Shown one piece after another: positions 1 to 64,000 of a stretch of DNA of 64,000 nt. The number at the start of each line of letters is the position of its first letter. Within the stretch, counting starts at the first letter, position 1. The stretch is from the sequence record NZ_CP011600.1; one strand, given 5' to 3'. The translations under genes were made by a program, and so were the position numbers. Under the pieces are notes generated by a model. That model saw only the letters and a program-made list of their open reading frames with translations. It did not search any database and was not told the DNA's origin. This DNA comes from a plasmid.

Positions 1-564
1 GCCGAGAATACGCAACGTTCCGGCCCCCAGGGTGCGTTCCACGGCGATAAAGTCGCGGGCGCTAAGCGCGCTAGTTTCGGCGTAGATAACCCTGGCGATC
101 TGCACCCAGTTCACCATGGCGATCACCAGGGAGACGATCCAGACACTTGGCTGGAAAATCGCCGCCAGGGCAATCGCCAGCAGCAGTGCGGGAAACGCCA
201 TCATCAGATCGGTAAAGCGCATCAGCAGCCCTCCGATACGCCCCTGCAGATAACCTGCGCTAAGCCCTACCAGGACGCCGATCAGTACTGCAGTGCCGTT
301 GGCGACAACACCGATGAGTAACGAAGTACGAGCTCCGTAAATTAAACGCGAGAAGAGATCGCGTCCCAGCAGATCGGTTCCCAGCCAGTAAGTGCTGTTG
401 GGAGAAAGCGGTGCGCCTTCCAGGCTCAGTCCCTCGACAAACTGTTCATCGGGATCGAAGGGGGTGAGCCAGGGGGCAAACAGCGCGCTCATCACCACCA
501 GGAGAATAAACAGCAGCGAGAGCAGCAGGGCTGGCCGGCGCAGAAAATATCCGACTCTATTCAT
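1..564 (-). CDS. ABC transporter permease, DppC/OppC/NikC family (N-terminal part, runs off window start)
   Basis: Minus-strand ATG at 564 translates to MNRVGYFLRRPALLLSLLFILLVVMSALFAPWLTPFDPDEQF...LGTDLLGRDLFSRLIYGARTSL, a typical binding-protein-dependent inner-membrane permease N-terminus. It overlaps the upstream amiR stop by 4 nt (ATGA), giving an operon arrangement. Confidence 0.65.
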   Translation of the reverse strand, partial: MNRVGYFLRRPALLLSLLFILLVVMSALFAPWLTPFDPDEQFVEGLSLEGAPLSPNSTYWLGTDLLGRDLFSRLIYGARTSLLIGVVANGTAVLIGVLVGLSAGYLQGRIGGLLMRFTDLMMAFPALLLAIALAAIFQPSVWIVSLVIAMVNWVQIARVIYAETSALSARDFIAVERTLGAGTLRILG

Positions 565-1154
565 TGTGCTCCCCGCTTGCCGGACGACATTCGTAGCAGC
601 CACTTCTGCGCCACCTGTGCCACCGACTGGTTCGTACACATTGATTCCGAGCGCAGGCGAACCCATGCCTGTTGTTCATCAATACTTTCCGCTTGCATCT
701 GGGCCGCCAGAGCTTGGGTAATCTGCGGCATTGCTGCCAGACGCTGGCGCAGTAGCATCTGTTGCTGTTGAATGTCATGCAACTGCTGACGCAGCCCCAC
801 TGCCATCATCAGGGTGGTATAGATGGCTCGCTGTGTAATAGGCTTGGTAAGGAGCGCTGTTGCCCCTAACTCCAGCGCGCGCTGTACCTGGTAAAGTCCC
901 TCATGTGAGGTCAGCGCGATCACCGGTATTCCCGCCAGATTGATCTGGCTCAGGGTTAGCGGGCTGGCGAATGCCTCCAGTTCCACCAGTACTGCACAGG
1001 GGGTGAGAGGAGGTAAAGCCTCATCTCCGGTCAGGTGATGCCAGCGGATACCCATCCGCGTCAGGTTTTTTTCCAGCGCTTCGCGACTCCTTGCTTCACA
1101 GTCTACCAGCAGGAGCGGCTGAGCATCTAAATCCGGGGACAGCAGCGTTTTCAT
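561..1154 (-). CDS. amiR: ANTAR-domain response regulator / RNA-binding antiterminator (AmiR/NasT-like)
   Basis: 197-aa ORF with an N-terminal receiver-like region and a C-terminal ANTAR-like helical region, architecture as in P. aeruginosa AmiR. Translationally coupled to the upstream amiC-like gene (4-nt overlap). Confidence 0.7.
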   Translation of the reverse strand: MKTLLSPDLDAQPLLLVDCEARSREALEKNLTRMGIRWHHLTGDEALPPLTPCAVLVELEAFASPLTLSQINLAGIPVIALTSHEGLYQVQRALELGATALLTKPITQRAIYTTLMMAVGLRQQLHDIQQQQMLLRQRLAAMPQITQALAAQMQAESIDEQQAWVRLRSESMCTNQSVAQVAQKWLLRMSSGKRGAQ

Positions 1155-2278
1155 TTAACAATCCTCAGAGCAGGTCTGGCTGCAACCGTTCGGCTTTCAC
1201 GTAGCTCGGTCGCGGAGAGATAGGGATCGGGCATAACCGGCAGCGGTTCGCGATGCAGTATCTGAAAGCAAGTTTGTTGCAACTCAGCGATGTAGCAGGG
1301 CAAACAGGCGTGGTTGTTTCGAGCCATTACTGAGCGAGCGCCCGGAGAATCAACGTCGTGCTGACGATGCAGTGCCGCCAGCACCGCACCCGGCTCGCTG
1401 TTTCCGGCCTCGCGCAGGCTATTGGCAAACAGCCTTACTGCCCGCCAGCCGCCGATATAGTAGTGGGAGATGCGCTGTGCGCCATGTTGCAGGTGCTGCC
1501 GCGCACAAAAATCGAGATCGACGCTCTCAAAAAACGGTCCGCAGGAAAGCAAACGTACCGCCCTTAGTGGCGCGACTTCGGCGACTTCGGCTTCGGTAAA
1601 ATTACAGCTGAGCACCGCTAACGTCCGCCGATCGCGAAGACAGGCCTCGTCCAGTGCGCGCAGAAACGCATAAGAGGTTTCGCCTACCAGGTTATTGAGC
1701 ACAAAATCTACCTCTGTGCTGAGAATCGCCTCAATCAACTCGGTCACGTTGCTGTTTCTCAGGTGCAGATATTTTTCGCCCACCACCGTACCGCCGGAAC
1801 CTTCCACTACCTCACGGGCGATACGATTGCTTTCCCAGCCCCAGACGTAGTTAGAGCCGATCAGCCAGGAGCGATTTCCGAACATATCCAGCGCCAGCCG
1901 CAGGAGTGGCAGCAGAGTCTGGTTCGGACAACCGCCCAGATATACGACCTGCTCGCAGCTCTCGAACCCCTCGTAAGGACAGCCATACCACAGCAGCAGG
2001 TTATGCTGCTCCAGGTCCGGGATAATCTCCTTCCGACTGGCAGAGGTAATGGTTCCGAAGATATGGCGGATGCCGTGAGCGATAAAGGTGCTCACCGCTT
2101 CACTGTAGGCTGCGAGTTCACCCGCAGGGTTGATATGTCGGGCCCGCAGCTGAAAAGGATAAGCAGGATCGGCATTGATTTCCTCTAAGGCATGGCGCGC
2201 ACCAAGCAGTGTGCTGTTCGCCAGGTGGCTGTAGGTACCTTCTGTGGAAAGCAAAATTCCAATATCAATAGTTTGCAC
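1151..2278 (-). CDS. amiC: AmiC/NasS-like ligand-binding sensor (periplasmic-binding-protein fold, cytoplasmic regulator)
   Basis: 375 aa with motifs matching AmiC (YGCPYEGFE vs AmiC YPTPYEGFE; PDPY near C-terminus). GTG start at 2278. Gene order sensor then ANTAR regulator matches amiC-amiR and nasS-nasT. Confidence 0.7.
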   Translation of the reverse strand: MQTIDIGILLSTEGTYSHLANSTLLGARHALEEINADPAYPFQLRARHINPAGELAAYSEAVSTFIAHGIRHIFGTITSASRKEIIPDLEQHNLLLWYGCPYEGFESCEQVVYLGGCPNQTLLPLLRLALDMFGNRSWLIGSNYVWGWESNRIAREVVEGSGGTVVGEKYLHLRNSNVTELIEAILSTEVDFVLNNLVGETSYAFLRALDEACLRDRRTLAVLSCNFTEAEVAEVAPLRAVRLLSCGPFFESVDLDFCARQHLQHGAQRISHYYIGGWRAVRLFANSLREAGNSEPGAVLAALHRQHDVDSPGARSVMARNNHACLPCYIAELQQTCFQILHREPLPVMPDPYLSATELRESRTVAARPALRIVK

Positions 2279-2301
2279 GTATGTTTGCTCTCTGCATTAA
2301 T

Positions 2302-2345
2302 AAAAAAGCCTGATTGTCCTTATTAGGACAATCAGGCTTCATTAC
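2302..2345 (-). terminator. Perfect 15-bp-stem hairpin followed by a U-tract on the minus strand, ~20 nt upstream of the amiC start
   Basis: Plus strand reads aagcctgattgtcct-tatt-aggacaatcaggctt. On the minus strand the hairpin is followed by TTTTTTATT. Candidate leader terminator / antitermination target, or terminator of an upstream gene. Confidence 0.45.
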
Positions 2346-3939
2346 CTGTCGATATTTAATGGATTCAAGGCTTAAGGGTTGCCCCTGCTTGCATATACCC
2401 GACATGAAAAATTCATGCCATTTTTAAAGCACAGTTAAATCAATGGATTATTTATTTTTGGAGACACTTTTGCACCAATGGGATGCGGCTTGCTCAGTTA
2501 TGGTGCAATTTTCTGATGCAGTCTGGTCTCTTCAACATGAGGTGGAGTAATGCACACCTGTTTTAGTTCCACGCACTTTTTGAGAGTTCCGGTTTTTCAG
2601 CCATCAGCAGGTGATCCTCCGGCGTCAGGTTATTCAGGGATTCATGGGGACGCTCTGGATGGAAGATCCTCGTGACGAAGCCGAATTTGCCCCCGGCCAC
2701 GTGCTTTTTTTCGAGCGTAATGTTGTCCATGCATTACCAACCCTTCTTGAAGAACCCGTAATATTTCTGTCATTGGCCAGCCCTCGTCGTGATCCTGAAG
2801 ATATTACCTTTGTTGACCCGAAAGATGGCACTGCCAGAACCTTTATGGGGTCAGTTTGGATATAGAGAATTATTGTACGGTAAGCCTGTTTTTTGAACAG
2901 ACTTACCTATAGCAATAGGGTGTACTCCCGCGCTATACGGCATTTTCAGAGGTTTGACCTTAATCGGATAACCTAAATGCGATACTGCAAGAGCGACAAC
3001 TTAAAAGCGATAGCCACTGACGCAAAATCAACCCCTTACGAACCAAGATTGGTTAAATAATGCTCTTAACGTACAAAAATTTCCGATCTCCAAACTGACC
3101 CCGACTACGATGGTCAGGTTGCGGAGGCTATGGCCCTGGTACGAGCGCTGAACAAAATGACGAAAGCAGGTATGCCTGAAAGCGTGCGTATTGCCTGAAA
3201 ACACAACCCGCTACGGGGGAGACTTACCCGAAATCTGATTTATTCAACAAAGCCTGTGCCCGTGCTTACCGGGCGCGCATTCTGGATGTGGGTACAGGAG
3301 ACCTTGCTAAGGTCTTCCCGCGAACAAAGGAATGGCTATCAGGCACGTGCAGAGCGAAAGCACCCCGTTCGTGGATATCGGCAGCAGATGCAGGAAGACT
3401 ATGAGGCCTGGGTGCAAATGATGTCGCACCCCGAACATGAAGAATATACAAGTACTCCTGCCCCTGCAGAAATTGAAAATAAAGCCACAATCGCGTCAGC
3501 CCGGACATACAGTGCTGAGCCTATAGTAAACAACACTATGACAGCTATGCGGAATATGAAAATCCTTTTCTGCCGTGCATTGCTACGTTCTATTAAAAAC
3601 GGCAACCAGTGTCGACAAAAAATGAATTATTCTTGCCAGTATGTGCTTATTAATACATTTTCATTCGTTATGCTGCGCACCACTGCTTTCAGTTTATTAC
3701 TGTTTTTATATTTGCTCATAAAGATGTCGGGGAAAATTGCTCAGATTGCGACAAATACGGGCCATTTACTGTTATATGAAATAATGTCACATGCTCGTTT
3801 TGTACTGACCAGCGATACCTTTTTACACAATCTGTGGTTTTTGAGAGAGCAGGCAGTGCTCGCCGCAGCCGAACGACCGGGCGAAGCACGCGAGTGAGCG
3901 AGGAAGCACCAGGGAACGAAAGCCAGTGTGATCACCTGA

Positions 3940-4210
3940 CGCGCCCTGGTTATTACGAATATTTTCCAGGAGAACAACGACTTATCCACCGGATAGAGTA
4001 ATAACAAAGATCAAATGAAGATCAATGTGAGATCAAAAAGGAATAAGGATCGTCTCAGCCCTTTACTGGCAGGCTCTCCAGCCCTACTGGATACACTGTG
4101 AAGGGTAGCGTATCCATTGTACCGGGTAAGCGATACACTATACCGGGTACATAATCCACTATACCGGGTGGATATAATCCACTATAGCGGGTAGCATTCA
4201 GTAATATTCC
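3940..4210. promoter_or_regulatory. RepFIB-type origin (oriS-like): DnaA box TTATCCACC at ~3973-3981, GATC cluster at 4000-4050, and an array of ~22-bp iterons (motif CACTATACCGGGT) at ~4100-4205
   Basis: Direct repeats gtaccgggtaagcgatacactataccgggtacataatccactataccgggtggatataatccactatagcgggtagc lie immediately upstream of repA. An AT-rich stretch (3540-3800) and the DnaA box sit upstream of them. Organisation matches F oriS/incB. Confidence 0.7.
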
Positions 4211-4230
4211 ACAACTAACAGATAACCTGT

Positions 4231-5112
4231 ATGTCAAATAATAACAATGAGTTAGCTTTAGTTATCGAAGAAACCAGCAAGGATTCCGGGGAAGTTATTC
4301 ACCTGTTTCCAACATTACGGCAGACCATACAACCGAAAGTTTTGCTGCGTCTTGGTGTATTTGTCCCCACACTTAAATCCACTGAGAAGGGTGGGAGAAA
4401 GAGCCACAGCATTGACGCGACAGAATCTCTGTCACGGTTATCCATTATAGAGGGTGAAGGCTATAACCAGATCCAAATCTATGGGCCCCGTCTGGACATG
4501 GATACAGATTTTAAAGTCTGGGTAGGAATCATCTATGCGCTTTCAAACAAGAAACTTAACCACGATGGCCAGCTGGAGCTTAACTTCGCGGAGTTCGCGA
4601 AATTTTGTGGCATTGAGAGCAAGCGTATCGATCGACAACTCAAAGAACGCTTTGACGCGTCTTTAACCCGTATCTCCAGAACGAATATTCGTTTCATGAA
4701 GCAAATACCCGGTACAGACGATCACATCACTATAAACATGCATCTCGTTGAATGGACGTACTACGACAGCGCAGCCGGGACCATAATCATCAAACCGAAT
4801 TCTAAGCTGAATACACTGTACCGGGTGGATGGCAAAACCAGGCTGTACCTGAAGTCACTGCAGAAATTATCTCGCAAGGAGTCAGCCCAGGCGTTGTATC
4901 TGTATCTTGCAGAACTCCCGGCAACATTTTACCGGATTGGCTTCGGCCGCCTGCGTGAACGTCTCCAGCTTACCTCGCACATCGGTAACCAGAACGCGAT
5001 AGTCAAGAAGGCGCTCCAGCAACTTAAGGACATTGGATTTCTTGAATATTCCGTGGAAAAAGAAAATGGTGATTACGTTCTGAATATTCTCAGGCGTAAT
5101 CCCAAACTTTGA
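4231..5112 (+). CDS. repA: Iteron-type replication initiator RepA/RepE (RepFIB-like)
   Basis: 293 aa, MSNNNNELALVIEE..., in the RepE/RepA (F RepE, P1 RepA) family. Flanked upstream by iterons and downstream by further iteron copies (5107-5150, cacccggtacagtggacatccactatgccgggtatc), like F incC. Confidence 0.85.
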   Translation: MSNNNNELALVIEETSKDSGEVIHLFPTLRQTIQPKVLLRLGVFVPTLKSTEKGGRKSHSIDATESLSRLSIIEGEGYNQIQIYGPRLDMDTDFKVWVGIIYALSNKKLNHDGQLELNFAEFAKFCGIESKRIDRQLKERFDASLTRISRTNIRFMKQIPGTDDHITINMHLVEWTYYDSAAGTIIIKPNSKLNTLYRVDGKTRLYLKSLQKLSRKESAQALYLYLAELPATFYRIGFGRLRERLQLTSHIGNQNAIVKKALQQLKDIGFLEYSVEKENGDYVLNILRRNPKL

Positions 5113-5183
5113 ATCACCCGGTACAGTGGACATCCACTATGCCGGGTATCAGCAACACGTCTCACTCACCTTGGGGGAATGAA

Positions 5184-5438
5184 TCAGTTGTTTCTTTCAA
5201 GAACTTCAAATTCATAGTCTTTTGCAGCATCCACAATTTTTGCAAGACACTGGCGTTCCTGACCATCACGACCGTCAAGGCCTTCACCGCCGGGTCGGTT
5301 AAACTTCACGAATTTGTACACTTCTTCGACCAGCAGCATTGTTATCTGTGCTCTCGCGTATTCACTGTCGTTCTCAGGGTCGTTAAGAGCTGCAGTCAGT
5401 GCAGCCTGTAGTTGCGCCACATTTTTCATTTGGATCAC
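5184..5438 (-). CDS. Small conserved hypothetical protein adjacent to repFIB
   Basis: 84-aa ORF directly downstream of repA on the opposite strand. No recognisable domain. Confidence 0.35.
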   Translation of the reverse strand: MIQMKNVAQLQAALTAALNDPENDSEYARAQITMLLVEEVYKFVKFNRPGGEGLDGRDGQERQCLAKIVDAAKDYEFEVLERNN

Positions 5439-5949
5439 CTGTGCAGATAAGTTGATGTAAGTACAGATTAAAAGTCTGTGGTTTCATCCTGTTACTGAAA
5501 GACTATCCTGTCAACAGTCCGGATGGCAGACAGGAGCGCGAGCTGTGCGTAGCGCGACCCTGAATGTGCCGCAGGCACATGCCGGCGGAAATCATGCTGA
5601 ATGCGGCACTGATCTGGAATCCGCCGGAGGACCCGGCGAAGCCGGCTTCATGATAGATGATCGCTATTAACCCCTCCGCCCTGCAAAGCCATAATCCGCT
5701 TAAAGCGACTCTGGTGCCCCTGTACGCGGTCGGAGTGGTCACGTCGAGGCTTTGCCGAAGACGGGGCGTATCTCCGCGTTAGCGGCCCGTAGGGGCGCTT
5801 ACGAGCGTGTTCATCAGGACTTATAGCGAAGAGACTTACAGCAACGCCAATCGTTAGTTACATCATCCATCTTAAAAGCGATGTTGTTCCGGGCCTCCGG
5901 CCCGGGGCGGCGGCGCTTTTCAGGGTGGGAAAGGCAGAGGAGTTTCAGA

Positions 5950-6446
5950 TTTGCACTTTCTGTTGCTCTCACAAATAGACGTATGTTGTAACTAAATACG
6001 GATTTATGCCCGTCGCATGGCGACGGGAGGTACCTGTCTTTTTCCGAACCGCGCGAGCGTTAGCTCGCTGCAGGGGCGGGCATTATCTGAGCCTGTCCAC
6101 AGGGCAGGCGACGAACAGGTTATGTATTTAAATGAGAAAGAATAAAGATATTTAAAAGAAGTACAGAGCAGGGGTTTAAAAGGAACCACGCACCCTGAAA
6201 CGATATCGTCTGGCACCCTGTAACGATTACGGTTGTCGCTTAATGGAAAGTTCCCTTGCAGTTATATGTCAACAAATGAAAATCGAAGACGAAAATCACA
6301 CCGGCCGTTATTTTTCCGGCCATTCTGCCGCGTTCCCGAATGCGGCACAGAAGAAATCCTGCACTACGTTGTTCATATAGTGAGCGGAGCCGTGCTACAG
6401 GCGTGCGAAATCCTCCGGAGCGAACCGGATATTAAAAAAAAGGGGG
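5950..6446. promoter_or_regulatory. IncFII oriR region downstream of repA1
   Basis: Location immediately 3' of repA1 (minus strand), as in R100/R1 where oriR lies downstream of repA1. GC-rich then AT-rich segments. No exact motif verified. Confidence 0.35.
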
Positions 6447-7313
6447 TCAGGAGGTGAGCGTGGCCAGCCGCGTGTAGTTATGGCCCCGGGACATCAGCAT
6501 GCGTTCTTTGACGCGTCTTGCCTGCTCCCGGCGAACGGCGTCCAGGTTACCGGTAAAACGTCCCTCAGCAATCTCACGCGTCAGCTGGCGTTTCACGATA
6601 GTCTCAATATCCCGGCGGGTACGGTCTGCATCCCGGCGGGCACGGGCACGCTTAAGGCCATGCTCCTTACGCTGAGACTGATAGCTGCGGAACCGCTCAC
6701 GTACGTAACGCCAGGCTCTGGCGATCAGCTCGTCCATTTCCAGTCGCGGCAGCTGCTGCTTTTCACGTTGCTGATTTTCCCACTCCACGCGGCTGCGGCG
6801 CGCGGCCGCCACTGCCACGTCTGAAACGTCTAGCGCAGAGAAGAATGCCGGCGTGAAAGTGATATCGGTCGGGATGTTACAGCCAATCTCCGGATCATAT
6901 TCGGTCTGGTAGGTAATCAGTCCCAGCTCCGCTATAAATTTCAGTGCCCGCGTGGCGCGGGTGATGGACAGATTGCCACTTTTCGATTCTGTGGCCAGGC
7001 CGCACTCAATGGCCAGATTGGTGATGGAGCGCTGGACGCGGTTGGCCAGAGGATCATAGTGAAAGGACAACCCCTGCAACAGCGCATCGATGGCGCGCCT
7101 GCGCAGTAACGGTGGCATACGGTGACGCATACCCAGCGAACGGGCAAAAGCAACGTGCATGGTAAAATCAAAACGCGATGTGAAGCCTTCGGCTTTCGCC
7201 ATCAGCTTACGGCAGAACGGCAGGGTCTTTTTGCCCTCTCTCGGCGTGAAAACCGGATTCGGGTTTTTTACCTGCCGGTAAAATGAGGTGTTTTCAGGTT
7301 TCTGCTCAGTCAT
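6447..7313 (-). CDS. repA1: IncFII replication initiator RepA1
   Basis: 288 aa with long near-identical stretches to R100/F RepA1 ([16 protein letters not shown]..., [46 protein letters not shown]). Start at 7313. Confidence 0.9.
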
Positions 7314-7611
7314 TCCTTCCTGCGCTTATGTTGCACAGAAGGAGCTCGCTCAGAAGGTCTTGCAGTTTTCCGGGCATAAAACTATACTCCCCGCATAGAG
7401 CAACAGCTTCTATGCAGTTTCTAAGGACCCCGTTAATCTTCTTATCCGCCAAGATTTGGAAAGATTATCGGGGTTTTGTCTTTTCTGGTTCCGGGTAGAC
7501 ACCTCATCAGAACCAGATCCCTGCCACCTTATGGCGTGGCCAGCCAGAATTCATAAACGATCTGCAATCTATCACTTCAACGGGCATACGACAAGAAAGT
7601 AATACCATTAC
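7314..7611. ncRNA. copA: copA/inc antisense RNA and repA leader (tap/repA6) control region of the IncFII replicon
   Basis: Sits between repA2/copB and repA1 exactly as in IncFII replicons, where the ~90-nt CopA antisense RNA is transcribed opposite to the repA1 leader. Exact ends not determined from sequence. Confidence 0.4.
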
Positions 7612-7878
7612 CTATTTATCGAGCTCATCAAATGCCTGTTGTAATAAGCGTTCTATATACTCTGCCTGAGTCAGACCAGCTTTCTCACACTCAACTACAA
7701 GCCTGTCTTTAATAGCGTTTCGCAGATAAATCTTCAGCTCTTTATGCGTAAGTTTTTTTCTGGCCACTGCAGCCTGCTGTTTCTCAGAGGCCGACATAGG
7801 GCTTCCTTTACGATAAGGTCGCTTGGTCTTTGTTGAGGTAGTGGCTGCATTTAAAGGCTGCGACATCTCTGCCTCCAC
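7612..7878 (-). CDS. repA2: RepA2 / CopB transcriptional repressor of repA1
   Basis: 88 aa, ...SASEKQQAAVARKKLTHKELKIYLRNAIKDRLVVECEKAGLTQAEYIERLL..., matching F/R100 CopB ([25 protein letters not shown]...). Confidence 0.8.
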   Translation of the reverse strand: MEAEMSQPLNAATTSTKTKRPYRKGSPMSASEKQQAAVARKKLTHKELKIYLRNAIKDRLVVECEKAGLTQAEYIERLLQQAFDELDK

Positions 7879-8009
7879 AGGATCAAAAAAGGATCAATTG
7901 GCAGAGAATACTACAGTTATCTGAAATCAGCGACTTAACTTTACCGACGCTGTGACCCGCGTTGGCGCGCGGGTTCACGGGTTGAGATGAGTGATACAGG
8001 TGTTATGAA

Positions 8010-8543
8010 TCAGTACGAGGGATGCCAGTCGGCACCGGCATCCCAGCGGGACTGCCAGTGCGCCAGGTAAGTCTGTGCCAGAGACGGCATATCCCGTACA
8101 ACCAGTGCATTCTCGGAATTGGTGTTAGCGGCGCTGCGTGTGTAGTTAAACGACCCCAGCTCCACGTTCTGCCCGTCGGTGATGATCACTTTGTCGTGCA
8201 TAATTTTGTACTGTCCGTTGGTCCGTAGCGGAATGCCGGCACTGGCCACGACGTTCATCGCGGCCTGGCTGGCTTTGCCGAGGTTACCTTTTTCGTCCAC
8301 CACGACCCGGACGTCCACGCCCCGGCGTTTCGCGGCAACGAGTGATTTCACAACGTCCGGAGATGTGAAGCTGTAGCCCATCAGGCGGATACTGTCGTGC
8401 GCGTCGTCCAGCGTCCGGATGACCAATTGCTCTGCACTCCCCTCGGGTGAAAAACCAACATCGACAGAGGGGGTGGCCAGAGCAACACCGGTTGATGTCA
8501 TCAGCCACATGACCGTGGCGACGCCTGCTATTCTGAATCTCAT
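8010..8543 (-). CDS. nuc: Phospholipase-D-family periplasmic endonuclease (Nuc-like)
   Basis: HKD motif context IMHDKVIITDG. N-terminal signal peptide MRFRIAGVATVMWLMTSTGVALA. Start at 8543 preceded by AAGGAAGAG SD. The longer ORF to 8618 is a spurious upstream extension. Confidence 0.75.
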   Translation of the reverse strand: MRFRIAGVATVMWLMTSTGVALATPSVDVGFSPEGSAEQLVIRTLDDAHDSIRLMGYSFTSPDVVKSLVAAKRRGVDVRVVVDEKGNLGKASQAAMNVVASAGIPLRTNGQYKIMHDKVIITDGQNVELGSFNYTRSAANTNSENALVVRDMPSLAQTYLAHWQSRWDAGADWHPSY

Positions 8544-8654
8544 ATCTCTTCCTTTTTCATCATTCCGGCGGATGCTGGCCGGATTAATAACCTGCTGTGT
8601 CTTTTTATAGTGCGGCACATTACCGGCATACTGCCTGGCTCCGGTGCCATACTC

Positions 8655-9455
8655 TTATTTCCCTTTCGCCCTGGCAATGGCCTGCTGCATCACTGCCTCG
8701 CTGACCACACCAGGGAGTACGGTGGTGTTTTCCGGGGTGGCATTCTCTGCCGGCATAACGATGATCCCCGGCGTTCCGGTCAGTCCCAGCACACCGGCCA
8801 GTTCATCATTGCTTTTGATGAGCGTATCGGACTGAGCGTAACTGTTCACATCTTCCGGCCCGGCCCCGGCCGCAGACGCCACTGACTCAATATCCTGTGC
8901 CGTCAGGTGGCCCTCATTATGACCGGTACGGTAAATCCCGTTGTGATACGCCATATACGCCTCTGCGCTCTGTTTGCGGAAAATAGCCAGTCCGCGTCGC
9001 GAAGCCTGTGTTGACTCCGCATAACGTGAGGCAAAAATCGTCCAGTCCCGGAAGACAAACCGCACGTCCGGGCTGGCTTCCATCACTTTCTCCATGACCG
9101 GTGCCATCGCGCTGCAGGCGATACACTCATAGTCGAAAAATTCCGTCACAATCACCGCAGAATTGGCCGGTCCTTTTACCGGCACGCCATCGAGCTGCAT
9201 CAGCAGGCGATGCGATGCTACTGCTGCCTGCACATAAGCCTGATTACGCTTCTGCGCCTGACGGGCCTGCAGTTTCTGACTCACCTCGATGAGCACGTCC
9301 GGATGCGCAACCAGGTAATCGGCGGCGATTTCACCGATGCGGTCCTGCTGCGCGGCCGTGAAGTCAGTTCCGTCTGCAGCAGAAGCAGGAACAGAAGAAA
9401 TGAGCGTGCTCATGGCCAGCATCAGGATGGCCACGTTGATGGGGGATTTTTTCAT
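8655..9455 (-). CDS. DsbA-like thiol:disulfide oxidoreductase (thioredoxin fold, CIAC active site)
   Basis: Signal peptide MKKSPINVAILMLAMSTLISSVPASA, then a thioredoxin-like domain with FFDYECIACSAM (CxxC). The 354-aa ORF extends upstream as Arg-rich junk, so the true start is placed at 9455. Confidence 0.7.
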   Translation of the reverse strand: MKKSPINVAILMLAMSTLISSVPASAADGTDFTAAQQDRIGEIAADYLVAHPDVLIEVSQKLQARQAQKRNQAYVQAAVASHRLLMQLDGVPVKGPANSAVIVTEFFDYECIACSAMAPVMEKVMEASPDVRFVFRDWTIFASRYAESTQASRRGLAIFRKQSAEAYMAYHNGIYRTGHNEGHLTAQDIESVASAAGAGPEDVNSYAQSDTLIKSNDELAGVLGLTGTPGIIVMPAENATPENTTVLPGVVSEAVMQQAIARAKGK

Positions 9456-9528
9456 GTTTGTCTCGTGTATGCTGCAGGAATCCCTGCAGGATAAGTGATG
9501 CGGCCTCCGGAAATGCCGGCCGCACGGA

Positions 9529-20245: not shown

Positions 20246-22836
20246 CGTTCATATCCTCCGGGATCAAGGTGTTCCTGCATTTCCTGATACGCCTCGTAGT
20301 CGTCACGATGACGGAGAATGTTCTTTTCCTCGTCCGCCATGCTTCTGTTCGCGTCGCTGTAGCGCCCTGCGTCGTCTTCCTCAGTGCGTTCAGGTTCGGC
20401 CTTGTGGTATCCGGCGCTTCGCACCGTCAGCGTTCCTGCGTCATCTTTTTCCATCTGCATATGCAGCTCGGGGGCTTCACCCTGTGCCGCACTGTCAGCA
20501 GCGTCAGCATCACTGTCTGTAACCGGCTTGCCGGCGCGTCTGGCCAGCATGTCCAGCGCACTGAATCCCGTCTTAACGGACGCCGGGGCGACCGGAGGCA
20601 CAACCGGCTCAGGAGGCGCTGGTACTTTTTCCGGCTCGGGCGCTTTTTGCGGCTCAGAAGGTGGTTGTGCGGTCCTGATACTGGCGGCAGGCGCTGGCCG
20701 GGCGACAGGTTGCGGGAATGGCCATACGTTTGAAGGCGGTGGTTCGCTGGCACTGACCGGCTCTGATACGGGGCGCACAGGCGGGGCTTCTGGCCCGTGA
20801 GTGTCGGTTGTCTGCTCCTGCGTCAGCGGGATAACGGAAGCAGGACGTGGCGGCGCTTTTTCGGGTACCGGCTTCGGTGTTGACGCCTTACCCGGTTTTT
20901 GTACCGGCGGCTTTACGGGTGTTTCAGTGGCCGGAATAGCGGAGGGAACCTGCGGTAACTCAGCACGGGTTGTTTCCGTTCCTTCCAGTATTTCTTCACC
21001 CGTCGGGAAACGAATCCCCGCAGCGGCAGCGCTGCGTTCATTGCCGGCAATAATGCTCTCCAGGACAGGACTCAGGCGGTCATGGAAATCGCGTTCGATA
21101 AGTGCGGGGTGATATTTCTTCTGCCTGCGATATTTGAGACTGAGTTTCACGACCGGATACTCACCCGGGAGGCGAATGTAAAACCGCAGGTTCGGCATTT
21201 TCATGACCTGGTCATAGTCCACAACCGGCTCGTTGACCTTATCCTTACTGATGGAGATACCGTCACGAACCTGGTCAAGACCGTAACTGTTCTGTTCACG
21301 GGCTTCACGCCGGCGCTGATGGCCAAGCTCCTCCTCCACCATCTTCGCGACCTCAGCACTCGGTGAACGTCCATACGCGCGGGTGTTAAGCAGGTCGAAA
21401 ATGGCTTTGGCCATCTCGCGGCCATAAATGTGGATTAACTGGGGGATGTTCTGCACGCCCAGCACAAAACAGCCGCCAAACTTACGGGCCTCAGCCAGTG
21501 TCTCATTCAGTTCAGGGATTTTTTGCAGGCTGGCTATCTCATCGCCGATGAACCACACACGGCGTTCACTGTCCTCACCCATGCTCTGGAGCAATAACGT
21601 AGCCAGAGAAAGCCACATGGAAATCAGCGGACGTACGGCCTTGCGATGACGGGCCGTCGTGGAAATAAACAGCCAGCTGTCGTTGTACTGTTCACTGGTC
21701 ATCCATTCACGGATGCTGAACTCAGGTTTGCCCTCTTTATCCAGCCCCTGCAGATACCGCAGTGATTTGGCATAGTTGGTTAACACGGAACGGATAGAGA
21801 TGGCGGTCTTTTCTATCTTTTCCTCAACCAGGTTGGCTGACGGCGTATTCCTGAGAAATTCACGCAAGCTCTTGAGGTCGATAGACAGCAGGGTTTTCAG
21901 GAACTTCTCGATGCTACGATCCGGGTCGTTCGCGAACTGCATTGCGCCATCACTGAAGATGGTCCGGGAGGAGGACACCCAGAACGGGTCGGAATCCCCT
22001 TCCACCGGCATCAGGGCCGCCGTCATGTTTTCGTAATCAACCACGTCCCGGCATTCCCGCCACAACACCCAGTTTTCACAGCGTTTGTCGTGCGCACAGA
22101 GGATTTTGTCACGCCGCTCATCGTAGTGTGTCTCGATGAAGGTGCCACCGGAGTCATAGATAATCGCGCGGTCGCCACGCCGGCGAATGTAGTCCAGCAG
22201 CCAGCGAATCAGGGTGGACTTACCTACGCCAATCGTGCCGTGAATAAGAAAGTTCATCACCTCTGCATCTTTGACCATGTAGAGGCCGCCTATCTGCAGA
22301 TCCGACTTTTCACCGGCTTTTTTGAGTAACCGGTTAACCTCCCGGGGCTTGTCGGTCAGCGTCATGCCCGAGATGAACTCATCCTCACTCTCTTTTTTGC
22401 CAATACGGCCCACGTACCAGGCGATAAGGCACCAGAGCAGAAAGGCCACCAGGCCGCAGGCTGAGGCAATGAATCGCAGATTTGCCATAAACTGGCTGCC
22501 CATTTCCTGCATCCACGGGTCAGCCAGTAGCTGTGCCGGCGTCATCTTCGTGGTACACAGCCGGCTGCCATCACCGCAGTGCCAGGTAATATCCCATGTC
22601 GCGGTGGTACTGCCCGGCGACAGCCCCAGTAACGAATGGGTGGGCCAGGCTGACCAGTACCAGAAGCCATTACGCAGGACATCGTCTGTCGTGGTAAGCC
22701 AGAACAGCACGCAGGTCGACACAATGAACAGCATCAGCATCCAGTGGAAAATCCAGTTGCTGACCTGGCCGAACATCCGCAGGCGATAGGCCGTCATCTG
22801 GCCGCCCTGCGTCAGGTATTTAGGGGTAAAGCTCAT
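20242..22836 (-). CDS. traD: Type IV coupling protein TraD with extended Pro-rich C-terminal region
   Basis: 864 aa. Two N-terminal TM segments, Walker A GTIGVGKST, FtsK/VirD4-like core. Overlaps the traI start by 4 nt. C-terminal ~200 aa is low-complexity and P/E/V-rich. Confidence 0.9.
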   Translation of the reverse strand: MSFTPKYLTQGGQMTAYRLRMFGQVSNWIFHWMLMLFIVSTCVLFWLTTTDDVLRNGFWYWSAWPTHSLLGLSPGSTTATWDITWHCGDGSRLCTTKMTPAQLLADPWMQEMGSQFMANLRFIASACGLVAFLLWCLIAWYVGRIGKKESEDEFISGMTLTDKPREVNRLLKKAGEKSDLQIGGLYMVKDAEVMNFLIHGTIGVGKSTLIRWLLDYIRRRGDRAIIYDSGGTFIETHYDERRDKILCAHDKRCENWVLWRECRDVVDYENMTAALMPVEGDSDPFWVSSSRTIFSDGAMQFANDPDRSIEKFLKTLLSIDLKSLREFLRNTPSANLVEEKIEKTAISIRSVLTNYAKSLRYLQGLDKEGKPEFSIREWMTSEQYNDSWLFISTTARHRKAVRPLISMWLSLATLLLQSMGEDSERRVWFIGDEIASLQKIPELNETLAEARKFGGCFVLGVQNIPQLIHIYGREMAKAIFDLLNTRAYGRSPSAEVAKMVEEELGHQRRREAREQNSYGLDQVRDGISISKDKVNEPVVDYDQVMKMPNLRFYIRLPGEYPVVKLSLKYRRQKKYHPALIERDFHDRLSPVLESIIAGNERSAAAAGIRFPTGEEILEGTETTRAELPQVPSAIPATETPVKPPVQKPGKASTPKPVPEKAPPRPASVIPLTQEQTTDTHGPEAPPVRPVSEPVSASEPPPSNVWPFPQPVARPAPAASIRTAQPPSEPQKAPEPEKVPAPPEPVVPPVAPASVKTGFSALDMLARRAGKPVTDSDADAADSAAQGEAPELHMQMEKDDAGTLTVRSAGYHKAEPERTEEDDAGRYSDANRSMADEEKNILRHRDDYEAYQEMQEHLDPGGYER

Positions 22837-23014
22837 ACGACACTCCGGATAATGCGCAGGGGTAATCCGCCCGTGTGAAACGGGCCGACAGTCTGTACAA
22901 GGGAATTAAGTATGTGGGCCGGGACCGGCCCGAAGGGGCTGATTATAAGGCGCGATGTGACGTCTTAATCTCGCTTCATCTTTCAGATTCCGCGCCCCGT
23001 TCCGTTCATTACCT

Positions 23015-23347
23015 TCAGACCGGACGGCGCAACAGATGAAAGATACGTTTAGCCGTGCGTTGTGCGTCATTCAGAATGCCGACCGTCAGAAAGGTCAGCA
23101 TGGAGGCCAGGGCACTGACAGCGATGAAAAACAGAATAAACACCATCAGGTTCGTCAGCCCCGTCCAGTTCCACGCGCCAGCCCCGGCATCCTGCAGGAC
23201 GGTCGAGTAGCTGAACAGGACTGAATTCTTGGCCAGCCATTTGATCACTGGCGCACCAAACTGTTCGGTCAGGAATGCCATCCAGGCGGACAGGACGAAA
23301 ATGAAAAACATGACTTTTATTGATGTACTCATAAATGTTTTTTGCAT
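23015..23347 (-). CDS. Small integral membrane protein (3 predicted TM segments), unknown function
   Basis: 110 aa with hydrophobic segments (VMFFIFVLSAWMAFL, LMVFILFFIAVSALASMLTFLTV). Located between the adhesin gene and traD. Confidence 0.4.
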   Translation of the reverse strand: MQKTFMSTSIKVMFFIFVLSAWMAFLTEQFGAPVIKWLAKNSVLFSYSTVLQDAGAGAWNWTGLTNLMVFILFFIAVSALASMLTFLTVGILNDAQRTAKRIFHLLRRPV

Positions 23348-23446
23348 GGGAATGTTCCTTAAAAATCAACAAAGCGTGTTCTGTTGCTTTTGGTGAAGCG
23401 AGGACTGAAAAAGGGATGAGTGCTGACAGGGAACGCGAATGAATAC

Positions 23447-26401
23447 CTACCAGCCGACAGCGAGGCCACCGGCCACGCCTACCGCCTGGCTGGAATCCCA
23501 TGTCAGGCTGACGCGCGCATTAACCCTCGGGCTTAACTGCCGCTGAATGCCACCGGCAATGGCCGTTTCACCCCGGTATGATCCGATGGCCATCCCGAAA
23601 CTGTTGTCGACGTCTTTAGTCAGATAGGGAATATTTGTCAGTGCCATCACGCCGGCGATACCGGCATTGGCGCGACGTTCATTACGGTTAACCCGGTCAT
23701 TGAGTTTGCTGAAGCGCTGGTTGGTATAGTTGCCGGCGCTGGCAAGCGTGTTCGCATCACCTGCAATGCGGGCGTCATGCTCACTGGCTACCAGGCTGTC
23801 TGTCCGGGAGTTGATGGCTGTTTCCCGCTGGTCTGTATACGCTTTTGCGCTGCCCAGCGTCTGCCGGTCCCCCTCGATACGGGCCAGTTGTTCTGTATCC
23901 ATCATTTTGTCTGTTCGTTTGTTTATCGCCGTTTCACGGGTGTCGGTGTAACTCCGGGCACCGCTGAGCGTCCGGGCATCACCACTTTCCCGGGCCTGCT
24001 GCTCGCTGGCTATCAGGCCGTCGGTCCGCTGGTTAATGACCGTTTCCCGCGTATCGGTATAGCTTTTCGCACTGTTCAGCGTGGCGGCATCCCCGTTCTG
24101 GCGCGCCTGCTGCTCGGCGGCCATCAGGCCATCCGTCCGCTGGTTGATGGCCGTTTCCCGGGTGTCGGTATAGCTTTTTGCACTGCCCAGCGTTGCTGCG
24201 TCACCTGCGTCACGGGCCTGCCGCTCGGTGGCCATCAGGCCGTCCGTCCGCTGGTTGATGGCCGTTTCCCGGGTGTCGGTATAGCTTTTTGCACTGCCCA
24301 GCGTTGCTGCGTCACCTGCGTCACGGGCCTGCTGCTCGGCGGCCATCATGCCGTCTGTCCGCTGGTTGATGGCCGTTTCCCGGTTGTCTGTGTAACTTTT
24401 TGCACTGTTCAGGGTGGCGGCGTCTCCGTTCTGGCGCGCCAGTTGCTCTGTGGCCATCAGAGTGTCAGTGCGCTGGTTGATCGCAGACTCACGGGTGTCG
24501 GTGTAGGTATTGGCTGCCGAGAGTGTTTCCGCATCACCGGCAATACGCTGCGATTTTTCGTCCGCAACCAGTCCATCAGTCCGGGCATTGATCGCCTGTT
24601 CCCGGGCGTCGGTATAGCTGTTTGCGGTACTGATTGCGACGGCAGTCTGCTGGTCATTGTAATTACCTGATTTTGCGAGGTTGTCAGCATCGCCGGTTAT
24701 CCGATCACTTTTCTCCTGGGCCAGCAGAGTATCAACGCGGCTGTTAATGACCTGTTCGCGTGCATCGGTATATCCCTTTGCACTGTTCAGCGTGGCAGCA
24801 TCGCCGGCCTGGCGTGCCTGTAACTCGGTAGTGAGGAGACTGTCAGTCCGGGTGTTGATCGCTTCCTCACGAATATCGGTGTAGCCCGTCGCGCTGTTCA
24901 GCGTGCTCACGCTGCTGCTCTGACGTGCCTGTTGCTCTGTGGCCAGCAGAGTATCAGTCCTCTGGTTGATAGCCGTTTCACGTGTGTCGGTGTAGCTCGT
25001 CGCGCTGTTCAGCGTGGCCGTATTTCCGCTCTGGCGCGCCTGCTGTTCGGTGGCCATCAGGCTGTCAGTCCGCTGGTTTATCGCAGCCTCGCGGGTATCA
25101 GTGTAGCTGTTCGCACTGTTCAGCGTGGCCGTATTTCCGTTCTGGCGTGCCTGTTGCTCGGTGGCCATCAGGCTGTCCGTCCGCTGGTTAATCGCAGCTT
25201 CGCGGGTGTCGGTGTAGCTGTTCGCACTGTTCAGCGTGGCCGTATTTCCGCTCTGGCGTGCCTGCTGTTCAGTGGCCATCAGGCCGTCAGTCCGGGTATT
25301 GATGGCGGTTTCACGGGTGTCGGTGTAGCTGTTCGCTGTGCTCAGTGCAACGGTGGCCGCATCGTGCAGCTGCTTCACATTCACGGCATCGGTGTCTGCC
25401 GTTCCGGTAGCGACATTCGTTAACTGGCGCTCATTGCCGGTGCTGCCAAATGACACGCTGCCTGCCCGGCTTCCAACAGAGTTATACCCAATTGCAACCG
25501 CGCCATTGCTGGCGTTTGCGTTCTGCCCGATAGCAATAGAATTGGCATCTTTTACTGTGGTTGTCGTACCAATACCAATGGCATCATCGGCATAGCTCAT
25601 CTGGCTGCCAAAGCCGATAAGAATACCGCCACTGTCATGTTCGCCGCCGGTGATGGTGTTGTTATTGCCGAGGATAGCGGAGTTGCTGCCGGCACTGACC
25701 GTATTGCTGTTTCCGGTAATACTGGTGCCGTCAGCGCTGGAGCTGAAACTGGTCGCTGAAAGGTCTTTAACCGTATTATTCGAGCCAAAAATATTGCTGC
25801 TTGTTGCCTCAACAACCGTATTGCCGTTACCGATGGCATTGATACCGTCAGACTGAACACTGCTGCTGTAGCCGAATATGTTATTGTAATTACCCGAAGA
25901 GGTAATATAGGACCCGGTCAGGTTGGTTGAAATGCCGGTGGTTCTGAGTTCATTGCCCAGCGTAATATTATTTGTCCCGGTCGCATTAATCGTAAAACCA
26001 AACGCGCCATTCCCCGATCCATCAATCGTTATCCCTGAACCAAACGCATTTATGTTCCCGTTTTTTGTATTATTATTGTTGCCAAAAACATTCGCATATG
26101 TATTAGCCAGTTGGTTATTCTGCCCCATCACATTCACGTCGCCACTGTTTACGACGTTGGCCGAACCCATAATTTCTGAGCAACTGAGATTATTGACGGT
26201 GTTGTAACTGCCGTAAATATCTGAGACGGAGTCAGGAGAAGTACAGCCATAACTGGCCCAGGGGCCTGAAAAAGTCGAGACGTTTCCGTCACCGAAAAAT
26301 GTCAGTCGCGTCTGTGACGGATCTTTAGTATTGGCCGCATGAGCAGAAAAGCAGATCACACCGACAACAATCAGTGCTATTTTGCTGAACGTAGTTTTCA
26401 T
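23447..26401 (-). CDS. Trimeric autotransporter adhesin (YadA-like: signal peptide, beta-roll head repeats, neck, long repetitive coiled-coil stalk, C-terminal YadA membrane anchor)
   Basis: 984 aa. Signal peptide MKTTFSKIALIVVGVICFSAHA. Head with NS.AIG-type repeats. Neck ERQLTNVATGTADTDAVNVKQLHD. ~20 tandem 26-aa stalk repeats (ANSYTDTREAAINQRTDSLMATEQQARQ.G..ATLNS). C-terminal anchor ...AIGSYRGETAIAGGIQRQLSPRVNARVSLTWDSSQAVGVAGGLAVGW ending in W. Confidence 0.85.
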   Translation of the reverse strand: MKTTFSKIALIVVGVICFSAHAANTKDPSQTRLTFFGDGNVSTFSGPWASYGCTSPDSVSDIYGSYNTVNNLSCSEIMGSANVVNSGDVNVMGQNNQLANTYANVFGNNNNTKNGNINAFGSGITIDGSGNGAFGFTINATGTNNITLGNELRTTGISTNLTGSYITSSGNYNNIFGYSSSVQSDGINAIGNGNTVVEATSSNIFGSNNTVKDLSATSFSSSADGTSITGNSNTVSAGSNSAILGNNNTITGGEHDSGGILIGFGSQMSYADDAIGIGTTTTVKDANSIAIGQNANASNGAVAIGYNSVGSRAGSVSFGSTGNERQLTNVATGTADTDAVNVKQLHDAATVALSTANSYTDTRETAINTRTDGLMATEQQARQSGNTATLNSANSYTDTREAAINQRTDSLMATEQQARQNGNTATLNSANSYTDTREAAINQRTDSLMATEQQARQSGNTATLNSATSYTDTRETAINQRTDTLLATEQQARQSSSVSTLNSATGYTDIREEAINTRTDSLLTTELQARQAGDAATLNSAKGYTDAREQVINSRVDTLLAQEKSDRITGDADNLAKSGNYNDQQTAVAISTANSYTDAREQAINARTDGLVADEKSQRIAGDAETLSAANTYTDTRESAINQRTDTLMATEQLARQNGDAATLNSAKSYTDNRETAINQRTDGMMAAEQQARDAGDAATLGSAKSYTDTRETAINQRTDGLMATERQARDAGDAATLGSAKSYTDTRETAINQRTDGLMAAEQQARQNGDAATLNSAKSYTDTRETVINQRTDGLIASEQQARESGDARTLSGARSYTDTRETAINKRTDKMMDTEQLARIEGDRQTLGSAKAYTDQRETAINSRTDSLVASEHDARIAGDANTLASAGNYTNQRFSKLNDRVNRNERRANAGIAGVMALTNIPYLTKDVDNSFGMAIGSYRGETAIAGGIQRQLSPRVNARVSLTWDSSQAVGVAGGLAVGW
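23760..25370. repeat. Tandem 78-bp coding repeats (~20 copies) within the adhesin stalk
   Basis: Visible nucleotide periodicity (e.g. ccgtccgctggttgatggccgtttcccgggtgtcggtatagctttttgcactgcccagcgttgctgcgtcacc recurring). This explains the cluster of overlapping artefactual plus-strand ORFs. Confidence 0.8.
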
Positions 26402-26704
26402 TGGGTATTCCTGAAATGCTGAACGGGGTTATCTGAGAGGGCTACAGGCGGGGCGTGCTGGAACACGCTCCGCCATCCCCATAATCTGGCCGGGTGGAAG
26501 AGTTTGTGGGTCAGGCGTAATTCAGGGTTGGGTTTTCATCCACAGGCGCTCGCCGCAACCATGACAGGGCAACGCGCTGTCATGGGAGGAAGCGAAATAT
26601 CCCCGAAATAACATCATGCACTTACGCTACCAGCCCGGAGACGAGCACGGTGGACGTTCAGAATGACGAAAGAAGGTTTGTGGCGGACACCACAACCCGG
26701 GATG

Positions 26705-27436
26705 TCAAAGGATGCCGGCGATAGATTTGGCCAGTTGCGCTTCAAGTACCGGTTTCGCTTCTTCGAATTTGAGATTCACCTTGTTCGCGTTCGATACCAC
26801 GCGGGTCTGGTATTTCGTGCGGTTGCCCTGCTCCGTGCTGGTCTGCACTTTAACCCCTGAAGTACCCTGTTTGAGCGCAGCCACATTACTGGTCGTCACA
26901 GGCGCTTTACTGCGTTCTGATATCTGCAGATCGGTCACCATTGTGTAATTCACGTCCTCAACCATTGCATCTGCGGCCATACCGACCAGACCCGTAGCCA
27001 GCCCGACGCCGAGCGTGGTACCCGCAGACCCGGTGTTATAGGCGGCAATACCCGCCCCCAGTGCCGCTGCGGTTGCACCCCCTTCATAGCCGCTGCTGAG
27101 AAATCCCTGGGACTGGCGCAGATCCATTTTTTCAGCTTTGAGCACACTGGCCTGTACCCAGAAATAAGCAGTATCAGATGAGGGCGTAACACGGTAGCCT
27201 TTCGCTGTCAGTTCTGACGCTATCTGCGACTGTAATCCCGACATATCCTTATCAGACGTATTCCGCACCTGAATAAAGACTGTCTTTTCAGACGTTGGCT
27301 CCAGCCAGATGGTTTCGCTCATCTGAGTTTTGACATCAAGGTCACGCTTTTTGATTGCAGTGCTCATGGCACCACAACCGGATAGCAAAAAGCAGGCAGC
27401 AGTCATCGCTGCCACGAGAGCATGGCGGTGTTTCAT
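26705..27436 (-). CDS. traT: Surface exclusion / serum resistance lipoprotein TraT
   Basis: 243 aa, near-identical in long stretches to F TraT ([29 protein letters not shown]...[29 protein letters not shown]). Lipobox LLSGC. Confidence 0.9.
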
Positions 27437-27565
27437 GGATGTATCCTTTTTGATGATAAAAACGGAACCAGCGCACCTGGGGAGGCACGCTTTTTCAATA
27501 GGTATTATTCGGGGAGAACCCTTCCTTCAGGAGTGCGGAAGGGCGCTGTAACAAAGAAAGATGGA

Positions 27566-28141
27566 TTAAATCTTTTTGAGCAGATTACTGACTTTCTCGA
27601 GCGCTACTCCCGCACCGAGGCGGTTAATTTCCATTCCTACAACAATATTGACGATAAAAAATAAAGCAGCCTCAGAAGCTGGAACACCAAAAGCAAGCCA
27701 GGGAATGAAAGCACACAATAGTGTTGAAAGAAGCATCACTCCTAAAAAGAAAACTACAACTTTCTTAACAACCTTCTTCAAGTGCCTCAAAACTAATGAT
27801 TTCTCCCGAACTTCATTAGAGATAGTAAGATACAATATAAGGTTGTTGTAAGTCATGAAGGAAAAAAGCAGTCCAATAATTACAGTCGGTGCAATTACTA
27901 CCCACCCTTCCGATGTTAAAAAATTAAAAAAGCCATCAGAATATAAATTCTTATACCGGTGCGAATCCACAAGGTAAAAAACTAATGTGCTTACTAAACT
28001 GAGAATGAGTGACACTACTGGTATAAAGAAACACCTTCTAAGCAAGTCTGAATTAGAAGGAATAATTCTATTTCCTGACGAAATATTGTCAGCAAGCATA
28101 GCTATATCTGCATCAATTTCGGTTTTTGTGAAATTACCCAT
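27566..28141 (-). CDS. traS: Entry exclusion inner-membrane protein TraS-like
   Basis: 191-aa multi-TM, low-GC, poorly conserved ORF in the traS position between traG and traT. Confidence 0.5.
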   Translation of the reverse strand: MGNFTKTEIDADIAMLADNISSGNRIIPSNSDLLRRCFFIPVVSLILSLVSTLVFYLVDSHRYKNLYSDGFFNFLTSEGWVVIAPTVIIGLLFSFMTYNNLILYLTISNEVREKSLVLRHLKKVVKKVVVFFLGVMLLSTLLCAFIPWLAFGVPASEAALFFIVNIVVGMEINRLGAGVALEKVSNLLKKI

Positions 28142-28164
28142 ATTCCCTCTCCATTTAGACTCTA

Positions 28165-31100
28165 CTATGAGGCTTTATTCTGTTGAGCTCTTAGTGTTTC
28201 TAGTTTTTCTTGAAAACCGCCCCTTTTTTCTGAGCTATCCCAAATTGGCAACGTTTGCTTCAAATCTTCTTCGGTTCGACCAATCTGCTGGCGTTTCACC
28301 GCCCCCTGATGCTCTCCCTTGAGTATATCACTGGACGTCTGAACAGTGTTTTTATTTTCGTCAATTTTTCCGCCATTTTCCCTGACAGTTTCCGTATTGC
28401 CAGATCTTTGTGCTCTTACACTACTGGCCACATCATTACGGATACCGGCACCGGAAGCCTGCTCGCTTATCCGCTGCGTACCCTGACGAAAATCAGTGTT
28501 CATCATTTCCGAAGGGCCACTGGCAGGCGTACTCAGGTTACGCTCATGAATACCGACGTGTACATTTTCCTGCTCACGGCGGACCGGTGTGGTGGAAACC
28601 GTTCTGCCAGCAGGCTCATTACCCGGCTGAGACCGGTGCAGTGAACCTGCGCCAGGTCTTTCGGACTCCCCGCCCGGCATTCCCTGCTGCGTCTTCTGTC
28701 CCCCGGATGTGCGAACCGTACCCTGTACGTCATAACTGGCGTCATAGCGAGACGGCGTGCTACCTGCCGGTACAACCGGAGAAGAACCCGCAGGCTCACT
28801 CTGACCTGCAACTCGCTGACGTCCGCCGCTGATTGTGCCCCCTGTTTCACCGGATGGCGCATTCCGGACCATTGACGTTTGTGGGTCCGGTGTATTGCGA
28901 CCTGTCACAGTCCCCTCCTGGCTGGACTGCACCGGGTTTTCCAGTGTGCGCGACGGTTGTAATGGCTCACTGTTAACCTGCTCCGTTCGGGCGCCGTAGT
29001 TCCGCATGATTTCCGGCTCAAGCCGCTCGTGCATGAATTCCGTCGCTGCTGTCTGCGCACTTTTCACATTGGTCAGGATGTTCTGCGCATCGCTGCCGTA
29101 CTTCGCCGTTGTCCAGTTCACAAACTCCTGATTGTAGTTGGCATCCAGGCTTGCACTCTGCGATTGTGACAGCGTGGCCATGCGGCTGAATTCCTGGCTG
29201 CGTGTGCTGCTTTCGGTGTACTGATGGTACTGGCTTTTCGCATCGTTCAGCGTGGCTGCGAACTGCTGTGCCTGCGAGCTGGACTGGTTGTCCGTATGGC
29301 TTCCCGACTGACTCAGGCGGGTCGAAGTGACCATATCCATCCCTTCACGGAAGTCACGTGCTTCCTGGCTGTTCTGGTCATGCCGGTTATCCCGGCTTTC
29401 AGAATTGGTGTCCTGTGTGCCGTGCGCACTGCCGGAAGTATGTTGCCAGCCGGTATTAACGCTGGCCTCCCCGCCTACGCTGAGACCGGTCGCCCATTTA
29501 CCAAGTTTGCCGGCGAGCTGATCGCCGGAATCAAATTTGATGTACGCTTTGCCATCAGCCCCCATGCTGCCCCGGTTAGTGATATCCATGAGCTGGTTAT
29601 ACGCCTGCTGTTCGGAGATATTGTGGGATTTGGCATAACTTTCCACCGCCGACTGCATTTTGCTCGCGCCGCGACTGACATTTGTCGCCACACTGCTGTC
29701 GCTACCCTGCGTCATCGTGTCGCTGTTGCCGCTCTGACGGGTCAGCTGGTTCATCTGCTGGAAGCCACTGGTAACGCTGTGGTTGTAGCCATCAAGTGAA
29801 CTCTGTGCTTCCTGTTGCGCCTGGCGCGCCTGTTCGGAGTACCCACTGCTGGCCAGTGCGCTGAGCCGCATATTCACCGGCAGGTTAGAGATGGCTCCGG
29901 AGGTGTCATAGACCTGACTTCCGTCAGCCGTCTGTGTATGCATTGAGCCGTTGGTGGTCTGGAATGCCTGCGAGCCTGAGCGGTGCATCATGTTGGTGTC
30001 AAACTTGTTGGCATTCACATTATCCATCGACATGTTGTTAAACGACCAGTTGCCGTCCGCCGTGGTGGAGGCCTGCCCGCCAGTTGCAAACGCCGCCGAA
30101 CTCATAATGCTCCCCACAGCCTGCGAAGCCACCGAGGCTGCCCCCTTCGTCAGGAAGAAGGCCAGAATCGGTATCGACATGCTGAGATAACCAGCAATGT
30201 TGGCCGCATCCGAGTGCTGCAGTGCCACCTGGTCCTGGTTCGCCAGTACCAGTGCCGTGTTACCGGTTTTCGTCTGCAGATAGAAGTTAGCCAGTGAGTT
30301 GAGGATGGCAAACATCACCGGCCACATCTGAAAGTACAGAAAACCTCCGGCATAGAGTTTAAGCGTGTTCAGCCCGAAAATACTGTGGTTAACCAGTGCG
30401 AGCGCAATGACCAGCGGGAACAGTCCAATCAGGACCAGCATCATCAGCGACTGGAACATTGGCAGCGTGCGTGCGGCTATCACACCACCCGCACCCCAGC
30501 TGATGCGCTGTTTGGTCAGGCTGGACTCCGTGGCCAGGTTGAGCAGGTTCGCGGTGTCCGAAGACCGGGCCGCGAAGCCCTTCCAGCCGTCGCGGATCGC
30601 AGCATTGGTGATGTTGTTGCGCATAATCTGCGAGGCACTCAGTCCACCGGCGTAGAAAAAGTTATAACTTTCGTTCATTGAACTACTCAGTAGCGCGTTT
30701 GCATTGATCCGGTTGCCGAACAGCCGTGTCGCTAACGCATGCCAGGTGGTGCCCCCAAAACTGATATCCGCGCCGATCAGATTCTTAATGACACCGGCGG
30801 CCTGCTGGCAGGTAACGAACTGGCGCCCGCCACCGGTATCCTGATACACACCTCTTAACGGACTCGGGTTGTCAGTAATCAGCGTCAGCGGGTCGGTACT
30901 GTTCAGCAGCTGTGCCACGGTGTATTTGCTGTTGAGCAGAATGTCACCCACCACACAGTTTTCCACGTAGTCGGTGAGCATCTGAGCAAGCTGTGGGTTT
31001 TGTGTCCGGAAATCGGACGACTGCGCCACAATCTGAGAGCCAAAGAGCATGCCTGATTTTGTGTATGTCAGCGAATCGGGCCGTGCGAGCGCATAATCAT

Positions 31101-31449
31101 AAAGCCGGGCGACAGAGAACCCGACAGAAGTCGATAAACCGGCAATGCCTGCCAACCCGGCCGGCACATTATCCACCTCATAGACCGCTGCCGGGTCAGT
31201 GATATCAATAATCTGCACGCTACGCTTGGGTACCAGCAGTACCGAGGTGATGATGAAAAAGATGGCGACCCAATGTAGAAATACCATCGGATTGCGTGAT
31301 TTGATGAAGCTCGCCATCACGCCCAGCACTCCGAAAAGCCCCACAATGCGTTTCAGTGTGCTGTAGGTATCTGAGCCAATAATGGTGACCACGCCATTAA
31401 ACGTCTGCCGCCACATATCTCCGCCGTAAATGGTCCAGACCTCAGTCAT
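28165..31449 (-). CDS. traG: TraG (N-terminal pilus assembly / C-terminal mating-pair stabilisation and exclusion domain) with long Q/S/T/G-rich C-terminal extension
   Basis: Start placed at MTEVWTIYGGDMWRQTFNGV (matches F TraG MNEVYVIAGGEWLRNNLNA). Multi-TM N-domain. ~1094 aa vs 938 in F, with the excess in a polar, disordered-looking C-terminal region. Confidence 0.85.
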   Translation of the reverse strand: MTEVWTIYGGDMWRQTFNGVVTIIGSDTYSTLKRIVGLFGVLGVMASFIKSRNPMVFLHWVAIFFIITSVLLVPKRSVQIIDITDPAAVYEVDNVPAGLAGIAGLSTSVGFSVARLYDYALARPDSLTYTKSGMLFGSQIVAQSSDFRTQNPQLAQMLTDYVENCVVGDILLNSKYTVAQLLNSTDPLTLITDNPSPLRGVYQDTGGGRQFVTCQQAAGVIKNLIGADISFGGTTWHALATRLFGNRINANALLSSSMNESYNFFYAGGLSASQIMRNNITNAAIRDGWKGFAARSSDTANLLNLATESSLTKQRISWGAGGVIAARTLPMFQSLMMLVLIGLFPLVIALALVNHSIFGLNTLKLYAGGFLYFQMWPVMFAILNSLANFYLQTKTGNTALVLANQDQVALQHSDAANIAGYLSMSIPILAFFLTKGAASVASQAVGSIMSSAAFATGGQASTTADGNWSFNNMSMDNVNANKFDTNMMHRSGSQAFQTTNGSMHTQTADGSQVYDTSGAISNLPVNMRLSALASSGYSEQARQAQQEAQSSLDGYNHSVTSGFQQMNQLTRQSGNSDTMTQGSDSSVATNVSRGASKMQSAVESYAKSHNISEQQAYNQLMDITNRGSMGADGKAYIKFDSGDQLAGKLGKWATGLSVGGEASVNTGWQHTSGSAHGTQDTNSESRDNRHDQNSQEARDFREGMDMVTSTRLSQSGSHTDNQSSSQAQQFAATLNDAKSQYHQYTESSTRSQEFSRMATLSQSQSASLDANYNQEFVNWTTAKYGSDAQNILTNVKSAQTAATEFMHERLEPEIMRNYGARTEQVNSEPLQPSRTLENPVQSSQEGTVTGRNTPDPQTSMVRNAPSGETGGTISGGRQRVAGQSEPAGSSPVVPAGSTPSRYDASYDVQGTVRTSGGQKTQQGMPGGESERPGAGSLHRSQPGNEPAGRTVSTTPVRREQENVHVGIHERNLSTPASGPSEMMNTDFRQGTQRISEQASGAGIRNDVASSVRAQRSGNTETVRENGGKIDENKNTVQTSSDILKGEHQGAVKRQQIGRTEEDLKQTLPIWDSSEKRGGFQEKLETLRAQQNKAS

Positions 31450-32812
31450 TGCCGGTACCCCACTGGTAGTTGCTCTGATAGGACGTTGAGATAATTGTCG
31501 AGACCTGCTGTTGCAGGTACTGCATGTTCCGGTCGATACCGTCGAGGGCATTCTGGTCGGCAGTCGACTGCAGTTTCATCTGCGCCAGCAGTGAGGTCAC
31601 CGCCAGTACGTTATTACGCAGATCACTGGCGGCCTGTTCCGGGAAGTTTTTACCTGCCAGCGACTGACTTGCCTGTTTTACCAGCTCCTGCAGGTACTGG
31701 ATCATCATGTCCTGGGCCACAAAGTCTGCGACCTGTAACAGATAGGTTGGACTCATACCCATACTGCGGGAGTTGGTCAGGTATTTCAGCACCGGCACAG
31801 ACGTGGTATTGATGAAGCCCTTTTCCTTATCCGACAGACCGGTATCGCTACTGAGTTTGCTGTCGATGGAGACCATCAGATTACGCACCTGCGAAACCAG
31901 CGCGACGTCGCTGCTGATGGTTACATCCTTTACGGTGGGTCCCAGACACAGGCTGGACTCATCACATCCATATATCTTTGCCGTACCTCCACGCATTAAT
32001 ACACCGACAATGTCACGGTTATCGACCAGCGGAGTGAGGATGGTGACCTGTCCCTGCGCGTTGAAAATGATGGAGCCCACCACACTCATCACAAGCTCTT
32101 TAAGCTGCTGATTACCATCGAACAAATGATTGCGCCCCAGTGCGTCCCAGATGAGGTTTTTATTCTTGAGCACCTGGTCTTTTTGGGCATCGGACGCCTT
32201 GCTCGTCACGTTGTCGCCCTGCCCTCCGACCGTGCACCCCTGACGCGATGCCGCCCAGTCAGCGAACATGTTGCTTTCGCCGGCGATGTCCTGGCAGATT
32301 TTCTGGTTCGACACCTGTGAGACGGGCCACAGCCCGCCGATGATGCCTTGTGCCGCCTGACAGGAGCTCATGTTCATGGAATTAATATCACTGGCCAGTT
32401 TCTGCAGAAAGTCTTTCGCCTGCTTGAGTTCCGGGACCATTGTCTGCAGGGCCAGATCAAAAGCATATCCGGCTGCGTTGGACATTATTTGCTTTGCAAA
32501 GCGCTGGATTTCCTCTCCACTTATCATGGAGAACGCCCCGAGGTAGGCGTCAATACCGCCACAACCGGCATTGAGTGATGGTACCTGCATGGAAATAAGC
32601 TGTACCTGTTTGACGGGATTTCGCAGGTACACTGAGCCACCGGTGAAATACCCGGCTGCCTGCCCCTGCCACGCCTGGGCTTTTGAAACATTCCCGTCAA
32701 AACCGAGGCTGCCAAAATAGCCGTTAAGGTCGCCCTGTACATCGGCGAACGCCGGTGTACTGAGACCCAGCACCGTCACAGCAGAAAGAAGTAACTGACG
32801 GAGTTTAATCAT
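31442..32812 (-). CDS. traH: Pilus assembly protein TraH
   Basis: Start at MIKLRQLLLSA. Strongly matches F TraH (NAGCGGIDAYLG.FS.I.GE..QRF.KQIMSNAAGYAFDLALQT..PELKQAKDFLQK.ASD.NSMNMSSCQAAQGIIGGL). Confidence 0.9.
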   Translation of the reverse strand: MIKLRQLLLSAVTVLGLSTPAFADVQGDLNGYFGSLGFDGNVSKAQAWQGQAAGYFTGGSVYLRNPVKQVQLISMQVPSLNAGCGGIDAYLGAFSMISGEEIQRFAKQIMSNAAGYAFDLALQTMVPELKQAKDFLQKLASDINSMNMSSCQAAQGIIGGLWPVSQVSNQKICQDIAGESNMFADWAASRQGCTVGGQGDNVTSKASDAQKDQVLKNKNLIWDALGRNHLFDGNQQLKELVMSVVGSIIFNAQGQVTILTPLVDNRDIVGVLMRGGTAKIYGCDESSLCLGPTVKDVTISSDVALVSQVRNLMVSIDSKLSSDTGLSDKEKGFINTTSVPVLKYLTNSRSMGMSPTYLLQVADFVAQDMMIQYLQELVKQASQSLAGKNFPEQAASDLRNNVLAVTSLLAQMKLQSTADQNALDGIDRNMQYLQQQVSTIISTSYQSNYQWGTGND

Positions 32813-33077
32813 GCTGAACGCCTCCCCTGGCCGGTTCAGGTTTAAGACACTGGCGGACAACGTAGTGCCCCAGCGCGGTACTGATGAAGCCTGCACTCAG
32901 GGATATCATCAGCAGGACCGGACAGTCCTGCAGAATAGTGACAAGTGTGTCAGCGCTCATGGCCCTGACAATCCGTCCGGCCAGCGTGCCGTATATCACC
33001 GCAGAGGTGAGAAAGGCGATGGCGAAAATCAGGCATACTTTTTCGGAACGCGATAACGCATACATGGATGTGCTCAT
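32805..33077 (-). CDS. Small membrane protein in the trbJ/trbF position
   Basis: 90 aa, two hydrophobic segments, between trbB and traH as TrbJ/TrbF are in F. Confidence 0.4.
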   Translation of the reverse strand: MSTSMYALSRSEKVCLIFAIAFLTSAVIYGTLAGRIVRAMSADTLVTILQDCPVLLMISLSAGFISTALGHYVVRQCLKPEPARGGVQHD

Positions 33078-33093
33078 TGTTAATCCGCCTGTA

Positions 33094-33738
33094 TTACTGA
33101 GTTGTCAGCGCGGCGCTGGCCGGAACCGGCCCCAGCGTGTCCGGGGAAAGATGATCAATATCCGCCTCAATCATCAGCGCGAGTCGCTGACGAAGCGTAT
33201 TCACATCGGTATCGCCCTGATAAAGCGGATAGGCCGTGTTGGTATGGACGTTGACCATAAACGTGGTGGGGGTGGCAATCGGCAGGCCATTGCCAAAGAA
33301 GGTCAGAATTTCACCAGCTATCGGCTCATTCGGTCCGGTTTTGCGCGGGATAAGTGCCACCGGGAAAGCGGTGTCACCGTAGCCATCCAGTGTATAGGGA
33401 TACACTTTGATCCCTTCCTGGTCTGCCCACGTTTTTAACTGAGGATCAAATTTCGCACTGTACTGACAGCCGCGCTGCATAAAGACCACGATGGCATAGT
33501 CATTCAGGTTCACCTGGCGACCATCGGTCAGCGTCATCATGTGCGGCGCTTTCACCGCTGCCGGTCGTGCAGGCTGTGTCCCCGGCAGACCAAAATCCAG
33601 CAGGGATGTTCCATGTTGGGCTTTCACCTGCTCCAGCCGGCTGATCTCATCAGCAACACTGGCCTGCACGGCCACCGGGCAGAGCAGTGCCAGCGCGGTA
33701 AGCAGTTCACTGTATCTCATGACTGGACCTCCGGTCAC
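33094..33738 (-). CDS. trbB: TrbB thioredoxin-fold (DsbC-like) protein with CQYS instead of the CPYC active-site motif
   Basis: Aligns to F TrbB around the active site (VVFMQRGCQYSAKFDP vs VLFMQGHCPYCHQFDP). Signal peptide present. Only one Cys in the mature protein. Confidence 0.7.
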   Translation of the reverse strand: MTGGPVMRYSELLTALALLCPVAVQASVADEISRLEQVKAQHGTSLLDFGLPGTQPARPAAVKAPHMMTLTDGRQVNLNDYAIVVFMQRGCQYSAKFDPQLKTWADQEGIKVYPYTLDGYGDTAFPVALIPRKTGPNEPIAGEILTFFGNGLPIATPTTFMVNVHTNTAYPLYQGDTDVNTLRQRLALMIEADIDHLSPDTLGPVPASAALTTQ

Positions 33739-33922
33739 GACGGGCGCGTCGGTACGCGACCAGTTCCACTATCAATGCCAGTGCAACCAGTGAGAAGCAT
33801 ATTACACTCCCGACCACCAGGACTTCCCGTGTGAGGATGACAGACCAGGCCAGTAACTGGCGCAGGCAGTTCAAAATGATGCCGGTCATAAAGAGCATGG
33901 CGATAAGAGGGAGTCGTTTCAT
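33707..33922 (-). CDS. Small membrane protein in the traQ position (pilin chaperone candidate)
   Basis: 71 aa, two TM helices. Located between the trbA-position ORF and trbB. No sequence-level identification. Confidence 0.3.
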   Translation of the reverse strand: MKRLPLIAMLFMTGIILNCLRQLLAWSVILTREVLVVGSVICFSLVALALIVELVAYRRARRDRRSSHEIQ

Positions 33923-34374
33923 CTCTCACCTCGCATGGTGGGGAGTATTTTCCCGGCCTTTTCTTTTAGCCAGAGGACAATGACCAAAGATTCCTTCATG
34001 CCATTCCAGGACCACCATATGCCAGCGCCCAGAATGGCCAACCACAGATAAACATGCCTGATGAAGGTGTCTGTTGACCGCTGCCAGGTGTCAGCATCGA
34101 CAAGAACACGTTCACATACTGGTTTCACAGAAGGAACGGGGGGAAGGCTGTCTTCCGGCGAGGTGTTACGTGGTGGAACACAATCCCACACCTTACCGGG
34201 TGGCGCATCCGCAACCAGACTCCGGGCTTCCTCCATAAACTCCCCCGCGAGAGAGTTATTAAAGGAGAGAAAAACAAAGCCGACAAAAAAGAACAGTGCC
34301 GGCGCAGTGACAAAACTGAACCAGAGGGCGCGGCGGAATGTGCACACCACGCGCCAGGTGCTGATGTTATTCAT
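33919..34374 (-). CDS. Membrane protein in the trbA/traQ position
   Basis: 151-aa ORF with two hydrophobic segments, downstream of traF. Position corresponds to F trbA-artA-traQ. Confidence 0.3.
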   Translation of the reverse strand: MNNISTWRVVCTFRRALWFSFVTAPALFFFVGFVFLSFNNSLAGEFMEEARSLVADAPPGKVWDCVPPRNTSPEDSLPPVPSVKPVCERVLVDADTWQRSTDTFIRHVYLWLAILGAGIWWSWNGMKESLVIVLWLKEKAGKILPTMRGER

Positions 34375-34383
34375 GGGAACTCC

Positions 34384-35181
34384 TCAGAAATTAGGTCTGA
34401 ACCCGGTGGCCACATTCAGGAACCGTTTCGCCAGGTCATCCTGCGTCATGAAGCCGTACGCCAGTGGCCGGTAGTCCTTCGTGGCCGGGTCGACAAGGTA
34501 GAGTGCCGGGAAATGGCTGATGCCCATTCGCGCACTCTGCCCGGTATCCGGACGGCTGTCCGGCACCTGCGGGGACACGGTGCCATCCACACTGACCGGT
34601 ATCAGCGATATATGACGCAGGCGGGCAAAGTCCGCGACCACGCCCGCCATCTGCGCATCAATCGGGTTACTGCCCCGGTAGAAATAGAACAGGCCGTACT
34701 GCCCGGCCAGCTGGCTGATGGCCTGCGACTGTTTTTCCTGATCCCGTGCCTGCTGGAGCGGGGCGGTGCTGTTATAGTGCGGATGCTCCAGGTTGTAATC
34801 GAGATCCGGATGCGCAAGCTGCGCCACCGCGAATGACTGGCTGAACATTGATGCGCGGTCCGTCCAGAACTTCTGCCAGCGCAGAAAGGTGGCCGTATTC
34901 TCCGACGAGGGGTAGAGCATGGCGCGTGTCATCGCCTCTTTCGTATACCCCTTCAGCACCTCAGCCTGCTCAACCGGTGACAGTTTGCTGAAATCCGGAA
35001 CCTTCTGTGGCGCAGGCACTGATGCAGGTGCCTCTTTCGGTTTTTTCGGTTCGTTGTACCAGTGCCAGCCTGTAAAAGGATCGGCTGGCGTGACCACGGC
35101 ATCTGCGGGGGGAGGCTCATCGGCCAGCACCGGTGCGACACCGGATATCAGGAGACAGGCAAGCAGCAGTTTTTTCATCAT
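34384..35181 (-). CDS. traF: Pilus assembly protein TraF (thioredoxin-like fold without CxxC)
   Basis: 265 aa with signal peptide. Conserved TraF C-terminal region (GLFYFYRG..P.D..MAGVV.DFA..R.ISLIPVSVDG). Confidence 0.9.
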   Translation of the reverse strand: MMKKLLLACLLISGVAPVLADEPPPADAVVTPADPFTGWHWYNEPKKPKEAPASVPAPQKVPDFSKLSPVEQAEVLKGYTKEAMTRAMLYPSSENTATFLRWQKFWTDRASMFSQSFAVAQLAHPDLDYNLEHPHYNSTAPLQQARDQEKQSQAISQLAGQYGLFYFYRGSNPIDAQMAGVVADFARLRHISLIPVSVDGTVSPQVPDSRPDTGQSARMGISHFPALYLVDPATKDYRPLAYGFMTQDDLAKRFLNVATGFRPNF

Positions 35182-37061
35182 TTCCCCCCCATCTGATTTA
35201 CCTGGGCGGCCACGCGGTCTTTCGCCAGTTGGGCCATCGTGGACGCATCCGGGATTTTCTGGTTATTCATCAGGTCTTCGTAGAAATCCGCGAAGTTAAT
35301 CAGATCGAAATTGATATCCTGCAGCTCCGGGACCGTAATACCCCGGCAGTCAGGGTTATCACCACTGCCAAAACTCACCCCCAACTGGTCACGGCGCCCC
35401 TGTTCCTGAATGATGCGCGCCAGCTTGCCCTGGAAAACGCAGTAGACCTGGCTTTTCTGGACGCAGGCCCCGAGGACTTTGTGATCACAACGCTCACCGA
35501 CACTGACCGTGACCTTTTTGGCTTTTGCCTTACCGATGGCCATCTCATCACTGTTGCAGGCCGCCAGTCCGGCATCCGCACCCCAGCCCGAGTCCTTACA
35601 ACAGTTGTTGAAGCCGGCGAACGCCTTGCGGCAGCTCATCGCCTGGCCGCTAAATGCCCTGACGTTGACCTGGTCATCCCGGACGTTTTCGCCCGCCGAG
35701 GCCAGCCCCGCCAGTTTGGCCACCGCCGTATCAAAGCCGCTGTCACCGGCCCCATTGGTATCGCTGCAGTCTCCGGTTTTGCAGAAATAATCCCCGCCAC
35801 AGACCAGGCCACTGGAGGAGTAGACCTTCTGGCACTGGTAGGTTTCTGTCTGATGGAGACACGTACCTGTTGCTGCATCTGTGTCAGTACAGGTATGAGC
35901 GGAAAGCGTACAACTGGGGTTGTTGATTAGAGAAGCACAATTACCGGTAGAATTTGTCCCCGTTACATAGGAATCAGTGTATCCCCAGCAATCGCTGTAC
36001 TGACTGTACTGGACACCGTCAACCGTAACAGTCCTTGTTCCGCCAGGGTCTGTGCAAATACTGCCAGCACTTGACTTCGCAGTAGCGGTATCAAAGCCGC
36101 AACTGCTACTCCAGGTGATCTGTGGAACATATTTTTGTGTCCCTGTACGGAACGTAAACACTATCTGGAAATGCCATATGGGCGACCCGCCGGGTGATGA
36201 AAATAAATCCTCGACCATGTAGGGAACGTTCTGTTTGTTATTCACTACAATTCGCAATAATTCATCTTTGTTAAAAGCATTGCCTGCAGGCAGTGTGTAG
36301 CTACCTGATGTGTCATACATATTCAGTGTTTGGCCCAGCAAAGTGAGATTCAGGAAATAAAGGTCATTGCTTTTTGCTGCTGACCGGTCAAAGGTATATG
36401 TCATAGTTGCTGAAATGACTTCACCAGAGGGCACCGGAACGTCGTAGTAATAAGGCCCTTTATCCCCGCTCCCCTGAAGAGGCAGAGTCTGCCCCCCGGC
36501 GCTTAATTTTCGGTTCGTAAAATCAATGGTGTAAGTGGTATACGCATAATCATCGACATATGACCCTGTAATGGATGCTGTTCGTCCGCACGTTTCGATG
36601 TCACCCACGTCACGGTCACACTGGAAGTTTTCAAATGTGGATTTGGACACTGCGGTACTGGTGCACTGCTGGCTGGTTCCGTTGAGTACGCTTTCTGAGC
36701 CACTCTCTGCCGCTTTGCCTGCCGTGATGAACGGCGCATTCGGATCAATGACCGGCGACGGGTTTTTGGTGCTGGCGTCAATGACGGCCTGACCGGCATT
36801 ACTGCCCAGCAGGGCAGACTGGCCTTTATCACTCAGCCCGCTGTCCCCGCCTCTGACACCCCCGTAGTAGTTTGTCTCGGACGGATTACTGGTGTATCCC
36901 GGGATAGCGCTGTTCACGGCATCGGTGTTCTTTAGTGCAGACGTCCCCTGTGATGCGCTGCCTTTCCCGAAACTGGACCCCGCCTTATAGGCATCGCTGT
37001 TCGCATCCGCAAAGGCCAGTCCGCTGAACAGCAGAACGAGAATAGCGAGAGACATTTTCAT
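35178..37061 (-). CDS. traN: Outer-membrane mating-pair stabilisation protein TraN
   Basis: 627-aa Cys-rich protein (22+ Cys) with signal peptide and the conserved TraN C-terminal Cys-rich region (CDHKVLGACVQKSQVYCVFQGKLARIIQEQGRRDQLG). Confidence 0.9.
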   Translation of the reverse strand: MKMSLAILVLLFSGLAFADANSDAYKAGSSFGKGSASQGTSALKNTDAVNSAIPGYTSNPSETNYYGGVRGGDSGLSDKGQSALLGSNAGQAVIDASTKNPSPVIDPNAPFITAGKAAESGSESVLNGTSQQCTSTAVSKSTFENFQCDRDVGDIETCGRTASITGSYVDDYAYTTYTIDFTNRKLSAGGQTLPLQGSGDKGPYYYDVPVPSGEVISATMTYTFDRSAAKSNDLYFLNLTLLGQTLNMYDTSGSYTLPAGNAFNKDELLRIVVNNKQNVPYMVEDLFSSPGGSPIWHFQIVFTFRTGTQKYVPQITWSSSCGFDTATAKSSAGSICTDPGGTRTVTVDGVQYSQYSDCWGYTDSYVTGTNSTGNCASLINNPSCTLSAHTCTDTDAATGTCLHQTETYQCQKVYSSSGLVCGGDYFCKTGDCSDTNGAGDSGFDTAVAKLAGLASAGENVRDDQVNVRAFSGQAMSCRKAFAGFNNCCKDSGWGADAGLAACNSDEMAIGKAKAKKVTVSVGERCDHKVLGACVQKSQVYCVFQGKLARIIQEQGRRDQLGVSFGSGDNPDCRGITVPELQDINFDLINFADFYEDLMNNQKIPDASTMAQLAKDRVAAQVNQMGGK

Positions 37062-37678
37062 CGGGCCGCCTCCAGCAGTTTGCGCGCCGTGGCGGCGCAG
37101 TCGCCCTGTTCTGCGATTTTACCCAGCGCATCGCGCAACGGCAGGCTGCCCCGGATAACGTCGTAATGCCCCGGGCAGGTGACAACCAGCGCCGGCACCG
37201 CCGTAATGTGGTAATCGCTGTACAGCGTCGGGTCTATCTGCACCCCGACATTTTTATCTTCCTTCGTCAGCTCAAACATCATGGCGGCCGTCTTGCGAAA
37301 ATCATTATCGACGAGGCCACGCAATGTGGCCGGTATCTTTAATCGCGCTGCATCCTGCAGCATGGGCAACAGACCTTCCCGGGGGATACCGAGGCTGACA
37401 AAGTAAATGGCATCCGGAGTGCGCTGTTCTCCCCCTCCCTGCGCAGTCTGGTCATTGCGAATGCCCTGCTGCAGTTTCTCCACCAGGTCCTGTTGCGCGG
37501 GCGGCAGGGTCATCGTCTGGCCCGCCAGTGAATTTTTAAACTCCTGCAGGGCATTCTGCTGCTGTTTCATCCATTCGCGGTCCCGGCCGTTAACGGCAAC
37601 CTGATCGCTGGCGAAAGAAACGGACATGCTTAAGAGCAGGCCACTGGCGAACAGGGCCTGAAAACGGCGTGTATTCAT
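37058..37678 (-). CDS. trbC: Pilus assembly protein TrbC
   Basis: 206 aa with signal peptide, in the position and size of F TrbC. Conserved C-terminal region (ITAVPALVV.C.GHYDVIRG.LPL..AL). Confidence 0.85.
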   Translation of the reverse strand: MNTRRFQALFASGLLLSMSVSFASDQVAVNGRDREWMKQQQNALQEFKNSLAGQTMTLPPAQQDLVEKLQQGIRNDQTAQGGGEQRTPDAIYFVSLGIPREGLLPMLQDAARLKIPATLRGLVDNDFRKTAAMMFELTKEDKNVGVQIDPTLYSDYHITAVPALVVTCPGHYDVIRGSLPLRDALGKIAEQGDCAATARKLLEAAR

Positions 37679-37687
37679 GATCGGTTC

Positions 37688-38680
37688 CTACAGAAAGACG
37701 CAGTTGCGTTTGCGCCACATCAGATAGCCAAAATTCTTTTTGGACTGCGGAGTGTTGTGCGTGGTGCCCCACAGCTGCGTACTGGCGCCGAAGGGGTGAC
37801 AGCTCGACGTCTCGGGATACATGTTCACCATCTGGTAGCGCCATCGCTCTTTCGGAATGATGGGCGACGGATATTGAAAACAGACGGCGGTGTCTGCCCC
37901 CACGGAATTCATCACCAGGCCTTCCCGGTGCAGTTTGTAGGCCATACGCTCACTGACCAGCAAGGAGGATTCGAGCGGCGAAAACTCACCACTGGTATAG
38001 CCCGTGAACGGGTACATCGAGCCCTGTGCACCGGCGCACCAGAACAGGGGAGACAGGGGCAAACCGGCAGAGCTGGCAGCGGCATCTGCGGCACAGGCAG
38101 CCTGAGCAATCAGGTTGCCAAACAGCGCGGCTTCCGGGTTGATGATCATCGAGAGCGTGGAGTCGTTCCACATCGGGTCGACCTCAGACAGATACGCAAT
38201 GTCCATGTCCCCGGTCTGCATGCAGCCGATACTGGTGATAATGTTCAGCCAGAAAATCAGCGGGTATTTATACCAGTGGACGTGGTAGAACGCGCCCGCA
38301 GCGGGCCGGTCACTCTGTCCTGCCGTGCCTGTACCGGTCCTTCCCAGGTCAATCTTGAAGCCCCCCATATTGACCATCACGCCCGGTTCCCGGGTTACGT
38401 CCGTCATGGCCATCGGTTCCCAGAATCCAATAGCCAGCCCGATGCGATAGAGAATACCGACCGGGCAAATCTGGATGGGTGACGCGGGGTTATTGGTATC
38501 CGGTTGCGGACCGGACGCCAGTTGGATACTGCCCAGCGTCATCGGGAACAGGCATTTCCAGCAGACGTCTGAAATGGGGTTCACCCAGCGGCCGTCACCG
38601 GCATTACTCCCCGCCGCCATCACCGGTTTTGCCAGCATGGCGGAGAAGAGCAGGCAGGTGATCAGCAAGAAACGCTTCAT
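37688..38680 (-). CDS. traU: Pilus assembly / DNA transfer protein TraU
   Basis: 330 aa (same as F TraU), signal peptide, many conserved Cys and Trp. Confidence 0.9.
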   Translation of the reverse strand: MKRFLLITCLLFSAMLAKPVMAAGSNAGDGRWVNPISDVCWKCLFPMTLGSIQLASGPQPDTNNPASPIQICPVGILYRIGLAIGFWEPMAMTDVTREPGVMVNMGGFKIDLGRTGTGTAGQSDRPAAGAFYHVHWYKYPLIFWLNIITSIGCMQTGDMDIAYLSEVDPMWNDSTLSMIINPEAALFGNLIAQAACAADAAASSAGLPLSPLFWCAGAQGSMYPFTGYTSGEFSPLESSLLVSERMAYKLHREGLVMNSVGADTAVCFQYPSPIIPKERWRYQMVNMYPETSSCHPFGASTQLWGTTHNTPQSKKNFGYLMWRKRNCVFL

Positions 38681-39015
38681 GAGGCGGCCTCCTCCCGGCG
38701 GCGCAGCCAGATACAGACGGCTCCGTCATCCATATCGTGAATACTGCCGGTAAACCAGCCTCCACCGGCGGGAACAGAGGGCTGCCAGAGACTGCAGTTA
38801 CCGGTTTTCCAGAATGTGTCCATCATCCAGTCCGGTACATCGTTTTCCATCCAGACGGTTGCTGACTGCAGGTGGTGTTCTGCAAGCCAGGCTTCAAACT
38901 CACCCGGGCGCGGAAATTCACGCGAGTCAGACGGTGAAAAAAAGTCAGGGTGTGTCCAGCCGCCCCAGCGATCGCGCACGACCGGCTGAGCCGATATTTC
39001 AGCAGGTTTGGTCAT
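38677..39015 (-). CDS. Hypothetical protein inserted between traW and traU (gene 3 of 3)
   Basis: 112 aa from an internal ATG at 39015 (MTKPAEISAQPVVRDRWGGWTHPDFFSPSD...). The longer ORF to 39168 overlaps the upstream gene. Stop overlaps the traU start, suggesting co-translation. Confidence 0.35.
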   Translation of the reverse strand: MTKPAEISAQPVVRDRWGGWTHPDFFSPSDSREFPRPGEFEAWLAEHHLQSATVWMENDVPDWMMDTFWKTGNCSLWQPSVPAGGGWFTGSIHDMDDGAVCIWLRRREEAAS

Positions 39016-39080
39016 AATGGTGGATTCCGTAAAAACAGCAGAAGAGGGTAAGAATGGCTCTGGGTAAACGGCCTGTACCG

Positions 39081-39758
39081 TTATTGTCCGGTCAGCCCGT
39101 TCGTGGTGCAGGTGTTCACTTCCTGTCTGACGACATACCAGCCGGTCGATTCTGCCGCCTGGCAGCACCAGTCGGCCCAGCTTTCCGTATAGCCGTCATC
39201 AGCGGCCTGCTGCAGTATCTGTTCAAGGGCCTCGCCCCTGCGGGACGGCGAAACATACCGCTCACGTGCCCGTACTATGGTGGCCCCCACGCGCCTGCGG
39301 GCGTCAGGGGACAACACCACTTTGTCATGCGCCGTCCTGCGCAGCGCATAACCTTCCTCATCCAGCGCATCACTGAATGCGGACAGAAGTGACTGCCAGT
39401 AAGCGGCATTCTGATCTTCTGCTGCACGGACGGCCATCTCCCGGCTGCCAAACGTCAGGGCCACAGGGGCGGGCTTTCCATACTTCATATCAGCGGTTTT
39501 CCGGCGTCCGGTAACCACGCGACCAGTACGCAGGATAACAATGGCCAGTGCCAGAAGAACAACGAAAAGCCCGGCGGCCGGAAGATGCCCCATCAACTGA
39601 CTGAACGCGTTGATGCCGTCAGGAGAAAGAACGGTTTCGGCACGACACACCGGCGTTTGCGAAAACTCTGCCGGAACGGGCCGCAAAAGCGCTCCGTCAT
39701 CAGGCGGCTTCATGACCGTCTGCGTCGCGACCGGCAGCTCCGGGTATTCAGTTGACAT
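39081..39758 (-). CDS. Hypothetical single-pass membrane protein inserted between traW and traU (gene 2 of 3)
   Basis: 225 aa. One TM helix (LPAAGLFVVLLALAIVILRTG) with a ~150-aa C-terminal domain. No recognisable family. Confidence 0.4.
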   Translation of the reverse strand: MSTEYPELPVATQTVMKPPDDGALLRPVPAEFSQTPVCRAETVLSPDGINAFSQLMGHLPAAGLFVVLLALAIVILRTGRVVTGRRKTADMKYGKPAPVALTFGSREMAVRAAEDQNAAYWQSLLSAFSDALDEEGYALRRTAHDKVVLSPDARRRVGATIVRARERYVSPSRRGEALEQILQQAADDGYTESWADWCCQAAESTGWYVVRQEVNTCTTNGLTGQ

Positions 39759-40038
39759 GCGATCCTCCCTGGCCCGTCAGGTATCCCATGCCGTGCCGGC
39801 GGATGACGTCGCTGACATCTTTCTCATTCAGCGAAGCGATAACGATGGCGGTTCTGACATCGCTGCTGCAGGCCAGCAGCACCTGCAGTGCCGCCCGGAT
39901 AATCACCGATTCAGTGTAGAGAGGATGTTCCTCCGTCATACTGCGCAGACCGTCTTTATCAGCATCATTAATGCGCACGGTAGTGGCATGACGCTTAACC
40001 TGCTCAGGGGCAAGTGGCCCCCGCGTGTTGTGACTCAT
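39748..40038 (-). CDS. Hypothetical protein inserted between traW and traU (gene 1 of 3)
   Basis: 96-aa ORF. Start overlaps the traW stop (40035-40038) and end overlaps the next gene, consistent with operon membership. Confidence 0.35.
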   Translation of the reverse strand: MSHNTRGPLAPEQVKRHATTVRINDADKDGLRSMTEEHPLYTESVIIRAALQVLLACSSDVRTAIVIASLNEKDVSDVIRRHGMGYLTGQGGSHVN

Positions 40039-40655
40039 TTCAGTGCCACCTCCTCCACCTTAAGCCAGCGGTCATCGCGTGTAATGCGGACCGGTGTATG
40101 CTCAAAGCCGAATTTTGTTGTTAGCGTGCCGTACTGATCGAAGTACACCGGCTCGTCCAGCGCCAGACTGGTATCCCGGATGTTTCCGTTCACCAGAATG
40201 ACTTTGAAATTTTGCTGCCCGGACAGCTGCTGCCTGATCCACGTCATCTGCACCGGATTGTCGCCATCAATGAAATACAACGTCTCACTGAACGGCACCT
40301 TATCCAGCGGATTCACCCGGTCACCTGCCCGTGCGATGACATTGCCGCGCATATCCCGGATGGTTTCATTTACCGTGAAAGTCGGGTCATAGCGGAATGC
40401 CCTGTCCTTTGTGGCGGGAGTGAGCCCTGCCACCGGTTCAGGACGCACCGCGTGGGCTTTCACCCGCGCCTCGGCTTCCCGCTGTATCCTGTCCAGCTCG
40501 CCACTTTCCTTCATTCCTTCCAGCCGCTGGCCGATAAAAGCCAGCAAATCAGGCTCTGTGACAGGAAACAGGTGGCCGAGGGTACCGAGGTCTTTCGCAC
40601 CGGCGGGCAGTGACAGCATCGCGGCAAGCACGATGGCCACAGGGCCGGCTCTCAT
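40035..40655 (-). CDS. traW: Pilus assembly protein TraW
   Basis: Start at MRAGPVAIVLAAMLSLPAGA (signal peptide). Aligns with F TraW (DLG.WG.L.PV.EPD.L..I.QRL......GE.....; VNPL..VPF..TLYFI.GD.P.Q..W...Q). The longer ORF to 40970 is a spurious extension. Confidence 0.85.
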   Translation of the reverse strand: MRAGPVAIVLAAMLSLPAGAKDLGTLGHLFPVTEPDLLAFIGQRLEGMKESGELDRIQREAEARVKAHAVRPEPVAGLTPATKDRAFRYDPTFTVNETIRDMRGNVIARAGDRVNPLDKVPFSETLYFIDGDNPVQMTWIRQQLSGQQNFKVILVNGNIRDTSLALDEPVYFDQYGTLTTKFGFEHTPVRITRDDRWLKVEEVALK

Positions 40656-41098
40656 GGTGCCCCCTGCATCTGACGTGCGATGTCCGCCTGTATTTCCGGC
40701 GTGATGTCCACCGCGCCCGATACCACCGCACCTTTTACCAGAATGATGCCCCCGTGCGTCGCCTGCCAGCGGGTCAGACTCGCATCCAGCGACGCCCCGA
40801 AGCGTTTTGTCAGCGCCTCTAGCGCTTCTTTTGTCAGCGAAGACTGTGCCGTCTGCTGCCTGAAGGTATCGATGGTGCCCTTCATATCGAACACCACATA
40901 CGCCGGCTGCATCATCGTTGTGACAAGCACGCTGATGCAGGCACTGAGCATAAGAACCAGCACAACACACGCGGCAATGTAAACGCTGCGCCTGCGCAGT
41001 AAGGAACGTTTACGCGGGCGGTTTTCGTCCGTGAGACGCTCTACAGCATCCGGCGCACTGTGCTCCGGCACTGAAACCTGAGTATTTTCGTCCTGCAT
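40652..41098 (-). CDS. trbI: TrbI inner-membrane protein
   Basis: 148 aa, single TM (VYIAACVVLVLMLSACISVLV). Between traC and traW as in F. 4-nt overlap with traW. Confidence 0.75.
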   Translation of the reverse strand: MQDENTQVSVPEHSAPDAVERLTDENRPRKRSLLRRRSVYIAACVVLVLMLSACISVLVTTMMQPAYVVFDMKGTIDTFRQQTAQSSLTKEALEALTKRFGASLDASLTRWQATHGGIILVKGAVVSGAVDITPEIQADIARQMQGAP

Positions 41099-41112
41099 AT
41101 TGGGTACTCCTC

Positions 41113-43758
41113 TTATACGCTGGTCAGTCCGGCCCAGCGTTCCAGTTCCTGCATTTCGGTCTGATACATATGCGGCTCGCAGGCCAGCAGATAAGCCGCT
41201 TCCTCACTGGTTGCCCCCGCCGCCTGCGCATCACTCATGTACTGATAGTCTTCCCCACGGGTACTGAACATCGCGCGCGTGACCGGGTCCACAAACACCC
41301 GGTGGAACGAACTGTATTCCCCACTCGAGATCATGACTGAACTGAATCCCGTATCACGTGCTGGCTGGAAGCCACGGATAACCTGCGTTTCCATCTCGCT
41401 GAACTGGTCCGGGTTGGCGTTAAGGTAAGTTTTAAAGGCTTTGGCGTCCTGCAGGAGGGTGACTTTCGTTCCTGAGCAGTCCCACGCCGCTGCTGCTGCC
41501 GGCGGTGCGGCCTGATCTTTGGTACCGGTGAAATCCTTGATGCCCTGCGTGATAGTAATGAATGCCCCACGATGGCGGCGAACCGTCCGGTAGCCGGTTT
41601 CGATAAAGCGAGCGGCATGCGGGTTAGAACCACTGAACAGACGCCAGGCTTCGTCGATAATGGCCACTTTTTTCAGGCTGCGCGGCGAGTGGTACATCTT
41701 TTCCTGTATCGCCAGAATCAGCGAATAGAGGATAGCGGAGAGCAGGTGAGGCTGATTTTCCAGACTCAGCAGCTCCAGCACGGCAAAGCGGGTATCACCA
41801 TCGAGCGTCGGGCTGTCCGAATTGAAATAATCGCCATTTGCCCCCCAGGTACACCACCGGTCCAGTAGCAGCACCAGTTCGTTGATGCGGTTCATGATGG
41901 TCGGCTGGTCACCGTACTCTTCCCTGACGGCAGGAGACTTCATGTACAGCACCACGTCGTCGATACGGGCTTTGTTCTTTTTAGCCTCGAATGCCGCCAC
42001 CACGCCTTTAAGCAGGATGGTTTCACTGACTTTATCCAGCGGCTCATTAGGACTGGCCAGTACCGTCAGAAGCCCCTGAACCCCTTCTGCTGATTCTTTA
42101 ATGTCGCGTATGTTGGCAAACGGGTTAAAACGCAGCGTGGCCCCGTCCAGATAGGCACCGCCCGCCTGTTTACAGAAGTTGCGGTAACTGCCCCCCATGT
42201 CGATAACCCAGCCGAAGCCTCCGGCATTCAGTACCTGCCGCAGAATTTCCTGGATAAAGAAGCTCTTGCCCGCGCCGGTGGTCCCGGTGACCGCGATGTT
42301 AAAGTTGGTGGCACCGTTGCTTTCGCTGAACATGTCAAAGAACGCCAGCGCATTGCGATAGGTCGGTAGCGGACTGCCGGACGCCGCCATCTGCCGCTCT
42401 GCCACCACCGGCATCAGATTGACGGCATTGAAGCTTTTGCAGCGCAGCGTGGCATTCATGTGCTTCATATCGTCCCACAACCCTTCCTGCATCAGGAACG
42501 GGAACGTGGTGAGCCAGTTACGCAGTTGCTGATAGCGCGGAGCGGATATCTCCAGGTCATTTTTGCGGAACACGTTGATGGCCGAGAGTTCGCAGGCCTG
42601 TTGTTTGCTGTCATCATCCGGGCAGAACAGCGTCAGGTTCAGACCAAAACTGCACATTGCGATTTCGTTACTGGCCAGTCCCATACGCAGGTCGCGCCAC
42701 TCTTCGTAAGTACGCTGCGTATTGGGAAACAGTTTGCCGTAGGAAGAGTTGGCCTTTTTGCCCATATCCTGTTCCCTGCGGAACGCCTCGTTCTGGCTGC
42801 TGACCTGATCTTCAACACAGATGGTCCAGCTCAGCAGGAACGGACAGGGGATACCGAGGTCCGGGAAGCGCATGTTCTGCAGATTGTCTGCTGCCTGCCA
42901 GAGTGCAAACTTTTTCGGCACTTTGGTCAGTTGCATATTCACCACCCGCGTACTGGCAACGGTGGTATCGCCCTCGTCCCCCATGATCCTGTCACCGGGC
43001 TGGCGTGAAGTGGTCAGGCGCAGGTAACCCGGATGCACTTCCATTTCGGTACTGTGGTCCACGCACTGGCGGTGCAGCTCCTGATCCGGGTTCCAGTTTT
43101 CATCACCGGCATTGACCTGTCCGGGACGATAATTGATCTGCTCGCGCAGAACGGTCAGGAACTCCGCCGCACCGACACGGCGGGTGTCCATGTGGGCCGC
43201 CATCATCGACACGCGCAGGGTTTCACGTATCTGCGCCACTTCATCCATCACCTTTAATCCACCCGTTCCCGGATGGGCATACACCAGAAAGACTCGGTAA
43301 CTGCGCAGATAGAGCGGATATTCCCGGTTATTAACCAGCCCTTTCAGCGCTGAACGCTCCCAGTAGGCTTTGGTAATGGCGTTAAGGCGCGGGGCCATAT
43401 CGCCTTTCCACATATCGCGGCTGAGGCCGTTTTCCAGCATGTCACCCACGCACTTACTGGCCACCATTAGCACCGTGACCGGTGTTTTACGCGGCAGTTT
43501 CTTGCGCAGCAGATCATCCAGCGCCTGCACCACCTGCTGGTTGGCCCCGGCGAGGGGGGCCACTTCCATAATGAACCCAACCGATCGGCTGTTAATAAAC
43601 AGGTCGGATTTCTCATCATATTCGCGGTAGGGCAACAGACTGGTTATAGAAGGATAACTGAAGGTTTCCTCCAGCTTCTGACGCGCCGCTTTTGCGCCAC
43701 CCTCATCGCGACTGCTGCTGAGGATACCGGTGAGGTGTTCGATAACATTACTGAGCAT
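41113..43758 (-). CDS. traC: VirB4-family ATPase TraC
   Basis: 881 aa (F TraC 875), Walker A GTTGAGKSF. Conserved TraC N-terminus. Confidence 0.9.
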   Translation of the reverse strand: MLSNVIEHLTGILSSSRDEGGAKAARQKLEETFSYPSITSLLPYREYDEKSDLFINSRSVGFIMEVAPLAGANQQVVQALDDLLRKKLPRKTPVTVLMVASKCVGDMLENGLSRDMWKGDMAPRLNAITKAYWERSALKGLVNNREYPLYLRSYRVFLVYAHPGTGGLKVMDEVAQIRETLRVSMMAAHMDTRRVGAAEFLTVLREQINYRPGQVNAGDENWNPDQELHRQCVDHSTEMEVHPGYLRLTTSRQPGDRIMGDEGDTTVASTRVVNMQLTKVPKKFALWQAADNLQNMRFPDLGIPCPFLLSWTICVEDQVSSQNEAFRREQDMGKKANSSYGKLFPNTQRTYEEWRDLRMGLASNEIAMCSFGLNLTLFCPDDDSKQQACELSAINVFRKNDLEISAPRYQQLRNWLTTFPFLMQEGLWDDMKHMNATLRCKSFNAVNLMPVVAERQMAASGSPLPTYRNALAFFDMFSESNGATNFNIAVTGTTGAGKSFFIQEILRQVLNAGGFGWVIDMGGSYRNFCKQAGGAYLDGATLRFNPFANIRDIKESAEGVQGLLTVLASPNEPLDKVSETILLKGVVAAFEAKKNKARIDDVVLYMKSPAVREEYGDQPTIMNRINELVLLLDRWCTWGANGDYFNSDSPTLDGDTRFAVLELLSLENQPHLLSAILYSLILAIQEKMYHSPRSLKKVAIIDEAWRLFSGSNPHAARFIETGYRTVRRHRGAFITITQGIKDFTGTKDQAAPPAAAAAWDCSGTKVTLLQDAKAFKTYLNANPDQFSEMETQVIRGFQPARDTGFSSVMISSGEYSSFHRVFVDPVTRAMFSTRGEDYQYMSDAQAAGATSEEAAYLLACEPHMYQTEMQELERWAGLTSV

Positions 43759-44032
43759 CCTGTCCTCCCCGGCGCTGAGAGCACGGACCAGTCAGACCGT
43801 CAGCTAACACGCGTGTTTTTCCCATGCCGCAGCGGCCACAGATAACAACGTTGCTGTCAGCAGACTCACTGGCTGTGAGGTCTGCCCGGGACCGGTGATG
43901 ATGGTACAGCGCCTGTGCTGAGGCTTCGGTGACCAGAATGTGTGAAGACAATAACGCCCTTCTGCCCGTATCGGTTCCGGTACGTGATGGAACAGATACT
44001 GTTGTTCCCATACTGAGAATGCGCTTTTTCAT
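43748..44032 (-). CDS. Small ORF in the traR position (DksA/TraR-family candidate)
   Basis: 94-aa ORF between traV and traC. Contains CGRCG...C but not a clean C4 finger. Identification by position only. Confidence 0.3.
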   Translation of the reverse strand: MKKRILSMGTTVSVPSRTGTDTGRRALLSSHILVTEASAQALYHHHRSRADLTASESADSNVVICGRCGMGKTRVLADGLTGPCSQRRGGQDAQ

Positions 44033-44586
44033 TATTCCCCCTCATGGATAACCCGGAAATCATCGTTCCAGCGTGATTTTTGTTTCACAAACTCCACAAC
44101 AGCGGGCTGATGGAAACTGTCCTGCTCATCCACCCAGGGGGCTATCCAGAGCCGTTGTGTGGTATCCGGGATACGCATGGCCTCGACCTGCCCCGGCCCG
44201 CTGTACCCGGAAGGGGTGATGCTGCCGTCGGGTATGGCTACCGGCCGTATCGGGGCGGTGGAGGTGGAGGTGTGAAGCCTGCCGGTATTCACTGCCTGTC
44301 CGGCAACGGGACGCGGCGCAAGGGTTGCCACACTGACGGGACGAGCGGGGTTAATGGCAGGCTTCACATTGCCGGGCGTCGCCAGTGCCTCAGCCGCAGG
44401 CTTTGGGTTGCTGCCCTTCGCCGTATTCAGATCGTCCAGACTCTGGTGTTTTGAGGCCAGATGGCTGGCGTCAGACATCGACAGGCACTGGTCGGTGGCG
44501 GTTTTGTTGCAGTCGAAATCAGAATTCATACCGGCGCAGCCGGTTAAAGCGCCGCACAGCAGTGCGGCACCCAGTAATTTGTACAT
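44032..44586 (-). CDS. traV: Outer-membrane lipoprotein TraV
   Basis: 184 aa. Lipobox LTGC in MYKLLGAALLCGALTGCAGMNSDFDCN. Conserved TraV Cys pattern and P-rich linker. Confidence 0.85.
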   Translation of the reverse strand: MYKLLGAALLCGALTGCAGMNSDFDCNKTATDQCLSMSDASHLASKHQSLDDLNTAKGSNPKPAAEALATPGNVKPAINPARPVSVATLAPRPVAGQAVNTGRLHTSTSTAPIRPVAIPDGSITPSGYSGPGQVEAMRIPDTTQRLWIAPWVDEQDSFHQPAVVEFVKQKSRWNDDFRVIHEGE

Positions 44587-44693
44587 GGGTGTCTCCGGGT
44601 GTTATGGGAGGAGTTAAAAAAGAAGATTGTCTCGGGGGGATTAATTAATGAAAAAATTCCTGCATGTCAGTTCGTAGTGAGATAAAGCCCGCC

Positions 44694-45173
44694 TCACCGG
44701 TGGCATTGTTCACGACCCGCCTCCCCGGTGGGCTCCGGAGCGTTGTCCAGAAAGCGCAACGGTCTTTTATCTGACGGAGACACGGTTCCACATTCTCTTT
44801 CATACCAGCATTCAAGATCCTGCAGTTCAAGGTGTCCCTTTTGTCGTGCGGTCTCCTGCAAATCATGCCAGGCCATCATGTTACGGGGCTGATACGCAGA
44901 CAGTCTGAAATCCAGCGTGTGACTCCATGTTTTCAAGGCAGTGGCTGGCAAATTCCAGGCGATAAGCCCTGACCCGAAAACGAAAAGCGACAAAAACAGA
45001 GCCGCGTTAACCGGGTGCACAGGTAACTTCATGGCAGTCCAGAAACCCATTGCAGCGAGCGTAATCAGGATAATCCAGAACCGCCTGATGCCGGGTGGGG
45101 AACCGCCTGCACGCCACTGTCTGATATCACTGCTTATCTGGCCCAGCGTTTGAGCGTTAGTCTTTTTTTTCAC
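44694..45173 (-). CDS. Membrane protein in the traP/trbD position
   Basis: 159 aa with 2-3 TM segments. Position between traB and traV. Confidence 0.35.
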   Translation of the reverse strand: MKKKTNAQTLGQISSDIRQWRAGGSPPGIRRFWIILITLAAMGFWTAMKLPVHPVNAALFLSLFVFGSGLIAWNLPATALKTWSHTLDFRLSAYQPRNMMAWHDLQETARQKGHLELQDLECWYERECGTVSPSDKRPLRFLDNAPEPTGEAGREQCHR

Positions 45174-45207
45174 GACGTTCCCCCTCCGTTAATGTCAGTC
45201 AGCCGGT

Positions 45208-45723
45208 TCATGCTGCAGCCTCTCTCGCGACAATATGAAAGCGCATGCTGCTGTTTACCGGGACGCGCACCTGCTGATTCATCAGGTTCAGGAGGAGCAT
45301 GGCCCGCTTCATGCCGTCCGGTTCATACCACACGGCTTCGATACCTTCGAATGCACCATCACGGAGCATCACCCGGTCCCCGTGCTGTGGGGCGACTGTC
45401 TCCGGTGGCGCACTGCTCCAGCCCTGGCTGAGTTGTGTAATCACGCTGTCCGGTACCACGGAAGGCAGGCCACCGAAGCTGATGAGCGTCGAGATACCAC
45501 GCGTGGCTTTGATGGCCGTGGTGTGCACCACCTCCGGGTCAAAACGCACAAATATGTAGTTCGGGAACATCGGCTGCGGCGTTACCCCCCTGACCCTGCC
45601 ATTGTGCAGGCGGACCTCGGAGAGCATCGGCAGCAGGCACGTCACCCCCTGACTCTGCAGCTGTTGTTGCGCCCGCTTTTCCTGGGCGAACTTCGTCTGT
45701 GCCACATACCAGTTTTCCATCAC
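45208..45723 (-). CDS. RfaH-like NusG paralog (ActX-type plasmid transcription antiterminator)
   Basis: 171 aa. Aligns along its full length with E. coli RfaH (MENWYVAQTKF.QE.RAQQ.L..QGV.CLLPM...V......R..V..P.FPNY.FV.FDPEV.HTT.I.ATRG.S....FGG.P..VP..VI.QLS.......GD.V...GAFEG..A...EPDG..R.MLLLNL.N). Confidence 0.8.
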   Translation of the reverse strand: MMENWYVAQTKFAQEKRAQQQLQSQGVTCLLPMLSEVRLHNGRVRGVTPQPMFPNYIFVRFDPEVVHTTAIKATRGISTLISFGGLPSVVPDSVITQLSQGWSSAPPETVAPQHGDRVMLRDGAFEGIEAVWYEPDGMKRAMLLLNLMNQQVRVPVNSSMRFHIVAREAAA

Positions 45724-45731
45724 GTCCCCTG

Positions 45732-47135
45732 TCAGTTAATGGTGTCACCGAGACGAAGCTGGCTTGCCTGCCGCAACACTTCATCCGGATTCAGCACCGG
45801 TGCGTTGTTGCTGTTGCTGGCATTCGTCGCCGGGGTGGCCGCCGCGGTCTGCTGGGAGGCCGTCTGTGCACCGGTTTTCTTCTCTTTTTCTTCTTCCGCA
45901 TCCTCAATGGTTTCCAGGCGGAAGCCCTGCTGGAAGACCACCGTCACGGCATTACCAGCCCCGATATCAATCACCGGGTGATACTGCTCAGCACGTTTAA
46001 TCCAGTACTGGCTCAGTGTGTCAGCCGCCTTACTGGCCCCGCCGCCAAATCCCTGCTTGAGGATGTCGCCGGCACCGACGGAGGCAGAACCACCCAGCCC
46101 GACAGTCGGCGTGGCTGCAGACTTAATACCCTCGCCGAAGCCTGATAACAGCCCGGCCGCACCGGCGTTGGCGATGATGGCACCGTTACGCATCACCGGC
46201 TTGCCACGGATACCCTGTTTGCCCTGGAAGGAAACGTGCCCGTCAAACGCCATATCGATGTGCTTGCCATTTTTCAGGATGCAGCTGATGTTTTTTGTGC
46301 GGACTTCGCCGCGTTCGCTCGAGATATCGCCGTACATTTCCCCGGTCACGCGGCACTGGTCCATGTTGTACGTTTTGCCGTTGGGCATCGAGACATCACC
46401 GAGCAGGGTGATAACCACGGGTGAGGTATTTTGCTGACCGGTCACACTGGCATTGGCGTCTGCCCCTTCAATCAGCACTGCCTCAGAGAATGACCCTGAC
46501 GGTATCCAGGGGAGTTTTGTCTTTTTCGCGGAGAGTGAGGCGTAGGTGAATGTGTCCCGTTTCAGTCCTCCGGTACGCATCGTACCGGTGCCGGGATAAA
46601 AGCCCTGCCCCTGCCCCTGACCCTGCGGATAAAAATGACTGCCCTGCCCCGCAGCGGGTGCGCCGGACTGAGGCGTGACACTCCACTGTGCCGGACCGGA
46701 GGGGCCACCAGGAACCGGTCCGTTAGCGGGAGCACCGGGCGGAACAGCCGTACCCTGCCCCGGCCCGGTGGGGGTTTTACCGCCCTCTGTCTGCTGCTTC
46801 TGCAACTGACTCAACACTTCTCCCATTTTAGCCAGCTGGTTTCTCAGGTCATCGTTCTGGGTTTTCAGGGTGGCGGCCAGCGTGTTCATGTCTTTCTCCA
46901 GCCCGGCCGTCTTGTTCTGCTGTTGCTGCAGCGCCGATGTGGCCACTCCTTCGGTAAAGGAGGTATTCACCAGGCTCCCTGTCAGGTTCGGGGCCGCTTT
47001 GGGTGCAGGACGGTTAAGTTCTGCCTGATGATGTGACCAGGCCCAGATACCGCCGCCCGTCGCGAGCATGACCGCTGCGGAGATACCGGCAATCATCCAC
47101 TGACGGCGGCGCGTGGCGGTATTGATGTTACTCAT
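45732..47135 (-). CDS. traB: VirB10-like TraB
   Basis: 467 aa. N-terminal TM, coiled-coil, Pro/Gly-rich linker and conserved C-terminal domain like F TraB (475 aa). Confidence 0.9.
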   Translation of the reverse strand: MSNINTATRRRQWMIAGISAAVMLATGGGIWAWSHHQAELNRPAPKAAPNLTGSLVNTSFTEGVATSALQQQQNKTAGLEKDMNTLAATLKTQNDDLRNQLAKMGEVLSQLQKQQTEGGKTPTGPGQGTAVPPGAPANGPVPGGPSGPAQWSVTPQSGAPAAGQGSHFYPQGQGQGQGFYPGTGTMRTGGLKRDTFTYASLSAKKTKLPWIPSGSFSEAVLIEGADANASVTGQQNTSPVVITLLGDVSMPNGKTYNMDQCRVTGEMYGDISSERGEVRTKNISCILKNGKHIDMAFDGHVSFQGKQGIRGKPVMRNGAIIANAGAAGLLSGFGEGIKSAATPTVGLGGSASVGAGDILKQGFGGGASKAADTLSQYWIKRAEQYHPVIDIGAGNAVTVVFQQGFRLETIEDAEEEKEKKTGAQTASQQTAAATPATNASNSNNAPVLNPDEVLRQASQLRLGDTIN

Positions 47136-47866
47136 GCCCCCTCCTCAGCCGTGGAAAAAATTACCCAGACAAAACCCTCACCGCCGGCGTACAGGGTCCG
47201 GGTGGAGAGCATCACCGCCCGCACCCCTTTCTGCCAGAACTGCTTTTCACTGAGCGGGCGGCTGATGTAGCCGGTGTTTTTCATGCGATACCGCACCACC
47301 TGCAGGTGCGAACCGACGAGCTGGCGCTCAGGCGTCAGCTGGACGCCGGCGGGCGGGTTATACGCCGGACCCCGTGCGACTTTCATGTCGGTGTACCCTT
47401 CCGGTACCTCGCCGTTGACGACGTGGCGGGCCACGCTGACCAGTGTTTTCTGAAACGGCTGGCTTTCTTCCCAGGCTTTTGCATCCGGATTGGGTTTGAG
47501 GGGGACGCTTGCGGGGATAAGGTGCAGGGTGCGCCCGTTCCCCGGTTTTGGCGACACATCAATTGAGACGCTGACGCCACCGGCGGTCTCCAGAAACAGC
47601 GTAAAGTCCTGACCGGTCAGCGGAGTAATCATCAGTGCGCCGTCGGCGGTATTGTCTTTCGTGTACGCGTTTTCCGGCCCCGTCACGCCGGTAATCAGTT
47701 CGCCGTCGATGATGATTTTATTGGGGCTGGTATTACTCATCTGCGCTTTGAGATGCGCATTATTTTCAAACGGAGTTCCGGCCGGGCCGGGTACCGCAGC
47801 CAGTGCAGTTGTGGACAGGCAGACCAGCGCGCCTGCCACAGCCAGTGCAGAAAGGGTTATCTTCAT
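47132..47866 (-). CDS. traK: Secretin-like/VirB9-like TraK
   Basis: 244 aa with signal peptide. Position and size of F TraK (242 aa). Confidence 0.85.
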   Translation of the reverse strand: MKITLSALAVAGALVCLSTTALAAVPGPAGTPFENNAHLKAQMSNTSPNKIIIDGELITGVTGPENAYTKDNTADGALMITPLTGQDFTLFLETAGGVSVSIDVSPKPGNGRTLHLIPASVPLKPNPDAKAWEESQPFQKTLVSVARHVVNGEVPEGYTDMKVARGPAYNPPAGVQLTPERQLVGSHLQVVRYRMKNTGYISRPLSEKQFWQKGVRAVMLSTRTLYAGGEGFVWVIFSTAEEGA

Positions 47867-47869
47867 GGT

Positions 47870-48502
47870 TCAGTCCTGTTTCGGGTGGCTGGCGGGTTGC
47901 TGCCAGGGAACCTCAGTGAACGCCGTCAGGCGGATGAGACCATCCACGTAATGCACACTGAGCCGCCAGGCTTTGTGCGCATCCGGCAGCGAGATTTTCA
48001 GGTTACCGTTGGTGGTACTGGCACTCAGCGTGCCCTGCGCGATGATGTCACCGGTGGCCGTGTCGGTGATTTCATCATCGATACGGAACACAGAGGACAC
48101 ACCGTTCTTTTTGATGTACTCCGCCTCAGCAGCCAGTTGCTTTTTTATCTCGTCACGGTATTCGGCCGGAACCTGACGCAGCAGGGCAGCATGCTGGGCG
48201 TCCACGGTTTCGGGCGTGACGGAAAGACGGAGGTTAATGAAGGAACGAACCAGCATGCCGTTCAGCGCTGCATCGCCGGAGGCGGCATCGGAGATAAACG
48301 GCCGGTCAAATATCATGGGCGTGGTGAGTGTCTTCTGCGTTTTATAGAAGTGCCACGCCATTGCACCGTTAATGCTGATACCAATGGCCAGAATAAACAC
48401 AAGCAACACCAGTGATGAGATAACCAGGATGACCACCCGGTTACGCCCTTCCCGGACCTGATACTTCATATGCATTTTCCTTCTGAGGGAAATAAGCGCC
48501 AC
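47870..48502 (-). CDS. traE: TraE (VirB8-like bitopic inner-membrane protein)
   Basis: Matches F TraE (TAV.PM.F..PF....N.AD..YL..MA.SFI.LRLNVS.ETVDA.H.ALL......). The true start is probably the internal Met near 48469. Confidence 0.85.
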   Translation of the reverse strand: MALISLRRKMHMKYQVREGRNRVVILVISSLVLLVFILAIGISINGAMAWHFYKTQKTLTTPMIFDRPFISDAASGDAALNGMLVRSFINLRLSVTPETVDAQHAALLRQVPAEYRDEIKKQLAAEAEYIKKNGVSSVFRIDDEITDTATGDIIAQGTLSASTTNGNLKISLPDAHKAWRLSVHYVDGLIRLTAFTEVPWQQPASHPKQD

Positions 48503-48520
48503 CCGGAGGCGGCGCGCGGG

Positions 48521-48823
48521 TTACTGCATCCAGTGCCGGTTGCCCGAATCGGGCACCCGCCGGAACTGCAACCGGAGCAGTGCGGTCGGCAGATACCAGT
48601 AAAGGAGGTTCAGGAGCCACCAGGTGCCCTGCCCCTTCTTCAGATGGCGGATTAACAGCCAGAGCGCGGCAGCCACAAACAGCATCACAATGAACATGTC
48701 GCAGAGCAGACCGATACCGGCGCACACAACAATGACAAAGGCCTCCTCGGGCGGGAGTCCGATAAAACGTTTCTGCTGATTGAGGGTTTCCGGGAACTGG
48801 TACTGAAGGGAGTCCCTGTCCAT
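48521..48823 (-). CDS. traL: TraL (VirB3-like)
   Basis: Start at MDRDSLQYQFPETLNQQKRFIGLP, matching F TraL (NKYRFPETLTNQSRWFGLP). Ends WYLPTALLR...VPDSGNRHW vs F WYMPTAMLRGIFHNVPDS. Confidence 0.8.
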   Translation of the reverse strand: MDRDSLQYQFPETLNQQKRFIGLPPEEAFVIVVCAGIGLLCDMFIVMLFVAAALWLLIRHLKKGQGTWWLLNLLYWYLPTALLRLQFRRVPDSGNRHWMQ

Positions 48824-48830
48824 GACAGGA

Positions 48831-49223
48831 TTAGCCAGCGAGGGCGAAGAAGCTGCGGGTGATAACAATCAGGAATGCCAGGCCACCAACAAACAGCATC
48901 GGGTTACGGGTTTTCATATATGCGGCAGCGGAAATGAGGACCTCAGCAATATACAGACCCCACTCCACCGTACTCCCGTGCCCGAAGGTATCCTTCGCAT
49001 CCTGTTTCTGACCGGAGAGCAGGTCTTCCGCGTGTCCCAGATGGGGCAGCGCGATGAAAACCACCGCCAGACACAACAGCAACAGATTAATGCGATGGCG
49101 ATAAATCAGACTGAAGGCACCACGCAGCATGCCGATAAACAACGATGACGCACCAGTCCGGACTTCCGGGCAGGCTTCCGCAGCCCCCTCCGCCAGCGCC
49201 GGTTGAGTTAAGACGACTTTCAT
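48831..49223 (-). CDS. traA: Propilin TraA
   Basis: 130 aa. Long leader peptide ending ...LPHLGHA followed by the mature pilin with a TM hairpin. First gene of the tra operon here. Confidence 0.75.
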   Translation of the reverse strand: MKVVLTQPALAEGAAEACPEVRTGASSLFIGMLRGAFSLIYRHRINLLLLCLAVVFIALPHLGHAEDLLSGQKQDAKDTFGHGSTVEWGLYIAEVLISAAAYMKTRNPMLFVGGLAFLIVITRSFFALAG

Positions 49224-49433
49224 GTCAGTTAGCCTCGATTTAAGTTAAGGAAATGTCATTGCGCGTAAACAGACGTAACGCGCGGTAAGTGTACATTTTC
49301 TCAAAAAAAAAAAATCTGTGACGCAAATCACGTTATTAGTGATTGTGATGCGATTTTTTAAGATTAATCCTGCAGCGGGGTGGAGTAGGCTTGCTGCCTG
49401 AACAGGGGATACCTCGTGAGGAGGTTTTTTTGT
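49224..49433. promoter_or_regulatory. Divergent promoter/operator region between traA and the tandem-RHH gene
   Basis: 210-bp interval containing an A12 tract and the palindromes AATCAC-n7-GTGATT and gtgac...gtcac (49333-49365). Strong SD GAGGAGG 9 nt before the plus-strand ATG. Confidence 0.5.
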
Positions 49434-50054
49434 ATGAAAGTAAAAGAAAAAATGGGTGACGGTCGTGGCAGGCCGCGAAAATATGCCAGAGGAGAAATGC
49501 AGTACCGGAAATTATGGTTACCGGAAAATTTACTGATGGAGCTGCGAGTGGCAGCAAGGGTCAGAAATTTCACCACCAATGATGAAATCATCAGCCGTCT
49601 TATTGCTTCGTTAAACTTTTCGCCGCGCCGGCATATTATCAAAACGGATGAAGGACAACGTCTTGTAGCGCTTGCACGGTTATTTGATGAGTTTCTTCAG
49701 GCAAGACTCGATGTGATTCGCAAAAAATATCAGGCAGAGAAAATCAGTGACAACGGTAAAAAAACATTTGTCCCGGGAAAGAACCGCGCATTCAGCAGCA
49801 GTTTCCCGGAGAATTTACGCCGGGATATGGAAGTCAGCGCCCGGTTTAACCGGCGAAGTATGAACAGGGAAATCATGGAGCGGCTTCTGGATTCACTGAA
49901 TTATTTAACCGAACAGCAGTTACCCGAAAATGAGGAAGTCTGGCGACTGCGTGAACTGGCAATACTGTTTGATGAGTTTATTTCAGGGAAAGTGGTAAAA
50001 GCAGAAAATCCGCTCACGAAGGAAGTGGCAGGTGAAGAGAAAAAAGAAGAGTGA
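49434..50054 (+). CDS. Tandem ribbon-helix-helix DNA-binding protein (TraY-like, two RHH repeats), divergent from traA
   Basis: 206 aa from an SD-preceded ATG. Two internally repeated modules each with a RHH signature (KLWLPENLLMELRVAARVRNFTTNDEIISRLIASL and SSSFPENLRRDMEVSARFNRRSMNREIMERLLDSL) followed by L..LA.LFDEF helices. Confidence 0.6.
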   Translation: MKVKEKMGDGRGRPRKYARGEMQYRKLWLPENLLMELRVAARVRNFTTNDEIISRLIASLNFSPRRHIIKTDEGQRLVALARLFDEFLQARLDVIRKKYQAEKISDNGKKTFVPGKNRAFSSSFPENLRRDMEVSARFNRRSMNREIMERLLDSLNYLTEQQLPENEEVWRLRELAILFDEFISGKVVKAENPLTKEVAGEEKKEE

Positions 50055-50597
50055 AGTTATAAGCAACCATTACGCATTATTAACGTTCTGAATCAGTACG
50101 GGCATTGTCTGTTTCACTCTGTAAATATACACACCGCAATAAGAATCCGTAATGTCACGGGGTAACGTCTCCCGATATTATTGCCATATCACAGCGACCT
50201 TTCACAGCGAATAAGGAAATCAGAAAGCGGGTGGCGTAAATGCCACCCGACACCGTCTGTAAAAACACACTTAAAAAATGCAAACGGGTCACCTCAGCCT
50301 CATGCATCGAAAAGCCTGTCCACAGCGTTATTTCGCGTATCTGTCCACCCACAACCATAACAGAATACACAGCCAGCCAGGACAGAACGCCAGAATCTTG
50401 CGACTTACAGAGCCCACTACAGAGATATCCTTCGCCGGGAAACCGGGCGGTAAATACGCTCCCGTTATTCGATATCAGCATCACGCATAAAAAACAGGGA
50501 GAGGAAACCGTCAGTGCTGAGAGGATACGTTCAGACCGGAAACATAAACACGACCGGCACGCTTCCGGTCATGCTTTATTTTTTTAAAACAGGGTAT

Positions 50598-50987
50598 TTA
50601 TTCTTCCTGAATAAAGTGTTTACTTTCTGCCTTATCTTCCGCATCGGACATCCCGGTAAGATTCAGGTCCATAAGCGCTTCCAGTTTATCCTGAGTGTTC
50701 TCTCCCCTGATTTGCAGATACATTTCTGTCATCATGGCCATCATGATACTCGTACCTTCACGCGTACCGGCCACCCTGCGTATTAAGTCACGATTGAATC
50801 CTTCCATATCGAATTTATTCCCTTCGCTCTGATGCTTTTTGACCATCAGGCCAATGCCGACCAGTTCATTCACCACGGACGAGAAGTTAACCTCGCCATG
50901 CGTGGCGCCGTTCTGCATTTCAATCTGGACCAGCTCCAGCACTTCCCGCTCGGTCTTTTCCTTGAAGTAGATGTTTCTTCGGCCCAT
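50598..50987 (-). CDS. traM: TraM relaxosome accessory protein
   Basis: 129 aa. Similar in size, position (adjacent to oriT) and architecture to F TraM (N-terminal RHH-like DNA-binding region, C-terminal tetramerisation domain ending in an acidic tail). Confidence 0.7.
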   Translation of the reverse strand: MGRRNIYFKEKTEREVLELVQIEMQNGATHGEVNFSSVVNELVGIGLMVKKHQSEGNKFDMEGFNRDLIRRVAGTREGTSIMMAMMTEMYLQIRGENTQDKLEALMDLNLTGMSDAEDKAESKHFIQEE

Positions 50988-51124
50988 TGTCCTGTCACCT
51001 CATGCCGCGCATAATGAAAACGCCCGGCAGTTATATGAATTAACGTAAATACGCTCACGCGGATGTAATATAAATTTGATGCGCGGGGATAACCTGTCCC
51101 GGATAATTATTCTCTCCGCATTCA

Positions 51125-51510
51125 GTGTGTGTCAATCCGGCACTGAGTAATATTTTTTTCAGGTGTGTGAATCCGGCACTGTTCACACCAAAAAGGTGTG
51201 TTAATTCAGCACTATGTATCAAAAACGTGTGTGTCAATCCGGCACTATACTGCGTTTTCGTGTGTGTTAATCCGGCACTGTGCCCTGTTTTTATGTGTGT
51301 TAATCCGGCACCATTCAGTATTTTAATGTGTGTCAATCCGGCACTGCACGCTGAAAATTTATCTATAATTCACTGATTTTAAATAATAGCCACAATAAAC
51401 ACACACCACAGTGCCGTTTACAGTGCCTGATTGACACACAATTAGGCACTGCATTGACACACAATCCGGCACTGCATTAACACACAATTAGGCACTGAAA
51501 CATGTGTTAA
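51125..51510. repeat. Array of ~12 copies of a 19-bp motif TGTGTGT(C/T)AATCCGGCACTG: 7 direct copies with ~33-bp periodicity (51125-51346) then 4-5 inverted/degenerate copies (51400-51510)
   Basis: Direct copies begin at 51125, 51162, 51195, 51227, 51259, 51293 and 51326. Inverted copies include cagtgcctgattgacacaca (51421-51440). Located between the traM promoter and oriT. Confidence 0.75.
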
Positions 51511-51559
51511 TTAACACACACTTTGATTTGAACAGGCTAAAAACAGGCAAAATATCAAT

Positions 51560-51625
51560 GTAAGCAACTGTTTTAAAAAACAAAAACTGCAAGATGAAAT
51601 CTTGCGTGGGGTGTGATGAAACTAA
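51560..51625 (+). promoter_or_regulatory. oriT: F-like oriT core with nic site ~51613/51614 (GCGTGGGGTGT|G) and adjacent inverted repeat gcaagat-gaa-atcttgc
   Basis: Sequence aactgcaagatgaaatcttgcgtggggtgtgatg matches the F/R100 nic region (TTTGCGTGGGGTGT|GGTG) including the conserved IR. Plus strand is the nicked/transferred strand, leading region to the right. Confidence 0.6.
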
Positions 51626-51791
51626 AAGAAGAAAAAGCGGCTTGTGAAATAGATCGAAGTTGTTGGATTTATTATATCTCTGTCTCCTTTCAGGGATGTG
51701 CAGCAAGCGCCCCGTGCGCGTCTGTAACGAATTATCTTGCAACGGATGATCTGAACGCGTATTTTTCACAAAAAACCGTCAGGCACATTTT

Positions 51792-52361
51792 GTGCGCGCA
51801 TATGAGATTATCAGAATGAAATGGTTAGCTATCGCTGGCTTTGCTGCCGTATTCAGCGCACAGGCCGCGCCGGAATTATGTTTCGATGAAGCTGGTCGTG
51901 ACTATGGTATTGATCCCACGCTTCTGATGGCAATATCAATACAGGAGAGCCGGTTAAATCCGACAGCCATTAACAGCGCCAGTGCGGGCGGTACAGAAGA
52001 CGTCTGTGCGATGCAGCTCAACAGTAATAATTTCGGCAAGCTGAAAAACTTCAATATCACGCGTAAGGATCTGCTTAATAATCCCTGCATCTGCGTGTAC
52101 AGCGGCGCATGGATTTTAGCCAGAAACTTCCAGGCCTACGGCAGGAACTGGGACAGTGTGGGAATGTATAATACAGGACCGAATCCAAAACTGATAAAAG
52201 CAAGGCGTGAATATGCGAGGATCATAAAAAGCATCTACACGGTACTGCTCGCCAGAAAACAGTTACTTGAGAAAGGCACAGGCGATCCCGTTAAAACGTC
52301 GCCATTCAGTGAAAATGCTGACCAGAGAACACCGGTGAAAGACGAAAAAAAGCCCGGTTAA
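51792..52361 (+). CDS. Lytic transglycosylase (F orf169 / R1 gene 19 / geneX family, SLT domain)
   Basis: 189 aa with signal peptide. Motifs (CFDEAGRDYGIDPTLLMAISIQESR, GAWILARNF, GMYNTGP) match F Orf169 ([25 protein letters not shown]). Confidence 0.85.
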   Translation: MRAYEIIRMKWLAIAGFAAVFSAQAAPELCFDEAGRDYGIDPTLLMAISIQESRLNPTAINSASAGGTEDVCAMQLNSNNFGKLKNFNITRKDLLNNPCICVYSGAWILARNFQAYGRNWDSVGMYNTGPNPKLIKARREYARIIKSIYTVLLARKQLLEKGTGDPVKTSPFSENADQRTPVKDEKKPG

Positions 52362-52377
52362 CCGGGCTTTTTATTTT

Positions 52378-53199
52378 CTAGCTCTTGAGCTTCGCAAACT
52401 CTTCGGCCATTTTCCACAATGCCTGATTAAGCTTTATGTCTCCGTCAATCCCTGTTACCGGGCGTGTGGTTGTATTTTTTCCTTTGGCCGTTCTGCCACG
52501 TAAACCACCCTTGATCAGGTTTTCCTGCACAGTGTTGTAGGTTGTCCAGAGGTCGGTTTGTTTATCTTCATAACGGCGCGGAACAAGAATTTTCTCTGCC
52601 GTGACGGGCGCTTCTTTGCCATCGTATTTAATATCGAGTGCGGTATTAGCGAGAAGGATTCTTTCGTCAGGAGAAACCGTGATCCCTTTCATCATCTCAA
52701 TATTTTCAGTGACATTATCAAATATCCCGAGCACCTCATATGCCCCTTCGATAACCTGCCCGACAATATCCCCTTTGTGAGGCACATTGATTTCCCCGAA
52801 TGACTTCCAGCAAACCAGACCATTCGTGCAGACCTGCCGATACATACCGGGGATCATTTTATAACTGCTGGACCCGTCGTGTGAGTTCAGTAAAAGAATC
52901 TCCGGCACTTCTTTACCCGAAAAATTATCGCCGCGACGTAAACGCAACATATGTTTCGTGAATTCCCGGCGGTCCGGATTACGTACACGTGACTGGCTGG
53001 CGTAATACGGCTGGAATCCCTCTTCACGCAGGCGATCCAGTAATGCGATGGTCGGAATATAGGTATATCTGTCAGAGCGTGATTCGTGTTTTTCCACTGA
53101 AAACGCGCTGGGAACAACACGCATCAGTTCATCATTCGTGAGAGGACGATTCTGGCGAATTGATGTCGGCGCAGCATAACGTGATGATAAACGGATCAT
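52378..53199 (-). CDS. DUF932-family leading-region protein (F orf273-like)
   Basis: 274 aa from the ATG at 53199 with a perfect AAGGAG SD. N-terminus MIRLSSRYAAP...RPLTNDELMRVVPSAF...HESRSDRYTYIPTIALLD.LREEGFQPY.ASQSRVRNP is typical of DUF932 proteins found next to oriT. Confidence 0.6.
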   Translation of the reverse strand: MIRLSSRYAAPTSIRQNRPLTNDELMRVVPSAFSVEKHESRSDRYTYIPTIALLDRLREEGFQPYYASQSRVRNPDRREFTKHMLRLRRGDNFSGKEVPEILLLNSHDGSSSYKMIPGMYRQVCTNGLVCWKSFGEINVPHKGDIVGQVIEGAYEVLGIFDNVTENIEMMKGITVSPDERILLANTALDIKYDGKEAPVTAEKILVPRRYEDKQTDLWTTYNTVQENLIKGGLRGRTAKGKNTTTRPVTGIDGDIKLNQALWKMAEEFAKLKS

Positions 53200-53209
53200 G
53201 GTTATCTCC

Positions 53210-53512
53210 TTAAAAATAATTAGCAGGTACAACACGAAATAAAAAATCGAGTGGCAGAGCAGCTGCAACTGGCCAGCCGTTGCTGATCCAGACAGCGCAG
53301 TAATCCGGGATACCCTTTTCAAATACGTTGAGTTCTTCCGCATCTGCGGGTGGGGTGAAGTCGTGGCATTTCGCGCCCGGAATATCATCCGTCGCAGCAA
53401 AAACCCAGTTAAAGAGGTCGATGATCTGCCTGTCAGTCAGGCATGTGTTTTGATCACATCTTCCGGCGGTTTCTTCTCCGGCGCTTTTGACGTTGACGTT
53501 CTGTGTGTGCAT
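53210..53512 (-). CDS. Leading-region small protein (shares N-terminal MHTQNVNVK.AGEETAGR module with 55416..55787)
   Basis: 100 aa with a strong SD (GAAGGAGAAAA) embedded in repeat A. Rest of the protein is unique. Confidence 0.4.
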   Translation of the reverse strand: MHTQNVNVKSAGEETAGRCDQNTCLTDRQIIDLFNWVFAATDDIPGAKCHDFTPPADAEELNVFEKGIPDYCAVWISNGWPVAAALPLDFLFRVVPANYF

Positions 53513-54045
53513 CCTGGTTTTCTCCTTCGGTGATGGTTAATCCATCTCCCTTGGCTGGTACTCTCGCGGCAACGGGCAGAGTAGCGACGGCAGACGAATG
53601 ACCGAATGGGCGTCACCGGAGGCCGCAGCGCAAGCGAGTCGTTTACGGCGAGTGCGAACGGGCGAGGAACGGCAACGCGTACCCATTCAGGGCAGGCGGA
53701 TGACGGTGCTACGAAATGCCCTCCGCGTGAGGACGGCAAGGGTGATGGCCTCACCGGACTGGCAGGATGCACACACCCGACCCGGCAACGTCATATCGCC
53801 GGGTCGCCCTTAAAGCGCCGGCGGCCACGTCGCCGGTGCGGTGAGAGCGGCGCGTCCCCCGGACGCAGCAAGCGCGCCCTAGACCTTGCCATCGGACACT
53901 AGCGAGCAGCCCGAAACCGCGCAGCGGGTTCGGCGGAGCTTAGCCGGCGGCCTGCCGCCGGGTTAGCGGAGTGTGGCCCTGACGACCCGGCCGGAACGGA
54001 CGGGGAGCCGAAGGGGGCCAGTGCCCTGAAGAGGTTTTTTGTGTT
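53440..54045 (-). repeat. Leading-region repeat unit A (Frpo/ssi-like single-strand promoter element plus shared RBS and first 18 codons)
   Basis: ~600 bp, >90% identical to 55715-56320 and (distal ~420 bp) to 57570-57995. GC-rich with multiple internal palindromes. Lies immediately upstream (minus strand) of small ORFs. Confidence 0.6.
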
Positions 54046-54149
54046 CAGTGATCGGGAAAAGACGAATAACCAGGACAGGAATATGCGCCGGCACAGCAGC
54101 AAACATGTCAGGAATACGGGAGAGGGTAAGACACTATGTACCAGGCGTA

Positions 54150-54220
54150 CGGGGAAAAGGGGGCGCGCCGCAGGCGCCCCCGTCCTGCCCGGTTCCCCGC
54201 AGGGGAACGCCCTTCCCGGC
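54150..54220 (-). terminator. Hairpin plus U-tract (cgggggcgcctgcggcgcgccccc TTTTCCCC on minus strand) and palindrome gttccccgcaggggaac downstream of the 54243..54599 gene
   Basis: GC stem followed by a T-run on the coding (minus) strand. A near-identical palindrome (gttccccggaggggaac) recurs at 58372-58392. Confidence 0.45.
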
Positions 54221-54242
54221 CGTGGCCGTTCCGGGCAGATGA

Positions 54243-54599
54243 TCAGCCGATTTCACCCTCTTCCATTTCAACGTACATCTCGGCAGCCATCATTAACGCC
54301 ATGAGTCCATTATGGTGCGGCGTGGTGATGCCAACCTGTTCACACAGGTGCATCAGATCGGCCAGGAAATCGATGATCACGGTCTCCATCTCTTCTGAAT
54401 CATTGGCCAGGCCAGTACGCTCAGCAAACAACCAGAGTGCCTCTGCCGCCAGGGCGGCGCGGTCTGCATTGTTCCAGACAACAGCCGGTGACGGGCGGCC
54501 GGAAACATTCGCCGCCAGATCGGCAAGCTCAGACGCAGGCAAGGATTCACCGCGACTCGCTCCCAACGCAGGCCCCATTTCTTCTTGTGCTTCTGACAT
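54243..54599 (-). CDS. Small highly acidic leading-region protein (DNA-mimic / anti-restriction candidate)
   Basis: 118 aa, strongly D/E-rich (…EEMETVIIDFLADLMHLCEQ...EMYVEMEEGEIG). No recognisable fold. Confidence 0.45.
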   Translation of the reverse strand: MSEAQEEMGPALGASRGESLPASELADLAANVSGRPSPAVVWNNADRAALAAEALWLFAERTGLANDSEEMETVIIDFLADLMHLCEQVGITTPHHNGLMALMMAAEMYVEMEEGEIG

Positions 54600-54889
54600 G
54601 ATGAGTTCTCCTGATGGTGGGTGATAAGGCCGCCATTACTGGCGGCCCCGTTTATTACGCCTCAGCCTCCATCCGGGCATTTACGGTAGTCATGAACTGC
54701 TGCCAGAATTCAAAACGCAGCGCGGGCATATGCGCGCGTTTTCCTGCTTTCAGGGCATTTACAAACGCGTTTGCCTGTGCGACGATTTGCGGGTCAAATA
54801 TCATGGATTAGTCCTCCATAGTGGTTTTGATGTGGACAGCACCTCGACCGTGCTGCCCGTTGATTAAGCAGGGTTGCCACCCTGCTTTT

Positions 54890-55354
54890 TTAATGCCCGG
54901 AATTCAGTTGCTTCTCCGGACAGAAACGGGTGATCACATCCTCGATCAGCGCTTTATGTTTCAGGGTGTGCAGGTCATGGCACTCAAAGAAACGCCCCTC
55001 CACACTCACAAAAATTGCGGTCACATCGCCGCCCGTAAATTCGCGCGACTTGAACGACTCCCCGCCAAATCCCCGGCACCAGTCCAGCGGCGGAAGAACT
55101 TCGAGCTGGTCGATGTACCGGGCTTCGGAAATCTCCACCCACGGACGGCGATAACCCAGGTTTTGCGCTTCCTTCACTTCGGAAAAAGACAGCAGTTCTG
55201 TGTCCGGGTAGATACGGCGCACGGCGTTCAGTGTTTTCGCACCATATTCGGTCACCCATTCGCCGTCCTGCTGCCTGGCCCAGGCATAGACGGTGTTGCA
55301 GGACGGGACATAAAACGCCATCGATGGGGTATTGAGAATTTCAGTTACGGACAT
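54890..55354 (-). CDS. Leading-region hypothetical protein
   Basis: 154 aa, good codon usage, co-directional with other leading genes. No family assignment possible by eye. Confidence 0.45.
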   Translation of the reverse strand: MSVTEILNTPSMAFYVPSCNTVYAWARQQDGEWVTEYGAKTLNAVRRIYPDTELLSFSEVKEAQNLGYRRPWVEISEARYIDQLEVLPPLDWCRGFGGESFKSREFTGGDVTAIFVSVEGRFFECHDLHTLKHKALIEDVITRFCPEKQLNSGH

Positions 55355-55415
55355 TCTTATCTCCTTAGTGATGGTGGCCGGTTACCCGGCCGGGTCGTTG
55401 CGGTTAACGTTCCGG

Positions 55416-55787
55416 TCAGTAATCAGCGGCCAGTTCAGACAACAGCAGGTCGCATTCATCCTGTGCCCGCGCCTCCTCTGACGCAGTTACCATGTAACCC
55501 CGTTTAGCCGCCGCACCGATGAAAGCAGGGCGGTCATTCAGCGGCAGTTTTGCCAGGTGAATCATCGCCATCGATAAGAGGCGGGCTTCATAAATCTCGT
55601 AGTACAGCCCACACCCACGGTTTGCCTGTTTTTCCATCCGTGCCAGAACCACATCGGCGCGAATAACGTCGAACGGGTTACGTGAATGAATGTTTGTGAT
55701 AAAGCCATCAGTACGCATTGGTTTTATCCCCCATCTTCCGGCGGTTTCCTCTCCGGCGGTTTTGACGTTGACGTTCTGTGTGTGCAT
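55416..55787 (-). CDS. Leading-region small protein (shares N-terminal module with 53210..53512)
   Basis: 123 aa. First gene after repeat unit B. Identical first 9 codons and an SD identical to the gene after repeat A. Confidence 0.45.
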   Translation of the reverse strand: MHTQNVNVKTAGEETAGRWGIKPMRTDGFITNIHSRNPFDVIRADVVLARMEKQANRGCGLYYEIYEARLLSMAMIHLAKLPLNDRPAFIGAAAKRGYMVTASEEARAQDECDLLLSELAADY

Positions 55788-56320
55788 CCTGGTTTTCTCC
55801 TTCGGTGATGGTTAATCCATCTCCCTGGCTGGTACTCTCGCGGCAACGGGCCGAGTAGCGACGGCAGACGAATGACCGAATGGGCGTCACCGGAGGCCGC
55901 AGCGCAAGCGAGCCGTTTACGGCGAGTGCGAACGGGCGAGGAACGGCAACGCGTACCCATTCAGGGCAGGCGGATGACGGTGCTACGAACAGCCCTCCGC
56001 GTGAGGACAGCAGGGGAGATGGCCTCACCGGACTGGCAGGATGCACACACCCGACCCGGCAACGTCATATCGCCGGGTCGCCCTTAAAGCGCCGGCGCCC
56101 GTCGCCGGTGCGGTGAGAGCGGCGCGTCCCCCGGACGCAGCAAGCGCGCCCCGGACCTTCGCCATCGGACACTAGCGAGCAGCCCGAAACCCGAAGGGGT
56201 TCGGCGGAGCTTAGCCGGCGGCCTGCCGCCGGGTTAGCGGAGTGTGGCCCTGACGACCCGGCCGGAACGGACGGGGAGCCGAAGGGGGCCAGTGCCCTGA
56301 AGAGGGTTTTGCTTTGAATG
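55715..56320 (-). repeat. Leading-region repeat unit B (Frpo/ssi-like)
   Basis: Near-identical to unit A (e.g. gtagcgacggcagacgaatgaccgaatgggcgtcaccggaggccgcagcgcaagcgag...). Ends with ...gggggccagtgccctgaagag. Confidence 0.6.
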
Positions 56321-56560
56321 CATCCTGGAACACCCGGTAACAGCACGCACACAGGCAGCCACCGGAAACCGCAGCACACCCGGACCCACTCACCGGATAT
56401 AATGATGAGAGTGACGCCGCGAAGGGGGAGGCCCGGTGCGTCAGCACCGGCTTCCCCCGGCACGCAGTGCCGGTGGTTTTCGGGCCGTGCGCCGGGGCAG
56501 GCCACCGGGCAGACGGCTCCCGGTCTGGTACGCACCAGGAGCCTGTGGTGATGAGCTGTC

Positions 56561-56863
56561 TCAGGCCGGTTGTTTTCTGTTAAACGTGACGGCGTAATCG
56601 TCATAACTGAGACAGCCCCGCAGCCGCGTGAGCCTGACCACATTCTCCGCCAGGCCATTCATCGTCAGTATCCGCTCGATACCTGCAAAGAGGTCTTCAC
56701 GCTCACCGAGCGGAAACCAGAGGTTGCTGTTGCTGCCGCTCAGGAGCGGATGGCCGCAAAAATGCACTCCCCTGCCCTGCCTGGTCAGGCAGACCGTAAC
56801 AGTGATATCAGCGCGGATATGCTCTGCTGATGTACTGAGACCAGGTTGTCCGGTCATTTCCAT
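56561..56863 (-). CDS. Leading-region hypothetical protein
   Basis: 100-aa ORF, second gene after repeat unit C. Confidence 0.35.
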   Translation of the reverse strand: MEMTGQPGLSTSAEHIRADITVTVCLTRQGRGVHFCGHPLLSGSNSNLWFPLGEREDLFAGIERILTMNGLAENVVRLTRLRGCLSYDDYAVTFNRKQPA

Positions 56864-56934
56864 GATGTTCTCCTTCCTGCGAATTCAGATGATGTGTCAC
56901 CCCGGCAAGGCCTGCCGGGGTGTGGCGCCGTGAT

Positions 56935-57513
56935 TCAGCGGACGTACTGCCAGTGACAGAAGGGACTCTCGTCGTCCCCTTTTTTCAGGTGTTCACGGGC
57001 GTACTTCTCCAGTCCCTTGTGTTCTGCCTCAAAAATCGCTCTCGCATCGTCGTTCATCACACCGGAAGCCATATAGACCTGCGTTGTTTCGTACTCGGCT
57101 GTTTCCGCGCACTCGTCATCGCCGATCCGGTTAGCACAATGCACCACCCTTGCTTCCCATGTTTCCGGCACGGCCTGCGGCTGCGGGCGGTATACAAACA
57201 CCGTGACCAGCAGTTTTTCCTGCGGTTTTATCAGCATCATCTCGATACCTGAACGGACACCCCTGTCGCCAAAAACCCACTCATCGAGCGCGAACCGCGC
57301 GGCTGACAGATACTCAATGCCCATGTCAAACGACGTGCGAATTGCAGCCGTATTCACTGCCGGGGATCCGGGAATAAACAGGCTGCGGCGATACGAACGC
57401 GCAGCACGTTCCCGGATGTCGTTAACATCACGGTTTAATGCCGTTGAATTCTGGTTTTCACCCCCTGTTTCGGCGGTTGTGGTTGCGGCGGTTTTGCTGT
57501 TCTGTGTTTTCAT
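56935..57513 (-). CDS. Leading-region hypothetical protein with acidic C-terminal half
   Basis: 192 aa. First gene after repeat unit C. Start MKTQNSKTAATTTAE resembles the MHTQN... module. Confidence 0.45.
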   Translation of the reverse strand: MKTQNSKTAATTTAETGGENQNSTALNRDVNDIRERAARSYRRSLFIPGSPAVNTAAIRTSFDMGIEYLSAARFALDEWVFGDRGVRSGIEMMLIKPQEKLLVTVFVYRPQPQAVPETWEARVVHCANRIGDDECAETAEYETTQVYMASGVMNDDARAIFEAEHKGLEKYAREHLKKGDDESPFCHWQYVR

Positions 57514-57569
57514 GCTGGTTCTCCTGTGTTGGTTACTGAAACCCTGTTTCGGTCGGAATGGCGCGGCAA

Positions 57570-57995
57570 AGGGCCAGGTAGCGACGGCAGACGAATGACC
57601 GAATGGGCGTCACCGGAGGCCGCAGCGCAAGCGAGCCGTTTACGGCGAGTGCGAACGGGCGAGGAACGGCGAGGCGAACCCATTCAGGGCAGGCGGATGA
57701 CGGTGCTACAGCAGCCTGACGCAGCCATCGCCCGGAACAGGCTGTACCGGCGGAGGATGAGCATGAAAACAGACAGAACAGTGCCCCTGCCCTGAGAGGC
57801 CGCGTGCGGCCGGTGAAAGCGGCGCGTCCCCCGGACGCAGCAAGCGCGCCCCGGACCTTTGCCATCGGACACCAGGAGCAGCCCGAAACCGCGCAGCGGG
57901 TTCGGCGGAGCTTAGCCGGCGGCCTGCCGCCGGGTTAGCGGAGTGTGGCCCTGACGCCCCGGCCGGAACGGACGGGGAGCCGAAGGGGGCCAGCT
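57570..57995 (-). repeat. Leading-region repeat unit C (Frpo/ssi-like, shorter)
   Basis: Shares the proximal ~150 bp and distal ~200 bp with units A and B, with a unique central segment. Confidence 0.55.
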
Positions 57996-58078
57996 TTCAG
58001 ATGTTCATTTTTCTGTTTTTTGTGGTGCTCTGGCGTATGCTGGAATTGCGCAAAAAAAGCGCAACCGGAGGCGTTCTC

Positions 58079-58336
58079 ATGTCAGAAAATGAAGACGAAG
58101 ATGATGCTGAAGACGCGTTTTACGACGAGACGTGCAGGATAGTGGGCCAGTGCTGCCTGATGCTGGCCATCAACGATGCAGAAACCGACCGGGCGCAGCT
58201 GGTATACCAGTTGAAACGACTTCACTGGAAAATCATGCAGCTGACCAGTGAATCCCACAACGGGATACTGATGGCCATCGGGCAACTGGAGACGGCGGAG
58301 ATGTATGAGGAGAGGACGGGCAGGCGGCGGGAATAA
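58079..58336 (+). CDS. Small acidic hypothetical protein (plus strand)
   Basis: 85 aa from an ATG preceded by a GGAGG SD (MSENEDEDDAEDAFYDETCRIV...). Opposite orientation to the other leading genes. Confidence 0.35.
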   Translation: MSENEDEDDAEDAFYDETCRIVGQCCLMLAINDAETDRAQLVYQLKRLHWKIMQLTSESHNGILMAIGQLETAEMYEERTGRRRE

Positions 58337-58539
58337 AGCGGAAGCGCCGCGGGCGCATCCGCCCTTCCCCCCGTTCCCCGGAGGGGAACAGTGTTTCCGG
58401 GATGTTCATGCGTGCGGCCGCGCCCGGAACGAAAAGGGGGCTGCCAGTCGGACAACTGACAGCCCCTTGTAAAGGCGCTTTCGGCAGAACTGACCCCCTC
58501 AGCCCTGAAAAGGCGGGGTTTCCCCCGCCTCCAGGTAGC

Positions 58540-58698
58540 TTACTTACCGGATTCGTAAGCCATGAAAGCCGCCACCTCCCTGTTCGTGTCCCTGTACCGG
58601 ATTTCGCAGAGCGATTTACGGGTCAGGTAAGTGAATATCAGCAGTGTGAGACACACTATTAACACGCACCAGAGCAGGGTACTTCGTGGCAGTTTCAT
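58540..58698 (-). CDS. hok: Hok/FlmA type I toxin
   Basis: 52 aa [52 protein letters not shown], near-identical to F FlmA/Hok. Not in the ORF track because <60 aa. Confidence 0.85.
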
Positions 58699-58769
58699 AG
58701 CTGACTTCTCCTGTCAACGCAAAGCAGAAGTGTCACCATCGGTGCGAAACAGAGATGTCATGCTTTGGT
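58699..58769 (+). ncRNA. sok: sok antisense RNA / mok leader region of the hok locus (approximate)
   Basis: Position immediately 5' of hok on the opposite strand, as in hok/sok and flm loci. Exact transcript ends not determined. Confidence 0.35.
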
Positions 58770-59057
58770 TCAGAGAATGCGTTTGACCGCCTCGCTATAT
58801 ACTTCCGAGCGTTCTCTTTTCCCAACAGAAATCACGAAAACGACAACTTTCTCGTCTATAACCTGGTATACAAGGCGATAGCCTGAAGACCGGAGCTTAA
58901 TCTTGTAACAATCAGGCATACCACGGAGCTTGTTTGCTTCAATCCGGGGTGACTCAAGTACTTCAACCAGCTTCTTTTTCAACTGTTCACGTACCGTCGA
59001 GCCCAGCTTTCGCCATTCCTTTAGTGCCCGCTCGTCAAAATCCAGAAAATACGCCAT
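58770..59057 (-). CDS. relE: RelE/ParE-family toxin (StbE-like)
   Basis: 95 aa, RelE/ParE fold signature (...RLVYQV..E.VVVFVISVGKRERSEVY). Overlaps the antitoxin stop by 1 nt. Confidence 0.8.
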   Translation of the reverse strand: MAYFLDFDERALKEWRKLGSTVREQLKKKLVEVLESPRIEANKLRGMPDCYKIKLRSSGYRLVYQVIDEKVVVFVISVGKRERSEVYSEAVKRIL

Positions 59058-59296
59058 CAGAGTTCATCCAGCGTCACACGTACTGGCTTAGGATTACAAA
59101 GTCGTTCTTTCACTATCTCCACAAGTTCAGCATCTTCATCACTCAGGAGTGTCTGTTTGAACGGCAAGCGTTCATTGTCAGCGATATACTCGAGCATGAG
59201 ACGAAGCGCTTCAGAAGGAGTTACGCCCATTTTTTCAAGCGCGGCGTAAGAACGCGCTTTAAGTTCATCGTCAATACGTAGGTTAATGCTACCCAT
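59057..59296 (-). CDS. relB: RelB/DinJ-family antitoxin (StbD-like)
   Basis: 79 aa. N-terminal RHH (MGSINLRIDDELKARSYAALEKMGVTPSEALRLML). Upstream gene of the TA pair. Confidence 0.75.
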   Translation of the reverse strand: MGSINLRIDDELKARSYAALEKMGVTPSEALRLMLEYIADNERLPFKQTLLSDEDAELVEIVKERLCNPKPVRVTLDEL

Positions 59297-59302
59297 GTCT
59301 TA

Positions 59303-59340
59303 CACCCCTTGTAATTACAAATGTCATTACAAGTATCGCA
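59303..59340 (-). promoter_or_regulatory. relBE operator: inverted repeats TTGTAATTACAA / TGTCATTACAAG overlapping the promoter
   Basis: Palindromic ttgtaattacaaatgtcattacaag located 10-40 bp upstream of the relB start. Typical autoregulatory operator architecture. Confidence 0.45.
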
Positions 59341-59534
59341 CTACAACATGCTTAGGGCAAGTCACGAAGTAAGTCAGAAAGTAGTCGTAAGAACGGTGAT
59401 CACTGTCCGCTTTGTGCCAGAAGTGGACGGCAGGATTTGTTGAACATTTCAGACAAAACCAAACTCAAAACAACTATTGAAATCAAGCCAGCATAGCGGA
59501 TACATTACGCACGTTGTTACTTTGTATCATCAGG

Positions 59535-59912
59535 ATGCCGTTAACTGTGTTTATCAGCCGTGAAGTCATTTCCAGAATCGTGCTTATCATCATGGCTGTT
59601 GCCGTGCTGAGCAGTTCGTTTATGGCAAAGCCACAGGCTGCATACAGCGTTCAGGAAACAACGTCCATCAGTGACCATCAACACGACAGCGATGAACCAC
59701 TGAATGAGCACGATCCATTGTTGTTTCACTCCCACGGTAGCGTGCATCACCTCAATGCCGATCATTCCCACGATCTGAATAAACTCTTTGCTCTGCCTAC
59801 TCTGCACGCATGGAATCCGGGCATGCGGGTGATATATGCGTTGAGTTCAGAACAAATACTGCAAATGCCGCAGTCCACCCCCGAACGCCCTCCGAGAATC
59901 CTGTCTGCGTAA
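59535..59912 (+). CDS. Secreted His-rich metal-binding protein
   Basis: Signal peptide (IVLIIMAVAVLSSSFMA). Mature part rich in His/Asp (DHQHDSD, HDPLLFHSHGSVHHLNADHSHD). Confidence 0.4.
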   Translation: MPLTVFISREVISRIVLIIMAVAVLSSSFMAKPQAAYSVQETTSISDHQHDSDEPLNEHDPLLFHSHGSVHHLNADHSHDLNKLFALPTLHAWNPGMRVIYALSSEQILQMPQSTPERPPRILSA

Positions 59913-59955
59913 TAACTTCTGCTAATTCGTTATTATTCAACATGTAAGGATTTTT

Positions 59956-60693
59956 ATGTATACCAGCCTTGATACACAGGGCCGGTTGAGCGCTCGCCTG
60001 CTTTCAGCTCAGGCGCGTTCGGCTTGTCTGTTTTTCCTGTTGTTACTGCTTTTCTACAGCCAGGGCGCGTATGCGCACGGCGTGGCGGAAGGCGACAAAG
60101 GGTACATCCAGGAAATCACCGGGGTGAACATCATCCCGTTTATCTACCTTGGCGCGAAGCACATGGTGACCGGTTACGATCATCTGCTGTTTCTGTTCGG
60201 GGTGATTTTCTTTCTCTACAAAATGCGTGATATCGGGCTGTACGTTAGCCTGTTCGCTATCGGGCATTCAACGACGCTGCTCATCGGCACCTTCTTTGAT
60301 ATCAGCGTCAGTGCTTACCTTATTGACGCCATTATCGGGCTGTCCGTGGTCTATAAAGCGCTTGATAACCTCGGGGCATTCCAGCGCTGGTTTGGCGTTC
60401 AGCCCAACACGAAGCTTGCGACGCTCATCTTTGGATTCTTCCACGGTTTTGGTCTGGCAACCAAAATCCAGGAATTCGAAATCTCTCCCGATGGCCTGTT
60501 TGTCAACCTGATTGCCTTCAACATTGGCGTTGAGATCGGCCAGCTGCTCGCGCTGAGCGCCATCCTGATCGTTATGAGCTACTGGCGGCAAACGGCGAGC
60601 TTTTTCCGACACGCTTATACCGCCAATGTGGTGATGATGAGCGCGGGATTTCTGTTAATGAGTTACCAGCTTTGTGGCTACATTTTAGCCTGA
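59956..60693 (+). CDS. HupE/UreJ-family Ni/Co transporter
   Basis: 245 aa, multi-TM. Signal peptide followed by mature N-terminal His (AYA|HGVAEGDKG), HxxxxDH-type motif (GYDHLLFLFG) and conserved His in TMs (FFHGFG). Confidence 0.6.
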   Translation: MYTSLDTQGRLSARLLSAQARSACLFFLLLLLFYSQGAYAHGVAEGDKGYIQEITGVNIIPFIYLGAKHMVTGYDHLLFLFGVIFFLYKMRDIGLYVSLFAIGHSTTLLIGTFFDISVSAYLIDAIIGLSVVYKALDNLGAFQRWFGVQPNTKLATLIFGFFHGFGLATKIQEFEISPDGLFVNLIAFNIGVEIGQLLALSAILIVMSYWRQTASFFRHAYTANVVMMSAGFLLMSYQLCGYILA

Positions 60694-60706
60694 GGGAGAC
60701 AAAACA

Positions 60707-61396
60707 ATGTACAACACTGATTTACCAACACGCGCAGAATTACCTTCTGCCATCAAACTGATGCAGTCCACTATCCTCGCCGCCATCGTGGCGCTGACGC
60801 TGCTGATCACCGTCGTCATGCCTTCGGAATACGGCATTGATCCTACTGGCGTGGGTCGTTTACTGGGGCTTAAGCAGATGGGAGAAATCAAAACGCAGCT
60901 TGCCGAAGAAGCTGATGCCGATAATCAGGCCAGCGCTGTTCAGCAAGGACAGCTGGCTGCGCCAGTTAATGAGCGACCGATCCCGGATAATCCTCCGGCA
61001 ATAACGCAGAACACCTACCCGGAGCTGAGCGTTCCGGCGACCACGCGCGCGCCGGAAGTACCATCGGCTGGCTCGCAACGTCATCAGATGCTCATCACCC
61101 TGAAGCCTAACGAAGCTGCTGAAGTTAAACTGGAAATGCGCAAAGATGCCCGCGTGACCTATCAGTGGACAAGTTCCGGACCGGTAAACGTGGATGCGCA
61201 CGGCGATCCGGTCAACGCCCCGAAAGGCTTCTACCATGGCTATGGTAAAGCCCGGCAGATCACATCCGGAGACGGCGTTTTACAGGCCGCGTTCGAGGGT
61301 AAACATGGCTGGTTCTGGCGAAATCGTGGTTCTGAGACCATCACGATCCAGCTTGATACAACCGGCGACTACCTGAACATCAAACGGGTTATCTGA
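60707..61396 (+). CDS. Hypothetical membrane-anchored periplasmic protein
   Basis: 229 aa. One N-terminal TM then a soluble domain. Co-directional and tightly spaced (13 bp) after the HupE-like gene. Confidence 0.4.
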   Translation: MYNTDLPTRAELPSAIKLMQSTILAAIVALTLLITVVMPSEYGIDPTGVGRLLGLKQMGEIKTQLAEEADADNQASAVQQGQLAAPVNERPIPDNPPAITQNTYPELSVPATTRAPEVPSAGSQRHQMLITLKPNEAAEVKLEMRKDARVTYQWTSSGPVNVDAHGDPVNAPKGFYHGYGKARQITSGDGVLQAAFEGKHGWFWRNRGSETITIQLDTTGDYLNIKRVI

Positions 61397-61426
61397 TAAA
61401 TCAGGGGCAGGATAACCTGCCCCTTT

Positions 61427-62806
61427 TCACACAGCTGACAGCCCGGTCAGGCGGAGTATCAGCCCGGCGAGAGCCGCCATGGCAATAACGTGCGTAACCT
61501 TCCATTTTAATCTGAAAAGCGCAAACGCAGCGGCGACGGCAATCAGGGCGGCAGGGATATCGATCCCTCCCTTTGCGCCTTCCGGCCATACGGTATGCCA
61601 GATAAAAAACAGCCCCAGATTAACAATGACGCCCACTACGGCCGCTGTGATGGCGGTTAAAGGTGCCGTGAAACCCGCCTTGTTGTGGGTCGTTTCGATA
61701 AACGGCCCGCCTGCCAGCACGAAAATGAAGGACGGGAGAAAGGTAAACCAGGTCACCATGCAGGCGGCAACGGCGCCGCCGACAAACAGCATATCCGCGC
61801 CAAAAACGGCATGGGTATACCCGCCCACAAATCCGACAAACGTGACCACCATAATCAGCGGGCCGGGCGTGGTTTCTCCCAGCGCCAGCCCGTCCATCAT
61901 CTGCCCGGCAGTCAGCCAGCCAAAATTGACGACAGCACCCTGATAAACGTATGGCAGGACGGCGTAGGCCCCACCGAAGGTAAGGAGCGCAGCCTTGGTA
62001 AAGAACCAGCCCATCTGCGTCACCGGATGCGCCCAGCCCAGCCCCAGCGTCAGCACCGTCATGGGAATAAGCCAGAGCAGTGCACCCGCTGCCACAATCC
62101 TTAACAGTTTCGCCCAGCTGAACAGGGCATGCGCCGGTACGGGCGTATGATCGTCAATAACCGCAGCATCAACGGCGGCTTTCTCCTGTTTGTTATGCCC
62201 GCTGCCGCTGTGAAATTTTTCCGGCGCGATGCGTCCGCCGATAAAGCCAGTTATCGCTGCTGAAATAACGATGACGGGAAAAGGAACGTTCAGGGCGAAA
62301 ACGGCCACAAAAGCCGCAGCAGCTATGGCCCAGTGGGCACCGTGTTTCAGCGCACGGGAGCCGATGCGATGCGCCGCCTGCAGCACGATTGCCGCCACGG
62401 CGGGTTTAATGCCGTAAAAGATACCGGCAATAATGGCAACGTCTCCCCAGGCGATATAGATCCACGACAACGCGATAAGAATAAAAAGTGAGGGAAGGAT
62501 AAATAACAAACCCGCTATCACTCCGCCCAAGGTCCTGTGCATCAGCCAGCCAATGTAGGTGGCAAGTTGCTGAGCTTCCGGACCGGGCAGCACCATACAG
62601 AAATTGAGTGCGTGGAGAAAACGGGACTCGGAAATCCAGCGCCGGTTCTCGACCAGTTCCTGATGCATGATCGCAATCTGTCCGGCAGGACCGCCAAAGC
62701 TGATAAAACCCAGCTTCATCCAGAACCAGAACGCCTCCTTCAGGGGGACCGGCTTGGGCTTAACGTTTTCCTCTGCCAGCGTCAGCAACTCCGTTTTGTT
62801 CATCAT
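61427..62806 (-). CDS. chrA: Chromate efflux transporter ChrA
   Basis: 459 aa with two CHR-family repeats ([20 protein letters not shown]... and ...[14 protein letters not shown]...). Confidence 0.85.
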   Translation of the reverse strand: [459 protein letters not shown]

Positions 62807-63737
62807 GGCCGGACCTCATTTCAAACGTCGTTAACAGACCGTCAAACAGCGAACAGGCCGCTGTGAGTAATGTGTCATCATCCGTAATGCTTTCACGCAA
62901 TCCTGCCAGTACACTTTCAACGCCAGCGGCTTCGGGGGGCTGAACCCCGCCAACATCAAGGTAATGCACAAGCATCCCCAGACCATTCAGGGCATCCCCC
63001 GTCAGCCCGAAGCGGACCATCAGCACTTCAAAGGTCACACGATTGTCGATGTGGCTGAAGGTCGCGCCATCAAAATCAAACCCCACCGCCTCTTCCGGGC
63101 AATCGTTGCCATCCTTAAGCCAGAGAAACTGCGCATCCTGGTCGATAAAACGCCGTATAAGCCAGGCGCTGGCAAGCCTGTCAATCCATGGCCGGCGACG
63201 CGTAGCCCAGATCCTGTTATGAAAATCCTCAGGCTTCAGCCGTGTCAGCAAGCCACTGACGGCATGAGGCTCTCCGGGAGAGATGAACCTGTTAATGCCA
63301 GCTTCCAGTTCTGACAAGGCAAAAATGGCCTGCGCCTGCGCTTCACCAGGAAAGAAATCAATCGCCACAATCCGATCCAGCTCGCGACGAAGTTTTCTTA
63401 CCATCTTCAGTTGGCTGACCGCGGTTTCCTCATTAAGGTCGTTTTTACAAACCTGAAGGCTCTCCATCAGGATCAGGTACTGCTGAGAGCGATCGAATAA
63501 CGGGCGAATTTTCTCTTCGTCGGAAGTCTCTGCGTCAAAAACAAAGGCCGTTCCTCCCTCACCGCTGATTTCACGACTCATCTCGTTAAAAATCTCATGG
63601 CTCTGTTGCGCTTCAGGCAACAGATAAACGCCGTCGCGCAGCATGGCGGCACCGGTATTTTTTAATGCCCGCCAGACACGCATACGTAATGTGGCCTGCT
63701 CAGTGGGCAGTGTCAGAATAAGGATATGTAGTTTCAT
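62760..63737 (-). CDS. chrB: Chromate resistance regulator ChrB
   Basis: 325 aa directly upstream of and overlapping chrA. N-terminal ChrB domain and C-terminal rhodanese-like region as in ChrB proteins. Confidence 0.7.
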   Translation of the reverse strand: MKLHILILTLPTEQATLRMRVWRALKNTGAAMLRDGVYLLPEAQQSHEIFNEMSREISGEGGTAFVFDAETSDEEKIRPLFDRSQQYLILMESLQVCKNDLNEETAVSQLKMVRKLRRELDRIVAIDFFPGEAQAQAIFALSELEAGINRFISPGEPHAVSGLLTRLKPEDFHNRIWATRRRPWIDRLASAWLIRRFIDQDAQFLWLKDGNDCPEEAVGFDFDGATFSHIDNRVTFEVLMVRFGLTGDALNGLGMLVHYLDVGGVQPPEAAGVESVLAGLRESITDDDTLLTAACSLFDGLLTTFEMRSGHDEQNGVADAGRGKR

Positions 63738-64000
63738 AGTGTAGAGATTAATACATATGGTAGAGATTGCTACATATTTTCAGTCTTTCTAACCGTACAT
63801 ATCGCTATCTTTTTATGGTGCTCATAATTGCTCTTATCGGTACCGGTCTTGCTACCGTTGCACTGGGCCTGCTGGCGGGCGACAGGGCAGGGGGAGTCGG
63901 GAACGGCGCTGGCAATGAAGATGCTTGCTTATATTCTGGTCGCCCCGGTCGCTGATGCATTATGCGGGCCTTTTTATTCATATCGCCAATACAAGACTTT

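Follow-up and report, generated by a model that had tools for sequence, protein, structure and literature searches.

A 984-aa trimeric autotransporter adhesin (TAA) is encoded between traT and traD in the transfer (tra) operon of a Phytobacter plasmid, and is predicted with high confidence to belong, with an expanded stalk, to a TAA family carried on plasmids. Its gene is part of the window, the 64,000-nucleotide stretch of sequence record NZ_CP011600.1 that was analysed. Many unrelated plasmids have relatives of it within their own transfer operons, and these TAAs may form a class of fibres that keep cells together during DNA transfer. The most likely function of the TAA, at about even odds, is that of such a transfer-coupled cell–cell adhesin.

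The Locus and Its Host Plasmid

The host plasmid is assigned with high confidence to the group-D F-like plasmids (MOBF12/MPF_F, IncFIB/FIC) of Phytobacter. On the minus strand, the co-directional order is traT, a 303-bp gap, the TAA gene, orf110 and traD. The TAA open reading frame (ORF; 23447..26401, minus strand) is annotated as a “YadA-like family protein” in its copies, and its DNA is 100% identical in five Phytobacter plasmids. Upstream is traT (26705..27436, minus strand), encoding the surface-exclusion and complement-resistance lipoprotein (Pfam TraT, 264 bits; NCBIfam PRK13731, 424 bits). Downstream, the type IV coupling protein (T4CP) gene traD (20242..22836, minus strand; TIGR02759 TraD_Ftype, 656 bits) has 178 bp of backbone DNA in front of it. 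This layout bears out the initial annotation, which had described a complete YadA-like TAA between the two genes, on the strand of the tra genes and with an intergenic region of about 300 bp upstream. The TAA gene is directly preceded by a traS-like ORF and traT, the exclusion region.

The TraN/TraG contact factors are all present in the plasmid, and an RfaH/NusG paralogue is encoded within its long tra operon. The relaxase is not intact owing to a Tn3-family insertion; in a second lineage (L117) it was lost by deletion, with the TAA intact. Relaxase loss looks very recent in both of these independent lineages, and the sibling plasmids pMRY16-398_1 and pTMTA97341 have an intact relaxase.

It had also been stated that traD directly follows traT. 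This holds for F itself; in the group studied here, a variable slot with zero to five small genes, ccdAB included, separates the two. In pENTE01 and E. hormaechei plasmids, the small ORFs found at this position encode unrelated soluble proteins. The neighbouring orf110 (23015..23347, minus strand; Shine–Dalgarno AAGGAA) encodes a 110-aa small membrane protein with an N-terminal hydrophobic segment and a 33-residue hydrophobic block. It was correctly described as a membrane protein gene beside the TAA; two to three transmembrane helices are predicted. Its dN/dS is 0.23–0.31, and its last four codons overlap DNA common to the empty-site plasmid described below. As all four remote homologues tested lie between traT and traD of F-like plasmids without any adhesin, orf110 is not regarded as part of the adhesin module, and its candidacy as an accessory factor or partner of the TAA was rejected. 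Judged by these comparisons, orf110 belongs to a small family native to the slot just upstream of traD in F-like plasmids.

An Accessory Segment in the Transfer Operon

The plasmid pENT-812c is 94–96% identical in both flanks and has just 398 bp between traT and traD. Relative to it, the window holds about 3.46 kb of extra DNA (~23028..26487). The TAA segment is therefore a true accessory segment, since a 95%-identical plasmid is without it. The gene is absent from pENT-812c and other group-D plasmids, and is not a core F-type transfer gene. Imperfect 10-bp direct repeats are found at the junctions. The upstream copy (GGCCGGGTGG on the plus strand; 26488..26497) adjoins the edge of the extra DNA, and the downstream copy (GACCGGACGG on the plus strand; 23018..23027) was located by junction comparison. 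They are identical at 7 of 10 bases, and the empty site has one copy, GGACGGGCGG. A clean target-site duplication was rejected given these imperfect junctions, and no transposase or integrase was found among the cassette ORFs. A chromosomal source of the cassette was likewise dismissed, with no close head relative among 185,579 species-representative genomes.

The cassette occurs, always at the same position, in two F-like backbones with traD identity of only 70–77%. It is found in several genera, and the distribution of this exact cassette is narrow. traT, the TAA gene and orf110 travel between the two divergent backbones as one ~95%-identical block, which includes most of traT (from 27362 on, by the limits of the L018 copy). 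The stretch shared with the second backbone (B) stops at 23014, immediately beyond the stop codon of orf110. A check for disruption in relatives found the TAA gene intact in every finished copy. Copies differ by 4–5% at the DNA level, with a dN/dS of 0.09–0.24 in the C-terminal third of the TAA, indicating purifying selection. Membership of a defence system was ruled out by PADLOC, which returned no match for the TAA, orf110 or the traS-like ORF.

Architecture of the Adhesin

The protein is predicted, with high confidence, to be an intact trimeric autotransporter adhesin of type Vc that is exported by the Sec route; its trimerisation and surface display are putative. All of its domains are encoded on the minus strand. 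The signal peptide (aa 1–22; 26336–26401), recognised by inspection as MKTTFSKIALIVVGVICFSAHA with cleavage before the A of ANT, is common to the relatives. It is followed by the head (aa 23–324; 25430–26335), delimited by structure and sequence matches, and by the neck (aa 325–348; 25358–25429), which has the canonical motif RQLTNVATGTADTDAVNVKQ at aa 325. The stalk (aa 349–895; 23717–25357) was assigned through Pfam and repeat analysis, and the membrane anchor (aa 896–984; 23450–23716) through Pfam and phmmer. Pfam YadA_stalk PF05662 scores 37.9 bits (cutoff 28.4) and YadA_anchor PF03895 scores 28.1 bits (cutoff 22.7). The signal peptide, neck, stalk and C-terminal anchor named in the initial annotation are thus upheld.

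For the beta-roll head proposed there, the signals are mixed. The Pfam head repeat PF05658 reaches 17.6 bits, below its cutoff of 25, but aa 228–348 align to the head and neck structures of YadA and SadA (phmmer, E 1e-9 to 6e-15; 1P9H, E 1.6e-9; 2YO0, E 6e-15). The N-terminal ~200 residues receive no domain assignment from Pfam or structure matches. An AF2 monomer model (pLDDT 67) gives a head of short strands with ~7-residue periodicity and a helix from residue 335; Foldseek of this model against the PDB returned no significant match, the beta-solenoid matches being non-significant. At the C-terminus, aa 887–984 match the anchors of Hia (3EMO, 2GR7) and AtaA by phmmer. The protein ends in ...GGLAVGW, and its anchor type has four beta-strands per monomer with a terminal aromatic residue.

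The stalk had been described as ~20 repeats of 26 aa (78 bp). TRF gives a period of 111 bp or 37 aa instead, with 14 full helical units in two blocks of six and eight, separated by a 15-residue partial unit. Block 1 (aa 351–572; 24686..25351, minus strand) and block 2 (aa 588–883; 23753..24640, minus strand) were defined by TRF, register listing and family alignment. The first five units of block 1 and about six units of block 2 represent an expansion missing from short family members, and the partial unit preceding block 2 (aa 573–587) is conserved across the TAA family.

The repeats were also thought to make the stalk prone to length variation. The units have diverged (51–92% identical at the DNA level, with a longest common exact run of 65 bp), and no real copy-number variation was found in the assemblies compared; the L018 copy has a repeat number equal to that of the window TAA. 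Two apparent length variants, a “1013-aa” protein (L119) and a fragmented gene (L116), were discarded because runs of N fill scaffold gaps there, at repeat units 10/11. Recombinational length variation of the stalk is weakly suggested by the sequences.

Relatives in Transfer Operons

The short family members are 518–548 aa in length, have ~4 repeats and lie inside VirB-type transfer operons. They include proteins of Erwinia amylovora pEU30 (WP_168393705.1), Pantoea agglomerans (P0005) and Klebsiella (P0004) and a metagenomic example (P0003), all uncharacterised “YadA-like family proteins” that are plasmid-borne in transfer regions. They share with the window TAA the signal peptide MKTT[LF]SKIALI...HAANT, the head type, an identical neck and a stalk core that includes the 15-residue stutter. 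The window TAA differs in having two extra repeat blocks (14 repeats, 984 aa) and an extra ~40-residue head insertion (aa ~131–174), and in lying in an MPF_F operon rather than in MPF_T (VirB-like) operons. Its stalk is 3–4 times longer than in the relatives, and the fibre is estimated at about 80–90 nm, compared with about 25 nm. Identity of the closest relatives to the window TAA is 41–47% in the head, 66–77% in the stalk core and 55–64% in the anchor; their genes are located after virB11, by the T4CP gene, or near relaxase or korAB genes.

Members of the TAA family are found co-directionally within the transfer operons of at least 10 different backbones, among them F-like, IncA/C-like, IncX-like, IncI1-like and IncU-like P. 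aeruginosa plasmids and pEU30. The gene order is traV–TAA–dsbC–traC in the IncA/C-like, T4CP–TAA–trbM in the IncU-like and T4CP–trbM–TAA–topB in the IncX-like plasmids, and more distant TAAs also lie within IncI1-like and Proteus virB operons. In many of these plasmids, the TAA gene adjoins a TrbM/KikA gene. Placement of the IncX-like TAA type in the mainstream IncX4 backbone was rejected, as only ~49 PLSDB records carry it.

In metagenomes, at least two different transfer proteins are encoded in the flanks of 11 of 18 full-length, long-span relatives but of none of the 62 generic TAAs (Fisher p = 3e-9), a comparison in which the loci are not independent, several being of the same plasmid type, and in which the transfer-protein reference set, taken from related plasmids, has lower sensitivity for distant T4SSs in the control group. 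On small (30–60 kb) conjugative plasmids, nearness to T4SS genes is partly expected by chance.

A transfer-operon-associated TAA family is proposed here; it is a proposal of the present analysis and not a curated family. The window TAA fits it through its co-directional position in the operon and through the signal peptide, neck, stalk core and anchor that it has in common with the relatives. Full-text literature searches brought up no description of TAAs in transfer operons.

Comparison with Known Systems

Among characterised proteins, the nearest to the window TAA in stalk and anchor is Saa, the autoagglutinating adhesin of LEE-negative STEC, carried on pO113-type plasmids (Paton et al. 2001, as cited in PMC3714128). 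Saa, a plasmid-encoded TAA of 497 aa, has the same 37-residue stalk periodicity and 42% identity to the window TAA over the last ~230 residues; the heads are not alignable. Its gene lies in a virulence-cargo island (espP, iha, subAB) and not in a transfer operon. The window TAA was rejected as a Saa orthologue, since only the C-terminal ~230 residues align and the periodicity is a resemblance. YadA (Yersinia pYV) and the SadA/UpaG/EhaG-type adhesins have putative YadA-like head repeats, a neck, a coiled-coil stalk and a four-strand anchor in common with the window TAA, but differ in their stalk repeat and their virulence-regulon setting. Identity with YadA itself was excluded (NCBIfam NF033478, 49.7 bits against a cutoff of 750), and no ortholog-level model matches the window TAA.

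Other surface or adhesin-like accessories in transfer regions, namely Pep/TrbM/KikA, RSP and F TraN, raise mating efficiency. pKM101 Pep, RP4 TrbM and R388 KikA are reportedly adhesin-like enhancers of conjugation (PMC13311141; Gonzalez-Rivera 2019, PMC6351158), and IncHI RSP is a large Ig-like surface protein from the Tra region that is needed specifically for mating in liquid (PMC6764697). The window TAA has no sequence or fold relationship to these proteins, with no Pfam or NCBIfam match to the TraN, Pep/TrbM/KikA, PilV or RSP families. It also differs in its type Vc autotransport and far greater reach (tens of nm).

Expression Signals

The initial annotation had suggested that the upstream gap could hold the gene's own promoter. 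A consensus scan, which is not decisive, found no consensus sigma-70 promoter in the 303-bp gap. Just ~86 bp of it, the 5′ leader of the TAA gene (26402..26487, minus strand), is cassette-specific. By sequence and RNA fold, this leader has a Shine–Dalgarno-like AGGAA 7–11 nt before the ATG and a G+C-rich hairpin with an 11-bp stem (26447–26474) and without a U-tract. The backbone part of the gap (26488..26704, minus strand), aligned with pENT-812c, contains a weak terminator-like hairpin (26678–26695) and a second hairpin without a U-tract. AT-rich promoter-like sites are present inside the TAA gene. A search for the canonical RfaH ops site GGCGGTAGNNTG (up to one mismatch) gave chance-level matches only, and none in the tra leader. 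Co-transcription of the TAA gene with the tra operon is plausible, based on the same strand, the Shine–Dalgarno motifs, the lack of a consensus promoter in the gap, the missing U-tracts of the hairpins and the RfaH paralogue in the operon.

Possible Function of the Fibre

Conjugation needs stable cell–cell contact. TraN–OMP pairs, PilV, Pep/TrbM and IncHI RSP help to set plasmid host range and liquid transfer efficiency. The suggestion in the initial annotation that the fibre could serve mating or aggregation gains indirect backing from its nearest relatives and many more distant TAAs, which lie within transfer operons on unrelated plasmids, and IncHI RSP offers a functional precedent. In the proposed mechanism, the TAA gene, for which neither a promoter nor a strong terminator could be recognised, would be transcribed within the long tra operon, where an RfaH/NusG paralogue is also encoded. 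The fibre would consequently be displayed just on transfer-competent donors and newly made transconjugants. At ~80–90 nm, it could carry the head past LPS or capsule, where the head may bind other cells, whether by direct contact or by associating with itself in the manner of Saa and YadA. Mating aggregates would thereby be formed or stabilised, and transfer frequency would rise, especially in liquid or under shear. The action of the fibre would precede and supplement the TraN/TraG contacts. The need for such a fibre is not obvious, because retractile pili and TraN–OMP contacts already give F-like plasmids efficient mating in liquid.

It is also possible, if rather unlikely, that the adhesin is cargo which serves the host through autoaggregation, biofilm, plant or animal adhesion or complement resistance, with no effect on DNA transfer, and merely occupies a permissive, well-expressed slot of the tra operon. 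The traT–traD gap does hold unrelated small genes and a ccdAB module, and traT itself is a complement-resistance factor by its Pfam name. The stalk and anchor resemble those of Saa (42% identity, 37-residue periodicity), whose gene has espP, iha and subAB as neighbours. Divergence is greatest in the head (41–47% against 66–77% in the stalk core), as expected of a surface-adapting ligand-binding domain. Among the plasmids of Phytobacter, a genus associated with plants and humans, this type is the commonest (bioRxiv 10.1101/2025.10.09.681365). The gene has also remained intact in both lineages whose relaxase is broken, an observation compatible with a transfer-independent benefit. What such a role leaves unexplained is the repeated co-directional placement in the transfer operons of at least 10 backbones, often by trbM/kikA and not in cargo regions. 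If the gene is only cargo, the traT–traD gap of group-D F-like plasmids would be an insertion-tolerant slot in a long operon.

The position directly after the traS-like ORF and traT would also suit a dense ~80-nm fibre layer that keeps donors, phages or complement away, adding to TraT exclusion. The stalk, 3–4 times longer than those of the relatives, and the movement of traT, the TAA gene and orf110 as one ~95%-identical block between divergent backbones agree with this. There is a precedent in that long TAAs can sterically hinder a T4SS, as BadA does with VirB/D4 (Lu et al. 2013, cited in PMC13311141 as ref 44). A barrier is nonetheless improbable, as it would impede the donor's own mating too, and the VirB-type relatives adjoin the T4CP gene and conjugation-enhancing trbM/kikA rather than exclusion genes. 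Least credible, and very improbable, is a recently acquired, functionless passenger, H-NS-silenced or untranslated and carried by linkage. The G+C content of the head (44–49%, compared with 55–60% in the backbone), the AT-rich intragenic promoter-like sites and the narrow distribution of the exact cassette would fit such a passenger. Against it, every finished copy retains the whole 2,955-nt repeat-containing frame, dN/dS lies well below 1 between copies 4–5% apart in DNA, and the cassette persists in two backbones and several genera.

Returning to the transfer-coupled adhesin, a broader and more tentative proposal, less likely than not to be correct, is that TAAs constitute a widespread unrecognised class of mating adhesins. 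These would have been recruited repeatedly into F-, VirB- and I-type operons, including those of clinical P. aeruginosa, E. coli O157 and Enterobacter plasmids, with stalk lengths matched to the mating machinery and the cell envelope (~25 nm in VirB-type plasmids compared with ~80 nm in the present F-like plasmid). If this is true, TAAs would help to explain the transfer efficiency and recipient specificity of several resistance-carrying plasmid families, and would be surface-exposed targets against plasmid spread. Plasmid transfer would then be linked to aggregation and biofilm in Gram-negatives, much as with the enterococcal aggregation substance.

Gene order and architecture of the adhesin

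Every gene in the flagged region lies on the minus strand, in the order traG (31551..28165), a 191-aa traS-like ORF (28141..27566), traT (27436..26705), the 984-aa adhesin ORF (26401..23447), a 110-aa ORF termed orf110 (23347..23015), traD (22836..20242) and traI (20245..15875). The adhesin is separated from traT by 303 bp and from orf110 by 99 bp, with a further 178 bp between orf110 and traD. Profile searches confirmed traT and traD, and traS weakly. The traS-like ORF (27566-28141, minus) is very low in G+C, at 35-39% vs ~57% around it, and its TraS match is marginal (25 bits). As the related plasmid pENT-812c carries two different ORFs at this position, the exclusion region is a replacement hot spot.

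The adhesin belongs to a known superfamily, the trimeric autotransporter adhesins (TAAs), and is already annotated as such. It scores above the Pfam cutoffs for YadA_stalk (37.9 bits; cutoff 28.4) and YadA_anchor (28.1 bits; cutoff 22.7). The YadA_head repeat reaches 17.6 bits, under its cutoff of 25, and the curated YadA and BimA models both scored far under cutoff in the profile search. Residues 228-348 match the head and neck structures of SadA (2YO0, E 6e-15), YadA (1P9H, E 1.6e-9) and BpaC, while residues 887-984 match the anchor structures of Hia and AtaA. The N-terminus (MKTTFSKIALIVVGVICFSAHA, followed by ANT) is a plain Sec signal peptide, also found in relatives. The coordinates and overall architecture proposed in the initial annotation are thus borne out. 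The AlphaFold2 model of residues 1-360 as a monomer (pLDDT 67) consists entirely of beta structure, in short strands that recur every ~7 residues, up to a helix that starts at residue 335; Foldseek searches with this model returned beta-solenoid matches only, none significant. For these reasons, the beta-roll of the N-terminal 200 residues stays putative.

The stalk was originally described as ~20 tandem 26-aa repeats encoded by a 78-bp unit. The period found by Tandem Repeats Finder is 111 bp, and the protein register resolves into 14 full 37-residue units, in blocks of 6 and 8 with a 15-residue partial unit between them; a degenerate last unit runs into the anchor. The closest relatives are proteins of Pantoea agglomerans (P0005), a metagenome (P0003) and Klebsiella (P0004), and the TAA of Erwinia amylovora pEU30. 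The latter is compared through the Pantoea protein, to which it is 57% identical. The other three, aligned directly and 518-548 aa long, have the signal peptide in common with the window protein, an identical neck, heads at 41-47% and anchors at 55-64%. Their stalk core corresponds to window residues 534-652 at 66-77%, including the 15-residue stutter. In the family alignment, repeat expansions at residues 349-533 and 653-877 and a ~40-residue head insertion are specific to the window. From coiled-coil geometry, its stalk (~550 residues, ~0.15 nm each) would span ~80 nm vs ~25 nm in relatives. Saa of STEC repeats with the same 37-residue period and is 42% identical across its last ~230 residues, with a different head.

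Judged from these alignments, the stalk expansions are real on an evolutionary scale. The suggestion that stalk length varies by recombination found no echo in a copy-number comparison: unit number is equal in all full-length adhesin copies, with no sign of ongoing change. The units are 51-92% identical at the DNA level, and a 65-bp exact run is common to units 10 and 11 only. Two apparent repeat-number variants proved to be N-filled scaffold gaps at units 10/11.

Accessory status and distribution of the cassette

The region 22700-27500 is 100% identical to five Japanese Phytobacter plasmids, pMRY16-398_1 and four from P. diazotrophicus, typed IncFIB/IncFIC, MOBF and MPF_F, in which the gene is annotated as a “YadA-like family protein”. 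In pENT-812c (CP026189.1), traD and traT are 94-96% identical to the window with just 398 bp in between. Base-level comparison places the extra DNA at ~23028..26487, bordered by imperfect 10-bp direct repeats at 23018-23027 (GACCGGACGG) and 26488-26497 (GGCCGGGTGG), of which one copy is present at the empty site. No transposase or integrase was found in the cassette, i.e., the adhesin and orf110 DNA. The difference could reflect either a gain or a deletion between the short repeats. At the 5′ edge of the cassette, just inward of the boundary repeat, lies a G+C-rich hairpin (26447-26474) with an 11-bp stem containing one mismatch, a 6-nt loop and no U-tract; it may stabilise RNA, mark a recombination site or have no role.

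Three contigs (L006-L008) match the window at ~96% identity over the 3′ end of the adhesin, orf110, traD and traI. In two loci of a divergent F-like backbone (L009 and L018), the cassette is 95-96% identical, and this identity ends at 23014, directly past the stop codon of orf110; their traD genes match that of the window at only 70-77%. The conserved block in L018 begins within traT (27362) and takes in the whole adhesin, whose repeat number is unchanged. These limits show that traT, the adhesin and orf110 have passed together, as a single block, between two distinct F-like backbones. A protein identical to orf110 occurs in 63 collection blocks, with the order traG-traS-traT-TAA-orf110-traD wherever the contig is long enough. 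The ≥90% cluster comprises 28 variants on >200 contigs attributed to Phytobacter, Kluyvera, “Grimontella”, Enterobacter hormaechei and Klebsiella michiganensis. The dN/dS ratio is 0.09-0.24 for the C-terminal third of the adhesin and 0.23-0.31, from few substitutions, for orf110, whose frame outscores two alternative frames.

In a word-indexed search, all matches to orf110 were near-identical copies. A full HMMER search against 1.84 billion representatives yielded seven remote relatives (29-43% identity, 99-178 aa). All four that could be placed (P0056, P0058, P0059 and P0060) lie between traT and traD, just upstream of traD, in F-like plasmids with no adhesin. orf110 was therefore rejected as an adhesin partner. 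The orf110 family is small and consists of unannotated ~100-115-aa proteins with 2-3 TM helices, whose genes directly precede traD in F-like plasmids of group D (window 23015-23347; loci L108-L114), the classification following PMC5102898. In the Cronobacter and Enterobacter plasmids bearing P0059, the gap also holds a second 110-aa ORF, ccdAB and a 102-aa ORF; in pENTE01 and E. hormaechei plasmids, the ORF at this place (104-116 aa) encodes an unrelated, soluble protein. As different small ORFs occupy it across plasmids, the traT-traD gap of group-D plasmids is a variable slot. The direct succession of traT and traD named initially as the F paradigm applies to F itself; in group-D plasmids, 0-5 different small genes lie in the gap, including ccdAB in Cronobacter and Enterobacter plasmids. 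Here orf110 is a native occupant and the adhesin an uncommon, large one. The most economical account is that the adhesin entered between traT and a gene of the orf110 type, and that the entire block was exchanged afterwards.

Expression and the state of the transfer region

The upstream intergenic region noted earlier as a possible promoter site does measure 303 bp, but 217 bp of it is backbone DNA also present in the empty-site plasmid, which leaves only ~86 bp particular to the cassette. The promoter scan detected no consensus sigma-70 site in this gap; the three coding-strand matches are all intragenic, in the AT-richer head. Hairpins in the gap are without a U-tract, and the one most like a terminator (26678-26695) belongs to the backbone. 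The adhesin and orf110 ORFs each have a Shine–Dalgarno-like motif, and the rest of the tra operon, traM through traI, is complete. Taken together, these features make read-through from the tra promoter the simplest expectation for how the adhesin would be expressed. Between traB and traV, the operon includes a gene for an RfaH/NusG paralogue (45208-45723, minus); a search of the window for a canonical ops element found none.

A ~5-kb Tn3-family transposon (10921-15909; junction 15909/15910) is inserted in traI. It encodes a resolvase (10954-11559, minus) and a TnpA in two parts (11654-14077 and 15420-15878), split by an IS110-family IS5075 transposase (14142-15146). This insertion shortens the relaxase ORF to 1,456 aa vs 1,906 aa in PLSDB sibling plasmids, and this plasmid copy may be transfer-defective; in pMRY16-398_1 and pTMTA97341, the relaxase is intact. 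A second, independent traI truncation is seen in L117 (GCA_001856865.3, a 243-kb contig), where similarity ends at window 18476 and gives way to periplasmic binding protein and ANTAR regulator genes; its adhesin is still an intact 984-aa ORF.

Upstream of traM, the leading/oriT-proximal region (51260-57993) is rearranged relative to pMRY16-398_1; several short segments are repeated, and identity drops to 85-97% in places. A CopA-like antisense RNA (7395-7482, plus; Rfam RF00042, 71 bits) adjoins an IncFII-type repA (6447-7313, minus), at which a tap leader peptide is annotated in a sibling plasmid.

Recurrent association with transfer operons

Each close relative and many distant TAAs run in the direction of a conjugative transfer operon, either inside it or at its edge, on unrelated backbones. 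The arrangement is traV-TAA-dsbC-traC in IncA/C-like MPF_F systems, DUF6012-T4CP-TAA-trbM in ~50 records of IncU-like P. aeruginosa plasmids, and virB11-three small ORFs-TAA-PLD-...-T4CP in Pantoea. IncI1-like E. coli plasmids show nusG-DUF2913-TAA-...-traH-traI-traJ, the nusG-like gene being just upstream of the TAA. The order is T4CP-kikA-TAA-ssb in pEU30, T4CP-157 aa-TAA-topB-hns in an IncX-like contig, T4CP-trbM-TAA-DUF6012-topo in the IncX4-typed pZ869-2, T4CP-cag12-trbM-TAA in a 34.5-kb E. coli MPF_T plasmid and TAA-virB1-virB2-virB3-virB4 in Proteus p52. Two more TAAs lie beside korAB/kla genes or a nikA-relaxase.

With the generic neck motif as seed, a metagenome scan gave 80 TAA loci, whose flanks were scored by phmmer against 62 transfer proteins from annotated loci. 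At least two different transfer proteins were nearby in 11 of the 18 loci matching across most of the protein, including all ten best matches, and in none of the 62 neck-only (generic) TAAs. This enrichment (Fisher p = 3e-9) is to be read with the caveats that several loci are the same plasmid type, that proximity is partly expected by chance on small plasmids and that the reference set is biased to enterobacterial systems. There are counter-examples: Saa lies in a cargo island and yadA on a non-conjugative virulence plasmid. Full-text literature searches turned up no published work that deals with this gene or with TAAs located in transfer operons, and neither a preprint on the Phytobacter plasmidome nor a functional screen of IncX mentions it.

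Possible functions

That the adhesin is a silent passenger is very improbable, as the ORF is intact and under purifying selection. A steric or exclusion function is also unlikely; it is suggested by the position directly after traS/traT, by the joint movement with traT and by the precedent of BadA-VirB/D4 interference. A more serious contender, to which we nonetheless give well below an even chance, is a cargo adhesin serving colonisation, aggregation or serum resistance. The permissive traT-traD slot, the resemblance to Saa, the divergent head and the persistence of an intact adhesin in two lineages with a broken relaxase all speak for it.

Set against these is the recurrent embedding of such adhesins in transfer operons. 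TAAs often adjoin TrbM/KikA, which are described as adhesin-like enhancers of conjugation (PMC13311141), and the RSP of IncHI plasmids, a surface protein that is encoded in the Tra region and without which mating in liquid fails (PMC6764697), provides a precedent. On these three grounds, the favoured reading, held at about an even chance, is that the protein would act as a transfer-coupled cell-cell adhesin.

Follow-up and report, generated by a model that had tools for sequence, protein, structure and literature searches.

Identification of an RfaH paralog within an F-type tra operon

We analyzed a 64,000-nucleotide stretch of plasmid DNA from sequence record NZ_CP011600.1 (the window) that carries an F-type tra operon with a gene of the NusG/RfaH family inside it. 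The following features define the locus:

45208-45723, minus strand: coding sequence of the RfaH-family NusG paralog (rfaH), 171 aa from the GTG at 45723 and likely 170 aa from the ATG at 45720
48831-49223, minus strand: traA (propilin), first gene of the operon, with an ops-like element within its leader-peptide codons
8010-49281, minus strand: presumed target transcription unit, traA-L-E-K-B-rfaH-orf159-traV-traC...traT-YadA-like-traD-traI-dsbA-PLD, ~36 kb when a transposon is subtracted

The genes on the minus strand run in the order traM (50598-50987), traA, traL, traE, traK, traB, rfaH, a 159-aa ORF, traV and traC, and within the tra operon rfaH comes sixth. As the original prediction stated, the ORF and HMM positions place rfaH between traB (45732-47135) and traV (44032-44586); the 159-aa ORF, which has no assigned family, is the only one between rfaH and traV. 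The same traB-rfaH-traV slot is reused in more than 30 loci from Pantoea, Erwinia, Rahnella, Ewingella, Cedecea, the Brenneria group, Phytobacter and Providencia. In all relatives rfaH is inside the tra operon and flanked by traB and traV, rather than being a stand-alone chromosomal gene with unlinked targets.

The 5' tra region of the window shares 99.9% identity with pENT-812c (CP026189.1) and 98.6% with plasmids of Phytobacter diazotrophicus, in which the same gene is already annotated as RfaH. The distal region was mapped with direct Pfam scans and AP025335, and its identity to the Phytobacter plasmids is 100% except for a Tn3-family insertion of 4,989 bp (10921-15909) that interrupts traI. 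This insertion encodes a resolvase and a transposase, the latter itself broken by an IS110-family element. Because traI is split by the transposon, a feature that the original prediction had missed, the window's copy may be transfer-defective and may no longer be selected for transfer.

The absence of traJ and traY between traM and traA had been predicted, and we find no same-strand gene in this gap. In tblastn searches, TraJ, TraY, TraX, TraP, TrbD, TraR, TraQ and TraS of F have no match within the window. Likewise, traI is followed, as predicted, not by traX-finO but by a DsbA/ScsC-like gene (8655-9455), a PLD/Nuc gene (8010-8510) and then IncFII repA. For FinO this is an annotation result: none is listed in the record annotations examined, which cover the window beyond position 6000.

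A combination of profile searches and structure comparisons places the plasmid protein in the RfaH family. It matches the Pfam NusG/NGN domain (PF02357; 75.7 bits) and, over residues 2-158, exceeds the cut-offs of both NCBIfam RfaH equivalog models (NF006534, 168 bits versus a cut-off of 124 bits; TIGR01955, 156.6 versus 144.5 bits). The NCBIfam models for NusG (29 bits versus a cut-off of 135.7), LoaP (36 versus 125) and UpxY (74.5 versus 100) all stay far under theirs. As predicted for the 171-aa ORF, the alignment with E. coli RfaH structures runs end to end (phmmer, E=7e-44; 2OUG and 8PEN, E~1e-43), and the two proteins are 45% identical across both domains. The top matches of an AF2 model of the plasmid protein (pLDDT 75.7; pLDDT 31 for a single-sequence model) are 8PHK and 6C6S, which represent RfaH in ops-paused elongation complexes or recruited RfaH. 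Pairwise dN/dS against ten relatives is 0.07-0.16 and thus indicates that rfaH is under purifying selection. The translation start of rfaH is likely the ATG at 45720 and not the GTG at 45723: the ATG has an AGGGGA Shine-Dalgarno sequence 4 nt to its 5' side and is the PGAP start in near-identical records. Taken together, family models, structure comparison and selection support the gene as a genuine, selected RfaH-family paralog.

Autoinhibition is the basis of the ops dependence of RfaH, and the AF2 model shows the C-terminal KOW domain as a beta-barrel, at moderate confidence (pLDDT ~65-80), with no alpha-hairpin. This raises the idea that the plasmid protein is a general NusG-like elongation factor, free of autoinhibition and of sequence-specific loading, that raises processivity. 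We regard this as highly improbable. The AF2 result is a single reported state from a shallow alignment of 31 sequences, the best HMM matches are to RfaH and not to NusG, and a general factor would leave unexplained both the ops-like element and the pocket covariation described below.

A candidate ops variant in traA

RfaH is the best-studied transcription factor that is recruited via a non-template DNA hairpin, and its ops sites in F and those reported in E. coli are located in leaders or intergenic regions. The original prediction reported no exact ops (GGCGGTAGnnTG) in the 210-bp traA leader. This was borne out: we find no canonical ops with one mismatch or fewer in or near tra, and the whole window contains two unrelated matches, below chance expectation. 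In the traV-traC spacer, the counterpart of the ops position in F, no ops-like element was found. Two other candidates were set aside. The sole sense-strand copy of the GGCGGTAG core, inside traI, is without the TG pause dinucleotide, and chance alone predicts one such 8-mer. The plus-strand look-alike singled out in the original prediction, GCGGTAAGTGT, is present at 49282-49292, and we reject it as the site: its strand is the template strand of tra, part of it coincides with the predicted -10/start region, and relatives do not conserve it.

To locate a recruitment site, which the original prediction had to leave blank, we aligned the traA upstream and 5' coding regions of plasmids with rfaH in the same slot (Pantoea, Erwinia, Rahnella, Ewingella, Cedecea, Brenneria-group and Phytobacter plasmids, metagenomes and Logan assemblies). 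A scan of genome contigs for further loci gave only 6, and a metagenome scan returned mainly distant NusG paralogs and otherwise replicates of known types. The alignment identifies a conserved candidate beyond the leader:

49171-49182, minus strand (non-template, sense strand of tra): ops-like element 5'-TGCGGAAGCCTG-3', the proposed loading site of the plasmid RfaH

The element occurs once in the window, at nt +42 to +53 of traA (codons 14-18), with T11 at 49172, ~100 nt 3' of the predicted start site. Compared to the ops consensus, 8 of 10 specified positions agree; the two differences are at G1 (T here) and at T6, which is replaced by A. The element keeps G2-C3-G4-G5, A7-G8-C9 and T11-G12 of ops, so that the C3:G8 hairpin pair and the pause dinucleotide are intact. 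In E. coli, the ops substitutions G4C, G5A, A7T and G8C abolish RfaH recruitment (PMC5995543); G4, G5, A7 and G8, all of the bases essential there, are retained in traA. An ops within a translated region is unusual.

Across the relatives, the element is located at +42 or +45 of traA. Its sequence is GGCGGTAGCATTG in clade B, which is distant, and nGCGGTAGCTTTG in the group of Rahnella, Ewingella and E. persicina; the window and the plasmids closest to it have TGCGGAAGCCTG. The octamer from G2 to C9, GCGGnAGC, is constant in 31 of 31 loci; position 6 alone varies, and each base-6 variant alters one TraA amino acid (V/E/G). The clade B element is a perfect 8-nt ops core.

Three observations indicate that the element is conserved at the nucleotide level. 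First, all 17 non-redundant loci have the same bases at the codon third positions of ops G4 and A7, and those at G1 and n10 vary; the background in traL, traE, traK, traB and rfaH of the same loci is 2 invariant sites among 233 four-fold sites under invariant amino acids (0.9%). Second, in Providencia F-type plasmids the same element, as the shared 15-mer GGCGGTAGCTTTGCC, sits in the non-coding traY-traA spacer. Third, Ewingella retains the element despite a frameshift that breaks the upstream reading frame. On the strength of these alignments, we find it likely that the recruitment site of the plasmid RfaH is a one-base ops variant in traA and not in the leader. The literature we searched holds no description of a traA-internal ops variant or of its co-evolution with the RfaH pocket.

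Covariation of base 6 with the RfaH pocket

In the E. coli RfaH:ops structure, T6 is flipped out into a pocket of H20, R23, Q24 and R73; K10, H20, R23 and R73 are the only side chains that directly contact ops, and these contacts, by which G5 and T6 are read, have been called invariant (PMC5995543). The original prediction left open whether the plasmid protein had lost conserved ops-binding residues, and a detailed alignment answers both ways. In E. coli numbering, K10, R16, Q24, T72, R73 and G74 are kept, and H20 is replaced by Q, R23 by S and T68 by A. Thus, two of the four direct contacts (H20 and R23) are lost, and K10 and R73, together with Q24, are retained. Given that the H20Q and R23S replacements match a changed DNA element, they indicate retargeting and not loss of function. 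The plasmid system departs from the canon twice, in the H20/R23 pocket and at T6 of ops, and the correlation between the two departures points to a retuned specificity.

We compared base 6 of the element to the RfaH pocket in 31 related loci. Q20 is found in all 12 loci with A6, and each of the 16 loci with T6 has either H20 (14) or N20 (2). The three distinct proteins paired with G6 elements all combine H20 with E23 or D23. When base 6 was predicted from the protein alignment for five proteins whose DNA had not been seen, all five predictions were met. Residue 20 is not a strict code, since N20 also occurs with T6, and residue 23 is variable among the A6 loci (S, G, Q or E). In our own estimation, it is chemically plausible that Gln pairs with adenine, and that His pairs with T and G, both keto bases.

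To count switches we used a neighbour-joining tree of RfaH with pocket columns 19-23 masked; a TraK/TraB tree was set aside for this purpose, as the tra backbones are mosaic. In the masked tree the ancestral state is T6/H20 (E. coli, Providencia, clade B and the Rahnella group), followed by one T-to-A switch and then by A to G once or twice and A to T once, for at least 3-4 switches. The later switches, to G6 and back to T6, fall in a subclade whose members are 84-92% identical; there, residues 23 and 22 are the most variable RfaH columns, and residue 20 also switches. The covariation is based on related sequences with few independent events.

These data also bear on an explanation without RfaH at the traA site: the element could be kept for its leader-peptide coding, for mRNA structure or for another factor, the link between base 6 and residue 20 could reflect ancestry or linkage, and the paralog could be recruited elsewhere or without a DNA signal. 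The element is indeed coding, with one amino acid changed by each base-6 variant, the A6 loci form one clade, and blocks can move jointly between mosaic tra backbones. However, leader-peptide coding does not account for two invariant synonymous sites against the 0.9% background, for constrained and free third positions that mirror the ops consensus, or for an element that lies outside coding sequence in Providencia and has lost its frame in Ewingella. The perfect 8-nt ops core of clade B, the restriction of variation to base 6, the concentration of RfaH variability at pocket-helix residues 22 and 23 in the 84-92% identical subclade and the five blind predictions out of five also argue against it. 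We therefore consider this explanation unlikely and favor the traA element as an RfaH site.

A further alternative accepts the RfaH family assignment and denies the retuning: the plasmid gene would be a spare host-type RfaH of canonical specificity, carried for hosts with little or no RfaH and acting on both host and plasmid ops sites. The protein does pass the RfaH equivalog models, clade B and Providencia pair near-canonical pockets with the canonical GGCGGTAG core, and an advantage in host range was suggested by Wang et al. (2020). In the window's clade, though, two of the four direct ops-contact side chains are replaced (H20Q, R23S), canonical ops with one mismatch or fewer is absent in or near the tra operon, and the only sense-strand GGCGGTAG core, in traI, has no TG pause dinucleotide. 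A spare copy is in our judgment distinctly improbable, and a paralog matched to its own ops variant is the reading we carry forward.

A more far-reaching proposal, to which we would give slightly less than even odds, is that these F-type plasmids form a natural RfaH/ops series in which mainly residue 20, assisted by residue 23, sets base 6 (H or N for T, Q for A, and H with D or E at 23 for G). Repeated switching under diversifying selection would give each lineage a private self-activating switch, insulated from host RfaH and host ops. If this is true, the series would amount to a simple code for the recognition of ssDNA by a protein and would offer orthogonal elongation switches as a set ready for use. 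Two co-resident plasmids of Pantoea At-9b are both of the A6/Q20 type, which counts against insulation between plasmids as the driver.

Predicted initiation control of the tra operon

Upstream of traA we find a second group of conserved features, which we attribute to initiation:

49288-49293, minus strand: predicted -10 hexamer TACACT, assigned by conservation, with TAnnnT invariant in relatives
49317-49332, no strand assigned: CRP-type palindrome CGTGATTTGCGTCACA, centred ~43 bp upstream of the predicted start
49263-49281, minus strand: near-invariant 19-nt block GCGTTACGTCTGTTTACGC at predicted +1 to +19, candidate operator
49416-50054 (PGAP start 49434), plus strand: divergent gene that takes up most of the space between traM and traA; its product is an Arc-family protein with two RHH-like repeats

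The predicted tra start site is at ~49281, and a T12 run (49303-49314) occupies the expected -35 location; a consensus promoter scan made no call for the tra promoter. In five aligned relatives the palindrome is perfect (TGTGA-N6-TCACA). Taken by itself, the window does not make the CRP-like match significant; its support comes from conservation across plasmids. The sequence and spacing suggest that the tra promoter is class II-like and CRP-dependent.

The divergent RHH gene, also missed by the original prediction, is a conserved partner in the clade and likely an initiation regulator. Leaders of the RHH clade share, in addition to GCGTTACGTCTGTTTACGC, a T12-13 run, a TGACATTT block and a GAGG Shine-Dalgarno sequence. 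The GCGTTACGTCTGTTTACGC block is confined to plasmids with the divergent RHH gene and is the same irrespective of the RfaH pocket type.

No other non-coding stretch of the leader is as conserved as this block. It sits on the non-template strand immediately 3' of the predicted start, and small hairpins can be drawn from it; these features speak for a reading in which the block, and not the traA element, recruits the RfaH paralog. Yet the block has no ops core, is missing from clade B and Providencia plasmids, which also have rfaH after traB, co-occurs strictly with the RHH gene and does not differ between T6/H20 and A6/Q20 plasmids. Furthermore, substitutions in E. persicina disrupt the possible stems and are uncompensated. 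Recruitment at GCGTTACGTCTGTTTACGC thus seems very unlikely. Because the block is absent from clade B and Providencia and constant across pocket types, we favor an operator for the RHH protein over a site for RfaH, and the traA element remains our candidate loading site.

The original prediction proposed that a NusG paralog, rather than the TraJ/FinOP circuit, ensures transcription of the operon. Antitermination is still the best reading of the gene, but the opposition is a false one, because control of elongation is no substitute for control of initiation. In this plasmid group, the divergent RHH gene, the CRP-type palindrome and the invariant 19-nt block make up a conserved, predicted initiation apparatus of its own. 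In other plasmids both layers are likewise present: F pairs TraJ with host RfaH, and the Providencia F-type plasmids, with rfaH in the identical slot, carry a LuxR/TraJ-like gene and traY.

A model for antitermination and comparison to known systems

Based on gene content, conservation and covariation, we propose that the operon-resident RfaH paralog is a processive antiterminator of its own ~36-kb tra operon and loads at the ops variant in traA, a reading that we hold with a probability of roughly 70%. Transcription would start at the CRP-type promoter, at a start site that we infer to be near 49281. About 100 nt further on, RNA polymerase would reach TGCGGAAGCCTG in traA codons 14-18 and presumably pause. 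The plasmid RfaH would then bind the exposed non-template hairpin, with its Q20/S23 pocket reading a flipped-out A6 in place of T6, and ride with the polymerase, excluding NusG and suppressing pausing and Rho/H-NS-dependent termination. Coupling to translation is probable, as with E. coli RfaH. Because the loading site precedes rfaH by 3.5 kb, RfaH would reinforce its own expression (positive feedback). With the A6/Q20 pairing, the RfaH/site pair would be insulated, at least in part, from host RfaH and host ops. In vivo, T6A ranks among the strongest ops defects, and in vitro it costs E. coli RfaH only ~3-fold in recruitment (PMC5995543); host RfaH may therefore still use the traA site, and orthogonality may be partial.

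NusG paralogs resident in some plasmid tra operons were previously proposed to be antiterminators of those operons (Wang et al. 2020; PMC7593976), and hence the general role of a tra-resident antiterminator is a published hypothesis. A first comparison is to the chromosomal RfaH/ops system of Enterobacteriaceae (PDB 2OUG, 5OND, 8PHK), with which the plasmid protein shares family HMMs and the FPNY and MLLLNL motifs. In both cases, the element is found early in a long, horizontally mobile operon. Unlike chromosomal rfaH, the plasmid gene is inside its own target operon, and the element is in coding sequence, with A (G in relatives) for T6 and T for G1.

A second comparison is to the F plasmid, in which tra depends on host RfaH (sfrB). 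The two share the F-type gene order and an operon of more than 30 kb in need of elongation control. F has a perfect ops, GGCGGTAGCGTG, between traV and traR, 5 kb into the operon, and no RfaH of its own; it has traJ, traY, finP/finO and traX, whereas here traJ, traY and traX were not found in the window and no finO is annotated.

In a third example, conjugation of IncX plasmids requires the protein PrfaH/ActX, which binds an ops-like hairpin of the non-template strand within the 5'UTR of its own gene (PMC11880322; 2025). The IncX systems (R6K, IncX3; PDB 9IK0) resemble ours in that a plasmid NusG/RfaH paralog is co-transcribed with T4SS genes under an autoregulatory logic. However, IncX PrfaH is the first gene of a VirB-type operon and has an 18-nt site of different sequence in its own 5'UTR, whereas rfaH here follows five other genes of an F-type operon and has a near-canonical ops 3.5 kb to its 5' side. 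The label "RfaH/ActX-like" in the original prediction is accordingly right in its first half, with 45% identity to RfaH over the full length, and too generous in its second. Identity to the NusG-family genes of 43-54 kb plasmids, whose IncX status we take from size and annotation, is ~27-31% over about residues 4-100, and the match to 9IK0 (E=2e-8; 27% identity, Foldseek rank 25) covers the N-terminal domain only. Lastly, LoaP, UpxY and TaA are also dedicated paralogs beside or within the long operon they antiterminate, with many locus-specific variants in the case of UpxY. They differ from the plasmid protein in belonging to other NusG subfamilies with other leader RNA or DNA signals, in Firmicutes, Bacteroides and Myxobacteria.

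Implications

While the general antiterminator role was anticipated, the candidate ops variant in traA and the covariation of base 6 with the RfaH pocket are, against the literature we searched, new. A natural family in which the flipped base and its pocket change jointly would be a direct evolutionary test of the ops read-out model. The traA site can be tested cleanly, given that two of its essential bases are synonymous positions of traA codons. If correct, our model would supply candidate orthogonal antiterminator/site pairs for the engineering of long operons. It would also show that a plasmid can capture an elongation switch for its transfer genes and uncouple it from the host regulon, and it would locate the point at which conjugation is controlled in Erwiniaceae and Enterobacteriaceae plasmids of a widespread group, a few of whose members come from clinical isolates of Phytobacter.

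Predicted initiation region of the tra operon

The region between traM and traA, upstream of the minus-strand tra operon, holds a divergent gene for a likely regulator and a series of predicted promoter and leader elements:

49416-50054 (+): gene for an Arc-family protein, between traM and traA, divergently transcribed
49317-49332: CRP-type palindrome, a perfect TGTGA-N6-TCACA in five aligned relatives
49303-49314: run of 12-13 T after the palindrome
49263-49281 (-): near-invariant 19-nt block, GCGTTACGTCTGTTTACGC, at the predicted transcription start
49251-49258 (-): second conserved leader block, TGACATTT

The Arc-family protein is internally duplicated, with two RHH-like repeats that are each followed by a similar helix. 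Its gene is retained in every clade A plasmid (the group to which the window plasmid belongs) and is missing from the Providencia plasmids and from clade B (distant rfaH-carrying plasmids), which carry LuxR/TraY or TraY/response-regulator genes instead. This RHH protein is likely the one that controls initiation at the tra promoter. Both leader blocks are found only in plasmids with the RHH gene, and the 19-nt block, which contains the direct repeat GTTAC/GTTTAC, is a candidate operator. Judged in the window alone, the CRP-type match has no significance. Across relatives, the palindrome and the T run keep a constant spacing to a TAnnnT -10 box, an arrangement suggestive of a tra promoter that is CRP-dependent and class II-like.

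Location of ops elements in F-type plasmids

The position of ops is not constant among F-type plasmids. The F plasmid has a perfect GGCGGTAGCGTG in the traV-traR interval (L023, 9323-9334). In Providencia, whose plasmids encode their own near-canonical RfaH, GGCGGTAGCTTTGCC lies in the traY-traA spacer (L022, 2249-2263), and in Erwiniaceae-type plasmids an ops-like element lies within traA. A 1-nt deletion in an Ewingella plasmid (L006, ~3482-3530) creates a stop codon in the usual 5' reading frame of traA; the annotated start is further downstream, and the ops-like element is still present upstream of it. Given that traC is absent from its annotation, this plasmid may be decaying.

The window holds one further ops core, in traI, a gene that is itself interrupted by a transposon:

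~19134-19145 (-, sense strand): canonical ops core GGCGGTAGTGGC, 2 kb into traI
10921-15909: Tn3-family element of 4,989 bp, inserted in traI
10954-11559: resolvase of this element
11654-14077: Tn3-type transposase of this element (truncated)
14142-15146: IS110-family transposase gene that truncates the Tn3-type transposase

The traI core is without the TG pause dinucleotide, and one match to such an 8-mer is expected by chance. Insertion has split traI into 15875-20245 (1456 aa) and 9529-10920. Since relatives have an uninterrupted traI of 5,721 nt, the window copy of the plasmid is probably transfer-defective.

Other genes of the presumed operon

Two additional genes lie in the tra orientation:

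44694-45173 (-): ORF of 159 aa directly after rfaH
23447-26401 (-): YadA-like trimeric autotransporter adhesin, 984 aa, between traT and traD

The 159-aa ORF has no match in Pfam or NCBIfam. In many relatives, the ORF 3' of rfaH overlaps the rfaH stop codon by 4 nt, suggesting translational coupling. The adhesin gene is a long cargo that would be co-transcribed with the tra operon and could gain from its antitermination; the close relative pENT-812c has other genes at this position.

Matching of RfaH paralogs and ops-like elements

In E. coli RfaH, K10 contacts base G5 of ops. Several RfaH paralogs from plasmids with T at base 6 (T6) have Q or L at this residue (Rahnella group L005/L008; clade B L009/L020), although G5 is unchanged in all of their ops-like elements. 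We infer that G5 read-out in these paralogs must differ from the E. coli model.

Comparison of two P. agglomerans plasmids, ZJU23 (L009) and NBBC-01 (L106), indicates that tra backbones are mosaic. Their TraK and TraB proteins are close together in the tree, whereas their RfaH paralogs share 45% and 77% identity, respectively, with the window protein, their ops types are T6 and A6 (A at base 6), and their upstream regulators differ too. This pattern implies that recombination has preserved the match between the traA 5' end and rfaH.

Follow-up and report, generated by a model that had tools for sequence, protein, structure and literature searches.

The 64,000-nt stretch of plasmid DNA analysed here (the window; sequence record NZ_CP011600.1, with positions counted from its first letter) carries an array of short repeats between traM and the nick site. 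This array is very probably the TraM-binding region of oriT, in other words an expanded counterpart, with regular phasing, of the sites sbmA-C of F. At the level of the sequence the array shares with sbm-type sites its position, a cognate protein of the Tra_M/ribbon-helix-helix (RHH) type, co-variation with the beta-ribbon of that protein and an overlap with a promoter-like site.

The window was 100% identical to plasmid pENT-812c (CP026189.1) of Enterobacteriaceae bacterium ENNIH2, which was typed as IncFIC, MOBF and MPF_F, and the plasmid of the window is F-like. The genes traB, traK, traE, traL and traA on the minus strand are followed by an Arc-family gene on the plus strand, traM on the minus strand, the array, nic and a gene for a lytic transglycosylase. 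The features on both sides of the array are as follows.

49434-50054, plus strand: gene for an Arc-family tandem-RHH protein of 206 aa with a Pfam Arc domain, convergent with traM
50598-50987, minus strand: traM, encoding a diverged protein of the Tra_M family (129 aa)
51106-51135, minus strand: promoter-like site facing traM, 11 of 12 consensus positions matched
51589-51615, plus strand: nic region, composed of the hairpin GCAAGATGAAATCTTGC (51589-51605) overlapping TTGCGTGGGGTGT (51602-51614)
51816-52361, plus strand: lytic transglycosylase gene to the right of nic; leading-region genes, among them psiA and hok, come next

The nick is predicted between 51614 and 51615, with the leading region to its right. 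In the window TTGCGTGGGGTGT together with the G that follows it matches TTTGCGTGGGGTGT^GG of the nic oligonucleotide of F, which has been given as 5'-TTTGCGTGGGGTGT^GGT (PMC2504302). The hairpin showed a compensatory change from T.A to C.G across 43 loci, and a comparison of 48800-52400 with Rfam gave nothing above threshold. Because the array lies between traM and this F-type nic sequence, it is located inside oriT, as a first-pass annotation of the window had placed it. It therefore occupies the place that is taken by sbmA-C, IHFb and part of the TraY region in F.

The repeat unit of the array is ~19 bp long and composite, with GTGTGTYAAT as half A and GGCACTG as half B. When the 20-mer TGTGTGTYAATCCGGCACTG was searched for in the 64-kb window with up to 3 mismatches, 7 matches were obtained, all of them within 51126-51440, whereas 0.02 were expected from shuffled sequences. 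The full motif did not occur in the window outside the array. A repeat search and TRF delimited a family with a period of 33 bp (51126-51358) and a 23-bp tandem (51430-51498). The array can be divided into two blocks and a gap, with the following parts.

51126-51346, plus strand: left block, seven direct units of (T/G)GTGTGTYAATCCGGCACTG starting at 51126, 51162, 51195, 51228, 51261, 51294 and 51327
51347-51393: AT-rich gap between the blocks
51366-51378, minus strand: IHF-consensus-like site AATCAGTGAATTA, with 1 mismatch to WATCAANNNNTTR
51394-51522: right, nic-proximal block, ~11 half-sites on a lattice of 11-12 bp, including a degenerate A- half at 51395 and extra inverted B halves at 51410 and 51422
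51421-51440: fully inverted unit, the only such copy in the array
51430-51498: three 23-bp tandem units ATTRACACACAATNNGGCACTG, each with half A inverted and half B direct
~51503-51519: terminal palindrome GTGTTAATTAACAC of the right block

Altogether ~25 half-sites, the equivalent of ~12 units, were counted in ~395 bp. The first-pass annotation had described about 12 copies up to position 51510, seven of them direct and spaced 32-37 bp apart, followed by inverted and degenerate ones. Its numbers agree with ours, and its seven direct copies correspond to the units of the left block. Its dimensions have to be corrected, since the array reaches ~51522 and the units of the left block start 36 bp apart once and then 33 bp apart five times. 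As for the copies behind the left block, one is indeed fully inverted (51421-51440), and the remainder consists of the three 23-bp units, which combine an inverted half A with a direct half B, the two extra inverted B halves and the terminal palindrome.

One unit of the left block (51195-51214) is more degenerate and was recovered by the repeat search and by a search with 4 mismatches. Every spacer of the left block contains an A- or T-tract. When the seven units of the window were compared with each other, identity was 0.87 in the core and 0.34 in the spacers, and this difference indicates that the core is under selection. The logo obtained from 92 distinct units of the clade reads tttt.atGTGTGTyAATCCGGCACt. 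The T-tract of the spacer consists of 60-80% T, and the strongest conservation of the unit runs through CCGGCAC. Inside the unit, GTGTG is related to GGCAC in inverted orientation (GTGYS/SRCAC). The two can be read either as GTGTG-N7-GGCAC, with 12 bp from centre to centre, or as GTGTC-N5-GGCAC, with 10 bp; the (GT)3 run leaves the register ambiguous. Four interleaved motifs at distances of 6 bp, as in F and pED208, were not evident within the unit.

The layout of the right block, including the terminal palindrome, was kept in related plasmids. The IHF-like site in the gap was present at the same offset and on the same strand in 12 of 17 loci of the window's clade. It was perfect in 7 of them, and the bases at its N positions varied. 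Matches to the IHF consensus are not enriched across the window (24 found, 34 expected) and the gap site taken alone is not above chance, so it counts only because its position is conserved. The proposal of the first-pass annotation that IHF may assist at the array gains support from this fixed position between the two blocks.

The traM product starts with the beta-ribbon M-G-R-R-N-I-Y-F-K of an N-terminal RHH domain, in which Arg3, Asn5 and Tyr7 are the residues of interest. It matched the Pfam family Tra_M (PF05261) with 46.8 bits (cut-off 27.7) and scored below the NCBIfam equivalog cut-off; its relatives are annotated as 'relaxosome protein TraM'. In a phmmer search of this protein against the PDB there was no significant match (E = 0.27). 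A profile built from nine members of the family matched, from residue 1 and with E ~1e-6, the RHH domains 1DP3, 3ON0, 4QPO and 3OMY, which are structures of the TraM proteins of R1, pED208 and F. An AF2 model from the single sequence had a pLDDT of 47.5 and was unusable. To judge from these sequence comparisons, the protein is only distantly related to the characterised TraM proteins.

The site facing traM is composed of a -35 box TTGACA (51135-51130), which lies inside copy 1 of the repeat, a spacer of 18 nt and a -10 box AATAAT ending at 51106. We call it promoter-like on the basis of its match to the consensus. The arrangement TTGACA-18-AATAAT was found in 17 of 17 clade loci (with GATAAT in one of them), although the sequence of the spacer has diverged.

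To place the array in a wider context, 46 loci were gathered from a plasmid collection (by megablast and tblastn) and by a scan of genome contigs; 45 of them were tabulated for their repeat word. The plasmid homologues numbered 343 in all. The identity of their TraM proteins ranged from ~35 to 100%. Hosts included Phytobacter, Pantoea, Rahnella, Brenneria-like Pectobacteriaceae, Enterobacter, Citrobacter, Klebsiella, Salmonella, Kosakonia, Cronobacter, Leclercia and others. All 46 loci had repeats between traM and nic in the two-block layout. The array accompanied traM and nic on many types of replicon (IncFIC, IncFII, IncFIB and several rep_clusters). One match, H14, initially appeared to be an orphan array without traM, but it was found to lie within a full traM-oriT context.

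The repeat word was not the same in all loci. Three classes could be distinguished by the beta-ribbon of TraM.

Class I, TraM ribbon R[RK]NIYFK with Asn5: words GTGTGT..GGCAC, 33 loci
Class II, TraM ribbon R[VIL]G[IV]YLK with Gly5: words CGACAC and GTGCGA, 9 loci; a TraM of this class is encoded e.g. by plasmid pASM1 of Enterobacter roggenkampii
Class III, TraM ribbon RMGIYVK with Gly5: word TACGA, 3 loci

The type of the beta-ribbon predicted the word of the array in the 45 loci without exception, and GGCAC occurred on average 8.2 times per locus with Asn5 and 0.2 times with Gly5. In the complex of pED208 TraM with sbmA the residues 3, 5 and 7 contact bases, and swapping residues 3 and 5 of TraM switches plasmid specificity 60,000-fold, giving R100 TraM the specificity of F (PMC3159463). 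Sister clades carried a palindrome of 20 bp in an equivalent position (20-24 nt upstream of traM), and this candidate operator followed the ribbon as well: it reads CAGTGCC-N6-GGCACTG with Asn5 and TAGTGTCGG-NN-CCGACACTA with Gly5. The half-sites of these palindromic operators are 11 bp apart. The co-variation of word and ribbon is strong circumstantial evidence that TraM is the protein that reads the array; it is circumstantial because it covers only some three classes of TraM specificity, with two or three exchanges of modules, among loci that are phylogenetically related. The Gly5 classes II and III have the same residues 3, 5 and 7 and yet favour different words. It follows that specificity must also be determined outside the ribbon, unless the words are not independent of each other.

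The spacing of the units was variable among the relatives, but only in certain steps. In the window's clade the left block contained 4-8 units per locus, whose spacing was 33 bp except for the first gap (36 or 47 bp). In the Asn5 sister clade there were 3-4 units at 23 bp, which is one helical turn less, and the linker of TraM showed no indel between the clades with 33 and 23 bp. Since 23, 33, 36 and 47 bp correspond to approximately 2, 3, 3 and 4 turns of 11-12 bp, the spacing is quantised. The three-turn phasing described by the first-pass annotation is thus real, and it has a two-turn version in the sister clade. Phytobacter plasmids lacked exactly one 33-bp unit (768 bp compared with 801 bp aligned), and the near-identical 33-bp units of Pantoea At-9b indicate a recent duplication.

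It might be asked whether the units could instead be bound by the Arc-family protein, polymerising along the array in the way TraY forms trains at sbyA of F. Like F TraY this protein is a tandem RHH in one chain (its internal duplication was recognised with E = 3e-13), and its gene stands beside traM in most relatives. Moreover, the TraY sites of F lie between nic and sbmC (bioRxiv 10.1101/2024.12.19.629322), so the nic-proximal block could be partly shared. The distribution of the words, however, argues against this protein as the reader. The Arc beta-strand type QYRKLWL/AFSSSF occurred both with GGCAC arrays (in the window) and with TACGA arrays (loci L044 and L045), and the type VEWRLRA/GYSMRI was combined with GGCAC as well as with CGACAC arrays. 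Over their full length the Arc proteins of the window and L044 are 78% identical, whereas their TraM proteins share only 35% and their array words differ; the same holds for L010 and L009 (Arc 79%, TraM 48%, different words). In the Pantoea plasmids L008 and L017 other genes replace the adjacent Arc gene and the arrays are still present. Finally, the motif was not found near the Arc gene or in the region of the traA promoter (49224-49434 and 50055-50597). The Arc-family protein is therefore a very unlikely reader of the units. Because the word tracks TraM and dissociates from the Arc protein, traM and the array seem to move as a module with TraM as the reader. Of the relaxosome accessory proteins that the first-pass annotation had suggested for the phased array, TraM has been singled out by the relatives, while the tandem-RHH protein is disfavoured since its strand types do not track the word.

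Another thought is that the units are sites of a host regulator, CRP or phosphorylated ArcA, and couple transfer to the physiology of the host. The consensus of CRP is TGTGA-N6-TCACA-like, and phosphorylated ArcA recognises direct repeats of TGTTAA whose spacing is a multiple of 11 bp. With these general consensus sequences in mind, TGTGT-N6-GGCAC of the unit resembles a CRP site, and the words TGTTAA and TGTCAA at a spacing of 33 bp (3 x 11 bp) are reminiscent of ArcA. There is essentially no variation in CRP and ArcA among these enterobacterial hosts (Enterobacterales). Despite this, the array word changes entirely with the type of TraM, to CGACAC or TACGA, within the same host genera. In addition, the best-conserved part of the unit, CCGGCAC, belongs to neither consensus, and GTG and CAC are separated by N9 in the unit as opposed to N8 in CRP sites. 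A role as host regulator sites is thus very unlikely.

Regular direct repeats spaced by whole helical turns are also typical of iteron origins and of parC-type centromeres, the latter bound by RHH proteins. The array, with its direct repeats of ~20 bp at whole turns, could in this respect be an iteron or a centromere-like partition or incompatibility site for a Rep or a ParR/ParG-type protein, located near oriT by chance. This is highly improbable, as the array is flanked by traM and the lytic transglycosylase gene with no rep or par gene adjacent, travels with traM and nic in the 46 loci rather than with one replicon type, and has a word that follows the TraM ribbon. For the partition-like or exclusion function that the first-pass annotation had considered we found nothing in its favour, neither in the adjacent genes nor in the range of replicons.

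Least credible of all is a functionless array, be it a slippage product, a repeat-encoded reading frame or a degenerate CRISPR-like array: tandem duplication does happen in this lineage (Pantoea At-9b), the unit number varies between 4 and 8 and a stop-free frame runs through the left block (51125-51376, 83 aa with repeated CVNPAL, 33 bp being 11 codons), but the core is conserved (0.87) and the spacers are not (0.34), and the core is kept across genera and through the change from 33 to 23 bp. The coding version was rejected because stops occur in all six frames at several of the 17 clade loci (e.g. L004, L007, L008, L022, L024, L025, L027 and L028) and because a 23-bp period, not being a multiple of 3, cannot keep a reading frame in the sister clade. 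In CRISPR arrays identical repeats of at least ~23 bp alternate with unique spacers that are similar in length, together with a leader and, as a rule, cas genes. The array has 19-bp repeats, 13-14-bp spacers sharing a T-tract, mixed orientations in the right block and no cas genes in its flanks; the first-pass annotation was right to set a CRISPR aside.

How might TraM make use of such an array? The binding of TraM to the units, its stoichiometry, the wrapping or bending of the DNA, the repression of traM and a division of labour between the blocks are what we infer from the arrangement of the sites. Inverted half-sites centred on GTG and CAC at ~10-12 bp would offer the geometry that a tetramer of TraM reads with its two RHH modules in F and pED208, and each unit may be bound by TraM tetramers via two RHH dimers. 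With a pitch of 33 bp, or three turns, and phased A/T-tracts, bound tetramers would come to lie on one face of curved DNA, the curvature being that predicted from the phased tracts. Since the -35 box lies inside the first unit, occupancy by TraM should repress traM, i.e. lead to autoregulation. IHF would bend the DNA between the left and the right block. The compact nic-proximal block is likely to be the equivalent of sbmC, where the C-terminal domains of TraM would be presented to the coupling protein TraD, and it may also assist TraI.

Taken a step further, the left block, the IHF bend and the right block might fold many TraM tetramers into one curved superstructure serving as a multivalent platform for the hexameric TraD, comparable to the segrosome that ParR forms on parC. 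We consider this possible but doubtful. If it were true, evolution could tune transfer frequency and traM autoregulation through the number of units (4-8) and their pitch (23 or 33 bp), and the natural shift between 23 and 33 bp would make it possible to test directly whether TraM tetramers cooperate through the DNA.

TraM sites in oriT have been known before. New are the recognition word, the higher number of copies, the regular spacing, the length and the variable copy number. The exact motif was absent from the literature searched, and a search by topic gave no description of this array. As its basic function is known, the finding adds detail to an established picture without altering it. 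TraM connects the relaxosome with the secretion channel and determines which plasmid is moved by a given transfer machinery. The number and geometry of TraM tetramers on oriT are poorly resolved even for F. The lineage carrying the array is widespread in plasmids of Enterobacter, Citrobacter, Klebsiella, Salmonella, Pantoea and Phytobacter, and resistance genes are present on many of these plasmids. Its main value is that of a natural test-bed for the specificity of TraM and for DNA-mediated cooperativity. It offers a specificity switch that pairs one residue (Asn5/Gly5) with one base (GGCAC/GACAC), the same unit at two-turn and three-turn spacing, and variants with 4 to 8 units. Predictions of oriT and of mobilisation specificity for these plasmids could also benefit from the motif classes.

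Among known systems, sbyA of F resembles the array in that it is bound by a tandem-RHH protein (TraY), contains sites in direct and inverted orientation and is located in oriT beside an IHF bend. Unlike what would be expected for sbyA, the word of the array does not co-vary with the TraY-like Arc-family protein. An sby-like site is more likely to be found in the ~70 poorly conserved bp that separate the array from the nic hairpin. No word specific for an Arc type emerged when the 135 bp upstream of nic were compared among the relatives. An 11-bp tandem near nic, AACAGGCxAAA (51531-51552), was considered as a TraY-like site and discarded, since it was not conserved in relatives.

Short phased repeats near a promoter, bound by an autoregulating RHH protein that assembles a higher-order nucleoprotein structure, are also known from parC of R1 with its protein ParR and from the heptads of the omega protein. 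Two repeat blocks at a promoter are common to parC and the array, and the likeness may be taken as an analogy of mechanism. The differences are clear: parC serves partition and not conjugative transfer, its iterons are contiguous and 11 bp long as opposed to 19-bp repeats at 33 bp, and the array is without par genes.

The closest structural model is the complex of pED208 TraM with sbmA (PDB 3ON0). By the profile match from residue 1, the TraM of the window belongs to the same family and fold class, although the two proteins are only ~30% identical in the N-terminal domain. In pED208 the motifs are inverted and ~12 bp apart and specificity is determined by residues 3, 5 and 7 of the beta-ribbon, and the array may be similar in these points. 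Its spacings, which are multiples of 11-12 bp, fit the underwound DNA of the pED208 complex with ~12 bp per turn; pED208 TraM does not tolerate a distance of 10 bp between half-sites. The pED208 motif differs in being a palindrome, GANTC; two tetramers in staggered positions occupy four copies of it, 6 bp apart, from opposite faces.

The sites sbmA-C of F, R1 and R100 lie, like the array, between the traM promoter and nic. In F it is tetrameric TraM that binds them with its N-terminal RHH domains, as we presume for the array. In F the promoter-proximal sbm sites overlap the traM promoter for autoregulation, and copy 1 of the array overlaps the promoter-like site; IHFb of F is situated between sbmC and sbmB (PMC3159463; 10.1101/2024.12.19.629322), and the IHF-like site of the window between the two blocks. 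The words are different, namely GTGTGTYAAT-CCGGCAC in the array and A(G/C)CG(G/C)T in F. Each sbm site of F has four motifs, which gives ~12 in total within ~200 bp (PMC3159463). With ~25 half-sites in ~395 bp the array has a similar density, about one half-site per 16 bp in both cases, and about twice the total. The first-pass annotation had stated that the number of sites far exceeds the three sbm sites of F; the total is indeed about double, but at a similar density the difference was overstated. F has three discrete sites of four interleaved motifs, whereas the array has seven 19-bp units and a compact block of ~11 half-sites, is longer (~395 bp versus ~200 bp) and varies in copy number from 4 to 8 among relatives. 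Three discrete sites within ~200 bp were thus not found here, where two blocks extend over ~395 bp. We regard the three discrete sites as a description of F itself and not of the class, and treat the different arrangement of the array as a variation on the sbm type.

The number of units in the array is polymorphic among relatives. Compared with the window, the arrays of the Phytobacter plasmids and the Citrobacter MAG (loci L002 and L019) are shorter by exactly one 33-bp unit, and plasmid pPAT9B05 of Pantoea At-9b carries four or five near-identical 33-bp units (L005:3051-3273). Since the near-identity in pPAT9B05 extends to the spacers, recent tandem duplication is indicated. The half-site heptamer GGCACTG is not confined to the array: it occurs 43 times on both strands of the whole window, against 11.75 occurrences expected from dinucleotide shuffles, and 34 of these copies lie outside the array, spread across the tra region.

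In sister clades (L010, L011, L013, L015, L029-L043 and L009, L014, L036-L040) a 20-bp palindromic operator is found 20-43 nt upstream of traM, close to the start codon. It reads CAGTGCC-N6-GGCACTG in loci whose TraM has Asn at residue 5 and TAGTGTCGG-NN-CCGACACTA in those with Gly at this position. The clade of the window does not possess this palindrome; instead, the -35 box of a promoter-like site sits inside repeat copy 1.

Two further elements were located between the array and the predicted nick site (nic):

51531-51552, 11-bp tandem AACAGGC(T/A)AAA, two copies
51589-51605, hairpin GCAAGA(T/C)-NNN-(A/G)TCTTGC, directly 5' of nic

The 3' arm of the hairpin overlaps the relaxase recognition sequence. 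Over 43 loci its seventh pair is T.A or C.G and mismatched in none, while the loop is variable. The 11-bp tandem is not conserved in relatives.

The other side of traM and the transfer operon contained the following features:

49434-50054, + strand, Arc-family gene (206 aa) whose product consists of an RHH-plus-helix module duplicated in tandem
50228-50249, - strand, terminator-like hairpin
50552-50570, + strand, terminator-like hairpin
~45207-45719 (L001:308-820), - strand, gene for a transcription/translation regulator of RfaH type, by annotation

The two halves of the Arc-family protein are 39% identical to each other (E = 3e-13). Its gene is convergent with traM, an order kept in most relatives, and lies on the strand opposite to the tra operon; the 540-bp gap between the two genes holds both hairpins and several small, unconserved ORFs. 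In two Pantoea plasmids (L008:2918-5387 and L017:2941-5387) other genes adjoin traM in its place, encoding a HAMP sensor histidine kinase, a molybdopterin oxidoreductase fragment, a GNAT acetyltransferase and a response-regulator or HTH protein. They may represent an alternative regulatory module for transfer. The plasmid-borne RfaH-type gene is situated directly downstream of traB, within the transfer operon.

PMC2504302 quotes nic oligonucleotides of F, and these lack the inverted repeat that precedes nic in the window and its relatives. The 11-bp tandem occupies a position similar to that of the TraY sites in F. Neither traJ nor a canonical traY is annotated in the window. Where F has these two genes, the window has the Arc-family gene, whose product resembles F TraY in its one-chain tandem-RHH design.

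Follow-up and report, generated by a model that had tools for sequence, protein, structure and literature searches.

The closest described relatives of the elements analysed here are the single-stranded DNA (ssDNA) promoters in the leading region of plasmid F. F carries two repeats of about 555 bp, upstream of ygeA/DUF932 and of ssb, with a two-module layout like that of the units described below. Frpo1 and Frpo2 (ssiD; ssp1a/ssp1b; class 1) are ssDNA promoters that are needed in vivo for early expression (PMC9849209). Frpo was originally isolated as a single-strand initiation signal, and the Frpo RNA primes DNA synthesis (PMC7690428). The ssDNA promoter classes 1-3 were mapped by 5'RACE (Wen et al. 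2025, PMC12672017), and the hairpins of F and pESBL examined to date (Frpo1/2, classes 1-3) drive transcription (PMC9849209, PMC12672017). The ssi1-3 elements of ColIb-P9/pESBL (class 1), class 2 (klcA/ardA; F Frpo3/ssp2) and class 3 (M.EcoGIX) are hairpins upstream of leading-region operons, and F ssp2 is a structural roadblock that UvrD resolves. The sso of rolling-circle plasmids and the phage G4/phiX-type signals are also structured ssDNA, and the host polymerase or primase reads them ahead of complement synthesis (PMC7690428). By description, these last signals are set apart from the present units, as they have neither SD/ATG coupling nor repeated operon heads. Samuel et al. 2024 (Nature 635:186; Supplementary Table 2) include close relatives of the present units solely among their low-certainty 'Frpo*' candidates. 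The candidates appear there as sequences of 400 nt that show 'considerable differences in the -35 and -10 elements' and, in the portions of that work consulted, are not split into frame, cassettes and upstream block.

The window is a stretch of 64,000 nucleotides of a conjugative plasmid (NZ_CP011600.1). Judged by sequence, its leading region carries three repeats that are divergent relatives of the F Frpo ssDNA promoters and belong to a kind of element already known. The window variant lacks the usual promoter boxes and bears a very widespread upstream block. The transfer origin is marked by three features:

50598-50987, minus strand, traM-like gene flanking nic
51601-51619, plus strand, F-like oriT nic region, CTTGCGTGGGGTGT/GATGA
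51792-52361, plus strand, SLT gene flanking nic

The sequence at 51601-51619 resembles the nic sequence of F. It lies between the traM-like and SLT genes, and the transferred plus strand runs 5' to 3' into the leading region. Because the F-like nic sequence is on the plus strand, this strand is the transferred one and the template for the eight leading-region ORFs, all of which are on the minus strand, as had been proposed.

To the right of the nic site, three co-oriented units of about 600 bp each stand directly upstream of a minus-strand operon (A, two genes; B, four; C, two). The original prediction of three GC-rich repeats in this arrangement was borne out: the repeats are direct, with a GC content of 0.67-0.70 within the units versus 0.46-0.58 around them. 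The identity above 90% that had been claimed holds throughout for units A and B, which are 97-98% identical over 53457-54045 and 55732-56316 (repeat search and three-way alignment). For unit C it is valid only in parts because the outer hairpin arms diverge (63% over a 278-nt repeat). Over the upstream block (57811-58017), unit C agrees with A and B at 92-95%, and all three units share a middle portion of about 150 nt with almost no variation (three-way alignment). From the gene outward along the transferred plus strand, each unit consists of the template of a conserved start module (SD, ATG and first codons), a hairpin of about 280 nt and a block of about 200 nt, called block 1:

53503-53778, plus strand, unit A long imperfect hairpin with W-type apical cassette
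53826-54045, plus strand, unit A block 1, conserved six-helix element
55778-56050, plus strand, unit B long hairpin, W-type
56098-56318, plus strand, unit B block 1
57496-57790, plus strand, unit C long hairpin, W-type apex
57798-58017, plus strand, unit C block 1

By structure, unit C thus reaches left to about 57496. Its apex is that of A and B, and both outer arms differ from theirs yet still pair.

The long imperfect hairpin expected on the transferred strand was found. Folded as ssDNA, the plus strand of unit A reaches -149.5 kcal/mol with a z of -4.40, versus a z of -1.79 (DNA parameters) or -1.87 (RNA parameters) for its complement, and the z values of units B and C are -5.97 and -3.54. 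Among homologous hairpins from Enterobacterales plasmids, 43/43 are more stable as the transferred strand than as its complement (means -67.8 vs -54.5 kcal/mol), a paired test that overstates independence because the copies share phylogeny. Under RNA parameters, 41/43 favour the sense of the transferred strand. After control for composition, the z is -6.0 for the transferred strand versus -3.2 for the complement, the former being lower in 19/20 homologues. Covariation involves 31 hairpin pairs, with 95.9% of cells paired versus 88.1% after shuffling (reached by 0/500 shuffles); 15 pairs have double changes, and slid controls give 38-57%. The start-codon helix contributes six covarying pairs. 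In unit A, the complement of the spacer, the ATG (53512-53510) and codons 2-3 is paired in the basal helix with 53760-53778. Covariation with the far arm extends to the start codon and codons 2-3, which upholds the earlier idea of a portable promoter-RBS-start module. About ten variable wobble positions (C:G, T:G, T:A) stay paired on the transferred strand. On the other hand, two conserved A:C positions of the hairpin become G:U pairs on the sense strand, which counts against a reading as ssDNA promoters.

Block 1 includes a junction closed by AGACAC/GTGTGG-type pairing. Its covariation extends over 41 pairs in six helices (91.3% paired versus 75.0% shuffled, reached by 0/500 shuffles), with double changes in 25 pairs and slid controls of 27-42%. 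In 100/102 copies the transferred strand folds more stably than its complement and, with RNA parameters, its sense is the more stable in 89/102, although these copies too are phylogenetically related; wobble counts in block 1 favour neither strand as the one that folds. Single-stranded motifs, GGAGCCGAAGG among them, show no variation. Three conserved GGAG motifs are also present, whose sense-strand complement CUCC is anti-SD-like. The PriA-site hexamer AAGCGG occurs in some copies only. Block 1 is found in at least 5000 plasmid records. Its HMM detects the block in both F units, immediately beyond the ssiD/Frpo hairpin (E 4e-25 and 4e-23). Further matches are in an IncI plasmid ahead of ssb and ardA, where the block adjoins F-type hairpins as it adjoins the hairpin in the window, in the IncL/M plasmids pOXA-48 and pEL60, and in Klebsiella IncFII plasmids. 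In IncL/M plasmids, block 1 is present without the long hairpin. No description of this widespread upstream structure was found in the literature.

The label Frpo/ssi-like, given by the original prediction, is well supported by the folding and covariation of the hairpins, by this homology of block 1 to the F Frpo1/2 and IncI ssi units and by the placement of window units in the positions of Frpo1 and Frpo2. Like the window units, Frpo1 and Frpo2 are multi-copy leading-region elements of about 550-600 bp, co-oriented, with the transferred strand as template and a long imperfect hairpin beside a homologous multi-helix block. Unit A, like Frpo1, precedes a small ORF and then DUF932, and the small ORF shares an N-terminal motif with its F counterpart. 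The hairpins themselves have no direct BLAST similarity. In F, about 45 nt separate the base of the predicted hairpin from the ATG downstream of it; in the window, the spacer, the ATG and codons 2-3 all fall within the base. The biological role of ssi1-3 and the class 2 and 3 promoters matches the one proposed here. Class 2 is also GC-rich (68.6%), but classes 1-3 have 5'RACE-mapped starts and recognisable boxes, and the window variant has neither.

The hairpin can be described as a conserved basal frame with one of three alternative apical cassettes. The W-type cassette of the window is GC-rich and nearly invariant, and stands in place of the F-type A/T-rich region with UP/-35/-10-like elements (AAAAAGTTTT...GTGCATTTCACCCC), which is absent from the window. 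Chimeric relatives combine the basal frame of the window units with an F-like apex. Among the Frpo* candidates, Frpo* 5 (S. enterica) is 62-64% identical to the window units over about 420 nt (E 1e-26 to 1e-31) but its apex is F-like. Frpo* 4 (insect metagenome) resembles block 1 in its 3' part (about 70-75%), and Frpo* 1 (insect metagenome) resembles the W-type core over about 80 nt (about 71-73%). No similarity could be detected between the W-type apex and the validated hairpins of F classes 1 and 2, and nothing significantly similar to the apex or hairpin occurs in the IncI leading-region stretch examined or in the F class 2 region. The -35/-10-like elements anticipated in the hairpin did not materialise: no duplex sigma-70 consensus was detected in the units or upstream of the three operons. 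The nearest approach to such elements is a TTG-like triplet that follows 'CCC', with a near-invariant TGcTAC 16-18 nt downstream of it; the -7 T is missing, and the window copies have TTC, not TTG, as first element. The lack of identifiable boxes and of similarity to the validated F hairpins counts against the ssDNA-promoter reading.

The three repeats are probably modular operon heads of the Frpo/ssi kind, combining an ssDNA promoter with a priming unit. When the transferred strand enters the recipient, the hairpin and block 1 would fold before the complementary strand is made. The host RNA polymerase would start inside the hairpin, use the 5' arm as template and exit through the base into the operon. 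Initiation at this place would give early, transient ('zygotic') expression, and the transcript may also prime complementary-strand synthesis. Subsequently, conversion to duplex would destroy the structure and turn the operons off. Read-through RNA from duplex DNA would carry both hairpin arms, and therefore its SD and ATG would be hidden.

It is unlikely that the units serve complementary-strand synthesis alone, as priming signals or roadblocks like ssi or F ssp2, with the operons expressed from elsewhere. The history of Frpo as an initiation signal with a priming RNA, the roadblock ssp2, the W-type cassette without recognisable boxes and the IncL/M block 1 without hairpin would suit such a role. 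However, each unit lies right against an SD and ATG and supplies the first codons, a tight coupling that priming does not need and that is kept in 43 homologues; moreover, no other operon promoter is detectable, and the F and pESBL hairpins drive transcription. Quite unlikely, too, is a main action as RNA, in which the units would form long structured parts of the minus-strand mRNAs, either 5' leaders or 3' ends, and would regulate translation or stability, for instance through sequestration of SD and ATG, instead of being ssDNA promoters. A transcript with both arms would indeed hide the start, given that the hairpin base holds the spacer, ATG and first codons. The sense strand folds somewhat above chance (z -1.9 in unit A; mean -3.2 in 20 homologues), and the two G:U positions and the anti-SD-like CUCC of block 1 point the same way. 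Against it stand the greater stability of the transferred strand in both modules, the wobble pairs that remain paired on that strand, the lack of any Rfam family match or of an upstream duplex promoter to make such a leader, and the homologous F units, which are demonstrated ssDNA promoters (PMC9849209). A secondary RNA-level role alongside the ssDNA role would be compatible with these observations.

The strand asymmetry suits equally well non-coding RNAs of transferred-strand sense, antisense to the operons, whose structures would then be RNA structures (41/43 and 89/102 copies with RNA parameters). A weak match to the antisense-RNA family AS-pc01 (E 0.014) and a plus-strand terminator elsewhere in the region (54799-54890) could be cited for this origin, which is nonetheless highly improbable. 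Neither the units nor their immediate surroundings contain a promoter-like site on the plus strand, the sole plus-strand terminator-like matches there (56294-56307 and 57485-57500) are weak stems of 5-6 pairs, and inside the units there is no Rfam match even at E <= 5. The elements also measure 500-600 nt and are tied to gene starts, and the F homologues function as DNA (PMC9849209). An origin as functionless DNA, either selfish or neutral (miniature mobile elements, for instance, or scars left by recombination), is disfavoured and has hardly any probability left. It is true that copies within a plasmid are far more alike than copies of different plasmids, as with A and B, and that the repeats mediate cassette gain and loss. 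But the units keep strictly the same position and orientation across the examined IncF, IncI and IncL/M plasmids, compensatory changes are extensive, the single-stranded motifs are invariant, a repeat search gave no terminal inverted repeats, and there is no transposase.

The gain and loss of cassettes can be followed in the near-identical plasmid pENT-812c, from which the window differs by exactly one additional unit and four genes (2275 bp). Whole promoter and gene cassettes are thereby shown to be gained or lost via homologous recombination between units. In pENT-812c, a unit of the same family heads a ParB-like/psiB/psiA operon. The operons of the window contain the following genes, each preceded by an SD of GGAG/AGGAG type at normal spacing:

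52378-53199, minus strand, DUF932 protein of 273 aa, second gene of operon A (Pfam PF06067, E 1.3e-48)
53210-53512, minus strand, orf100a, first gene of operon A, in the place of ygeA in F
54243-54599, minus strand, orf118, acidic, last gene of operon B, small orphan family
54655-54804, minus strand, orf49, operon B, no family match (Pfam and PHROG among the searches)
54890-55354, minus strand, orf154, operon B, weak DUF1419 match (Pfam PF07215, E 2.8e-06)
55416-55787, minus strand, orf123, first gene of operon B, family widespread in Enterobacterales
56561-56863, minus strand, orf100b, second gene of operon C, no family match (Pfam and PHROG among the searches)
56935-57513, minus strand, orf192, first gene of operon C, small orphan family

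The statement that none of these is a usual leading-region protein is literally correct for the names it listed. The anti-defence role put forward for these proteins is hypothetical, and no link to the Ard, Klc, Ocr, Psi or Acr families was found (Pfam, PHROG, PADLOC, PDB). In substance the statement fails for the DUF932 protein, which is the standard F leading-region protein of this kind: it shares 66% identity with its F counterpart in the YgeB position, downstream of Frpo1 (BLASTP E 4e-140; subject L001:14439-15260). It is also weakened by orf154, since DUF1419 is catalogued as leading-region-enriched (Samuel et al. 2024, Supplementary Table 1). The remaining proteins are orphans; orf192 has a sub-threshold match to Lambda_ea8_5 (Pfam, E 0.01). 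The protein orf118, described earlier as extremely acidic, is indeed acidic (21 D+E, 4 K+R, net charge -17, pI 4.06), but only moderately so, and a DNA-mimic call finds no support beyond this acidity. It matches phrog_3963, of unknown function (E 3.5e-10), and its low-confidence helical model gave no structural match.

The shared start of units A and B comprises the SD, the ATG and 18 codons as had been noted, except that codon 10 is Ser in one and Thr in the other. Codons 1-18 of orf100a are thus part of the repeat. A homologue encoded at the corresponding place on a Kosakonia plasmid shares 63% identity with orf100a, and orf100a's only likeness to the F protein at the ygeA position is the N-terminal MxTxN[VI]xV. 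In orf123, residues 1-20 are repeat-encoded and predicted to be disordered, and an internal Met24 follows.

The three co-oriented GC-rich repeats that lie to the right of oriT (units A, B and C) are best explained as single-strand promoter units of the Frpo/ssi type. The window comes from a conjugative plasmid of IncFII-like type, with the following landmarks.

Landmarks of the plasmid
7395-7482, CopA antisense RNA (Rfam)
50598-50987 (-), traM-like gene
51130-51353 (+), array of 33-bp direct repeats (TGTGTGTTAATCCGGCACT…), with at least five copies at 51162-51353 and probably more
51601-51619 (+), nic-like sequence CTTGCGTGGGGTGT/GATGA, between the traM-like and SLT genes
51792-52361 (+), SLT transglycosylase gene

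The nic-like sequence, which we take to match the nic region of F, is on the plus strand and therefore the plus strand is the transferred one, running 5' to 3' towards higher coordinates. The 33-bp repeats return in inverted orientation at 51400-51520, just ahead of the nic-like site; within oriT they probably serve to bind accessory proteins of the relaxosome (TraM/TraY type). All minus-strand genes from 52378 to 57513 are read from the transferred strand, so that the geometry of the original prediction, in which this strand serves as template, holds for all eight ORFs. The location in the leading region and the template orientation are those of Frpo/ssi class 1. The genes are also among the first ORFs after oriT, with the transferred strand as template, as in the islands of Samuel et al. 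2024.

Each unit heads one minus-strand operon. Unit A precedes orf100a and a DUF932 gene, unit B precedes orf123, orf154, orf49 and orf118, and unit C precedes orf192 and orf100b; a GGAG-type SD at normal spacing is present in all eight ORFs. The GC content of the units is 0.67-0.70, compared with about 0.46-0.58 in the surroundings. The three units are direct repeats, of which A and B are 97-98% identical from 53457 and 55732 to 54045 and 56316, respectively (three-way alignment). The upstream block of unit C (57811-58017) is 92-95% identical to A and B, and a central stretch of about 150 nt is nearly invariant across the three units, while the flanking arms of unit C have diverged. The identity above 90% that had been claimed for all three is consequently found throughout A and B and in two blocks of unit C, and is lost in the arms of the latter. 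In A and B the repeated sequence takes in SD, ATG and 18 codons (MHTQNVNVK[S/T]AGEETAGR) and then gives way to unrelated coding sequences, which bears out the portable start module proposed earlier.

The plus strand of the units was folded as single-stranded DNA, as had been suggested as a check. Each unit forms a long imperfect hairpin of about 275-290 nt, followed by a multi-helix element (block 1).

Structured elements of the three units
53503-53778 (+), hairpin of unit A, z -4.40 (DNA folding)
55778-56050 (+), hairpin of unit B, z -5.97 (DNA folding)
57496-57790 (+), hairpin of unit C, z -3.54 (DNA folding)
53826-54045 (A), 56098-56318 (B) and 57798-58017 (C), block 1, about 200 nt beyond the hairpin

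The complement strand of unit A folds with a z of merely -1.8 to -1.9. The start codon is coupled to the hairpin through the basal helix, in which GTGTGTGCATCCTG (the complement of the spacer, the ATG and codons 2-3) pairs with CAGGATGCACACAC about 270 nt away. Both outer arms of unit C differ from those of A and B and the same hairpin is still formed. Several short GC-rich hairpins form within block 1. Between the orf118 stop and block 1 of unit A, at about 54155-54185 (-), there is a terminator-like hairpin (GGGGGCGCCTGCGGCGCGCCCCC then TTTT), passed over by the terminator scan because its T run is short; operon B thus seems to stop ahead of the following unit.

The comparative sample included 46 full-length hairpin homologues and 102 distinct block-1 copies, drawn from at least a dozen genera of Enterobacterales, on plasmids or on plasmid-like contigs. 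In the hairpin alignment (A5, 43 sequences) pairing over the 31 pairs of the basal and mid-stem amounts to 95.9%, where shuffles give 88.1% and slid controls 38-57%. Changes on both sides are observed at 15 of the 31 pairs, a number reached by none of 500 shuffles. Six of these covarying pairs fall in the start-codon helix, where, for example, ATGCAC or ATGAAC at the gene start covaries with the far hairpin arm. The block-1 alignment (A3, 21 sequences, F and IncI included) has 41 pairs in six helices, with a pairing of 91.3% where shuffles reach 75.0% and slid controls 27-42%; 25 pairs covary (0/500 shuffles match). A long-range helix closes a junction over two of the block-1 hairpins.

With DNA parameters, the more stable strand is the transferred one in all 43 hairpins (mean -67.8 kcal/mol, complement -54.5 kcal/mol) and in 100 of the 102 block-1 copies, and the mean hairpin z over dinucleotide shuffles is -6.0 for the transferred strand and -3.2 for the complement (transferred lower in 19/20); as the homologues are mutually related, these values are consistent trends rather than independent trials. 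The window units thus carry the long stem-loop (about 300 nt), stabler than chance, of Frpo/ssi class 1. Two A:C positions that are conserved in the hairpin would be paired if the sense strand folded instead. In block 1 the wobble counts over well-supported helices (G:T 49, C:A 27) differ from helix to helix and do not decide the folding strand, so that the strand assignment rests on the energies.

The F leading region contains two repeats of about 555 bp, 89% identical, placed directly upstream of ygeA/DUF932 and of ssb. These repeats are Frpo1 and Frpo2 (PMC9849209). Their transferred strand folds into a hairpin of about 320 nt and then a cluster of short GC-rich hairpins (z -7.3), which is the same two-module layout as in the window units. 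Homology to F ssiD/Frpo or ColIb ssi1-3 is accepted by Samuel et al. 2024 at a BLAST E < 1e-6, and direct BLAST of the window units against the F leading-region units gives no similarity. The block-1 profile, iterated once, matches both F units with E values of 4e-25 and 4e-23, and the match at 13436-13618 of the F record (L001) is just outside the 351-nt ssiD/Frpo sequence (13657-14004). By profile, block 1 is therefore homologous to the flank of the validated Frpo units, and chimeric intermediates connect the F hairpin type with that of the window. The positions are equivalent as well: in the near-identical plasmid pENT-812c a unit of the same family heads the ParB-like/psiB/psiA operon, which is the position of Frpo2 in F. 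The unit family had already been flagged, at low certainty, by Samuel et al. 2024. Their candidate Frpo* 5 is 62-64% identical to the window units over about 420 nt (E 1e-26 to 1e-31), and part of Frpo* 4 is about 70-75% identical to block 1.

The block-1 profile also matches an IncI plasmid upstream of ssb and ardA, IncL/M plasmids (pOXA-48-type, pEL60), a pKpQIL-like Klebsiella plasmid in four copies, and Pantoea, Enterobacter and Kosakonia plasmids. Block 1 accompanies the heads of leading-region operons in IncF, IncI and IncL/M, pOXA-48-type and pKpQIL-type included, and is common to clinically dominant plasmids (Klebsiella IncFII, IncI, IncL/M pOXA-48). Within each related plasmid all copies of the units are co-oriented. 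By blastn, at least 5000 plasmid records match in at least 14,332 places, and among the matches listed most span block 1 only. The long hairpin is missing next to block 1 in the IncL/M plasmids (NZ_CP068884.1, pOXA-48-type, 5952-6133; pEL60, 11952-12132), where about 165 nt of AT-rich DNA lie before the next gene start. Block 1 is therefore a separable module.

The alignment A5 shows one conserved basal frame, which includes GCGGCAA.GGGC / GCCCTCCGC, a near-invariant CGGTGCTAC and the start-codon helix and carries one of three alternative apical cassettes.

Apical cassettes of the hairpins in A5
F-like cassette, …AAAAAGTTTTGGCGGAGTGCATTTCACCCCTTGGATGACG…, in the majority of the sequences
W-type cassette, GC-rich, GGGCGTCACCGGAGGCCGCAGCGCAAGCGAGCC…GGCGAGTGCGAACGGGCGAGGAACGGCG, in 12 of 43 sequences
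Short cassette, the third alternative

The W-type is carried by all three window units and by Kosakonia, Citrobacter and Pantoea copies. Its apex is nearly invariant in sequence and covaries little, which suggests sequence-specific recognition. No significant similarity links it to either F type, the class 1 hairpin or class 2 (Frpo3/ssp2, L001 6392-6747), or to the IncI leading-region stretch that was examined.

The original prediction expected -35/-10-like elements in the hairpins, and on this point the units depart from it. In a sigma-70 consensus scan none of the three operons is preceded by a promoter, and the units contain no such consensus; the single match in the region, inside the DUF932 gene, compares with 2.3 expected by chance. 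The A/T-rich apical region of the F type is absent from the W-type cassette. The sole candidate combines a TTG-like triplet, preceded by CCC, with an extended -10-like TGcTAC 16-18 nt downstream, after which comes a conserved internal loop. This candidate is weak: position -7 lacks the T, and in the window copies the triplet is TTC. Consequently, the reconstituted -35 and -10 boxes of Frpo/ssi class 1, with their A/T-rich UP element, are not recognized in these units. Sigma-32, sigma-E and sigma-54 motifs conserved across the members were not found in the W-type arm, either by eye or by consensus search.

The invariant single-stranded motifs of block 1 are GGCGGAGC, GACGAC and GGAGCCGAAGG. Two identities were considered for it. 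The hexamer AAGCGG of PriA primosome sites is present in some copies only and was rejected as the defining feature. A universal RNA would agree with the scan of contigs for TTCGGCGGAG-N(48-72)-GGAGCCGAAGG, whose matches reach many unrelated GC-rich phyla. By inspection and the block-1 HMM, 54 of the 117 loci are chance matches, those inspected mostly inside coding regions, and the genuine loci are essentially all from Enterobacterales; this identity was also rejected. Three short contigs labelled Streptomyces or Ferruginibacter (MAG) bear genuine copies (L012, L047, L069) and are most likely enterobacterial plasmid contamination of the assemblies. Rfam, at the gathering scores and also at E <= 5, places no family inside the units, the matches being CopA elsewhere and a weak AS-pc01 between two ORFs.

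A tentative reading, which we hold somewhat more doubtful than probable, is that block 1 is a distinct functional ssDNA element apart from the promoter hairpin and that the W-type is a fourth class of single-strand promoter, devoid of sigma-70 -35/-10 boxes and housed in a basal frame by which read-through RNA would also have its start codon hidden. Possible roles for block 1 are the handling of polymerase, SSB or helicase, priming, or the insulation between successive single-strand promoters. The validated single-strand promoters are few so far (F and pESBL, classes 1-3). A description of block 1 was not found in the recent papers examined, the search not reaching the older subscription literature, and we believe that the start-codon basal frame, the exchangeable apical cassettes (one with no recognisable boxes) and the separately conserved, very widespread upstream ssDNA structure are undescribed so far. 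The locus suggests that the parts of a unit can be exchanged, namely the structured block upstream, the start-codon basal frame and the swappable apical cassettes. If functional, block 1 would be a sequence and structure handle on the leading-region operons, and on their candidate anti-defence genes, of thousands of plasmids, and a concrete target to study how RNA polymerase and the replisome treat incoming ssDNA.

Whether resistance plasmids establish themselves in new hosts is decided by their early expression from the single strand that enters. By analogy with F and pESBL, the incoming strand of the window would fold the hairpin, and the RNA polymerase would initiate inside it, on the 5' arm, and transcribe through the base into the operon. 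The same transcript may prime the synthesis of the complementary strand, and the formation of the duplex would end the expression. The anatomy of the hairpin suggests that a transcript begun inside it would contain one arm only, leaving the SD and the ATG free, and that a read-through RNA from duplex DNA would contain both arms, in which the SD and the ATG would be buried.

The comparison with pENT-812c (CP026189.1) relates the units to the turnover of the operons. The window is 99.98% identical to this plasmid at 50000-54039 (pENT-812c 5544-9583) and 99.0% at 55708-58712 (8977-11985), and the two blocks overlap in pENT-812c by one 607-bp unit (8977-9583). The window therefore corresponds to pENT-812c plus exactly one unit and the four-gene operon B, 2275 bp in all (window 53433-56314 against pENT-812c 8977-9583), which is the signature of unequal recombination between units with gain or loss of a cassette. 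If the units are functional, this recombination between repeats would explain the cassette turnover of leading regions. To the right of unit C there is a small acidic ORF at 58079-58336 (+), annotated as DUF2767 in related plasmids, then a Hok/Gef-type toxin ORF at 58540-58698 (-) and a RelE/RelB pair at 58770-59296 (-). The similarity to pENT-812c ends at window 58712, and psiA/psiB come next in pENT-812c.

An anti-defence or establishment role of the eight proteins is plausible only from their context, and they form a reasonable, unproven pool of candidate factors. Searches of Pfam, NCBIfam, PHROG and PADLOC gave no match to anti-defence families (ArdA, ArdB/KlcA, Acr, PsiB, orphan methyltransferase, SSB), and tblastn of the F SSB, PsiB, ArdB, methylase and ParB-like proteins gave none in the whole 64-kb window. 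None of the eight proteins has any PADLOC match. The recognisable anti-defence genes of the islands of Samuel et al. 2024 were thus not found here. The DUF932 protein (273 aa) and its F counterpart, encoded downstream of Frpo1, share 66% identity, and orf154 has a weak DUF1419 match (Pfam). Both families, YubP/YgeB (DUF932, 4661 members) and DUF1419, are in the leading-region family table of Samuel et al. 2024. A 63% identical homologue of orf100a occupies the same position in a Kosakonia plasmid, and with the F protein at the ygeA position orf100a shares an N-terminal MxTxN[VI]xV motif and nothing more. The orf192, orf100b and orf49 proteins are orphans (Pfam, NCBIfam and PHROG among the searches).

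The acidic protein orf118, which had been likened to DNA mimics such as Ocr and ArdA, has a net charge of -17 over 118 aa and a pI of 4.06, a charge that we take to be less extreme than that of either mimic, and belongs to a small family (18 clusters). It has no Pfam relative, and a PDB profile search gave nothing at E <= 1. Its AF2 model is a four-helix bundle of low confidence (pLDDT 62, pTM 0.37), for which Foldseek against the PDB gave nothing at E <= 0.001. The proposed likeness therefore finds no counterpart in sequence or in this low-confidence fold. The orf123 family is widespread in Enterobacterales, with some UniRef entries named 'Dopa decarboxylase protein remnant'. AlphaFold gives orf123 a confident model (pLDDT 84) in which the N-terminus encoded by the repeat is disordered; no meaningful match to the model was found in the PDB. 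Many homologues of orf123 (55416-55787, -) have about 100-107 aa and cover just about 80% of it, and its internal Met24 is preceded by GGGGGA; the 23 repeat-encoded residues may thus be an N-terminal extension or leader. The AS-pc01 match ('Antisense to pHK01_035') lies at 54799-54890 (+) and scores 32 bits, the gathering score being 79 (E 0.014). At its end, between orf154 and orf49, is a clean plus-strand terminator (54866-54887). Operon B may contain a small antisense RNA at this place.
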